From Raillietiella orientalis (Eukaryota), in NCBI GenBank assembly GCA_036172245.1, contig JAYWIR010000016.1, forward strand, positions 1,860,001 through 1,924,000: DNA of 64,000 nt. Reading direction: 5' to 3'. The translations under genes were made by a program, and so were the position numbers. Below the pieces are notes generated by a model that saw nothing but the letters and a program-made list of their open reading frames with translations, was not told the origin of the DNA and did not search any database. Position 1 is the stretch's first letter, and every line of letters starts with the position of its first letter. Below, in pieces: positions 1 through 64,000 of the stretch.

Positions 1-1390
1 GCAGAGGGAACAGCTTGATGTTGGCCGGGGACGGATCCAGCGACAGCTGGCGGGATACGCAAGAGCTTAATGACTCGGGAGTTGTCCCGGCTGCGACGGG
101 AGACCGGTGCAGTGGCAGGGAGGAACCGGTGCAGGGACAGAACGGCGGGTGAGTGGGTGAGAGCCCCTGCGCCCCCCCCCCCCCTCCCTCCGAGGATCGG
201 GAAGGCCGCCGTGGAAGCCAGAGTTCAGGGGATGAGATGGGGGGCAGGCAGGGAAGGAGCCGAGCACGCGCCCTCCTGCCAAAGGTCGAGCAGGGGGGCG
301 GTTCTTTTCTCGGGACCATTGGAGGAGATGCGAGGGGGCTGAGAGACTGTTTTCCTGTACACAACCGCTCCCCTTCGCGGCCGGCTGGCTTGAGGATCGG
401 TGACTGCGTGCTCAAGTGCACACACACGGGGCGAAGATAGGTCCCCGGCCCACGTCGAGACTGCGGACAATCCGTTCCGCAGGCCCGATTTCCTCGTCCT
501 CCTGCACTCCCGGAGTCTGGGGGGGATCTCACGGGGAAGCGCGTTCACCCGGTTCCATCCCGCGGACTCCTCCCGGGGCGCTCGTAAAGGCGGTAGCGTT
601 GCCTCGGGATACCTCGAGAAAATTCGGAGACCCCTCGCGCGCTTCCCTACCGGTGCAACCCCCCATCTGCCTGCCAGCTGCTGGCACGCCGCCATCTTCC
701 CGGTTTGCCGGACCCGACCTCCGGAACGAGACACCTGGCATCCGCGGGGAGCGTCTCCGAGGAATGCGCCCTCCGGATGGTCCGCGCCATATGCTTCTGG
801 GATGCTGCAGTGGATCTGGACCACGCGCACCCCGGGGGCGCTCCAGGTGCTCGGCGATACCCCTCTCTCCCCCCCCCCTTACCTTAGGATTGCCGCCGAG
901 AAGAGTGCTCGCCTCCTCGGGTCCACCAACGGCTTCCTTGCCAGTGGCCACCACGAAGCAGTGGGGGCGTCCAAGAGAAAAGGGCGCGGAGGCCAGAAGG
1001 ATCCGATCGCAACCGCCGTCGTGCCCATGCGGGGTCCGGAGAAGCGTCCGAACGAGAACGTGGAGCAAGACGGAGCTTCAGGGCAGCTGCCTACAAAGTA
1101 GGTAGTCACCGGGCGAGGTGAGGGGGTGGAGGGGGAGATGCCCTCGCTTCCTCCTCCTACCCCATGCTCCTCCGTTCCCACACGATTCGGGAGTCTGGGA
1201 ATCGCGGACACCACTGTGAAGTCTGTATAACCCCACGCCTGCCGACCGATCCACCTATTGCCCTTCCCTTCCCAATTCTCTCCTATTCACGTCCCCGGTG
1301 GGGTATCGATCCTTCTGTGTGGACCCGGTCCGGTACCGATCTTCATTTTCTTTTTCCGGTCCCAACGTGCTCCGGAAGTCTGCAGCTGCC
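1..1390 (+). mobile_element. Decayed 3' part of an L1-clade LINE ORF2 (C-terminal zinc-finger region) plus probable 3' UTR
   Basis: Across frames: LPASCWHAAIFP...RHLASAGSVSEEC...HMLLGC, paralleling WPPACWDSGTLP...RARLSHW...CVECGERETFPHLTLEC of the copy at 28-29.5 kb. Frameshifted; C-rich stretch after 1100. Boundaries approximate. Confidence 0.45.
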
Positions 1391-4300
1391 TAACTCTCTC
1401 GCGTTGGATCGTTTCCAAGGCGCTCGTCTCCGCGGGGTCGGCGCAGCACATGGACCGCCGCGGCGGCAGCTTGGCCGGAGCCGGCAAGGAGACCCCTCGA
1501 CATGTTGTGCTCCTCCCTCCAAAACCGACGACGACGACGACGACGACGACACGGGTCTGAGGGACATGTGCGATGCACAATAGGGCGAGGGCAGCTGGCG
1601 CCGGCGGCTTGGGGAGGAGTTACCGATTCGACAGAGCGCTAGTGCCGCCCCAGGTACTGACTAGCATCATCGAGTCTCCTCGGACAAGCGTCCACAGCGA
1701 CGAATAGCGTTTCATCTCCACGCGTCCCGGCCCTCACCTTCGATGTCAGGAGGAGAGCGGGAATCACCGTGGCAATGCGACGCCCCTAACGAACGGTATG
1801 ACGCGGAGGGGGAAACTTCCGAGGATAAAGACTCGGCGTACCGCTGGTCCACACCCTCGCTCCGGTGCAACCTCCAGCAATGGCGGCCTCTGCACCGATC
1901 CGTCGTCAGCAGGCACTTTCATTCCTCCCCGCTCTGACGCAACGGAATCTGCAGCAGCCAGACTCGGCATCCGCTGGTCCAGGCCGACTCCATGTGTGTC
2001 CGACCGTGACACGGGAGGAACGTCCGCCTGTTCCCAATGACGGCCCTTCCTGAACTCCAGATCTTTCACGAGGCTGTGGAGGGGGCGGACAGGATGGAGG
2101 AGCAGGCCACGTGACCACGAAAGACGGGAGCAGGTATCCCGTTTTTTCGGCTAAGTGCTAAAAGTAGGGACCGACCACCGTCTTCTCCTCCTCTTCCCCG
2201 TTGTCTTCTCGACCCTGCGGCAGGACTCGTCTCGGCGGCGTCCACGGAGCGACCAGTCGGTTCGATCTGCATGCCGCGCGCCGCCTCGCATGGGGAGTGG
2301 CCGGAAGGGGAGAGACGGCTTCCAGCGCGCACGCCCATTCCTAGCGGACGTCCCGGAGCTCTTTCGACGCCGGCGGAAATCCGGGAGGAAGTTCCAGGCG
2401 CGTGGGATTCTGGCGGAGGGACGGACCCGGAACCCTTCTCTTCCCTCGTCTCCCTTCCCCTTCCTGTGGCCTGTCGGCAGTCGCAGCTCCCTGTGTACCG
2501 AGCCTCCCTTCTTCACAGTTTCGATGGAGGGGTGACGCGGGACTCCTTATTGGCCACTGCTTTTTAGAGCTCCATTTTGTTTTGGAGGGAAGTGGTGAGG
2601 GGGGATCCCTCCTCCTCCTCCTTCACCCCCCCTCCCTTTCGACGGAGATCGACTGAATCCCGACGAACTCGGGAGGCCTGAAGAATCCGCAATCAGAGAA
2701 GATTGCTGTCCGGGATCTCCGCGCCGGCTGCCATGGCAGCGCGACGGAATGCGATTTGAGCTGGAAATGCTTCAGCGTCCCGTAACAACCGAATTCCCCG
2801 CTCCGGAAACGCAGGAGTTGCGGCGCGGATAGCCTGGAGTAATCGGGGAAGCACGCGGGGCAATTTCCTGTGAGGAAATTCAAGGAGCAAATCGCTTTTT
2901 CCAGGGGAATAAAGTGAGGCCGTTCCGTTCTGGAGCGGGTAATGATGGCCACCAAAGCATCCCTGGTTTTTCAAGAAATTTCTTGCATGATCGGCAATGA
3001 TTATTAGGGAAGGAAGGAAGGGAAAAAACAGGCATGGGAAGGAGGAGGAGGAAGGTGGTGAAGCTCCACGAAAGCAGGCGTTCCCGACTCTGCAGACAGG
3101 AATGGCCGAGATCCGCGGCCCTCTGCAGCCAGTCTCCGAGGGCGGGAAGTGGAATTCGCGCGACTTTGTCCCCCATGCTCAGAGAGGAATCCCATGGGAG
3201 CCCAGGGACTCGTCCTCCCCACTTCGCGTCCTTCCGCTAGGGGCGCTCGTGTCGTTCGGACTGTTCGGCCGCGGAACTGGCTGCAGGCTGCGAACCAGAG
3301 CATCCGGACAACGGCTGCTGCGTCCCTTCCTTCAATGCAGCCCCAGCACCGACAACAACATTCCTTCCTCCTCTCTTGCGCCATGCCCTGAGCAGCGCCT
3401 ACTCCGCAACACCCTTCATTTGTTCCCCTGGTAGCGCAAGCCACTCCCTCCCCCTGCGATCTGTTGGATCGACTGGAAGCCACTTGACCTCCTTTCTCTT
3501 GGAGTTCCCGCATCAGGAAACCCCTCCGGATAGGGTGGGGGTCCCAGATCGATCCGTCAGCTCTCCTCGGGCTACATTCTGGGGCTATCGCAGCCCCGTG
3601 TGTCTTCCCCAGGGTTCTTCTAACGAGGGCTCCCTTCTAGCTGTCCCAGCATCCCTGCGTGCGGCCGGAGCCCTTCTCCTTACCTTCCCCCGCGAATTCT
3701 CCTTTTCCCGCCACCTTCTCCCTCCCTTCCATCTTCTCCTTCGCCGCCTCCTGGACCACACCAGCCGCGCAGGGATGCTGGGATGCTCCCCCCCCCCACA
3801 TCCTCCCTGCGACGCAAGCTGCCCAACATGGGGATCCTTTGCGTCCCTCGACCCCACAGGAGGAGAGATCCTGCGCATCCTTCCCATGCCAAGTGGTCTC
3901 CCTCTTCCTCCTCCCGAACCCATCGCGCTAGGAAGCCTTACGCCGTCCACTCTTATTAGAATCTTCCTCTCGTGGTTAGCGTCCCCTCCAGCCACGGGAG
4001 GAAAGGAACACACCCACAGGGTCAGCACACGAAGAGGACTCTGATGCCACACCGGAATGGGGAGGGATAGGCGCGGGCGGAGGGAAGTGGCATTCCTTCG
4101 TGGAAGGAGGGGTCGTCCCGCCCAGCTCGCATGCCGACCTCAGAGATCTGAGCCTCTGGCCCCGCCTCGAGAGGGAAGAAGGGGAAAATGAGGGGATACA
4201 TGGGTCCCCCCTACCAAACCCTGCCCCTTCCCCCTTATATTCGCCTTTCTGCAGGCCGGGAGGTCTCTCTCCCCATGGCCTTGGAGGAGGAGGCCCCGAG

Positions 4301-6150
4301 CCACGCCCTTCCAAGTGAGCCGGCCGTGAGCCGTTCCCTTTTAAACGCCCGGGAATCCCAGGGATATGGGTACACTCCGGAATGTGTGCCGGCGCAGAAC
4401 CCGGAAAACACCAATGACTTGGCTTCGCTCCCAGGACACTCGAACGGTGGGTCACTGCAGGCCACGACGAGGCACCTCCGAGAGATCCTCATGGAACTAC
4501 CTCGGGATGACAGCCTCCGATCTGGGACTCTTTTGCGGCACGGGGTCTGCAGTCTTCGTCTCCCAGTTTGCTCCACGGCCCGTGCTGGTGAGTCCCGGCC
4601 GGTACGAGAGTCCATTGGGACACGCATCCACAGACGGGGAGGTATCCATGGAAACGACAGAGGAGAGCGAGGGACGGCAGAAGTGGGCGACTTGGGGCAA
4701 AGAGAGGGACCATCTCTCTCTGCCTCCAGCCAGATGAGGGGGGGGGCGCGTAGTGCTGCGCAAGAGCACCGCGCGGTCTTCTGTGCCTCCTCCTTCGCTC
4801 CCGGAGGCCGAAGCACACCCGGACGAGGCATCCGGGAAGAGTCAGGGAGACGCGTTCCAGGAACTGCATCCCACGTGTTCCGCTCTCGCTGGTCGCCGCG
4901 AAGACGGCAAGCGCGGAAGTGACCTCATGGCGTGCAGCTGTGGAGGTTCAGCGCAGCATCCGGTTGAGGGAGGTCACTCCATCCCTCCCGGATGCACGAC
5001 GAGGGAGGCTGCATCCTCGCTGCGCCGTTGGGGGTAATCTTTTGGGGTCGCCGTTCCCTTGCCCTTCACTCGGCCCCTAGACTCTGAGGGATTTCCAGCC
5101 CCCCTCCGAGTAGCTAGACCGAGACTCTGAGACCTCGGCGTTCTGCTGCTCGCCACGCTCACCTTCATCCAAGGGCCATCTGCACTTCTTCCTGCCTTTT
5201 TTTTTTTTTGCATTCATGTTCCTTCGTTACCCTGACAACAGCCTTTGCGTTGCCCTCTCCGCTCGTCGAAGAGTCTTTCCGGGAGCAAAGGCAGCGACAA
5301 GTCCTCCTGTTCTCCACTTGCTATTCCACCTCGACGTCAGAGCCTTCCGAATCTCCGTGTCCGGGAGAAAAGGAGCGGGGACACCTGCGCGCACAGGAGG
5401 ACCTCCAGAGTCTCCTTCATCATCATTCCCAAGGCATGGACGCACCGGTGACCAGGACGGTGGCCATGGAAGTCGGAGTCCTCTAAAGAGTATGCAACGA
5501 CTCGCCGAAGCAACTGGTCCTGAAAACAGATGGTGCTCAAACGTCGAGCCTCTCTCTAACCTCCGCCGGGGCAGAGTCGTTCCTGCCTTCCGGAGCACCG
5601 CTTCCGGAGGACGGTAGGTTTCTCAAGTTCCGGCGAGCAGGAGCGAGCTCACCTGGAGCCACCGCCGGCTCAGATCCTGGTGGTGGTGCTTTGGTGAGAT
5701 ACAGGAGGTCCGCTGTGGACAAGAGGTCAGCAACAACAGCCTGAGGGCATGGTTCAGTCGACCCTGAGTCCCCTAGGCGTCCGCACGCTCCACGCGGAAT
5801 GCCACGCCAGAGAGGGAGACCGGATGAGACGCGTCCTCTATCGGAAACCCTGCTCCTTCTTGTAGCGAGCGGCCTGGGTGCCTGGGGGGCCGGCCGTATC
5901 CCGCTCCTGCCCATCTCTGATGCCCGATCTGGCCCCTGTGCTACCACGTTCCACCTTCACGTTTTGGAACTGCCTTCCCCCCCTTTGTGGAGGCCCTCGA
6001 GGTCCATGCGGCAAATAGGGCAACTAACCATCTTCCCTACGAGATGACCACATGACCTGGCGAGCGTTTTCGTCGACTCACGCAAATTGATCGTGGAAAT
6101 CCTTTCGGGTTCTTTTGTTTCTCTGCTTTCCTTCGTGCTTTTTTTTTTCA
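1390..6150 (-). mobile_element. Heavily decayed near-full-length L1-clade LINE (ORF1, endonuclease, RT remnants)
   Basis: Motif relics in the expected order on minus: Cys-rich CGHLVGKMVSCPIC (~6050); knuckle-like HSCTP*GHFRAC (~4930); EN-like GGDAN (~3990); KGD...RVRPS (cf. KGD...WRPISL, ~2440); VPADD (cf. YADD, ~1910); LRRPRGDERLG (cf. LCAPRRDGGLG, ~1430). Many indels. Confidence 0.55.
1527..1550. repeat. (GAC)8 microsatellite
   Basis: Read directly from sequence. Confidence 0.95.
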
Positions 6151-6189
6151 TTGGCTCTCAAGGAGTGATGAAGAGACGTCTGCCTCCAT

Positions 6190-6760
6190 AGGAGGGGGGC
6201 CACGAAGCTCTTTGGCACTGTCCACGCCACCCGAGGATGCTTGTGACCCCTCAATTTATGGGGGGTGACCCTAGAGGGATCTCCCTATGAATCCAGAAAA
6301 GTTGCGGAGGAAGTTCTTTCCCCTCCCTGGAGGGAATCCATCACCTTGGCTGTCTCTGAAGGGAACCACGAAGTTGTCGGGAACCTCTTCCTTGTTCTCT
6401 ACGGAGAGACCTGTGGAGGGACCGTTCCATTTGTTCCCTCTTCGGAAGGAACCCGCAAGGGAACCGCTCCCTGTTTCCTTCTCTGAAGAGGATCCCGAAG
6501 GGACGCTTCCCATTTTCTCTGAAGGGCGCTCCCCGAAGGGAGCAGCGCGCTTCTTGACACGCTGGAGAGGCAACCCTTCGAGGGGGGTATCAACCAGCGA
6601 TGGAGAGTCCCTCCCCGAGGGAGAGGACGGCTCCATTTTCACAACCGGAGAGGAACCCCGGCTGACTCCGTGATTCCTGGAAGGACCTTGGAAGGTCGAC
6701 TTCCAATCCCGGCCAATCAACAGGGCCATCCGGGGGTTTCCGGCTTCCACGAGTGCCGCT
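6190..6760 (-). repeat. LINE ORF1-tail repeat, copy 1 of 3
   Basis: Shares blocks (tatgaatccag, gaagggacgcttcc, ctccgtgattcctggaaggacc, ggtcgacttcca) with 31255-31970 and, inverted, with 53700-54570. Confidence 0.85.
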
Positions 6761-6771
6761 CTCGAAGCCTA

Positions 6772-6845
6772 TCCTCCCCCGGGTGGGATTCGAACCCGCA
6801 ACGCCTGATACTCCACGCTCGGAGACCGCACCCACACGGTCGTGT
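6772..6845 (-). other. tRNA-like fragment (T-arm / Pol III B-box); tRNA pseudogene or SINE head
   Basis: Minus strand reads GCGGGTTCGAATCCCACCCGGGGG. No convincing A-box, anticodon arm or full cloverleaf. Confidence 0.4.
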
Positions 6846-9095
6846 GCAGGCGTACCAAGTTTTCCCGCGGCTTTCATTTTGGAAGTGTCCAGGCGACAGA
6901 GGCGCACCACCTGCACGTGTGTTCTAAGCACTTTTTTCGTCTGGTTCACCCGGACCACTGCAGCAATCCGATAGAGGAATGGCACGCTCCGATGCTGAAG
7001 GCGAAGCGTACAGGCGAACAAATCTGCATGATATCTGCCGGCTGTACGAACAACCCAATTAATCGAAGAAAAGTACTTCGCAAATGTAGTCGAGAGTGCA
7101 TGTGCAATCAGCCATAGCAACACAAAGAAATAATGGATGGACCAGAAAATACTTTCTGAAATTCGATAGGATAGGCCCCTTTTTTTTTTGAATACTTCAG
7201 TCCATAGGGGATCAGTCAGCCCCAGAACGAAAGGAAACCGCCATTGCCATTCTCTATTTTGTCAACACGAAAATCCGAAACGAAGCGAGTCTGTGCACTT
7301 TGGGAGGCCCAAATGAAGTCTTTGGCATCATGTCTAGACGGAACCATTTGCAATTCCCTAAAATGGCTACCGCAGCACTGTAAGATGAATGAATGCATCT
7401 GCAGAAACACCGCGGGGCTTCCTGCCGAGCTTCCGGACACTTTTCAGACAAGTGAACCGACACCGGCTAACTGTTAGGGTCGGTAAGAATCACGCACCAA
7501 GTGTTGCAGGAGCTGTCCTTCCTCTGCATCTTTCGTCTCTTGTGAAACGATACTGTGTGTTTTCTACAAGGCGGTACGAGGTTGCAATGCGAGCGTCCTC
7601 GGCAGGGAGGGCAATTCCTGAAAATACACTCGGAAACGCTGGAGGAACTGAACGCGCTGCGTGGAAGCATCCACACGAATAGGGAGCAAAACACACACAC
7701 ACACACAAAGACGCTGATGCCCGCGTGACAAGCATCTTCTTGAAACGGATGCAATACTTTGCTTTGTCTCGGTTGCACGCTGCACTCTGGGAAGAGCATC
7801 CAAATTACCGCAAGAGAAGGCACGCAGGTATCCAGGTTCCCACTCGATCTTGACAGATGCACGTGTGCCCTTTCGAGGGGCCGCTTGCCTGCTTTGTGTA
7901 CATGCTATACACGCAGCGTAATCAGGGAACCGCAAGCATTCGTTAACGCGTCTTGGAGTGTAACCGTCAGCCACCACACGAATTCCTGAACCCGACCACG
8001 AGGTAATTCGGGTGGGAAAAAAGAAAAAAAAAGGGGAACCAGGCACCTTTCGATCCGGTTGGAGTTAGCTCTGGTTGAGATGCAAGCATCCGACACTCGG
8101 ATAAACATAACCGAACAAAGCTAATCAATGACCCCGCAGCTTTTTGGCACTCCATTCGTGTTACATTAACGAACATACACAGTGATTTTTGCCAACGCTG
8201 TGGTTACACTTGAGTGCAGCCCACGTACAAGCGTAGTCTTTGACCACGTTCCTTTTTCACGCAGCAAGCAGCAGGACAGGGCAGTGCCGCGGTAGCCGTT
8301 CCTGGTTCTGACCCTTCAGGCGTGTGCCGTGGTGCCTGAATTGCTTCGAAAACAGCTCAAGAATCTCTTCCGCAATCTTCCCTTTGGTCTCTTCAGATAA
8401 GAACCCGACCTGGAATTCAGAATCGGGCATTTCAATCAGGTACGCTTCGAATGATCGCCGTCTCGAATTGGAGCTCTTAGGAAAGTATCAAGTAGGAGGA
8501 CTAATCCTCATTTGGCTTTTACAACCACCGTAATAAAAAAAAAAAAAAACGAATACGTGAGAAACGGAGCACAACGATCGCACGTACAAGATCCATTCGG
8601 CCTTAATCGGCATAAGCGATGAGCTTTTTAAGGCTATGGGCATCTTTTTTGTTACAGGTCAAATTTGTTCGGTACACCTACCGAACGCATCTTGGAATAC
8701 AACCGGGTATTTTGATGCATCAGCAACAACGTTTTCACATTCACCAAATCATCGTAAGCAAGCGAAAGTCAGGACTTCCTGATGATTTGCCTGCTTGGTT
8801 GATTGGCTTTTGTAACATCTGACCATCCACTTATTATCCACTTATGGTTATTCAAAAAATAAAAAGAATAATCAACTTTACCACTCAGCATCTTGTGAAT
8901 GATGCATTGAAAAATTTACATCTGAGAAACCCAGAAAACATGAAATCCTAAAAACCCTTTACCCCAAAAAATTAATACCAAATTACTCAGTTTTATATAA
9001 TCGTCTCTTATCATTCCATATAAATAAATTTTACAATAAATGAGTGCCTCAAGCTGAAGTACAAAGTTCTAAAAGCTCTGAATATTCTTTGGATG

Positions 9096-12000
9096 TTATG
9101 AGAATTGCTGATAAGGGTTATGTTGCTGTGATAAGGATGTAAGCTGCTGCTGGGTAACGGAAGGACCCATCTGCTGTGCACCGGAAGTCAAAGACCTTTG
9201 AAGCTGTGCCACCAGCACTGCAGTTGACTGCTGATTTTGACCCTGAAATTGGGTTTTCATAAGCGCAAAAACGAACATAACTTTTCAAGGCGTTGAAATG
9301 AAGTATTGTGGTTCACTTCCTTATCGGGAAACGTCAAATCAACGCAATTATGAAAGCAAAAAGATAAAGAAAAGCTCACTTTCAGGCCACTTTGAAACAC
9401 CGCACCAGTGATGCTTTGGGATAAGCTAAGAAAATTTGAAATTTCCATTTTCACTACGCCCAAAATTGCGAAAATGCAACCGCGAAATTTCGATGCAAGG
9501 ACTGAAACCTGGTTACATAACATAATCCAAGCCGAAAACAAGAGCAACGAAAACTAAGAAGCGAAGAGAATCGCCATAAGAAGGAGCAGACTGTGCAGCT
9601 ACAGTCCAGAAAAATACCCTACACTGGATGGGACACTAGATGTACCAAAGGAATCAGGTCAGCACGCAGACCGCAGCTCTGCAAGGTTTCCAGGGATACG
9701 AGCGATGGAGTGGAGATTACCGTGATTCATTAACCCCAGGCCAGATTCCTGAACGGGAGAAAATTAATTTCCGGCACACATTAACGCGATTTTGCACCGG
9801 TTCCAATAAATCATCGACAAACAACAGAACCTCCCCCTGCACGTGCGACACACTCCCCTAAAGTGACCTCTGACCATTTCATTGCAGGCATTACAACAAA
9901 TTTGTGGTCAACACATTTCCCACTTTCAAAGAACTGCGATTCTCCGGCTCACTCCTCCCAAGTGTGCTGGATCGACTGAAAGAAACCTCTAAGACTTCTC
10001 TTTCCTTTGCTGATTTTGTGGGGGAGGGGGAGGGCAGGCCTTGAAGCGAAGAGATTTTTTATTTTTTTCCATAAGCAAACTGAGTCATCATGTACATGAA
10101 TAGTTCAGAATGAACGGCATTCCGGGATTTCTTTCTGCAGAGTCCTATGCTCGGAATTTTCGTCAAGGCTCTCGGAACTGTTAGGTGGAAAAAAGGAATA
10201 CTTCTCGAAATCAAATGCCCAAAGTACACAGCAAGTCTTTTCTTATCTCCAATGAAAACCAGAACGTGATTTTTCAAAACAACACTTTTTTCATCAACAC
10301 CTATAAGTAGGCACACGCAATCCCTCCGTGAGAAAGCGAGGAAGCACCACAGAGATGGGGAGAAGAGAGCCCCAAAGAGACACAGCAGTAACTGCGAAAG
10401 AATGTCCACGGCCCCCTGCAACCCGCTATGTAATTGCACACATACGCATACGTCAGGCTTTTGCACTCGTCATATCTGCTAGTTAGCATATGAAGCATTA
10501 CGTGAACATCCATGAAATCAGTCCTCGGCGTGCAAACGTTGCTCCTTTGAAACTATTCTGCTCAAAAGCTACCGTTTTCCAATGCAAGGGCCGAATCATC
10601 CGTAATATTTGATTTTTAACTACGGCAACGGCCAGTAGTTGATAAATTATTAGAGGCCAATTTTGGAATCTTATTTTAGAATACCGGCTCAAGTAAGGGC
10701 ACAAATTATCAAGACAGAATTACAAAAAATTTCGGCAGAAACTTAGCATTCGTGAACCAAGGAGAACGGGGCTGAGATGAACTTGAAAAATGCGTATACA
10801 AGGAACCACACACAAGCAAACAAAACTTGCAATGTGAGTAACTTTTACACTTTGTCACATTACGAGAAAAAAATTTTTTTATGACCTGTGAAACTTGCAT
10901 AGAAGTTGATGGGTGCCCCATCTGTCCAGTCTGCTGCTGTGACTGAAGAAGCATCTGCTGCTTCATCTTCAAAACAATTTAAAGGAAAACCCATAAAACA
11001 TAACAATCATACTTGCTGAAACTGTTGACTTGAAGGGCGCTGTCCATATGGCAAAGGCTGCTGATTAGAAGCCATTGTAAACTGGTTATTGGGAAGCCTG
11101 ATACGTGAAGTTTACTGCGAATCCGATACGATTATCAAATCACGGACCTTTGTGGAAGCGACTGAGCGGCTTGAGGAAGCGCAATGGTTCCTTGAGATAT
11201 AAAGGAGCTTCCCTGTTGAGTTTGGATACCCAACATGGACCCCTGATTTGTAAAGTTTGGATGGTTATAATTTTGCGTGAGCAATGTATTTTGGTTTTGA
11301 TTCGCAAAACTATTCTGAAGGTTCTGGAAATTTTGACCAATAGCTAATAAAAAGAAGTACATATCAGAAAACCAGCATGATCCGTTCCATACCAGATGTC
11401 TGTTGCATTGGATATATCTGACTAATATTCTGCTGCATCCCATAGAGATTTGGAGCCCCTGATCTTGGAATATTTGTTATATTATTTCTGACAAAAGCAT
11501 GTTACGTAAAACTCGCAATTTTTGTTTAATATAAATTTACCGTACTATAGACTGCCTGAGACCACGACCAGCATTTTGGAACTGTGTGCTGGCATTCATA
11601 TTTGGATTCAAGAACTGGGGACCTGGATGCTGGTTAGTTCTATTTCTCAACATCTGAGAAATAGCTTCCTTTGATTGTGCATTGCAGCGTTCCAATCGTG
11701 GTCCATCTACAGCTCACAGGGAAAATCTAAACCATAAATGTAACATAAACTCACTAATGGGAGCAACAGGTTGATTACAATAGGTAGTTTGTGGCTGTGG
11801 GTAATTCCAATTTGCCCCTTGATGGTAAATGCCTGAGGGATACCCGATATGCATAGGTACCTAAAAGGATCTTTTGTGACACTGGATAGAGAGAAGAAGA
11901 AAAAAATTCACCATATTTTGTCCATTAGATGCTCTTGTCTTCTTTTTTTTGGTTTGTTTAGCTTTTTTATTAGTGGTTGCACCTTTCACTTGATTAGTAG

Positions 12001-15000
12001 ATAGTGTGTTGGCTGGCTTTTCGTCTTCTTTCATCTGTATGAAAAATGAGTATTGCATTTATTTTAAATAACATGAGAAGTGCATTCATGACTGAAAAAA
12101 GCACACCATTTCATATGGTCCAAACATTTGTTCCTTCGCAACAAATTCGCGTATGCATTTTCGAATTTTTGAAAAAGGTGCTAAATATGGATAAAGCAGC
12201 ACAAAAACCATACAAAATTTTGTTTACTTTTTTCGCTTGTCATTGATTCCCATGGAGGAAGGGGAGAGAAAATCGAAATCTTAAAGCACGTGTGCACTTG
12301 AAGGCATAATTAAAAGATTTACAACTTTCATGTCAGAATCCCATTTATTTGTAAATGAAATCCTTGTCAACAAAAATTTCATTTTAACAGCCATAAATAT
12401 AACATGAATTGTACGTACTTTGACGATATGATTGAAAAAAAATTGAAAAACGCTTCTAATTAATAGAGAGAAAAGATGAATACGCGCTTTTCCAGATATA
12501 GAAACCATTTGATATGTTGGTGTTACAATTTTACATGAGCTACACTAAATATACCGTATACACTACATACCGTAAACAGTTTCATCTACATTGCATCTAC
12601 ATTGCATTCAGAAAACACTGAGAAATTCAAGTGTGGTGCCAAAATAAAACCAGAAAGCCATCGGTAAATGCCACATTGAACAACATACAGTGGAGAAGTA
12701 AAAAAAAAAACATCAATACAGAATAATTTTATGCCTTGGCTGAATAATTTTATGAAACTACACAATGAAAGCTGCCAATAGACTTTGCAACACAATCTTA
12801 AGACAAAAATAAGCACTATACAAAGGGATTACCCTTTTTCCAGGAGGAGATTTGATATCTTCAGGAGGCAGACATGGCATTTCTAAGAAATAACTTTCTG
12901 GTTTCCACATACAGTGTGTGTGATATATCTGCAAACGGAATGCTTCCTCGTATGTTAATCTTTTTTTCTCTGTTTTAATAGCCCGAAACCAAGCCCATGA
13001 AAGAGGTGCTGGATTCTTGTATCCTTCTAAAATATCCCAAGGTGATATCTTGTGCTTCTCTGACACTTGCAGACCCTAATTAGAGGACATCCTCATGAAA
13101 TCTCACACTTTTAATGGATGCATTATTCAATCAAACTTGAACAATAGAAGTGATTGCTATTCAAAATATATTCCTAAGACTTTCGAACCTGTTTTTTGTC
13201 AATTGAATCAAATCCTTGAATCCTGTTTCCCTTGGTGTCAGTAAGAGTGCCCATTGGCTCACAAGCAATAGCTTCTAACTGCTTCTTAGGTAAAGGCAAC
13301 AGTTGGCGAACAAATTTAATCGATGGATTAGTTTTTTCATATAATTCCTGACATAAATTACATGATTTTAGTTAAACGTTAATGAAAGTAGCAGTTAAAT
13401 GAAAAGCAATATCATTTTATTCCTAATTATAAAATTGATACGTTACAAACTTTTACCTTTTTCAACTTCTTCACTAAAGTCAAATAGTGCTTCTTGTTTT
13501 CTTCTCCTGGAGGATTGTTGGAGTCCGTCATCAATGTCGAATGTATTAGAATACCAAGCATGTCAATAACGGTAGAAAACAATTCACTAACAATGAAATT
13601 TCAGAAATGAAATTGCAAAACTGCAAAAGTACCTGTTATTGTTTAAATCAATAACGCCATTACAAACCAACTGTGAAAGTATGAGAGCCCATTCTACTAT
13701 GGTTGTAGTATTCTTTCGTATGGAATCAAATAACCACCCAATTAAACTAAAACGAAGTTTAAGTGCATCGAGAATGAAGTCTTTAATCTTTGGGTTGCAA
13801 ACCAATGTATTCTGAAAGACACAAAAATTTGCTTCAAGTATTCTTTGCTACCCAATTACAAAGCATCCAATTATTCTAGCAAAAATTGATTCAATTGAGA
13901 AAATTATAAAACTAATCCAAAATACTTATTGACCATCACCTCTTTTCCAGAATGAAGAAATTTTTCGAGCTGATTTTTCAAAGATGCAATGAGGTCATCT
14001 TTTTCCTTATCTTGAGATTGTAAACAAGTTTGCATTAATGCAATAAATGGAAAATGAGACATCAGAATAGGTTTTTTCTGAAAATTCTTTTCTGCTGCTT
14101 TGTCTCGATTTTTAACTGAAGACGTGGTGCTTTCCAAAACACTGTTTGCCACCCATAAAATCCTGCTTTGTATCTCTGGAGATAGTTTTGCAACCAGTGG
14201 CGCTACAAGCCATACTGAGTTTTGTTTGTTTTTCTTGCTATTGATTCATATGAAACAAAGAAAAACTTGAAGAGAACTTACTTTGTGTTTGGTGCATTGG
14301 AGACAGCTGCAAAATTTTCAGAAACTGTTAATCCTTGAAATAAATGAATTATAAACTCCGCAACAGCTGTTTGAAAATGTGCATGCTCTTTTTCCATTGA
14401 TGGTACTAATGATAAATACTGCTTATCCATTAAATACAAATTTAGCCATGAAATACAAAGCGTCCATTGATCAAGATTCTAATACAAGCAGAAATCATTT
14501 GTAATTCTGTACTAATAGCTCACCTCAAGAATCTGTGCCAGCAGAACTTGCTGACCACCTATATCTTCCAAAGGAATAATTTCAGAAGGATTTTCTGGAT
14601 GGCAGATCATGTAAAGTAATTTCTGAGCTTGTTTCGGTTTCAGCGTTTTATCTAGTAACATTTCCGAAGTGCACAAATCTTCTGGTCTCTGCAAGCACTT
14701 ATCCCGAATCCACTCTTGACTACAAATTTGAATTAGAACGTGACGAGCAAACTCTGATAAACTTGCATTCTCTATTCCCAAAGTTCCCTTTAATCCTAGG
14801 CTGTGAAAACAAACAGATGCTTCTTTAGCAACTACATGAACTGAGACTTACGTAACACTCATCTCAACATTTGAATTGTCAATTCCACTCAAACGATCAT
14901 TAGTTCCCAATATGTCAGAAATGCTAAGTTCCCCGTTAAATGCTTTCAGACCTTCTCTATTTTTTGATTCTCCTTTGATAGAATCGATCAACACCAAAAT

Positions 15001-18000
15001 TGCCTAATGTAACAAACAAGACATCATAAGGATATTTCCTATACACACAGTTACTAAAAAGAAAATTATTATACTTACTTTAAGAATAGCTAACACTGCT
15101 CCTATTTCAATGTTTAAATGTGCAGCAAGCAGAAGATTACGATCACAACCATAAAGCATATGGACCGAAGAACCTAAACGGAATGGCAAATGATGCACTT
15201 TTAAGGATCTCAATGAGAAAATTACTAACTGGATAAGTACTTATAAACATGATAATGATCCATTGGCTTAAATAATCTCAACAACAACTGACAAGTAAGC
15301 CTTGCTCGTGGTTCTGCCTCTGAATCTCCCAGTCCTGTTCAAAGAAATAACAAAAATATCAGGATAACATATTTAAAACTAAGTCCTTTCCTTCATTCCA
15401 GGCTTTAACCAGTGAAGGAAGAGCCACATGAGCAACAAAATCCTGGAGAGAAAAACAATGCCTTGCAACTAAAATGGATGTAAAAACTGCCAAATTTTTA
15501 TGAACAGAGATATCTGCAATGTCAACTTGAGTTTGCACATCAATAAATGAGCGAGTGGATATGCAGCACAGTGCTGTCAATACGCCTGGAAAGCAAACTA
15601 GGAAGTGCCAATGAAACTAGAACTTTTCCTACCAAGCCATTCAGGAGCCAAACTATTACAAGTTGCTGTTGCTTCTGCACAAAGCACTGCAATATCATTA
15701 AGTCTCTCATTATCTACTTCATTACAGACTGCTACCACTGAGTTGCAGACAAAACTGTAACGATTGACCAAGCTTTCATTTAACTGGCGTGCATGGATGA
15801 TATCAATGCGTTTTTTGGGATTGGATATGTATTCTGCCATAAATTCTATATTCCACCTTAAATCCGATTTCGATGGTTGAACAGGTGTAAATAAAATCTG
15901 TTTCACTTTCGAAAACGATGGTAGCAATGTTTCATAGTGACGAGATCTGATAAAATTACAGGAAGTGTGCAAATCAACCAAATATGCTAAAATGCAGCGT
16001 TCAGCTGATGAAATCTCGGCTGGATTCGAAAATGTCGGTTTTACACATTTTAAAAGGCATTCGAAGGCAATCTGAGTTTGTTCAGGTGACACTAGAAAGA
16101 AACTACATGAATGAAATCTCAATATAGCTCATACCTAACAAGCAAGAGTGATATTTTCGTAGAATCCCAAGAATATATAAATTCAACATTGGAGTATACA
16201 CCTTTGCTAAACTTGAGCACTTTTGAACTAACTGATTTTCAATATCTTGACTGTCTCTTAATATCTGATTGAAAGAAAAATAACACATGTAAGCACGGGA
16301 ATGATGATTTACCTGCAAACAAAAATCCATCATTCCATTTATATTCAGGCATATTTGAAATAAATCGAAAAGGAAAGACACATGTTCCAACACAGGCAAA
16401 TAATTCCCACTGCCACAACAAAATAGATTAAACATTTCCAAAACACTGGATGCAATGTTGCATGTTACTACATGCTGATCATAATATGATAAGTTTTGAA
16501 ATTTCTGAATCAATGCTTCAAAGTTGAATTCTCCTTTGGATTGTTTTTTTACTTTTCCTAAGAGTCATAAGTGCAAACTTATTTTTAATAATTACAAATT
16601 ACCATCGCTTGTATCAATATTGTACTTTTTACTTAACAGCTTCAAAAGTTCTTTTGTCACTTTTTTAATGTTGTCTCTAGATTTGCCAAATCCATACAAA
16701 AGAACATACCTTTGATTGCATTCATGAATGCTGTATTCATCCTAACCAAAAAAATTCAATATCACCTTGAATAGGGGAAAAATTCCCTTAATTTAAAATT
16801 CAGTTAACTATGAAAAGATACTAAGTAAACGTACATACCTGTGGGATTGGGAAATGAGTAGTGTAAAGCAAATGTCTGTTGGAATTACATTTTGCTTGTG
16901 ATTTTTCATTCAAATTCGTATCCAAACTGTGAACATTTGATAGAATAGAAGCTCCTTCATCTTTTGGAGAGTCAGGGTTATCCTAAACATTGACTTCATA
17001 ATTATTTCATGACACGACAAACCAAACAATTAACTTGATACCATTGTGCTTCGCTGCTGAATGTGCTTAAGAAGTTTATCCAAATCATCATCGATTTTTG
17101 AATCATCCATTTCTAGAGATTCCTTAATGAAAATGACAATAGCAAAACAGTAATTTATTTGAGCCTATAAGATCAACCTTATGAATTTCGTTGTGTGAAA
17201 AGGCATTCCTTGGAATTAAATAATGAGAGTTGATATCTCCACGTGAAATCAAGGTACACATATATGCGTTATGAGAAAATACATCATGTTGAATAAGCTC
17301 ATAGAATAATAAAACCAAATTTGCAAAGGCAGTTTTATTCTTTGAAGAAGGATTTGCATCTAAAATTATAAACAAGACAAAAATCTATAAGGCAACTCAT
17401 CCAATTTTAGAATCTGGATATAAAAAGCATTTATAATAGTTCTTTTTTTTTTTTCACATGACAACAAACTGAAAACTAGATGCACATGAATTAGGTGCTG
17501 ATGTTGGCACATGGCGAAGTTAAACAAAAGAATTATAAACAATCGGCATTTAAAAAGATTTAAGTCAGACATGATACATTTGAACACAATATCACATGGA
17601 AAGCATTATTCACCTAAAACAGGAGCATCATTATCCAAAAACTTCAGTAATTGATTCTGAAATAGTGGTGTACTGCATGAAACTCCTCCACTTGAAGAAA
17701 CAGAATCTTTTTCATCAACATAATTCATCTCCAGAGATAGAAGTTCATTCTGACGTCTCTCTAGTAATTTTGCAACAACCATTGCGCGATGTGCACCTGA
17801 TCTTTGAGTACACACGGCCCATTCACAAAGAATTTGTACAATGGCTTCATTATCAGGAATGCTCTAATCATTGTAATCATTTTATTAAGTTGTCTAAATT
17901 GAAAATCGAAACTTACTTCTGATGGTTCCTTTACAATAGAATCACCATATATTTTAGAGTATAATATCTCTAAAGAATTGTTACAATCCACCTGGTGAAA

Positions 18001-21000
18001 ATTATGGCGATCCAAGGCGTCCAAACAATTCAAAACTTTAAGAACTGTTGATCCTAAAATTACACAGCTTCATTCCAATTCAATTCACCTTGACAACAAT
18101 TTTGTTAATATTAAATCTATTAAAAATGATTTGTTCATACATTTTAATGATAAATGAGCAATATAAAATCAAATGATATTCAAAATATATATTAAAGGCA
18201 TTCTTTCACCTATGAATGTTGAAAAGTTATTTCCAAAATTTTGTCATAAAGGATTTCTGGAACACTTTTTCTATAACAAAAATTCAACCATAAAAAACTC
18301 TACCCTATCACTGGATTATTAACCAAAGATCAAGTTGTAAATACACTGATTCATCAATTTAATGTTTCCTTTACTAAAATGATAAATCAATTTAAAATCC
18401 AGATTGAACTGCAGAGAAGAAAATAAAAAAGTCTGCTTAAACTATTTGTCACAAAAGTAGAGCTTTGATCAAAAATTCATCACAATACAATATTGTTTGC
18501 TGTTACTGAGACCAACAAGCAATAATATTAAGTTTGGATTATGCTGCATGCCAGTTCTTCAAGCATTTACAGAATACATACAAAGACAATTCTGTCACTT
18601 GGATATAAGTCCAGCCATGGGAATTCTTTTAGTAAGCTGCTAAAACATTTTGAATCAAAATCAAAATATAATGACAATGCATCAAAATAAACATTGCCCT
18701 AAATTGCATTTTGTCGCCAAAAAAAAAAAAAAAAAACAACTCTCGGAGAAAGCTGATAACCACCTACAAGTAATACCGATTCCTCTAGGTATATTTTATG
18801 CAACAGTGCAAAAACTGCAATTTTCTTCAGAATCTAAATTTCCTCTTTGGCAAAGGACTCGAAAAATTACGCTTTCAAATTAGTAAAGCAAGAGATGGAA
18901 TCAAGAGCTATGGATATTCACTTTATGGATATTGCAAAACGCCGAAGGCACACTGTGCAGCATACACATGATCACTTTATTTCACTATTTTTGTCCTGCA
19001 TAATAATATGTCCATACATTTAACCATATGCTGCTCTAATTGTGAAAATTTAATATATGAAAAATGACCTTTCTACCTGTTACACTCTCTTGAAATCTGG
19101 CAGCCGACCATTTATCTTCAACTGCTTTACTTCTTAATTTAACTGCATATTCGGCCATCCGCAAGCAATTCCTTAATAGAGATATTATTATAATCTACTC
19201 TGATGGCACATAAAAGCATACACAAGTTCATTATATAAACATTCTTATGGTTGTTGTGCCACACTGTATGAACAATGTTAAGAAATGAGAAGTCTTTAAA
19301 GAATCAAAATGTTTCCAATAACAATATACTACAATAACGGAGTAGCAAAAAATGGTGGATAACTACTTTAGAAATAAGTGCTTTCACAAAACTAATCTAT
19401 TAATCACAAATTCTATATGTTATCAAATAATGCCATACTTGTTTAGCGCATTTATTCATTCATAAAGTCTGAGAAGTCCTATCCATGTTTTATTAAATTT
19501 TATCTACTAAACCTTAAATCTCCCACAATCTAAAGCCTATGAAAACTACAGTCTAACTGTAATTTTGCCGACAAATTAAAAAGTAAATGGTCACTGTAGC
19601 ATGCAAGGCCTCACCTAATTTGAGCATTATCACTTCTTATGGGCATTGGCAAACATGAAGGTGGAACACAAAGATAATCCAAAGGAGATCCATTCAATGA
19701 TTCTATGATTCTATCATCTTCAAAATCATGCCACACAAGAGCTGCAGGGCACTCTAAAAGGATGGTCTGAAAAATGGTCAAAGCATCTGTATCACAGAAA
19801 AGCAAAACAAAACAATAAATTTTCACTTTTAACGTATTTTTATTTTCATTAATGCATCCTGGTTTTAAACCAGCCTTTTGTAAGAGAAAGGCAAGTAATG
19901 AGAAATAACTTGATAATAAGATAGTTCTACAAACAATGACTTGAATAAAATTTTATTTATATATGTAATTGTTTTGTGCTTGTACTATTCACTGAAATTC
20001 ATCACAATTAAAATTTTATGATCTCGGTTTAAAGACACATGCTTCTCAACATTTGAAATTAATTAGTTTTACTTTGTATTACCATACACAAGCTCAAGCT
20101 CACAAACATAATATTAGTACTTAAATTTAAAATAAAAATTAGACTCTTGATGTACACGACAAAAATACCTAATCTAAAACATGCACTCTTATAAAAATGT
20201 TTGGCTATTTATAAAATTAAGAAATTAATTAACAGCATTTGCATTATGAAAACTGAAGATAAGTGAAAAAATATTAAATGCATTACTTGTATTATTGCAG
20301 ATAATATTAAAATCATATTTTGATGATGCTGACAATTCAAATAAGATCCAAATATATTGTTTGTTGTTGAACTTGATGAATTATTCCTAAAATGTACATG
20401 GAGCCATATAAGTTGCAGATCAATGGAAGCATCTTTCTGGATAAAAAAAATTTTTCTACACAACTCGATAATTCAATTCATGAAATAAGCTCGAAATTCC
20501 TTATGAATATTGCTCTTGAAACTTGTTCCAGGTACACAGCTCTCAAAACCCCAAAAGTATACATTTAATTACCCATCCATTTGATTTGCCGAGAGAGGAC
20601 TTGAAGCCTTCATTGGAACTGAATCCCATAGGAGTGACAATTTCAATGCACAAAAATATGTCAACTTCCTTGCTAAAATTTCACACTGCACAAATTCCTC
20701 CATATATTGCAGCACCAATGGAAGCAAATATTGCAAAATACTATCTTCAAGTTGTTTTGTTTTTTCTAAGGAATCCAATAACCAAGTCAAAAAATCCTGC
20801 TTGTCCAGCAAACCTTCCTGAATATATAAGATTACAAAATTAAAAATAGAAATTCTAACATCATGTTTAAATACAATGCATAACATCATGATCAGTTGTT
20901 TTAACAGTACTATAAAAGCTTGAATATGCATTAATAGAAATAATATACACAGCAACTAGCATATGCAGACTTAATTGAATATGCATCACGATCAACATTT

Positions 21001-23594
21001 TTGGTAATTCCGATTCCACTGTTGATCCCCACAAGATTTACATGATATTTCATTATATGAAATAAGGTATCACCTGTGTTAATTCAAAAACACATGAAAG
21101 GAAATTCAACAGAAGATCAGTCCTGGCAATTTCAGATTTATATGCTAGCTAATTGAGATTTGAATTTGCAAACTAAATACCATTTAAAATTAAGTTTTAT
21201 TAAAAACTTGAATACATATAGCTTTAAATTCTTAATGTCCAAAATATTTAAGCGTCTAACATTTCAACTTCCGTCAAAAAATCAAAAAACATTAAAAGAA
21301 ACTAGATTTTTCATTTATCTGAATTATAAAATCTCAGCTCCTTGTGCAAATGCAGCTTCATATTTTGATTCTAAATTTACCGCCACGATGTCAACTTTTA
21401 AATTCTAAAATTCTTTAACTTCATGCATATAATTTCGCTTTCATATGGAAAGATGTTAACGAAACATACGCATAATAATTAAAATTATTCCACAGATAAC
21501 AAATAATAAGACACCAAGTAAAGCACACAATGGCACAATTACAGTAGATTTTTGATGATAAAGTGAATTTGAAGTTTCCCCAATTTTTTATGACTGTCAA
21601 TTGGGATTCTGAAGCCCCACAAATAAGTGCATAAATAGATAAAACTTTCTTTTGATCCTAAGCTTTTGATTTAAACTTTCTTACACTGAACTAATGTGTT
21701 GATGAACTGATTAAACATAAGCTACATTTAATAGAGTGCATTGCAACACAACTTAAACGTATACTTTTTCTATAAATTATTGAGCTGAAAATGTTCGATC
21801 ATACTTTATTTCCTCAATGAATGCTAGTCAAAAAGCTTATTAAATCTGCTCTTGGATTTTTACTTTAAAGAAAAAATCCATCAGCAGCTGAAAATTCAAT
21901 TTTTTCACAGCATTCTAGTTAATTATTCTTGGACATTAAATAAAAGCACAATATGACAAAAAAATTAAATAATTAATGAAGTGCATAATAATTAAATGAT
22001 ACACTACATGAAAAACAGTGAAGGGCAAACAGCAAAAAGCATGTAGCCAAACCAAATTACCACATCAAATAATATGAATAGAAATTGTTACAAGACTATT
22101 ATGTTCATTCATCAATATTTCTACAAACCTCATACATATATCTTGCTAATCTTATACAATATTTCCATTGTTTTAATGCAAGTTCTGTATCATTAGTAAG
22201 GGACACATTATTTGACGAGTCTTGTAATTTCTGCAATTGTTCTTTCAAGTACTTGGTTAAATTCTGAGTCCATTCTGTGAGCCGAAAATTAATTCAAAGA
22301 ACATATTTAATCCAATAAAACCTTGTGAAGGATCAGGTATCTGTCGCTTTTTTATTTTTGCTTCTGATATTGCTGCAGAATGAGCTGATGTCATTTTAAT
22401 GAACCAAGCTGCTCGAGTTAAAGGAATATCAAATTCCGACAATGTCATAAAAATATCTTCTTTTTTGTTATAAATCGGAACCTAGATACCATCATTTAAA
22501 ACATGGCTGAATAAGTCAACTTTAAGAAAATGCTTACTTTTTTGGATAATAACAAAAGAGATTTATCTCCAGCTAGATCCTTAAACCACGTCTCTATAGC
22601 ATTTTTTGATCTACCAGTGACTGCCCAATTGTCTTTGGTATTTATTTGTTGCCTTTTTCTTCCAGTATCAGGCAATGTATTCAAATCTTGTTTTTTACTC
22701 AGTATAGTATTAAAATACTTTCCCACCTAAAAAAGGATGAAGACATAATAAAGAACACTTCCCATTCCTCATATTGAAATTTTTATACTACACAGTATTG
22801 AACTTGAGACAAATGTCTCCACAAGGAGCAAATGAAAATCTAAACTTTAAGATGCTTTTCTCTATAATGAAGCTCAAACAAAAGATCTGAACTAACTGTG
22901 GCAGCTGATATGTTGTATTTGCATGCTGAACCAAATTCTGCATCTGATAACTGGGGACTGTAAGAAAATCCTTGTTTCACGTTCACGTTTGTTAATTCAT
23001 CCTAAAATTATTTAAAAATGTTCATGAAGTACACATTTGATTTTTCATAATACGGTTCATTGGCATAAAGTTATTTGATAGAATTTCTTTTATCTTAAAT
23101 AAAAAAAATTAAAAGGAAGGTTTCCATTCTTTTCATTCCCTTTGAGACAAAAAAGAAGAAAACAAACAGATAAATTAATGCTACAATCTGGGCTCTCTTG
23201 TTAAACATATGGAAACAAGATTACAGTTGAATATTATTGTACAAAGATATCTTCAAAATACGTTGGTATCGATAAAAGTAATAAATCATTGAGATAGCAA
23301 ATGTTTTAAAACTGTGGAACTGAAAAGGAATTCTTTGAATGTGCACAACTGAAATAAATAATCTAAAGATACCAATGATAACCATGATTAACATGAACCA
23401 TGACACCATGATTTCAGGCACATTGAATGTTCTAAATTGAGGACTTATGACCATTGGTTGAAACAAACATTTTACAATAGTAGAAAACACACTCTTACTT
23501 CTTTCTGTTTGGGATCCTGAGGATATAAATCGGGTGGACCTAGTCTAGGTCGTTTGAGGGCAGTCTTCTCCATTGAAATAAATGGAGCAAACAT
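9096..23594 (-). CDS. MED12: Mediator of RNA polymerase II transcription subunit 12 (kohtalo), multi-exon
   Basis: Exon 1 23594-23499 [32 protein letters not shown]; exon 2 23001-22897 [12 protein letters not shown]; exon 3 22726-22538 [19 protein letters not shown]; exon 4 22481-22322 RAAWFIKMT; exon 5 22274-22129 EWTQ. Later exons: [91 protein letters not shown]. Gln-rich last exon 9242-9096 ends in TAA. The introns I checked are GT-AG and in phase. Confidence 0.97.
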
Positions 23595-23949
23595 GGCACT
23601 ATATTTTTCCAACACAATATATACTGCAAGTTTGGCAGAAAAAAATTACGGGAACCTCAACTACATGCTGGAACTCACCATTAACTTCATTAAACTTTCA
23701 TTGCAGTGTACACAGTGTATACTTCAATAAAAAGGATCGTTGTAAGGTTAACTTCTTGATGCCCGGGTTTCTCAAAACTTTGCAAATCATTGCTAACTTA
23801 TTCGATTTGCAACATTCGGTACTGATCGACTTTGCGCTGTAAATTACTACACGATGTCAACTTAATACCGCCTGGAACAGAAACGATGTTAGTCGCCCTG
23901 TTCGAAGCTTCAAAATGAATCTTTCAACTGTTCTCAACTGCTTCACACT

Positions 23950-24800
23950 CAACGACGCTGATTATGCTGTCTTGTCGACGGAGATTCCGATCCAACCCCA
24001 ATTTAAGTTTGTTTGCGTTTCGTTTAAGCAGCAACTCCAACCCAAAACACCACGATCCCTTCTCCCTCTCTCTAAGCCCCCCGTTCAACAACGGCCTCGC
24101 TGAAACGACAACATCGCCGTGCGGATTCGGCAAAGGTCCCCGACGGAGAATCACTTCCCACGAAATGGGAAGGTGTTTCGGTGTTTATGCTGTTTCCAGA
24201 CAAAGCACATTCGTTCCAAGTCTTCCGGATCTATGCTCGCAACAGGAATGTAACCGAATCGAATCGATTCTTACATTGCAATGCCACGAAACCCCGGCCC
24301 GAGAACCCACACTCGGATTAGCAGTGCAATTTTTCGACTTATCCCAGACGACGAATCGGTTTCCCGAAGGGCTCGTTTGCAACGAGCTGATTGAAAGTCG
24401 GGACCTGTGGTGGCCAGGGAGCGTGCTCGAACCTACTCCTTGTCGAAAGTCCAACCCCCTGCTCCTTCCACCCTCCTGTCCCCCACCTACCGAAAACACC
24501 AGCTTCCCGGAGAAGGAGGCAGTCGGCCCTACTTTCTCAGGAGTTCAAGACGCTGACTACGAACTCGGATTGCCTGCCCCGACGGTTTCCTTCTGCCGCG
24601 AAGTATGTTTGGAAAACCATGACGGATTCTGTCAACGATTCTGTTCGAAACGACAAGGAGGAAGAAAATGGAATCCACGAGAGTGTGCAAAAGCTCCCTA
24701 CTCCCGAGGCTTGTGATTTCGAAATGCACGCACTGGTGGCCCAGGAGAGGAGATGCCGACTGCTTCTGGGCCTTTTGGCTCAGGTCGAAGTGGAGGTGGG
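23950..24800 (+). mobile_element. BEL/Pao LTR retrotransposon pol remnant (end of RNase H and linker)
   Basis: CNRIESILTLQ...NRFPEGLVCNELIESRDLWWPG resembles the BEL pattern NRV.EIQ...NPAD..SRG....L....LWW.GP; next frame gives RFPSAAK...(cf. RFSS..KL). Confidence 0.55.
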
Positions 24801-27279
24801 ACGAACTTCAGCGTCTCTAAATTGAAAACCAAAACAATGAAACCCCAAGCACAAACTGAGACGTTGCAGCAAGCCAAGTGACTCATAATACTTTATTTTA
24901 ACCAGTTTCTCCAATGTCACAACGACCAGCTGAGGATAATTACTGAAGCAATGCACAATAACATGGTAACAGCGGAGGATAGTTGGTATCACCAGGCAGA
25001 GTATTTTTGTTAGCTTCAAGGTAGAACGATGTGAAACAACTTTCCTTCGACTTCAACTCATTATCAGATAGTATTAAATAAACAAAAGCCTATAAATAAT
25101 CACTATTCACCGAAATGTCCTATAGCTAAAGATTGGCAGAGAAGAAATATCTGAATGCTTTTTTTTCCAAAGTCTAACAATTGCTTGAATTTTTGTTTTG
25201 GAAAATGTATACGTGAATAACTTAATTTAATTTCAAACGAAACTTTGTTTGATTCTTGTTTTCCCTTTCAGGGGGAATGTAGGTTTTCGGATATTAACAA
25301 CTGAAATGAGCGCATCTCAAAATCGAGGAATTAAAGCAATCCAACGAAAACAAGATTCATATTTCTGCTTGTAGCAAAAGAAATATAAATGAAATACCAG
25401 CAATAAAACTGATACAAGCACGAGATATTCCACAGCAAAACCGCCAAATCAATTGTGATTCCTGAGTAATTACAAATACGGGATGAAATCCTGATAATGT
25501 TACCACGGTCTGAAGAATCGTTTGAACTTATTGAAGAAAAATAACCAATGAAGCCTTATTCATTGAGCGATGAAAAGTTTCGTTTATTTATTACGAAAAC
25601 ATACAGCGTTAATGGAAAAAAAACTCGCTTTTTAAATTGCACTATTTCGCTTGCCTACATTAGTTTCAAATATCACATGCAATAACTGGAATGTATGAAT
25701 CGAAGAGTAATAATAAACTATATTTATTGCCATGGTCAATGCCATGATTTCAAAATAATTTTGCCAACATTTGCAGTATGATCCTTCTTTCTTTGGAAAC
25801 ACACTGCTGATTACAAGTTTGTTTTTACGTTCATATCTAGTATAGATAATTTCATCATTTCAAAAAAGTTTAAATATCACACCATGTCTCAATTCTCCAT
25901 TCAGCCGCTGGAATTTAGGAACCAAAAAATAAGAATAGAAAATCAGAGCATTTCATAGGCATAAGATTATTAGAAAAATAGGGTCAAAGAAGAAATTTAG
26001 GTGAAAGTCTATGAATTCGTTTTCCAATGTATATTTTCTGCTTTGCTGTATATATTCCTTCGTAGTGATACAGTGAAAAAGAACGAAAATGTATTTGGTT
26101 AAAACGAGGTTAGAAATGGAGCATTTATATGCATACTGAATTGAGGTTTCCTGGAATTAATGACTATTTGTGCGTCGTATTAATACGATTCTCATAGTTA
26201 CCTATGAGAATACCTTCAACCGTATAAAAGGAAAAAATTGTATAGCAGAATCGTTAGTATTAAATCTGTTTCTTCACTTGCCTGTAATTGGCGCTGTAAA
26301 TCTTTTTTGCCATATCTTGAAAGCTAGATGTCCTTCCTATACCTGAAGCATTATAGAGGAAGAGTCAACACTAGTCTGCCTCCTTTTGTATTTCGATACA
26401 AATTGCTCTTGAAGGCTTTTCAACTAATGTTATATAATCCCATCCATATGGTTAACGCAAATACACACAAGTCCCATTGGAGAACTGAACCAATTTTAAG
26501 AATTACTAGATTTATAATTTTTAATAATAAAACCGACAGCAAAATGTGGATTTTTGTCCACCTCCTATTGCTTCTGTTTGAAGACTTTGTTTGATCACAC
26601 CTTTATTTTTTATCTATAATGTCCTATCGCTCAAAAATGAGATTCTTTTCTTCTCCGGCTTCAAAGATTGATCTTTTCCTCAGAAAAATCTTATTTAGAG
26701 AGATAAATGCATTTTTCATACCTATTTTATCTTAGTCACGAGCTCGAGATTTCTATGAAGTTTTAAGGATTGACTCTTTCTAACAAAGCTCTATCTAACT
26801 ATAATAAAACCTGCTGACTTTTGAATTAGATTTGGAACTGATTTTCTGTCATCAACATGACCTTTCGTTAAATTAACCCCTTGAATTTCACCCTTTTCAT
26901 TGATATATAATTTGCAACCATAAAACCAACTAATAGTGATTTTTTCTATTTACGCAATTCCGGCAAAAACTTGAATGAATAAAGTAGAAATAGAGATGCT
27001 ATATGCAAACAACATATTTTCCTTATTTCGAACAAGAATTCTCCTTCAGCTTGTAGTTTTTATTGTGTACGGAATTGAAACCCGATTGAAAAGTGATCGA
27101 GAGTGGGGGGGGGGGGGGAACGCAAAACATTTAATATATTTTTGCTTGTGATTTTGTTTTTTTTTTTTTACTTTTTTGTGTCTGAAGGAGGCAAAGTCGG
27201 AAAAGTCATTGAAACGTCGCTGATCATAACCTCATTGCAAGAGAAAAAGCAACTCACACGTAAAAAAAAATGAAAATGA

Positions 27280-30200
27280 AAGTGGGGAACTCTGCATTGC
27301 TGCGAAACTGCAATGAACATGGCACCATTCACAAGCGATTATTCCTGTCCTGAATGTAGTGAATCACAAACTTGCTGCTACTCGAATTTCATAAATAACA
27401 TGACCTGAACTTTCAGGACGTTTTTGAGAATTCCAAACTAGATTGAGGCTATTGCGAAAACGTACATTTTAATAAAATTCATTGCTAATGTCAACAAATA
27501 GCTCATCGTCATGTTAACGTCTGGCAATCACTTTTAGGTGGACTTTAAGTTCAGTAAGTCTGCTTCGTTCAGGAACCAACTTGTGAGAATTGCTTTCATT
27601 TTGTTGGGCACATACTTATGACACTTTTCGTACAGATACGTGTTTTCATTATGGTTGCGATCGATGCAAGCATCCTTGAAGGGGAGAATCGGTGATCTTT
27701 TCCGAGCTGTCCTATCGTACACTAACGCGTGTGAGTTGGGTGCACTCTTGGGGTCGTTTTCCGCAGAATAGATTCTCAAATTAAGGTTATTTATCACCCG
27801 GATATGCCGGGGCATTTATTATTCTAATTTATTAGAAAAATTAGATAATAAAGTCTTTAAAAAATGTTTTTTGTGGGGGAACACTCGGTTCTCCCACGCT
27901 GCAGAATTCTCGTTACCCGGTCCTTAGACCGGAGAGGTTCTCTCCCTAGGCGCGGGGGAAGGGGAAAATCAAACAAAGAAACAAAAAGAGAAATAACGGG
28001 GAGGGGGAATAGTTATATGGGGGAGTGGAGGGCAGGGAGGGGATCACTGAGCGCCTGGATTGGTCCTCTGCATCCTCTCCAGGATGCAGACAAGTCTGTT
28101 TTTAACGTTATTGCTAGACGCCACCTTGTCGCCGTCTCCAAGGAGATCGTCGTCCAGTGGATGGCGTCCCTACATCTTTGGCCTCTTCTTGCGTTCCACC
28201 TTTGCACGATGCCGCGCACGCAGCAGAGAACTGCTAGAGACGCAGCGGGGCTCAGGCCGTCACGCAGAAAGAGGCGTCGGTAAATGTCCTTAGGGTCGCC
28301 TACTGGAAGATGGAGGATTGGGGCGATTCGACTCCAGAGTCCAACCAGGGCGACACACTCGAGGGTAAGATGCGGGAAGGTTTCCCTTTCACCGCACTCG
28401 ACGCATCGGGCATCCACATTCCCCAGTGTCCAGTGAGACAGGCGTGCTCTGCTTAACAGTCCCCAGTGCAGAAAGAGCAACGCCGTCTCCTGCCACGTCA
28501 ACGGAAGGGTGCCGCTATCCCAGCACGCTGGGGGCCACTTCACCTCCTCCGGAGGTATTGCGAGCAGCTCTCCCCAGCGCGCAAGTCCGTGAGGCGGGAC
28601 GCTCGGGGTGGCAGCGTCCGCTAGCTCCCGAGTCGTCCACGCCTTTATTGGTTTTCTCCTGCCTCGGATGAGGCAGGACACCTCCCACGATGCTCCCTCG
28701 TTGCTGCTCCTAATGTTCTTCAGGGAGGACAGAACGGGGGCAAGGGGGCTGAACGAAGCCCACAGAAACTTCCGGGGAGTGTTGATAATCTCCTGCAGCG
28801 GCTGTCGAGAGTACGATCCTCGACGTAGGCAGTTGTATTCTGCCTCGCTCGTGCCGTTGATCTTAGCCCACGTGGAAACTGACTCCTGAAGCCAGGCAGT
28901 GCAGTTCGCGGGGAGGCAGGAGATCCAGGTATTCTCCCTCATCAGGGCGACCATCTGGCTCAGATGGAAGCCACAGTTGTTGTTGAGGCTGCGCTGGTAG
29001 GCCACGAGGATCGAGGACAATCCTTCGCAGCCGGTCGCTCTTCTGGCGAGGAGCCGTGCGGGTTCGCACCATGGCGTCATCCATAAGCTAGCCGCAAGGG
29101 CTAGCTTCCGAAGGTTGATTTGTTTTTGCATGCGCTCCATCGTCAGGAGGCCCAAACCACCGTCCCTGCGTGGAGCGCACAAGTCTTTCAGTCGGACTCG
29201 CGACCTCGCTGTGCCCCAAAGGACAGTCCTCAAGAGGGCTTTGGTCCGTCTCTGTATGATGGGAGGGGCGGGGCAAACAAAAATTGAAGGGGCGAAGGAG
29301 ATGAGCCGCGAACGCGTTCCACACCGCGGCCCGTTCCTGCAAGTAAAACTTGCCATTCCGGAACGGGCCGATCGCCAACTCCACCTTTTGAAGACGGTCG
29401 GACCAGGCTCTTGCAGCGCAGAAGTCCCCCAAAGGAACGCCAAGGTACTTGAAGCACCTGCCCGTGGGGATCCCCAAACGGATCCAGTCCGGCCGTCCGG
29501 CCCACGCCGTAGTCGAATTAAGGTTATTGAAACAGTTGCGAGGTGTATCGCATTTGTTATTGGTTTCAGCAGCCTCAGAGCTAATGAACACGAGCAGCGA
29601 CAGAAATTTTACGTCGCAACTTTTCGTGAGGCATTCTCCGGAGTGCTGGCCTAAGAGATCCGGACAGTATGATTGAAGGCTGCTGAGCTCGAAAAATCGA
29701 AGCACAAAGAGTTCTCAAAAATCGTTGGTCTACATTAGATCCGTTAGTTCGCATTTTCTTGTGAGGACTTTCACTTTGAGGAAAAATTGCTGGTAATGAT
29801 CCAAGTTCACGGAATGGAGCTTCCTTGTTCATGCTCGTTTGCAATCGAGCAACTTCGCGCCGGTTGAAGTGAATAGGGAACACTGAATTCCGGGAAAGAA
29901 AAGGAGGAAATGTAGACAGAACAGTATTTTCCTATCAAATGCCAGAAGCGGTGGCAAACTTTAACGACTATTACGTTAACCCATTGGTTCTGGTGGAGGA
30001 TTGTTGCTTTCATGGGTCCGATGGTCTTGATGATGCATATGTGCCCAGTGATTGGATTTCTGGATTTTCTGCATCGTATGTAATCATGAATCAGTTTCTG
30101 GACCATGTCTGCAGCCAGTGAGCACGACGAATGGGGAAGAGTTTGAAGTTGCTTTCAGCAAAAGTCGACTTGACTGAAACCAGTTTCTTTTCTCCTGCCC

Positions 30201-30940
30201 ATCTTCTGGCAGCGATCATCTCAATGTCCTCTGTAAAACCTTGTCGTTTTGCCAAGGTACCATAATCAAACTGGCTTTCTCTGGACTGCCGCGTCGAGTT
30301 TAATGTGTTCCCATTACACCGACAGCATTCCTGGTATCCCGAAATGCAGATACTGATCGCATCTACCGATCCGTCTTTTGTCGAGTGGAATACAAAAGTG
30401 GCGCCGCCCTCGGATGACCTGCGAGAAAGAAAAGGCAGCCTCACATTTGTATACTTATTCGTATCTCCTATTTTCTATACTACTCCAAAGTTCAAAACTC
30501 GCAACTCCCCATATTCTCAAAATTGCCTGGTGCTATCATCCAGTTCATTTAGACAGGAAGACTTGGTTCTGATTTCTGAAGCAGAGTCGATCTTTCATTG
30601 CTCCACGTGCTGCGTTGGCTTGTTCTCCATCAACCAGCCCATCCTTGGGCTCAGCCACTCTTTGCATTGCTAAATAACAGACATACTGCTTGACCGTCCT
30701 CTTGCCCATTCCGTTTGCGTGATTCCCCCCTTCCACTTTTCCCCTTCTATTGTCTCTTCTTGAATTTGAGCAAAAGTTTTGCCTATATCGGCAGAAATAA
30801 CCTTTCTCCGTGTACAGTCGCCAACGCTTTATCGTTGTATCAACAACACATACACTGGATAAAGTTCCGTAGTTCTGGCGATGGGGTTGATGATAAGCAG
30901 AAGAGATTGATGTTCCTATCAGAACTGATGTATGCACACG
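27280..30940 (-). mobile_element. BEL/Pao LTR retrotransposon pol remnant (RT-RNase H), interrupted by a LINE at 27792-29515
   Basis: Ordered relics: IKRWRLY/ISADIGKTFAQIQ (cf. LLRWR...SADIEKMF.QI); YLAMQRVA; EIQSLGTYASSR (cf. LHGF.DAS); GAKLL; FVLRFFELS...ECLTKSCDVKFL (cf. FV.NRV.EI...AD..SRG). Many stops and frameshifts; the extent left of the LINE is less certain. Confidence 0.6.
27792..29515 (-). mobile_element. 5'-truncated L1/Tx1-type LINE (copy A) with perfect 13-bp TSD
   Basis: CFKYLGVPLG, RVRLKDLCAPRRDGGLGL and CVECGERETFPHLTLEC; one frameshift near 29265; 3' UTR with AATAAA and terminal hairpin; flanked by AATTAAGGTTATT at 27779-27791 and 29516-29528. Confidence 0.92.
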
Positions 30941-30942
30941 TA

Positions 30943-31080
30943 AAGAACTTTCCCGGACGGGGCCATAACTGCATTAGAAGCACGCCCAAAAGCGGGTTAT
31001 GGAGTCTAGCAGGATCGTATCCTTTTTATGCTCAACCGCTCTTTTAGCGTTTTCTATCACGATTTCTGCAAACCGTGCCT
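30943..31080 (-). pseudogene. rho: Fragment of bacterial transcription termination factor Rho (Walker B region)
   Basis: Translates as RH..[26 protein letters not shown], then after a 1-nt insertion FGRASNAVMAPSGKVL; E. coli Rho as recalled has [48 protein letters not shown]. Confidence 0.85.
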
Positions 31081-31254
31081 GACGCTACCCAAGCATTCAT
31101 GGTAAATTAGAATAAATCAGTTTTTTATGGCATAACGGAAACCTCCGATTTTCAAGGCAAAATCATATAGTAGTTGCAGAGAGGCGATCCTGCGGTCAAC
31201 TTGCATACTGAGACATACGATCTATTGGGATGATGAAAATCCTTCTTTTCTGTC

Positions 31255-31970
31255 TTCGCGGTTCTTCGACACGGTTTCGCGCCACCCGAGGGTGAGTAAT
31301 TCTTGAAGATAGGAAGTACCCCGGGAGGCGTCCGGCCTATGAATCCAGGAAGGACTCGGAGTCCGTTCCTCTCACGCCTGAGGAGGGATCCCCGGAAACG
31401 GAGATCACCTCCACCCTGGTTGTTTCCGAAGGGGAATACAGAAGGGAATCGTCCTGCCGTATTCTCTGCGAAGAGACCCTTGGAGGGGTCCGCTCCAGCT
31501 TTTCTCCTCGGAAGGGAACTCGGAAGGGATTCGATCCTGTTTTTACTACTATGAAGAGAATCCAGAAGGGACGCTTCCGAAATTCAGAAGGACGCAGCTT
31601 CCCCGAAGGGATCAGCTCGCTTCTCTGCACTCTCTGGAGAGGTGGTGGCGACACACCTGCCCTATCAGTACGACGCGGAGGGTCCCTCGGAATGGGGGAT
31701 CCGCTCCTTTACAACCGGAGGGGAGCTCCCACTCCGTGATTCTTGGAAGGACCCGGAGGTCGACTTCCATTGGTCCCGGCCCTCATCGGGGGAATCCGGT
31801 TGCAACCGCTACCAGTGGCGCACCCGGATGAACGGAGGCCAGCCATCGTCATCTTTTAGGGTGAACTCGGAACCCACAGACGCACTGCGTCGATTCCTTC
31901 GCAGTATTAAAACCCACGTCGTATGGTGCCACGCGCAGAGACCACCGTAACCACACGACCTCCGACGCGG
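31255..31970 (-). repeat. LINE ORF1-tail repeat, copy 2 of 3
   Basis: Homologous to 53700-54570 (PMEVDLRVLPRITEW vs TMGVDHRVLPGIKEW; SEFRKRPF in both) and to 6190-6760. Confidence 0.85.
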
Positions 31971-32551
31971 GCATCGAAGTTTGATTACTGCGGACAGCAG
32001 CAATATGGCTAAGCAGAAGCTTTCCAAAACGAAGTCGAAATATGCAAGCAGTAAAAACACTGGTTTGGTTGTAAACTAGAGAGCGGCAGTGTGTACAGCT
32101 TTACCAAACAAAATTATATTGCTGTCTTCATGAATTTTTCATTTTTTTATTGGAAACGCTATTGTAAGCACAGCACCAGCTTACCGAGAAAACCTAAAAA
32201 ATCGTGTTCTGCACCCACTCGAACGACTTTTACTTCTTAACCCAAAGTTTATGCGCATATACTGCAAAGTGTGCTTGAATGAGAACTTTTTTTCTATCTC
32301 TTCTACTATTTATTTCATTGTGTATAATGGTTCTGTTCATGCGCCACAAAGAACAAGAATTACGGCACTTACAAATACACAATAACCACTTCAGTGCACT
32401 TCCTAATTAACCCTGAAAAATTGAGCAATGAATAAGGAAGCTTACAAGATAAATATTGTTTGTTTCTAAAACCCGCTTTATACATATTAATCGGGTGTAA
32501 CGTAGTTTAGCTGCAGCCTCCAAGGAGATGAGGACTTGATGAGATGAAGTA

Positions 32552-35500
32552 TTAACTAATTTTAACACTTTTGACAACCGTCGTGCGAATTCCGGATATT
32601 TCTCCACCGTATCGGTTGATTTCAGTTCTTGGCTGTTGCACCTAAAAGAAATAATAAATTGAATGACACACCGGAGTGAAAAATTTCCACGTGATTACCT
32701 GTCCCTTCCTTCTTATTAATGCTTTCCTATATCTAGCCCTTTGCTTTACACGGGGATTTTTGAGCTCTTTTTTGCGATGAGGATTTAAACCCTTGTTTTT
32801 GGCTATTTGATAGTTTATAGCACGCTTTTCATCTGAAGTTATATTTTCAGTTCCTTGAACAAGATCATTTTTCTGTTTCTCTTCCAATAACGCAGTGCCC
32901 ATGTCAAAACTGCGATTGCTATGTGAATGTTGCTGCTTCTTCAAAGCACTACAAAAAAGCATTTTCGAAAGTGGAATTGCATGTAATCAGAATCTTTATT
33001 TTAACAACAAATGCTCCCTACAGAACAAAATCCCCAAAATGTGATATCAGGTGTAGCATAATTAGAGTTACAGGAATTTCAAGTAAGCAAGTAAGCAATT
33101 GTAAAAGTTTTCCACATTACTTTTTAATACTTGTCACATTCACGAAAGCACACATACAATACGTCATCATTCAGAAATGGATAAAAATTGGATGCAAAAC
33201 TCAATTCCTTACTCAAGTTTTATCATACACATACACTGCAACCATAATTTAACTGCTATACGCAAGATTTTACTTGAATGTACAGTTGCAACATGAAAAA
33301 TTAATGTACATCATAAAATCACAGTTTACTTTTATCCACTTTAATCCATTAAGAATAATCTTAGTGGATTAACCATGGAATTCGAATAATAACTTATGAA
33401 TGAAAAGCTATAAGTAAAAATAACTATAAAGGAAATATGAAGTAGAATTACGTAAGTTGATAAGCAGTAAAACTGCACGACGTAGGCAAGATTTACTGAC
33501 TTTTTCATGCTGGGTACGAGTCTGACAGGATGCTTCAGTGCCAAGAGCTGCAAAATTTTTTTTAGCAATGGCTGCATATTTGTGTGAATGGGTTCAAGTT
33601 TCAATAGGAGCTTTTTGTAGTATACAATTCTTTTTAGAACCGGATGAAACTGGACAGCAGTTTTTTTGGCTTTAAGCAAAATATAATAGCACAGATACAT
33701 GGAATAACTGAAACATATTAAAATCATCCAGATTGGTATTCACATTACTTCATTAATACGAAGTATGTTGTAGATATATATTCACACACATCATCATCAA
33801 TTATCTTGCTGTCTATTACATATGTGTACAAGCATTCAAAAGTTTGCAAGTGGGTAAGTTGCACTGAAATATAAAATCGTTTTCAAACATACATGAAAAT
33901 TTTGATAATATGATTTGTAACATGTACATAAATGAAATCAAGAACCACATTGTTCAAAACAATAAAAATAGTTTTTTTTTCCAATAAGTAATACATTAAG
34001 AATGGCATTGATATAAACGAAAAGTATATTTATATCACTTGTGTTTTTAAAATCTATCACTGATTATTAAATGAATTGCCTTTGTGCAGTACAAAAATAA
34101 GAGAAATACGTATATTTTCACAAGTATATTTCAAAATCAACTGCACAAAATCAGTACAACTACCAGGGCAGATTCTTATTACCAAAACAATAGCAGTTCC
34201 AACATAACAGCACGTGATGTGGAATTTGCACGGTAATTTTCGTTTTAAAATCTTATGCAATGAATATGTGATACTCAACAAAACCAGATGAAATTATAAT
34301 CGAAACCTGGCATTCAGAACAAGACAAATACTTCATGGTTCAGTATATATTTTAAAAAGCAAGTGCTTGATATTTAATTTTACACCTGCAATTCATAACA
34401 AAAGAATGCAAAACATTGTTAACTAAATCAAAATTTTTTTTGGCTGCAAAGAAATTCACAAAACAAATTATTAAGATGTAAAGAAAAATATCCTGTAATC
34501 AGGTTTTCATGTTATCTTGGAAGTCAGTTTGTATTTCTTATTTCATAAAGTGATACTTCATTTGCAATACTTTTGTTACAATTTGAGGGCTTACAAATAA
34601 CAAAAAAATACTTTCGCTTTTAAAAGCTAAAATAAATAAATAAAGTCAAATTTTAATTTAAAAGCTAATCGAAACAGAATACCCTCTAATCTGAAAAATG
34701 ATCATTAAGACGGCAATAAATAAGTTTTTCATAAGAGAAACGCAACTGTGATCTAATAAATTGGCCCAAATAAGTACAATTAAAAAATTCTGAACAGGAC
34801 ACTAACAATTAGAAGCCAAATGATTTTATAATAACCATTTATCCTTTTGAGACTCTATCTAGAAATCTAGTAAATAAATAATTATAAACTGATTAATCTA
34901 ATCATCCCATTTCATGACATAAATGTATCTCTGACGGAAAATAAATGAAATTACATTCTATCTTGACAGTATTCCACTAGAAACAACTGAATATCTTGGT
35001 TCAAATGATTCGAGACTACATAAAAAAATGCACAAAAAGAACTTTTCCGTAGCTCCAAACATTTCTTCAACCTGTCATTCCTTAGAGAGCCACCAAAATA
35101 AAGCCTAGCTCTCATTCTCTTAATAAATAATTTTTTACATAAAAATTTGCAAAGTTGTTCGTTATCTACAGTCAACCCAATCTCTTTGAAGGAATACATC
35201 ATGCTGGTGATGAAGATAAGCACTATATGGTAAAACAACTCAACATTCACAAGTGCAAATGATCTGAATGCGAAGCACATTAAACATTCAACTTCTAATC
35301 CAAATACCTTGGAAATCTTTCAAAAGATCGACTAATTCAGGAGACTCTTCAAACAATAAGTCAAGTTTTTCTTTTTGAGATAGTGAAGATATATCTAATT
35401 TTATTGCTGAATCACATTGGATTGCTTTCTATAAAATGTATAACTTCAGATTTTGGTATTAATGTCCACATTACATTACCTCTTTGTTTTCTATAAAAAC

Positions 35501-37025
35501 AGAAGTGCCATAAGCTTCTTCAATTTCATGTAAAAGTTTTTTTTGAATCTGCAAAGCTTCTTCTTCTTCTAGCCTTGCAGCTTCCTCTTCATCAGAATCT
35601 CGGAATCTGTCTAAATATCAAAAATATGACCATTATCGCTAATTTTGGTATTATGCCTTAATTAACAAAAATTTGAGTTATATAAAAAAATACCTCCATA
35701 ATCTTCCTCTATGTAATCAGTATTATAAAATGACTTTTTTTTCCCCCCCCAGCTTTTATTGTCCAACATTGCTGCTTCTTCCACATGATTAACATCATTA
35801 TCATTTGTATTTTCAGCTATGAAATCATCTTCAGAAGTTTCATGTGTTGCATCTGGCGATGTTGGAAGATTGAAAACATACTCCTAAAATTTGTTGTAGA
35901 CTGTGAAAGTAAATTTTTTAATACCTAATTGCATAGCACTCATAAATATGTATAGAAAAAATATCAAAGAATAAACGTAAACTGGATATAGAAATACATT
36001 ACAATAAAAGTATTGAAAATCAAAACTGATGACGATCAGTCAACAGTCTTCAAGATCTTCAAGAAATATCTATCAAAAAAAGAGCAAATGGAAAATATTC
36101 TGAAAGTTATTTGAAATATGAAAATTCCGTTTTTCAAACAGGATAGTTAAACTTTTGTATTTGTAAAACTGCACTTTTCAAACGAAAATTCAAATTTATT
36201 TAGAATTTAATTATAATGAAGTTCTAAGATTCCATCACAAGTTTAAAAGAATCCAATATAACATAGTAACTTCAACTTTGGCATGCCTAACCTTTGATGA
36301 TTAATCAACTATGCAATAATTTGGCATTTGCTTAAATAAAAATTGCACAGAATAATTAACAAACTAATCATAAAAATTATTGATTTTGATCCACTGATAA
36401 AAGAATGCTGACACCATATTAAGCAGTACAAAAATATCACAGATGGAATAAATACCTCCTCTGAAGAATCCTCATTCCTAAAATCTCCTTGAATTCTGAT
36501 TTTGCTGGAAGTGTTATCATCATCATCATAGTCAACAGAGTCAGCATCACTTGCATCATCTGTATAGTCATCTGGTTCTTGATCAGGAAACTTTCTAAAA
36601 TTAAAATCCACGTTCTCAGATCAATTAAACAACACTAGATAACCAATCAAACTTTACTATGCTTCACAAAGCAGTTAACAAACCACATCTAATTGCACTG
36701 GCAAATGAAACACTACCAATTCGAAATTAATCTGAATAAGCAAATCAAACAAACAAAAAGAAAGCATGGAAAAAGCAATACACATGCAAGAAGAGCTCTT
36801 GGAACATCCAGAGAAAAGCAGTGAAGTAACTGTTCTTATTCTTTCATTAACTGAAAGACTGATTGTGTGCCTTTGGTATAAACAAGATGCTTTTTATAAA
36901 TAGAAAAAAAGAAAGACATTCTTTTCCTGAAAATTATGGAATTAAGGATAGATATTTAAAGTCTATACGTTATGTTGCAAATTGATCACACAAATAACTC
37001 TCAAACATAAGTAAAAAGAAATGAA

Positions 37026-37061
<36 letters not shown>

Positions 37062-38997
37062 TACATACAGTGAATGGAGATGACTGAAAAAAATAAAAAT
37101 AAATAAAAAACCAGGAATTTAAAACAATAATTAATATGCAACTGTAAAGAGATCTTAATTTTTTTTTTTATATTTCTATATAATACATTTCTAAATGAAA
37201 AATTACTATCAGTGGTGAAAACAACCAGATCAAAAACTGTGCATGGTGACTTAACCTGCAAAACTATTGTTTATTTTAAACTATCAATTATGAAATGAAC
37301 AAATTATTAAAACTTAGATACATACATGGTAAGCTATACAAATTGAAACATGTTTTATCAATCAAAACATGTATCTAATCAAGAATAATTCGTGGATCTC
37401 AACAAATTCTAAATAAATAGCTAGAAAAAACATGAAACAGATTGAAACATAGCACACTTATGTAATACTGTGTAAAGTATAAGCTGTAAATGAAAAAAAT
37501 ATACTGCAAGGACTGTTGGGGGTTCAGTATTTTTTTAAGACTAGTAATCAGCTTGATCAGCAGTCATGATTGAAGTGAAGCTGTCAAAATAAACTAATGA
37601 ATGCTATTTGCATGAATTCAAAATCAAAGATGAAGTGTTTCATGGATGCATATGTTATTTTGAAATCCAACAATGAAGATATGGATCTGTCACACAGAAG
37701 AAAATACCAACTGTAACGTATCATGATTACCACCATTATCACTTACAAACTTCATCATCTTACTATGTTTACCCATTGTCTCCTAGGGTAGATCATGATC
37801 TGGATCTGAGATGTGCATGACAGAAGCATCAAATGCAAATTCTTTGAATACAAATTACGAGACCTTTTTCTCGAGAATAATATTTAAGGGCTAGAATTAC
37901 AAAGCATACCTAATTAAATACTATCTATGCTACCATATAGAAAACAAAACTCTGTATTTATGCATGCTTGTTGCACAGTTATTAAAGTATTTTAAAGGCA
38001 AATGTCTTGAAAGATCTTTATGTTCAGCACTGCCCATATGAGACTTCAAAATTTCAAGTTAAGAATTGCAACCTAACTAGCACATCTTTTTACATACGTT
38101 TATGAATACATAAAAAGATCTCTGATTATCTTTTTAGGCAGAAAACTACAGGTGAAAAAACTAAACAACATAATTTTTTTATTGCTGTGATACAAAAACT
38201 GGAACAAAGTGGAAGTCCTTATCTACTATGAGACATACAGCACCATGCAAACGAAAAGTGATAGTACGAGGATACAATCACTTTTCTATACAGCTTCCAA
38301 TTCATTTATTAGATTTTAAAAATTGACAAATTGTTATGAAGAGTTAGAGAATGCTAGTTAAGGTACCTTTTGGAAAAGGAAGTATAAAAACGTTTGAATG
38401 ACAAATCAACAGAACATTTCTTTGGCAAGTTCAAAGAGTCTCCAAGTAACTTGGTACAAATATATCAGACTGCGGTCCTCGCTAAAAATCCGAACATACT
38501 ACAGAACAAAAAAATAATTCTAAGTCTTTTCATAAATGTAAATTCTGATAGAACTTTAATCATTTTAAAGAGGGCAAGATTATCTCCTCAAACAGATAAT
38601 ATGCACGCATACATTAATACTTTTTGCATCACAAACACTCCCAAAAGTTATCTGCTTTGCAAATCACGTGAAAACAACAAAAAAACAGAATACCAAATTA
38701 TTTGGATCCTTTTTACTTTGCACACGATCCGGGCTTATTCCTTTTTAGGAAAACACATTATTATGTCTGCATTATTATGTCTTCCAGATTTAATAAAGTC
38801 GTGTGGATTCAAAGTTAACCAGGGTACAAAAAAAATTTGCCATGGAAAACCGACAACAATTTCTACATTGCTAACACCAAATGTAAAACCTAATCTCAGC
38901 GATGCAGCCAGACTCAGATTCTTTACCTTTTGGTTGTCACTTGTAACTTTGTTCCAAGGGATTTAGGGGGAGCGGATAAAGATTTTTTTTTCTTCAT
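32552..38997 (-). CDS. UTP3: Something about silencing protein 10 / UTP3, SSU processome subunit, multi-exon
   Basis: Probable exon 1 38997-38927 (MKKKKSL) splices in phase to acidic exon 36594-36456. Then WGGKKKSFYNTD, EEEEALQIQKK, ESPELVDLLKDF, YILLKAKK...HPVLKRI, Sas10 C-terminal KRAINYQIAKNKGLNPHRKKELKNPRVKQR and last exon RYGGEISGIRTTVVKSVKIS*. Confidence 0.93.
37029..37068. repeat. (AC)14(ATAC)3 compound microsatellite in UTP3 intron 1
   Basis: Read directly from sequence. Confidence 0.95.
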
Positions 38998-41599
38998 ACT
39001 TTCAGTACAAGTCTCTTTACTCGTTTCTCCACGCAAACACTCGTGCCCACAGCAAGAGAAAATTTAGCTTTACACAGTAGAGCCAAGTACCGTAAAGTTC
39101 ATTTCTATCATTTATCATATAGCCTAGAATCGGCAAAACACTCGAAAGAAAAACTCATTGGGACCTCGAAAAATTATTGTACATTTAGAAATTCAAGAAT
39201 TTCCTTATTTTCCATTTTTATATTACTCGACTAACTGATCACGATCACTCAGATATTTATAATCCTTCCAAATTTTTCCAGGATTCACACTGCAGTGGAT
39301 TCTTCGGATTCTAGGTAGAGTTTCATGATGTGATGGATTCACGTGTATTGTTCTCATTTTGGTTTTCTTTATCTTTTATGATCCAGCAGACTATTAGGAG
39401 AGTTGATAGAAATAGTGTAGTTTCCCCAGTTTGATAAATACAAGTTGGAGTTATTCAAGCCCATCTTTGAAACAGTTTCCTCTTGAAATATGGCACTCTG
39501 TGTTCTAGGATAGCAGTTCACAGCTTTTTAAATACAGTGAACTGTATTTAAAAGGATGAATAATATAAACCACAAACATAAGTCTAGGAATCGCAATTAA
39601 AACACAAGACATAAGTATTTTGATGTCTTTATTGGTTACTGAATGTTCATATGGATCATATTCTAAAGATCGAATCTCTTTCTACAGTTTTCATCTTCTA
39701 TTGTTTGTATTTCTTTGCAAAGTATAGCGCATATCATTGGTATAGAAATGAAAAGTGTAGAAAGAAAGAATATGTGTCTTTTCCCGGCAATTGTGTACAC
39801 ATTAGATAGAATCCTTGCCTTCAATGTTTTTTTTTTTACACGTGAAAATAATTACTACACTTTTTGGAAAAGTCATTTCTTTCACTTTATAAATCCTTAT
39901 TTCGATGTTTCGCATACCACATTCATTGAATAATATTGATATTCGCTCGTCGTTGCTGACGCCAAATGCTTTGATTGGGGGGGTACAGTTCGTATAAAAT
40001 GAAATAAGTTTTATTAGGATCAGTCGACATTGCAATTCTTTTTTCTGAAATGAATTTTCAATCATATTTCTAACAACTTTTATAAATTCAACAATATTTG
40101 TATAACTGTTAGTAATTTGCTTGTTATCATATCAATAAGAATTAGATGAACAACTGATATTTAACGAAGAGATAGTGAATAACAAATTTGAAATAAATGA
40201 AATGTTCATTAATTTTTCTTCAAATATATATTAAATTATGTTCATGTTGCATGTATTGTTGCTTTGCTTTCATTTCCAAACAACTAATGTTTTACTCTTT
40301 AGAGAAGTAGAACTTTTTTACTTTCTAAAAATGTTAGTGACCAAAACTCTTTGTTTTCTTCAGTCCAATTGCAATCGTTTTTTGTTTCAAATATGCTTTC
40401 AAGGAAATCCCATTTGTATTACATTTCTGACTATGTTATGGCTACAACTAAAATGCATTATCTATTCCAGTTTAAGAAATCCATAACTGCATATTGCCTA
40501 TCAACAAGAAATAGAGTATCAGTTTTGGTGTATTATGTTTTCGATCTTAATTACAAGGTTACCTGAAAGAGTTCAAGGTTCATAATTCATTTCAGATTAT
40601 CATGCAATATCTAATGAAATTAAAACAAATTTCCGAGGGTCCCGGAAGGAATCTTGTACAGCACATCGCTCTACGGAAATAGAGAGAGACGTTGTATGTG
40701 CAAGTGCGAGTTCTAGCTACCACACGACAACATAATGATGAGATTCCGCTTCCTGAAACAAATCAGCAATCTGCGTGTTGGCAAAACTATCGAATATCTC
40801 ATTTGAAACCATAATCCTGTCTTCTGCTTTCGCTAGCGCCTGATTTCGAGTCCCGTCTGTATAAGTGATTGCCTCACTTGGACCTTCGTTTTCTTGGTCC
40901 GTAGCGAGCTATTTCATTCAACTGAATGTGATGCATAAGCACAGTAGAAGCAGTAATTCATTACTGTCAGAACAGGAAATTTTAAATAAGGAATGGGATT
41001 GGGCAGATGGATTTGCTTTGTATAAGGGTCATTGATTAGTCTAACTGTAGATAAGAATAATGAATTTTTAGCATTAATATCAAAGAATTAATCCTCACAG
41101 CACGAGTGTCATTTAAATGATATCCTTCAGCCTTTCAATTTAGAGAAGAACGAAAATTGCCGAAAAGTATACATTACATCTTTTTTCAGCATAACTATGA
41201 TGATCATTGTATGAAAGTTTGAGACTTATTCCATTTCGTTATTAAATATGCACCAGGATAATCAACAGAACTGATAAAGTTTGTACAAGTAAACTGAATC
41301 GTTTCAAAATTCTCTAAAAATGAAAATTTTCAAGTTTATATGGCTACCTATGCGCTTTATAAAGCTCGCGAGGAAAACAAGATAAATTTTCGTTGTAGTT
41401 ATCAGATTGCAGCTCTTTGTATGCTTGATGCTGTACGCTGAACGCTTGGAGCCATACTATAGGGCGGTGATATGAAGTATGGCACGCCAGTTATTGGCAA
41501 CAGGTGATAAGTTGAAGACTTAGTAATCAGGACTCCATGTATATACAATGGCCACTAAGAAAGGATCGGAGATCCTGTGAGGCCAACACGGAAACTGCA

Positions 41600-42080
41600 G
41601 ATAGCCAACTGAAATTCAAAGTGTCTCGTCTTGAAGTGTGTAATTACACGGATCAAATTGGAAAAAATAAGAGAATATACCCAGACTATTCAGTTGTGGT
41701 CAATACATGTTAGGTGGCAGAGACCAAAGCAACCATCTTCCTGACAAAGTGGAGACAAAGCACCTTATTACCCAAACATAATATAAGTATGCAGCTGTTT
41801 CTGTAGATGTATATCAGGGGGCATATAAAGAAGTCCAAATGACAACTGATGAAGTCTCATACTCGGACGGATGGACGACTTTGTCTTTCATAGTATGGAA
41901 AAAGCTGGGAATGTGTCCATGAATTTTCTGAAGCAATTTTCAAAAGGTACAACCAAAGTCATGTGCCATGAAATGACTGCCACTACAAGTGGTCTCTTTC
42001 TATCAGGAGGCTTACTAAAGAAATTCCTGGGTGTTGATTTAATAGAACAATTAAAATGGACTGTCGCCATTGCTTAATTA
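41600..42080 (+). mobile_element. Possible Penelope-like RT remnant
   Basis: GDKAPYYPNI and GRMDDFVF...NFLKQF...E...GLFLS show spacing like Penelope RT (MGSPLAP..ANI; RYVDD...FL..LN...E...PFLD). Weak and stop-ridden. Confidence 0.3.
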
Positions 42081-42325
42081 AGCAGAAATCGCTTTCTGTA
42101 ATAAGACAAATGACATCGCGATGGGCAATCAATTTTTTTTTTACCTGTAGAGAATAATTGATCGTGCAGCTACAGTCACATCAGAAATTCCTCTATGGCA
42201 TGCAAGTGAGACAGATTATTGTCTGGATCCCTCTAGTTAACCTCAGTTCTTTTTGAATTTCAATATCAAAGCAAAAAAAGTCAAATTAGTTCATGCATTA
42301 GCCTTGTTTTTCTTTAATTCCATGA

Positions 42326-45040
42326 TTCTCCCGGATGCTCCCAGGTGCATTTGGAATGAGGGGACTGGTCCAAGACGTTAGGTTCTTTCAATCCTTGCCA
42401 GCGAGCTCCTCCTTATTCCTGTCTAGATGGGTTCACCTCGAGGCGAAATACTGGACTGCGCCTTGGTGTGCGCCCACACGACTCCTCGCCTACAGGGCAA
42501 CCGGCTGCTACGGATTGACCTCAATCCTAGTGGCTAACGACCGTAGCCTGAACCATTGCGGGTTTCAGCTACGGGACATGGTTGCCTTGGTGAGGGGAAA
42601 CCCGTGGATCTCCTGCGTCCCCGCGAACTGGACTACCTGGCTCCAGGAGTCCGTCAAAGATCAACGGCTCCAGCGATGTGGACTTCTCCTGCCTCCGTCG
42701 AGGCAGGTGCGCTGGCCAACCCCTGCAGGAGATCGTTTCCAACCCACGGAAACTTCTGTGGGCTTCATTGACCCCCTTTTCCCCCGTGCTGCCCTCCCTC
42801 AGGGAAGCTAGGGACAGCCAAGAGTAGGCAATGTGGGAAGTGTCCTGCCTCATCGGAGGCAGGAAAAAACTATTAAAGGCGTGGACTTCTCGGGAAATAG
42901 CGGAGACTACAACCCCGTGTGTCCCGCCGAATGGACTTGTGCGCTGGGACGAGCTGCTCGATATACCTCTGAAGGAGGTGAAGTGGCCCCCGGCGTCTTG
43001 GGACAACGGCACCCTCCCTTTGCATTGGCAGGAGACGGAGCTGCTTGTGCTCCATTGGGGACTTTTAAGCAGAGCACGCCTGTCTCACTGGACATTCGGG
43101 AAAATGGAAGACCATTGTGCAGAGTGCGGGAAAAGGCAGGCCTTCCTCCACTTAATACTAGAGTGTGTTGCCCTCCGTCTGATGTGGGATCGACTCTCAT
43201 CGACCCTAAACATTTCGATGGGAGACCCTAAAAACATTTTTCGTCGCCTCCTGATGCGGGACGCCCTGCCAGCCGCAGAGTGTGTTGCAGTTCTCTGCTG
43301 CATACGCGGAATCCTGGAATCATCCGCGTCAAGAAGAGGCCACAAGAATCCGAATGTCATCCACTGGGCAGTCATCTTCAAGGAGAAGGCTTCCCGTTGG
43401 CGCCGACTAAGAAAAATTCTGCCGGCACTTGTTGGCATCCAAGACCGGATGCAGAGGCCTCCCCACGGCGTACCGTGATCCCTTCCCTTCCCTCCCCTCC
43501 CCATAAAACATTGTCCCCCCAAGCGTTTTTTTTTTTTTTTTCTGGTTTTCCCACCCCCTTTGCCAGAGCAGCGGACTTTACCGGCCTGCGGGTCGGTAAG
43601 GACAAGTGCCCCAAGACACTCAGAACCATGTGTTCTGACTGAAGAACAAACGTCAAAAAGACTGAAAAAGATGACTTTATTATGGAATTTTTCTATGTAA
43701 AAATTTTAATAATAAAAGCCCCGGCTTACCCGGGTGAAAAACCTCGACGCGAACCGGATAGGGAAGAGAATGGCTCTCCTGTAGTACCTTCCCCTCTCGA
43801 AGTCGCTCCTGGAAGCAAAAGTACCTTGTAGATAGTATAGCACTGCGACTGAGGCAGTTGGAGACCCGACACTCCTCACAAAGTGCTTCCTTACTATGTC
43901 CATTGGTTTGTTCTCCAGGGTAAGGGGGACACTGAAAAAACCACGTACCCATAGTGTCGGGAGGGCAATACATTTCACTAACAGGTGGAAGAAGGTCTGC
44001 TTTTCCCCACACCTGGAACATTCTGGAGAGACACTTCTTTTATGCAGTGATGGCGGCGGCGGTTTCACGGAGGTGCCCAATGCAACATCAGCAGCGCCGG
44101 CTGCCTCTCCCTAGGGGGAGAAATGAGTTCGTGATCACCATAGGTACCTCCAGCTCTTCCAGAGGGATGCCGAAGAGTTCGCTGCAGTGAATAATTCCAC
44201 TGGGAGGGGTCAAGATTGTTACGGCGTCAGAGAGCTGATGATCAGTCCAGCCACCTAGAGGTTTCCTGCTACTCCAGATTTTGCAGGAAACCTCCCACCT
44301 CGCCGGCAGGCGAGTGCAGTGTATCTCGAAAGCGGAGGGCACTGTTGCAGCGAAGAGGGTGGCTGACGGACTGGTCAGGAGCGTCAGCTCACTGCTCACC
44401 GCCTCCACGGCTCTTCCGGTGTTCTGGATGTATTGCCTGCACTTGGAGCCTTCATTCGTGGGATTCGTGATCACGATCCACGTTCGAACTGTCTCCTGGT
44501 GCAAGGCAGCAGGAGATTCACTGGTGTGATCTTGCGAGGGTGACTACTTGCTGGAGAGGGAAGCCGTAGGTGGGCCAGGTTCCGGCGACTGCTAGAAAGC
44601 AGGATCGCTATCCTTCTCAGCCAGACGCTCCCTGGGCGAACAGAAGCGCCGGAAAGCATCAGTGCGCCGACCAGTATGTGGCCAGCAAGACTGCTCTCTT
44701 GAACTGGAACTTGCGCTCCATTCGCTATAGAGTCAAGAGGCTCAGTCCACCATCCCAGCGCAAAGTAAACAAGTCTTTCAATCGGACCGTGTTCTCTACA
44801 GTGTTTTTCGTAGGAGCTCCTCTTTTTCACTTCATTATAGCAGGCAAACAGAAAGCAAAGTCTGGAGAAGGGGGTCACAGAAATTTCCATATGACGGTTC
44901 GTTCTGACAAGGGAAACTTGCTTCCCAGAAATGGGCAAAGCACTGAATCCGCCTTCTGACCAGACTTCCGAAAGGGAGAAGTCCTCCAACCGGATGCAAG
45001 GTGCTTAAAGCACTTGACCGAAGAGATCCCGAGTTTTCAT
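42326..45040 (-). mobile_element. Older 5'-truncated L1/Tx1-type LINE (copy C), split by copy B
   Basis: GISSVKCFKHL, VRLKDLFTLRWDGGLSLL, WEVSCKI, CSRCGEKQTFFHLLVKC. Reading resumes left of B (ASR*THLDRNKEELAG, cf. ADRWSHLGRIRTELAD) and ends in the terminal hairpin at 42330-42345. Confidence 0.85.
42448..43740 (+). mobile_element. 5'-truncated L1/Tx1-type LINE (copy B) with 13-bp TSD, nested antisense in copy C
   Basis: PWCAPTRLLAYRATGC, WEVSCLIGGRKK and CAECGKRQAFLHLILEC closely match copy A. TSD ACCTCGAGGCGAA (42435-42447) / ACCTCGACGCGAA (43741-43753). Confidence 0.92.
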
Positions 45041-46335
45041 TCTGCGACTAGTTTCTTCATTCGCAGTACATTATAAATTACATTTTTTGTTGGGTTTGCA
45101 TAGCGGTTCAAATATTTCTTTGTGAAATAGTTGAAGAATTCAAGACATTAAAGTTGAAAACAAAAAACAAAAGAATAGGCATTCAACTCTTTACTTGGCA
45201 TGAGCATCAAAACAGAGCGATTATGAGAGTTCAGTTATTGAGCGAAGTCATTCCAGGGAATTCAATTTAAAAGCTGCACTAAAACGGTTGTGGAGAGATG
45301 TATAAGAGATAATTAGATAAAAAAATAGTTATTACTATGAAATACAGGCGCTAAATCTATTCAGTATGCGCGCTGACGCATTTTGTACAGCTGAAGACGT
45401 TTCTTGAATAGAAAGGATACATAGAAGTGAATAGTGACGCATTATTCAGTGTCATTAACAAGTAGGAGAATAGAAAACTATCAATACTGACTTAAAATGC
45501 GTAAATTATTTTTGGTGAAACCTGGTAGTTCTTTCCGCAGTCCAAATGAACACACGGAGCTTCATTGTACGTCAAATACAATACTTTACACCTTAAAAAG
45601 TTTCAAGAATTGATGGAATTACTTTCGATAACGTCAATGTATTGTCAGCAGGTAGTGCTTTCTGTTCATTTGTGTAAACGTAGTAGTCGGTATTTTCCAT
45701 CGAACACTGCCAATCTTTAGGATACAAAACGTATAAAAATTAAGTGAAAATCTTGTAGTTACGGTGCGTTTGCAGACTTTCAGTATTATCTTGAGTTTTC
45801 AGTTTCGAATCCTTTATTGTAATTGCTGTGGCGGCTGAAAAGATATTTTAGAGTGCATTAGACAGAATGGTTTACATTCAGTACGGACGTTCTGCTGACA
45901 GAAAAGCTGTCGTACCTTGTTTCATAACTGGTCTTTTCAAATAGAACGAAAGCCGTCAGCAATGGGATCTTGATATCTGTAGATTTCAGTAAATCCAAAA
46001 TCTGAAATCTGTGTCATTTCTGACAGCCAAATTTATGACTAGATACAATTGATTGTACTGAGATAAATGTGATGTGGATTTAATGTGTTTATCAGCTAGA
46101 TTATTCGAGGTCTTTTCATTATTGGAGTTTTTAAGGAAGTGCATGATGCTTTAAGAAACTTACGTGTGTGTGAATTTTTAAAAATTGTACTGTGGTTTCA
46201 GCCTTTTTCTAATTTCATGTTGTAGTCATGGTCTTAATTATTTTGTACCTGTTACAGTATCAATGTTCATAATCTTATCATATGCCATGATGGGATTGCT
46301 GTCCATCTTGATATGTAAAATGTGAAGGAGAAGGC

Positions 46336-49300
46336 ATGAGTGCTAATCAGTTTCCATTTGCCTCAATATTTAAGCTGAACTTGATATTTGGTCTGTACCT
46401 TCTTTTTGCTGTTTTTGTGGGATTCTTCAGTTTGAAAAATAGGTTAGTAATGGTTTTCCATGGGTCTTGTTATTACTGCAAATGTGCTTTAAAATTCAAT
46501 AGAAAATTTTAGTGGGGAATTATCAATTATACTTTCTCATTTGTTATTTTAGTTGCTGTCTCTTTTTGTCATCTCTAATAATAGGTCAAATTTTTGCAAT
46601 TGTATTCACAAGAAAGTATTTCAGGTAAGTGGGAATTAATATATGCGTATGTTTATCATAAAACATTAAAGCAATGAACATCATCTAAAGTAATTACAAC
46701 AATATGAAAATGAAAAAAATGTGTAGAGGAAGTATTTCATAGATTTTTACTAATCATGAAGAAATAATGTGAACTTGTGTGCACCCCCAGGAATTAATTT
46801 TTGGTTTTTCCCAAAAATTTTTGAAAATTATTTTCTGGAGATACACATTTAATGTTTCTTTCGCATTTTTGTGGAACTATGTTGTATCCATCCACTCTCC
46901 TTGAATCTGTATTGGATGCTGTCAGTGCTGTAGGCATTTGAAAACTATTATCTTATAAACTCTCTGTAATTTTATGGTTTATTAGGGCAAAAGCTTAAAT
47001 GATCAAACTGGGAAATTGAATGATGAAAATCCTATGCTATTAAATCATTATCATTGATGTAATTTAAATTCTTCTAGTTAAGACCACAATAAGCATTACT
47101 ACAGCAATCCTTACTTTTTGCTCACTGTTTATAATTTGTCTAAAATTGATTTGTGTAATTCTAAAGTCTCTTTAATTTTTTCAAGATTCTCTAATAGTAT
47201 GTTGCTATTTTTGGTTCATCATATGAGTCTTGTGCTTAATTATTTAATAATTGAAAGGCAGTCATTGCTTTTATTACATATACTTATAACATGCATCGCA
47301 TTTAAATATTGAAATATTTTTAATGAACCAAAATATATTTACAACCAAAAGTTTTGTGACCTAAATTTATTAAAAGTTTTCTAAAAGTATTTTTTTAATT
47401 TGTGAAGGAGCTTCTTTACTAAGAAGCTATGTTTCAGTTTTCAGATATGCTGGAGATCAATTGTTTCTTATTTGTTTTCATAACAGAAAGATCTTTACTG
47501 AATGTTATGTGATTAAGAGCTTAATTTGAAATAATTGTGTTTCCAAAGAGTAACCCAGACAACAGCTGAAGTAGTTCTTTCATTTCAGCAGCACAAGTTT
47601 AACACATGTTCATGGTTATGAACAGAAGAAGCCTAAAAATTATTTCCATAAAATTAAGGATAATTATTTTGTAAAATGTAATGAAAAAGGCATTTCTGAA
47701 TTTGATGTGATGCCATCTTTTGATGAAGATGCTAGATTATCTTCTGATGTTGATTATGAATTGCAAGAAGTATTCAAAGTTTCTGAAAAAATGTGTACTT
47801 AATGATTTTCTTGTAGTTATTAAATTTGTGCCTGCAAAAATTCATACATGAATGGCATCATAAATTGACAGATGATCAGAATTTTATATTTGAACTTCGA
47901 AATTTGTTGCAGTGTGTTTTTATTGTCATAATCAAAAGATTTAAAAAGGTAAAGTTTATATTACCAACAATTTTTCATGTATTTGTGTGTCTTGTATGTC
48001 TATTGTTCCCATCTTTTTACATTTTGTTTTTTACATATTAATTGATTTCAGATATCAGTTGTTGAATTGTTGTGTTACAAGTTTCTACCTTTGGTAGTTT
48101 TTCATCTGAATGCATATATTAATGGAAAAAAATTTGCGAAAAATGAAAATTCTATTGAAGCAATTGTGTGTGAATACTATGGATCTTTAAAGCATAGCAT
48201 TCTTGAGAGTCGTGAGACTGAAATCATATATCTCAAAAATGTTACATCACAGTTCCATTTATTAACTCTTCCTAAGCCATTGCAAAATTCGAGGTAATAT
48301 TCTTTCACATTTTCCTTTTTTTTTCTTTTACATGTATAAAAAGATTGTGCTGTGATTTCTTGCCTTCATTTGCAGCTCCATATTCATTATTTATTACTAA
48401 ATTTGCGTTTTTTCAATTCATAAGCAGTTTTTTGATGCTTTGTGAACAGTAAGCAGTTTTTATTCTGATACTTCTTTCAGTACCATGCAACCAACATTTT
48501 TAGCATCTTTTTTTCAAAGGCTTCATGGTTCTTGATTTTTGTAGCTTAAGCTTTTAATTTACTTTGCATTTCATTTGCTTACTACATTTGTATTATAAAA
48601 AGATTCAAGTTTTATAAAGGCAGGAAATCATGAATAATTAATGATAATGGATTTAATTTTTCTCTTATAAAGATTTCTTTTATTGTGCATGAATCTTCCG
48701 GTTTTTTGTGTTTCACCTGTTTTATCATGCCTTTCTGCCTCTTTTTGTTTTCCCTATTTTTATCTTTTCAGTATGTAGCTTATCATCATTAGTTGTATGT
48801 CTTTTCCTGAATGTGATTTTCAAGTTTTGTGAATAACTGAAAATAAACCAGTGTGTTGCATACACGTGATTAGTGTAAAATATAGTCAAAGCATATTTTT
48901 GGAACTCACCAGTGTTTTTTTTTTTTTAGATTGTGCAGGTTATTTTTTAAGGAAGTTCTTTCTCAAAAATTATTGCTCCCCATTATGGATCAGTTATCAG
49001 ATCCAGATGTTTTGAATTATTTACTGTATCTGGCTTTGGATTCTAAAGTTCCAAAAGCAGACGTTAATTCCCATTTTGCCACTGATGTACCAATACTTCA
49101 AGCTTTTGTTGAAACTTCCTTTTATAATGATAATGTGGTGTGTTTAATTCAGGTGTTACTGTTGCTAAGTTTTCTCATCACTGATTTGCCGTTTGAAGAT
49201 TTACAAATTTACAAATTTATTGCATGTTTCATGCACATACAGTATTTGTGAATATAAAAGTTCCTTTTCAACAGCTCTTATCTTTATCAGCTCTTCCAAC

Positions 49301-51975
49301 ATCACTTAATAGTAGCAGTAAAGCATAGAAAAGTTTGAATTTTTGCCTCTCATCAAATCTGTTCTCCTGTGTGCTTAGCACTCATTTGTTTTTCTACTGT
49401 TCAAAAGAAAAAACTATTTTTCTTTCAATTTTAATATACACTTGCACATTTCTCTGTACACAAAAGTATGCTGCTGTTGTATTAAATATCTGTTTATTCT
49501 GAAATATTTATTTTTTTTCACATTTGTCTTTTGTTGCATCTATTTTCTAGTTTCTCATGTAGCAATTTTATGTATTTATAAGTTTTTAACATAAAATAAT
49601 GTAATGGTTTTGTTCTTTCCTTTTCTTCCAAGAATCACAAGAATCTTACTAGTGTGTTGAAGGATCAACAGTTAATGTTTCATTTCATGAAATTTTTGAA
49701 AAAAGAAAATGCCATCGATATACTGCAGTTTTTTCTTTCAGTTGGTAAGTTTGAACATATTGTATATTCATATACAAAGTATTTTGAATTGGAGATGAAC
49801 TTAGTACCAAAATGCTAAATCCTGACATAAATGATCATCAGAGGGCAGAGCTTGATTTCGAAGCTTATAAAATCTACCAATTTGAGTTGAAGGAAAAGGA
49901 TCTTCACCAAAGACTACTGAAGTTTTCGGATATGTTAAAGTTGGAAACAGGTAATTTGAAGGTTTCTTCAGGAACATCATTTTATAACTCTGTGTGAATC
50001 AAGTTCTTAGTCATAGTGAACAGAAATTACCACTGGATTCAACATGTTTACTATATAAAGCTAGTGAAAAAGCATATCATCTTCTGAGTTACGTGTATCT
50101 GCCAATGTTTTTTAAAAGTTCAATTGTGAGTACGCTCTATGTTTTTTATACTGTACATTGTAATGTAGTGGAAATTTTAGTATTTCAACTTTGTATGTGG
50201 GCACCGAGAAAGAAAGCCTTTCATTCATCATCCCAAGTAAGCTTAGTTTGTGAATATTATTTCTTTTATAAATTTTATCACAAGAAAAATACTTAAATGG
50301 ATTTCAAAATTGCAAACAATTGTGTAAATTCAATGCACATGATTATTCCCAAAGTTGTTATTGCATTATTTGGTTTTAGAAAACACAGTGCACAAAAAGT
50401 ATTCAGAACTGTCAAGAATTATTTTCATAAAACATGTTCAGTTTTATACAGTGAACCAATAGAAGGTTATCCGTGTTTTGTTGAAGAAGCAATTGATATG
50501 ATGGATGAACTCAAGGTGTGTGTAAAGCATTCCTTTTCTATTTTTATTTATTAAAAACTTGTTAAGGTAAATAAGTTATTTGGAAATTTTGATGAAGATA
50601 TGGAAGTTGCATGTAGAGATTTGTCCACATGGGATGTATCCATACTGATGGTAGATACAAGGCATGATTTCAATGACAAACTTTTTTATGTTTTTGTTGT
50701 ACAAGTAGAGAAGGTATATTTTGTACTCTTTTAATTTTGTTTGAATTATTTAATTATAATTAAGCCACCATTTGATGCAAAGGGAAATAGATGGATAGTA
50801 GAAAGGCGTCATAATGAATTTTATGCTTTGGAATCAAAACTGATTGAATTTCATGGGGAACTTAATACCAGTTTACCTTCCAATTGGTTTCCGGTGAGTC
50901 TAAGAGGACAGAATTTTATGAATGCACGCAAACAGGTAACTCATTCATAAGTACAATTAGAGAGTTGTATTACAATAAGTAGGTATTTGAGAAGTTCCTC
51001 AAAGTTCTCTTGAAGGAACCACTACTAAAAAGGAGTGATTTGATATTCAGTTTTCTGACATCTGTAGATGAAGTCACAACAACCTTTTTCCCTGAACTCA
51101 ATTTGGGCCGAATGATTCGGACAGTTCCTCGAATTTTGATTAAAGAGAAAGGTCAACATCTGGAAGAATTTTTGAATGCACTTATAAAATCCGTTGATAA
51201 TTCTTGTTCATACAATAGGTAAAAAGCCTTTTTTTTTTTTTGATGAATTTAAAGATTCACTCTCAATATTTGTGTAATCTGTATCATTTTACTCGAAAAT
51301 GTAAAATTTTCATTAAGCGTATGTTACAGAAAAGTCACTGTTCCTGTGGTGAACACTTGTTTTATCAACCCTAAATTACCCAAAGAAGTCAGAAAAATTT
51401 CTAAAACACTTCCACCACCATTTCCTTGCATTACCATTTCTACAGTGTATGATGCTGTAATGTACCTGGGTGAGATTATAAGATTTTTTCGTTCTTATTG
51501 CGTGTGTAGCAGTGAAATTGTTTTCTGTTCCAGTGTTGATCGAAAAACTTTTATTCTTAACTCATTGCATTTTTCCTACATTAATAGACGGAATAATATG
51601 CTCAAAAATCAATAATTTGGTTAAAAAACTATTTTCATCATCTTCCATTGCATCTGCAGTGAGAAGTTGTGCAGGTATAGCTTTCGATTGCATTGATTGT
51701 TGCACCATATTTCATGTTCAGAATACATTAAATGTGAAGTGCCTTCTCGTACTGATCAGGAAAAAGCTGAAAGAGCCCAAACTGTTGAGAACATGCTCAT
51801 TGGAGCATTTCCATTTTGGCTACATTGTATCATGGATAAACAACATTATCAGGAAGGATGCAAGACCATTTTCAACATGTTCCAACATCCAACTCTAAAT
51901 AAACAGTTATCCTATAAACTCCTAGATACATTACTTTCAGAACTCTTTCCTGAATTTCAATCCAGCAAGTGCTAA
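46336..51975 (+). CDS. SNX14: Sorting nexin-14 (two TM segments, PXA, RGS, PX, Nexin-C), multi-exon
   Basis: Probable ATG 46336 with hydrophobic exons 46336-46442 and 46553-46624. PXA (FIHEWHHKLTDDQNFIFELR; EVLSQKLLLPIMDQLSDPD), RGS (VLKDQQLMFHFMKFLKKENAIDILQFFL), PX (ERRHNEFYALESKLIEFHG), KEKGQHLEEF, C-terminal QHPTLNKQLSYKLLDTLLSELFPE. Confidence 0.93.
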
Positions 51976-51994
51976 ATAAATGAAGCCGAATAAA
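51975..51994 (+). promoter_or_regulatory. Candidate polyadenylation signals of SNX14
   Basis: AATAAA at 51975-51980 (overlapping the stop codon) and 51989-51994. Confidence 0.45.
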
Positions 51995-52199
51995 CATGTA
52001 TGACCCTTCCAATTTTCAATGATTTGTCACAAAGTTCAATGTACAACTTCAAAAAGATTTTCAAAATATATCAATCCCTTTATAAGACCAACAGGTTAAT
52101 TCCTGCTTACGAATCAAATATTGTAAAAAAAAAAAAAAAAACAAAGACACCTCTGCTACAGGAAAAAAAGGTCAACTGCTTTGCAAATGCCGTGAGCTG

Positions 52200-54570
52200 A
52201 ACCAGTTGTCCAGCAGAGTACGCACACGATGTGCGTCCCAGTCAACCGGAAGAACAGAGCTCGATGGCGCAACCGAGCCAGCGTGCTCTGCCAGCTTCTG
52301 GAGTCACAGCAACCGAACCACAAACTGCGCACAAGAATTTCCGCGCACGGCGTTCACCATGCCTGGGGGTGGTGATCGGGACCGCCTTCGGCCGATCCAG
52401 CTGTGCGGCCCGTTCGTGGCACTCGAGGTTTGCGTGGATGGTGGCCGGTGGGTCAGGATGCACCCTGCCTCACCCCGTGCTCAGCAGCTCTGCCGCGGAA
52501 CCGCCGACGGGCTTCCTTGTATTTGCAAGTGCGACTCCAGGTCTTCCGGGAAACTGCGTTTCACCAAAGATATCGGACGAGTTGCGGAAGCTGTTGCATC
52601 CCCCTGAACGATGGCTGCACAGCCCATACGGCAACGAAACCGCAGCTGAACGATCCGAGCGACTCGAGTTTGGGGTTTCCATTGCTGACGCAAAGCGCGG
52701 CGGGCGCCACGCGCCGGAGGCACCGCAGGACCCGAGACCCCACCCACGCGAACGAGCAGTGAGGATCCCACTTCGTCCGCCATCGTGGCCGACCCGCGCG
52801 AGTGCAGCAGGTCTCTGCTCTCTGGTCCCGCCCCTGCAGCGCCGCCTGCTCTTCGGGCAGAGCATCCGAGGAGGCCTCGTACTGAAGCATCCTCGGGAAG
52901 ACCGTCGTCTCGCCCGTCCGCACTGGCGGAGCACCGTGCGTAGCAGCGCTCCGCCGCCTCGCCAGCTGGGGAACCACAGCAGAGGAGGCACTCCGGCGAC
53001 CAGAGTCGCTAAATTCGTCAGCAGCCACGGTCCTCGCAACCACACCGCCAGGATCGAGGCGTGGACGCACGAGCCGTGCGCAATCCCGCCCGCTTTCGAT
53101 TCGGGGAGTCACGCGAACGGACGGTGCTGGTGGCGAAGCTCCCCCTCGCATCGAGAGGACTGGCGAGCGAGCATAGGGGCGAGTCCACGCAGCTCTTCGC
53201 GGATCCGCAGATGCGATGCACCGGAGAGCACCACCGGCAGTGCAACATTCGCAGCCTTACGAGACCCTTCGGCTGGATCCGGCACCGAGTCGGGGCGGGG
53301 CCAGGATGCCGGGTGCGCGGCGAGGGCGGGAGGCGGGGCGACGCGTCCTGCAGCTTCCGCTCGGCCGGAAGACGCTCCCTGCCGGGGGAGGCATCGCACT
53401 CACTCAGCCTGGGCGACTGCCGTCCGACACGTCAACGAGCGAGCGGCGCTCGAGACCGTGCCACTCGGGAGGGATGCTGCCGAGTCCCTTCTTCCGACTG
53501 CATAACTGAACACGGCATTGAACCCGCGAGACCGCGGCGTTGTCCGGCCAACGGCTGCGTCAGCAGTTCGAGGTAAGGCACGCAAGACCACCGGCGGGCG
53601 CAACGACGCAGGTCTCGCTCCATGGGTCCGTGTCCGAGTCGGGAGGCAACTCCTCCTGGAGCTCGAGGAACGGACCTCGGGCACCAGGAGCGCCTGCGTT
53701 GAAGGCTTTGTGGTTAAGGCTTCCGCGTGTGGCACCACGCGTCGCGGATTCCAATACTTTGGCGGAAACTGACTCCACTGCGTCGTTGGGTGCCGAGTTT
53801 CTTCCTGCAATGGCGGCACTCGTTGTCCGAGACATTCGGGCGTGGCAGCCGGACGTCCCCGATGAAGGCCGTAACAATGGGAGTCGACCATCGGGTCCTC
53901 CCAGGAATCAAGGAGTGGGGAGTTCCCCCACCGGTCGCACAACGAAGAGAGGACCCCCCACACCGGGGGACGCCTTCGATTTCAAGATGGAGCAAGGAGC
54001 CTTCACAGGCACCTCTCCATTCGTTTAAGGGAGAGGACTCCCCTCTGCTGCGGGGGGGGACCCTCCGAGTCGCCGCCTCTCAAGAAGAGTGCAAAGAAGC
54101 AAGCGAGAGCGATCATCCTGCGGGAAGCTGCAGCGCCCCTTCTGAATTTCGGAAGCGTCCCTTCGGGCTTCTCTTCAGAGGAATGAACAGGAGCGGATCC
54201 TTTCCGGATTCCCTTCGGAGTACATGCAATGGAGAGGACAACATACCTCCCAGGGGTTCCCTCCGGAGAGAATGAGCGAGGAGATTCCCTTCTGGGTTCC
54301 CCTTTCGATACAACCAGGGAGGGAGGTGCGATCCTCGCTCCCCAAACGTGAGAGGAACGGACTCCGAGCCTGTCTGGATTCATAGGGCGGACCCCCTTCC
54401 CGCTGCCAAGAAGAGTCAAGCCGGTCCGGGAACCGGCTTCCTGGCAGGTCACATGAACTATTGGCCGTAGCGGGGCCGCAGATGTACAGTGTTTATTAAG
54501 AAACTCCCCGGCGTGACCGGGTGAGAACTCCGCGGGTGGCGCGGAACAGTGTTGAAGAGCCAGTGGCGCC
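52200..54570 (+). mobile_element. Decayed LINE ORF1-like region, including ORF1-tail repeat copy 3 (53700-54570)
   Basis: Abrupt GC-rich onset; Cys/His relics (VCVDGGRWVRMH...C; RCTGEHHRQC); lies directly upstream of the RT; 3' part repeated twice elsewhere in the window. Confidence 0.55.
54395..54527 (+). mobile_element. ~130-bp LINE 3'-UTR-only insertion (copy G)
   Basis: Resembles 57782-57936 (cccc..cgctgc..gagtc..gccgg..), ends CCCGG-CGTGA-CCGGG-TGAGAA; absent from the two other ORF1-tail copies. Confidence 0.7.
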
Positions 54571-57500
54571 CCGGAGATCGGGGAGGAGGAGCCTTTCACG
54601 ATAGGGGAAATCATCACCGCAATCGGGAAGCTGAAAAGGCGGAAGTCACCGGGGGAGGACGGCCTGCCCGCAGGGTTCTTTCCATGCTTCGCCGCGGAGC
54701 TGACGCCCCTGGTGCAGCGCTTAACGCTGCTGATCCGGGAGACAGACGACGCTCCCGCCTCCTCCCGATCGGCAAGGGTGCGTCTCCTCCCGAAGGCAGG
54801 GGACTTACGGAACCTCGGCAAGTGGCGCCCGATCACCGTTCCGAACGCGGACGCCAAGTTGCTGGCAAAATTATGGTCGGAGCGACTGGGGCGGGTGGCG
54901 GAAAGCTTCATCGGCCCGGAGCAGGCAGACAGACGCTGTCCCCGGGCGGAGCATGCAGGCCAACCTGCTCTTCGCGAACAGCGGTGTAGGATAAACAAAG
55001 GGAACACGGTCGGCACCCCGATTTGCGGAGCGTCCGCTGGTGGTTGGCGGGATGGTCGGAGGCGCGAGGGGGCCCTCGCCGTCGCAGTCGACCTGCGGAA
55101 AGCTTTCGACTGCGTCGATAGCCAGGAACTCCTGCTGGAGCTTCTGGAACGCTTGGGCTTCCCTGCCTCATTAATCGCCTTTCCGAGCTCTTGCTGGCGC
55201 GACGCGCTGACCAACGTCTCTTTGAGCGGAAGAAACGGTGGGAATCAGCAAAAAAAGTGGGATGCAGCGGAACAAACGTGTTCGGTGTGCCATTGAGCCG
55301 CGGGATACGGCAGGGCGGGGCGCAGCCTGAGCCCCTCGCTCTTCAGCACCTACTTCGAGCTGGTGCTGAGGGCGTACGGAGAGACTGCAGCTCGCCTGCC
55401 GGGAGGCACACCGGCCGTGGCGTCGTATGCGGACGATCTTCTGCAGCTGCCCCCCGTGCCCACCCTGGCGCCGGCGGTCGAAAATTTTTTCGAGCTGCTG
55501 CGCCGCGGGACTGGACTGGAGGTGAACGGTGCGAAGTCGTCCGTGGTTGCAGTCGGATCGTCGTGGGCAGGGCAGCAGTGGTTCCGCCTGGGGATATCCA
55601 CGGTGCGGTACTTTAAGTACCTCGATATGCCGTTGGGGGAATACACCCCGACGGAGAAGTGGGCCAGCTGCCTCCAAAAGGCTGAGAAGGAGATCAGCCC
55701 GTTCCTGGATGGCGAGTTGCTCTTGCCGGAACTGGCCGTGGTGTGGAACACGTTCGTGGCCCCTTCCTTTTCGCCACTTGCTTTTTGTTTGCCCCCCTCA
55801 TCCTGCGGTGTGAAGAGGGGGACAAAGGACTTCCTGAGGATCGCCCTTTGGGTCGGAGGGAGGCCCCGAGTCCGCCTGAAGGACTTGCGTGCTCCGCGTC
55901 GCGACGGAGTCCTCGGCCTCGTGACGCTGGAGCGGCTGGAGCTGCAGCTGCAGTTCAGGAAGTTATCCCTAGTGGCGCAGTTGCGGAGCACCAGCTGGTG
56001 CGAGCCTGCACGATACCTGGTTCGGCGAGCCAGCGGCTGCGCGGGACTGTCTATGCCTTCCCAGCGCGCCGCAAACGCCGGTACCTGTTCCACTGCGGAC
56101 TGGCGCTCCGGCGAGTGGTCAAGCTGACCAGGATGAATGCTTGTATCTCCTTCCGGCGCGCAAACGGCACTTCCTGCAGGTCGCGGGAAAGCCTTCGCAC
56201 GTGGGCCCAGATTGAGGAAACGAGCCCGAAGTTGCGGCAGCGACTGCTGCACTCGTTTTACAGCAGCCGCTCGCTCCGTGTTCCCCCTTTCTTGGAAGCA
56301 GGAGGTCATCATGCTGGTGCATTGGGGTTTCCATTGCAACCGGCGCACGGACCTTGTTTCCGAGGGGGTTGTCTCCCCGAATTGCAAAAGGTGCGGAGAA
56401 GCCGAAACGCTCCCACACCTGCTCCTGGACTGCGGTGCCCTCCTAGGACTGTGGCGGAGGCTGGCCTCAGCTCTCCTGCTCAAGGGAGACACCGCAAGGG
56501 ATTTGATGCGCCGCTTCTTCACACCAGGCGGCCTGTCCTTAGGTGCGATGGTCGCAACTGTCCGTTGCACCCGCGCCATCGACAAGGCCCACCGAGAGCT
56601 GGAGACGCAGGCGATTCGTCGACAGGCCACCGGATTAGCCGACGAAAACATGACGTCGGCTGCCGCCAGGCCTCATCTTCCGGAACACGCAACGAACGAG
56701 ATCTCCGGCATCCACCGCCGGTTCTGAAGGAAAGGAACGACCGAAGCCAAAGACCCCTGTCCCCTCCCTTCCCCATATCTTGATTTCTATTTTTTATGCG
56801 TGTATTTGTGGACCCCTCCCTCCCGTTCCGGACTTTCGGATGTACCGACCTGCGTGTCGGGGAGCCCTCCCTTCGTTTTTCTGTGTCCTTTGTCCGGGAA
56901 CCCTGTTCCCGGATAGTTTAGGAATAAACGCCCGGTGCACCCGGGTGGGAAACAGCCGCTCGCTACAGGGCATCATCGTGCAGCCTGCCTGGAATGCGTG
57001 GGCTGAGAGGACCTCCCTAGCCGCGGCCCTGCCCTACCTCAGGAAGCACCTGGGAAGTAGTCAGCCGGCCAAGTGGCAGGTCGGATGTAGAATCTCCACG
57101 AGAGAGAGGGAACAAGGTGGTTGGACCACGGACCAGCTGAATGCGACCTCCAAGTGCACAACACCGAAAGGACTGGGGCGCTGCTGGGGCGAGCTGCTGA
57201 GCATCCCGCTGGATGTACTCGAGTGTCCCCCAGTGCTGAGGAATACCCGGGCCCTCCCCCTCAAATGGCAGGAGTCGGCGTTTCTGGTGTTGCATTTTTC
57301 TGGTTGCCGCCCGCCGATCCCACAGGACGAGGGGGGCAGTGGACCCGAACTGTGTCAGGTGCGGGGTACGGGAATCCCTCCCGCACCTGCTTCTTGACTG
57401 TGCTGCCCTCCGGCCCCTGTGATTGCGTTTCGCAACGGCCCTAGGTGCACCCACGAACAATCCCAGAGACGTATTCAAGCGCCTCTTTGCGCGCGACGCT

Positions 57501-57937
57501 CTTTTGCCTGCCGCAGCCCTTTGCCGCCTACGAGGGATTGTGACAGCCTGGAGCAACGCCACTGGTGGACAGAACGATAGGGACGCCACCTGCCCCGCCC
57601 TGCGCTTCCGGAGGACGGCAGACCGATGGTCCCATCTGGGACGTATACGGACTGAACTTGCCGACATCCTGGAAAGGATGTAGAGGACGACCGCAGCGAA
57701 ACGTGATCCCTTCTCCGCCCTACCCCACACCCCTCCTTTTGTAAATAGTGGTTTCTTTGTTTTGTTGTTTTTATTGGTCCCTTCCCCCTCCGCTGCAGAG
57801 TCGAACTCGCCGGCCTGCGCGCTGGCTACTCGGAAAGTTCAGAGCTTTCGGCGGACGTTGTAGGGCCTACGGCCCCACACGTTTTTGCAGTTTGTTATTT
57901 TTGAGAAAATAAACGCCCCGGCGCACCCGGCCGTGAT
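54570..57937 (+). mobile_element. L1/Tx1-type LINE ORF2 RT to 3' end (copy D/E), split by copy F
   Basis: PFTIGEIITAIGKLKRRKSPGEDGLP, LLPKAGDLRNLGKWRPITV, VDLRKAFDCV, GIRQG, YADDL, FKYLDMPLG. SFYSSRSL (to 56275) continues as QGIIVQP (56965 on), cf. copy A GSYSRQPLQEIINTP. AATAAA plus hairpin at 57908-57930. Confidence 0.92.
56276..56952 (+). mobile_element. Short 5'-truncated LINE (copy F) with 12-bp TSD, nested in copy D/E
   Basis: FPLSWKQEVIMLVHWG...CKRCGEAETLPHLLLDC, own 3' UTR; TSD CAGCCGCTCGCT at 56264-56275 and 56953-56964. Confidence 0.9.
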
Positions 57938-58029
57938 AGGAGCGTCCCCTCGTTGACGCTACGCCTCTCCGCTTCCGGAGGTCGTTGCGTGCACGGCGCT
58001 CGCTCGCCCGGGCGCCGGAAAGCAGGGTG

Positions 58030-58500
58030 CGGGCGAGCAGTGCAGCTGGCTGTCGCCACGTGCTTCCTCCGGCGGGAGACCAAGGGGTGTTCGAGGACTC
58101 CGCAGACCTCGGCTGCGGCACGCCGGTGAAAGACGACAGGCATCTCCCGTTGGCTGCGTTCCTGCTTGGGCCGCGTCGCTCTAAGCGTCGCGCCAACTGA
58201 ATCGTCCGTCAGCAGGGAAATGCGTGAGAAGGGACGGCTGCTCAGTCGCCTGAGGTGGGAAAAGACTGGCATTCCCGGGAACGTTCCCGGGAAGAGGGGG
58301 AGGGAGAGGGAACGAGACCGGATGAATGGTGCCGCGGGCACGCGCGAGTGACTGGGAGAGGGACCATCGTCTATGGGGGCGCAGCTGACGTGACCCGTCA
58401 CGCGCAACGGCCTCGCGGCACCTCCGCCTCCCGGCCCGCATTGGCATGGACCACGGTCCGACCGCCGGTTCACCAGTACCCTGCGGGCGCAAGCGCAGTC
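58030..58500 (-). pseudogene. Possible degraded N-terminal exons of a second serine protease
   Basis: PCQCG, an IVGG-like DSVGA, then VCG...KHVATA with ACAGCCAGCTGCACTGC, which equals TAAHC codons plus two inserted bases. Confidence 0.3.
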
Positions 58501-58780
58501 GAGAGACGCGGAGTGCATCTCCTCCCGTCGGGAGACCGACTTTCGGATCCCGAGCGAAATCGAACGGCAGGCGTCCATCGGGAGATCGTCCCTTGGAACC
58601 AAATATGAGGACGCTGCCTGGAATGCGCCCTCCGGCGTCGACGCCGCCGCCCGACCTGCGAGGCGAAGGTCGCGCAATCCCTTGGATGCCCCTTCAGCCG
58701 GACGTCGCCGCAGAGACGTGCGTGGGCGCCCGGCAGCCACCACACACCCCGAAGAACTCGGGTGCGTGCCGACAGGAGGA

Positions 58781-59880
58781 GATCGCCTCCCGCCCGCGAA
58801 TTGCGACGGGGCAGAGAGCGAGGAAACCGGGAGCGGTCTGCGCCTCCGGCTCGCAAGTTTTGCGGCGCCTGAGGCTGGTGAAGAAGAAAATGCTGTCGCG
58901 GTACGTCTAGAGCGGGCCCACGCGAGGCCTGGCGGTCGCATTCCTGCTGCGACCTTCCCGCGGTTCTCCCTGCTCGTCTGCCCCACGCGGGGCACATGCG
59001 TTCCGCGCACCACCGTCCGCCCGCCGCTCTCCTGGGGATCGGCCCCGCGCGCGCTTACCGTAGCCGCGGCACGCCGCGAAGACGGTAGGTCAGCAGCAGC
59101 AGCAGCCTTCCAGCAGGGCAGCTCCGCTGAGGGCGCATGCGGCATGGCGGTCATCGCAGCTGAACGAGCGGTGGGCGAGGGAGACCGCCTGCGTCTCGTT
59201 CGGTCCGCGCAGACGCCACGCGTTCCTTCGCTGTCGCGGACAAACCAAGGACCACGCCCCCCCTCCCTCCCCGCCTTCTCGTAGTCCTTGTAGCCGGCGG
59301 CGGAGTCCACTGGCGAACAAACCGTCGTCCTCTACCGGCAACCTCCTTTTCGTCACTTTCCGCCGCCACGGGTGCACCTCGAGGACGACGCGGACGCGGA
59401 GTCGCGCATCCCCGGGTGCGCGAGGTGGTCGCCAGGCACCGCCGTCGCTCTCCCGGCGGCTGTCGAAGCTTACGAGCGCGAAGAGGAGCACGAGACGCCA
59501 GAGGCCTCCGTGCAGCCGGTGGTGCGGTCCGCGGTCGTGCCCTTGTCCGCGGGCATACTCACCTAGGCGAGCCGCCCCAGGTCCCCGTTGCGCTTCGTCG
59601 CTGTGCGGCTGCGCCTGCCCTTCCGGCGGACGACAACCGCCGCCTGCCAAGAACGGACGCGGCCTGGTGAGCCGAAGCCTGGCTTTGCTTCTGCAATGCA
59701 AGTGATCAGCTGCGCGTCGCCCCTCCGGGAGCGCGCTCTAATGCCTCCACGCACCAAGGGAACGTCCACAGGTGAGAGAGTACGCTTCCCGGATCCGCTT
59801 CGCGCTCACGATCGTCTCCCGCCCGCGAATTGCGACGGGGCAGAGAGCGAGGAAACCGGGAGCGGTCTGCGCCGCCGGCT
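58781..59880 (+). repeat. 71-bp direct repeat pair (58781-58851 and 59810-59880)
   Basis: gatcgYctcccgcccgcgaattgcgacggggcagagagcgaggaaaccgggagcggtctgcgccKccggct; two mismatches. Confidence 0.92.
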
Positions 59881-60377
59881 GGGTCGGGACGCGCGGACTG
59901 CGCAACTCGCGCTGCGCCGTCCGGACCTTCGCTTCCTGCGGTTGCGTTTTTCCCGCCCCTGCTCACGCAATCGGCGGCCCTTTCGCCGGCTGCGGCGCAG
60001 GAGGCAGCACGACCGACCGCTTTTCCTTTCGTGCGCCGCCTGGCGCAGCCCCCGTCCGTATCCACCGTCTCCGACTGTCCCCCAGGCATCTCGCGGGAGA
60101 CGCGTGCGCGCGGCAGGCCGGGAGGGGGAGCGTCGGCGGGGCTGCCACCGGAAGCGCTGCTGACTGTACCCCCGCGTTGCCCGACGACGGAAGGGCGCTA
60201 CCGGTGCCGCACCGAAGACGAGGCGAGTCTCCCCTGCTGACCACGCGTGCGAGGTCATCGTTTTATTGCTGGCAGTGCGGCGAGGCGACCTCTTCGGAGG
60301 AGTGGCGTCCGCGGCGGAGCTCTCCGCAGCCCGCCGGTGCGTGGGAGTCGCGCTGCGGCGCCGCCCCTTCGGCGTTT

Positions 60378-63804
<3,427 letters not shown>

Positions 63805-64000
63805 CTGTGAGAGGAGGAGGAAGGGACGCCTGGACTTCCTCCAGGTGACTTCACTGCCTGACCCCCCAGAATGACCTGTGCACCGCTTGCGAGGACGCCA
63901 CGTGGTCGCTCCCTGCCGGGACGCCTTCGTTGTCGACCTCTGGACCGCAGCCGGATCCCTGGAGCTCGGATCAGAGATCCGGAGACCGGAGCTCGTCATC

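Follow-up and report, generated by a model that had tools for sequence, protein, structure and literature searches.

A broken rho fragment among scraps of Wolbachia and phage WO DNA between two animal genes: a probable fossil nuclear Wolbachia transfer

The window analysed here, a stretch of 64,000 nucleotides from Raillietiella orientalis, very probably contains a fossil nuclear Wolbachia transfer (nuwt) that has decayed in the host chromosome, as judged from the DNA sequence. One component is a fragment of the bacterial rho gene, which is accompanied by four further scraps. Each of these pieces is of Wolbachia origin, their frames are broken, their ends are sharp, and all are confined to one intergenic stretch. 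In the assembled window they lie between the exons of MED12 and those of Sas10/UTP3, interleaved with host repeats.

The rho piece spans positions 30943..31087 on the minus strand and comprises 48 codons of Rho that are read across two minus-strand frames. The first-pass annotation had described two blocks separated by a frameshift, and both were found there: the stop-to-stop piece 30977-31084 (-) is block 1, and 30922-30996 (-), in the adjoining frame of the same strand, is block 2. In the PDB, block 1 matched residues 239-270 of E. coli Rho (E 1.2e-6); the top 11 of the 16 sequences listed are Rho, and the remaining five are ATP synthase subunit b (E 2.7-4.2). All three matching families in NCBIfam are Rho as well (best E 2.8e-8). 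The expectation that the best matches would be to Rho, and not to F1/V-ATPase or the pol of a BEL element, was thus borne out, Rho ranking first in both collections. The earlier count of 22 matching residues out of 27 also proved right against the E. coli sequence. Block 2 by itself gave no significant match and only one that was unrelated. A Rho profile made from E. coli Rho and 79 Rho ORFs (80 sequences) was then run over the complete six-frame set of the window, 3426 pieces in all. Block 1 took rank 1 of 3426 (E 3e-10, profile positions 258-289) and block 2 rank 2 (E 0.67, positions 290-305), collinear with block 1 and directly adjoining it.

According to a frameshift-aware alignment, 31084-30943 (-) corresponds to E. 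coli Rho 238-285, with 32/48 residues identical; 34/48 are identical to residues 290-337 of Wolbachia Rho. The lesions of the frame are one extra T, situated in a TTTT run, and one missing codon. The protein alignment score of the piece is 134, versus a mean of 31.8 and a maximum of 47 for shuffled sequences (n=30). With E. coli Rho as a tblastn query against the whole window, the piece was recovered at E 1.6e-7 and nothing else fell below E 0.7; neither tblastn nor the profile search of the six-frame pieces revealed another Rho-like piece elsewhere in the window. The fragment is homologous to the bacterial transcription termination factor Rho (TIGR00767) over a segment of the ATPase domain that spans the VEHKKD and LLDSITR motifs. 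Unlike Rho proteins of that family, it holds only about 10% of the gene, in a broken frame, and includes neither the RNA-binding domain nor the Walker motifs. It is not a functional rho gene, since its alignment with the 470-residue Wolbachia Rho is limited to residues 290-337 and its frame is broken, and the scrap is without function. The VEHKKD motif had been regarded as typical of Proteobacteria; it is not confined to them, its carriers including, by record title, Spirochaetes, Omnitrophota, Acidobacteriota and Planctomycetia.

On both sides, the extent of the Rho match is narrower than could be supposed from faint similarities. A stretch of fainter resemblance (YMIL..SEVSVM) had been read as Rho up to ~31200; it gave no profile match, and a plus-strand scrap of a different Wolbachia gene lies at this place (see below). 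Downstream, an extension of Rho to ~30836 gained about 10 score units in some alignments and was rejected, its 'VVDT' end being that of the phage WO methylase piece described below. A weak residual tblastn match to Rho at 30905-30878 is unproven. Positions 30880-31260 gave no match when searched against E. coli DNA, and a word-index protein search with the fragment, its stop read as X, returned three candidates, none of which scored. A full HMMER scan of the 36-residue block against 1.84 billion representative sequences yielded 0 matches at E<=0.001, because the block is too short for a library of this size.

At the protein level, 80 Rho sequences of many phyla score alike against the piece (115-137, with a core identity of 28-33/48). 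These 48 residues are too conserved for a protein comparison to pick the donor, and DNA is more telling. Using window positions 30836-31100 as the DNA query, we obtained 44 matches at E<=0.01 from 151 genomes of the enterobacterial family (best 72.5 bits) and 19 matches at 1e-5 from 400 scored genomes of Gammaproteobacteria (one more was not scorable), where the best match, at 68 bits, was the centre genome itself and the next reached 59.9. The 201 Rickettsiales genomes gave 38 matches at E<=0.01, the best with 112 bits and 78% identity over 144 nt, and the 98 genomes of the family holding this match gave 43 at 1e-6 (best 113 bits). DNA identity of the rho piece to Wolbachia genomes is 72-79% over ~144 nt. 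When the 13 top-ranked genomes were looked up via their Rho proteins, 8-9 of the 10-11 found bore Wolbachia names and two were without a record; L115 and L123 are named only 'Rickettsiales bacterium' (MAGs). The genomes so named are the Wolbachia of Cantharis cryptica, Litomosoides sigmodontis, Ctenocephalides felis (two), Neria commutata (group E) and Tettigetta isshikii, together with W. pipientis and Wolbachia sp.

The homologous 144-nt segment was obtained from 118 of 119 rho loci, which had been picked from the best matches and a motif scan and are not a random sample. Of these 118 segments, the 13 from Wolbachia-group genomes come closest to the window piece, with 108-111 of 141 sites identical; other Rickettsiales (73-75%) and then Enterobacterales (~72%) follow. 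A FastTree phylogeny of 119 sequences places the window rho as sister to the 13 Wolbachia-group sequences (support 0.907), within the Rickettsiales (0.985), and both residues that distinguish Wolbachia in this segment are also present in the window piece. On these comparisons the rho piece is evidently of Wolbachia origin. Its sister position may be a long-branch effect in a tree that rests on only 141 sites.

Among themselves, the rho segments of the 13 Wolbachia share 89-100% identity and encode one identical peptide, whereas the window rho is 77-79% identical to them, i.e. 21-23% diverged from each. It differs from the Wolbachia consensus at 30/141 sites (7, 6 and 17 at codon positions 1, 2 and 3, respectively), and 17 of the 30 differences fall on sites that are invariant in all 13 Wolbachia. 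Twenty changes run from A/T to G/C versus six in the reverse direction, and the G+C content of the piece is 48.6%, compared with 38.2% in Wolbachia. We read the changes at first and second positions as decay after transfer; the excess at third positions we attribute to a donor that had diverged from the strains sampled. With 17 third-position changes versus 6-7 at the other positions, part of the divergence would have arisen in bacteria, so that the donor may lie outside the sampled Wolbachia.

The borders of the pieces are abrupt. In the 60 bases on each side of the rho piece, 12/60 are identical to the Wolbachia flanks, which equals the chance level, and the flanks of the yidC piece (see below) are likewise at chance level with 12/60 and 17/60; bacterial similarity stops within a few bases of the ends of both pieces. 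Stops, frameshifts or indels occur in every piece longer than the 19-codon core of the trxB-like scrap. A living bacterium as the source is contradicted by the frameshifts, the stops, the lost codon, the 21-23% divergence of rho and the abrupt ends. An old integration from an endosymbiont, as opposed to a contaminant contig, had been suggested before, and the present data argue in the same direction: the nearest DNA is that of Wolbachia, the frame is broken, the divergence is considerable, the ends are sharp, and four companion scraps are present.

These companions were found by searching 24800-32700 as DNA against ten Wolbachia genomes (all candidates scored) and against the 98 genomes of the family (three candidates per genome); the same five places recurred in each search. 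One of them is the rho pseudogene (30943-31087, minus strand), which matches Wolbachia rho in DNA and protein. A yidC pseudogene lies at 31977-32121 (-). Its 48 codons correspond to residues 330-377 of Wolbachia YidC, with one in-frame stop; the DNA is 73-79% identical, at one place per Wolbachia genome, and 33/48 amino acids are identical. The alignment score is 140 versus a shuffled mean of 32.4 and a maximum of 51 (n=30), and the NCBIfam YidC family matched at E 0.001. The rho and yidC scraps are both exactly 48 codons long (144-145 nt) and sharp-ended, which may be explained by coincidence or by a preferred size of inserted fragments.

The DNA directly downstream of rho is that of phage WO. 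This piece, at 30589-30846 (-), contains the end of a ParB-DNA methyltransferase gene and then the start of a small terminase subunit gene. It aligns with the last 31 residues of the methyltransferase (22/31 identical) and the first 67 residues of the next ORF (41/69), and is interrupted by several frameshifts and a stop. DNA identity is 66-73%, with several copies in some Wolbachia genomes. In a collection of 50,697 phage records, 9/9 matching records are Wolbachia phage WO (67-73%, at the methylase junction), and the Wolbachia ORFs under the piece belong to phrog_498 and phrog_57, phage families for the DNA methyltransferase and the small terminase subunit. A continuation of the small-terminase match past residue 67 was rejected, as its score (24) was below the shuffled mean of 29. 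In G811, a Wolbachia of Ctenocephalides felis (L126, L129), the methylase/small-terminase junction was seen at three places, which points to several WO prophage copies, and is followed there by an ankyrin-repeat ORF.

At 26613-26973 (-) we found an IS982-family transposase pseudogene that derives from a Wolbachia insertion sequence and is broken by stops and frameshifts. It shows up to 80% DNA identity over 317 nt (26656-26972, in G828), has many copies per Wolbachia genome and corresponds to residues 152-276 of the IS982 transposase (65/126 amino acids identical; NCBIfam NF033520, E 3e-8; Pfam DDE_Tnp_1_3, E 1e-8). The fifth piece, at 31111-31195 with a core at 31111-31167, is a scrap of an FAD-dependent, thioredoxin-reductase-like (trxB-like) oxidoreductase gene that was detected as a Wolbachia DNA match: identity is 81% over 57 nt (G705) or 75% over 85 nt (G807), and the encoded protein matches at 13/19 residues, with a score of 68 versus a shuffled mean of 29.9 and a maximum of 38 (n=30). 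The matching Wolbachia ORF hits TIGR01292 with E 1.5e-40, under the curated cut-off. This scrap lies on the plus strand, opposite to the other four pieces, which are oriented alike and in the same way as the host retroelement ORF described below.

No Wolbachia genome among those searched shows synteny with the pieces; rho and yidC are ~123 kb apart in one of these genomes. As a control, 1-5100, 5000-24900, 32600-52500 and 52400-64000 were compared with five Wolbachia genomes, and one exact 24-nt match was the only result; apart from it, the remaining ~56 kb of the window are without a match to these five genomes. Positions 29600-30600 gave no phage match, and Wolbachia matches of the two long ORFs there were absent or weak (E 0.005 and 0.048). 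Six NCBIfam matches to small unrelated families (E 0.012-0.035), obtained with 131 six-frame pieces, were taken as noise.

For the host genes, a Pfam search was carried out on 87 long ORFs of the window. MED12 exons lie at 17.7-21 kb (-), Sas10/UTP3 starts from 32645 (-), a sorting nexin is encoded at 48.9-52 kb (+), and a trypsin domain is present at 63.0-64.0 kb. Host ORFs carried little taxonomic signal: the trypsin ORF gave no match in one search and only a weak pointer to arthropods in an atlas search, in which a MED12 exon gave nothing informative. From the layout of MED12 and Sas10/UTP3 it follows that the rho piece sits in an animal intergenic stretch. The central claim of the first-pass annotation, a bacterial rho fragment between two animal genes, therefore holds, with matches to Rho only in the PDB (apart from the five ATP synthase sequences) and NCBIfam, and MED12 and Sas10/UTP3 as flanking genes in Pfam. 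G+C content along the window is two-phased: it amounts to 57-73% in 1-7000 and 52000-64000, where long ORFs are open in most frames and the trypsin-domain ORF is located, and to 27-39% in 11000-24000 and 32000-42000, over the MED12, UTP3 and sorting-nexin genes. G+C-rich islands at 24000-25000 (~51%, near the 5' end of MED12) and 42000-45000 (50-54%) are embedded in A+T-rich DNA, with several frames open and no family match. Rfam and tRNA scans of the window found nothing.

Between the Wolbachia pieces lies a host retroelement ORF of 531 codons without a stop (28016-29608, minus strand), which has a reverse transcriptase zinc-binding tail of the non-LTR type (zf-RVT, E 1.3e-4, under the gathering score); its one match in a protein search, an RVT_1 protein, is 51% identical along 32% of the query. 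A G+C-rich host repeat at 31196..31976 (strand not assigned), present in contigs of the run called X1 here, separates the yidC piece from the rho group; it has no family match in Pfam or NCBIfam. X1 is the one public run that contains part of the stretch. It stems from a relative, at low depth and with a share of 0.10 of the sampled words, and its contigs were compared with 27500-33500. No RNA run with this stretch was found, and X1 is not on record as RNA. Contigs of X1 fit 27701-29509 (the retroelement) at 85-95% identity and, by depth bins, ~31118 to 32320, also at 85-95%; the pieces shown for the latter start at 31288. Many contigs lie over the G+C-rich repeat, from the 31118-31318 bin through the 31922-32122 bin. 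While the host repeats are covered in this relative at low depth, 29510-31117 is without cover. The retroelement ORF may belong to a recently active element because of its 531 codons without a stop and its repetition at 85-95% in X1. X1 depth is also non-zero in the bin 31922-32122, which includes the yidC scrap, and the fit of one contig stops at 32131, ten bases beyond it; the yidC scrap may thus be shared with a related organism. For two segments that adjoin Wolbachia scraps, 29610-30590 and 26973-27700, no match was found among the host repeats of X1, in Wolbachia or in phages.

A BEL reverse transcriptase relic had been reported near rho. It is absent from the 56 six-frame pieces from 26.6-32.1 kb that we searched with Pfam, i.e. 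all 49 of at least 45 amino acids from 27.5-30.6 kb and seven at or beside Wolbachia-derived scraps; the matches among them are to zf-RVT (the non-LTR-type ORF) and to a bacterial DDE transposase only. As for BEL/Pao cargo, no adjoining reverse transcriptase, protease or integrase was detected in these 56 pieces, and the place directly next to rho, where a collinear retroelement had been assumed, is occupied by the phage WO piece. Given the lack of a BEL/Pao reverse transcriptase in these pieces, capture by a BEL element is without support. Around the Wolbachia pieces we detected no shared flanking repeats, terminal repeats or target duplications, and no junction microhomology was identified.

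More generally, the scraps could be cargo of a host mobile element or repeated unit that copied an older Wolbachia insert, the locus being one copy of many. We consider this unlikely, although the stretch is rich in host repeats (27701-29509 and ~31118 to 32320, at 85-95% identity in the relative) and four of the five Wolbachia pieces share their orientation with the retroelement ORF. The depth of X1 in 31922-32122, together with the fit that ends at 32131, also leaves the option that the yidC-like piece may be repeat-linked in the relative. On the other hand, neither terminal repeats nor duplicated flanks surround the pieces, and no BEL/Pao or other eukaryotic-type transposase adjoins them. 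The lack of X1 cover over 29510-31117, i.e. over rho, the trxB-like scrap and WO, despite cover of the adjoining repeats, speaks against such cargo as well, but weakly because X1 is from a relative at low depth.

An artefact of assembly or polishing that merged reads of a live bacterium with an animal contig, or a contamination, is very unlikely in view of the broken frames, the 21-23% divergence and the non-bacterial flanks. The junctions are taken from the assembled sequence, and two of the pieces measure ~144-145 nt, near short-read length. Yet DNA from live Wolbachia should have intact frames and be nearly identical to one of the sampled strains, whereas the window rho reaches 77-79% where 13 Wolbachia reach 89-100% among themselves, and stops or frameshifts affect the pieces longer than the 19-codon trxB-like core. 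Moreover, non-bacterial sequence begins within a few bases of the pieces, and there are five of them, from unlinked loci amid host repeats. Just as improbable is a donor among other proteobacteria, e.g. an enterobacterial symbiont, with the Wolbachia likeness of rho being an effect of composition. The even protein scores of the 80 Rho sequences would be compatible with such a donor, and Morganella rho attains 71% DNA identity over 142 nt. DNA scores, however, are 98-113 bits for Wolbachia versus at most 72.5 in the Enterobacteriaceae and Gammaproteobacteria searched, the window shares the two Wolbachia-distinguishing residues, and composition opposes the match, the window piece being the more G+C-rich. 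The yidC and IS982 pieces likewise match Wolbachia, and the neighbouring piece matches phage WO only, which makes another donor very unlikely.

In the preferred reading, a fossil nuwt, Wolbachia DNA including a WO prophage and an IS982 element would have been inserted into a chromosome of the germ line, downstream of the 3' end of UTP3 and upstream of the 5' end of MED12. The inserted DNA would then have decayed without selection, with host repeats now sitting between the surviving scraps, and what is left would be scraps of ~60-360 nt, a patchwork whose source genes are far apart in Wolbachia genomes. The DNA may have arrived in fragments and, like mitochondrial inserts, been ligated into a chromosome break by end joining; alternatively, deletions and the insertion of host transposons may have pared down a larger insert. 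Sharp-ended, short scraps from unlinked loci fit either route. We infer one insertion event instead of several, and an age of the insert of roughly 10^7 years or more. The age estimate is based on the ~14% change at codon positions 1 and 2, where the 13 Wolbachia share one protein sequence, and on neutral rates taken as general background.

With less confidence, and as rather unlikely proposals, the patchwork may record an ancient Wolbachia of an unsampled supergroup, may predate the split from the relative, or may be a one-strand, piRNA-cluster-like 'archive' of foreign DNA. A lineage outside the sampled supergroups is suggested by the window rho branching beside, and not within, the 13 sampled sequences. 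An origin before the split of the related species would be in line with the X1 contig that may reach through the yidC piece, and the archive reading derives from the orientation of four of the five bacterial scraps and of the retroelement ORF, which is that of both flanking genes.

NUMTs, NUPTs and multi-donor capture at chromosome breaks are known to produce short unlinked pieces that are end-joined side by side in intergenic DNA, with sharp ends. The window resembles mosaic NUMTs/NUPTs in that several short pieces from unlinked donor positions are joined intergenically with sharp ends; it differs from them in that the donor is a bacterium plus its phage and that no junction microhomology or target duplication was identified. 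WO-bearing Wolbachia are mostly arthropod strains, and the phage WO piece points to a putative WO-bearing donor.

Published reports describe 227 genes and gene fragments of Wolbachia as nuwts in Brugia malayi (PMC3849323), document nuclear Wolbachia transfer in Drosophila ananassae, and put Wolbachia transfers at ~20% of genome projects (PMC4299567). As in the nuwts of these two hosts, which lie in a host chromosome, the Wolbachia DNA of the window includes gene fragments, most of them non-functional (PMC3849323, PMC4299567); here they are placed between host genes in the assembled sequence. The nuwts of B. malayi and D. ananassae are recent, closely resemble the resident strain and are in some cases very large or duplicated (PMC3849323, PMC4299567), whereas the window pieces have 67-81% DNA identity to sampled Wolbachia and amount to ~1 kb in total, scattered over 5.5 kb. 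Another parallel is offered by the Wolbachia fossils of Dictyocaulus viviparus, described as residing in a host that perhaps no longer carries Wolbachia (PMC4046930), and by those of filarial nematodes, for which a further report notes that short, neutrally evolving Wolbachia pieces are hard to assign to a supergroup (PMC12693587). Like these fossils, the window pieces are short, neutrally evolving Wolbachia sequences that record past infection (PMC4046930, PMC12693587), and supergroup assignment is as hard for them as in the filarial nematodes (PMC12693587).

Nuclear Wolbachia transfer is a well-known class, and the case presented here is an old, small and fragmented example of it. It introduces no new principle, because such transfers have been widely reported in arthropods and nematodes. 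It was possible to trace a 140-base remnant of a housekeeping gene of bacteria, found in an animal contig, to a named symbiont genus, and the neighbouring DNA, including phage WO, corroborates Wolbachia as the source. For the host, the scraps would document that Wolbachia infects or once infected it, and they would serve as a small marker that can be dated.
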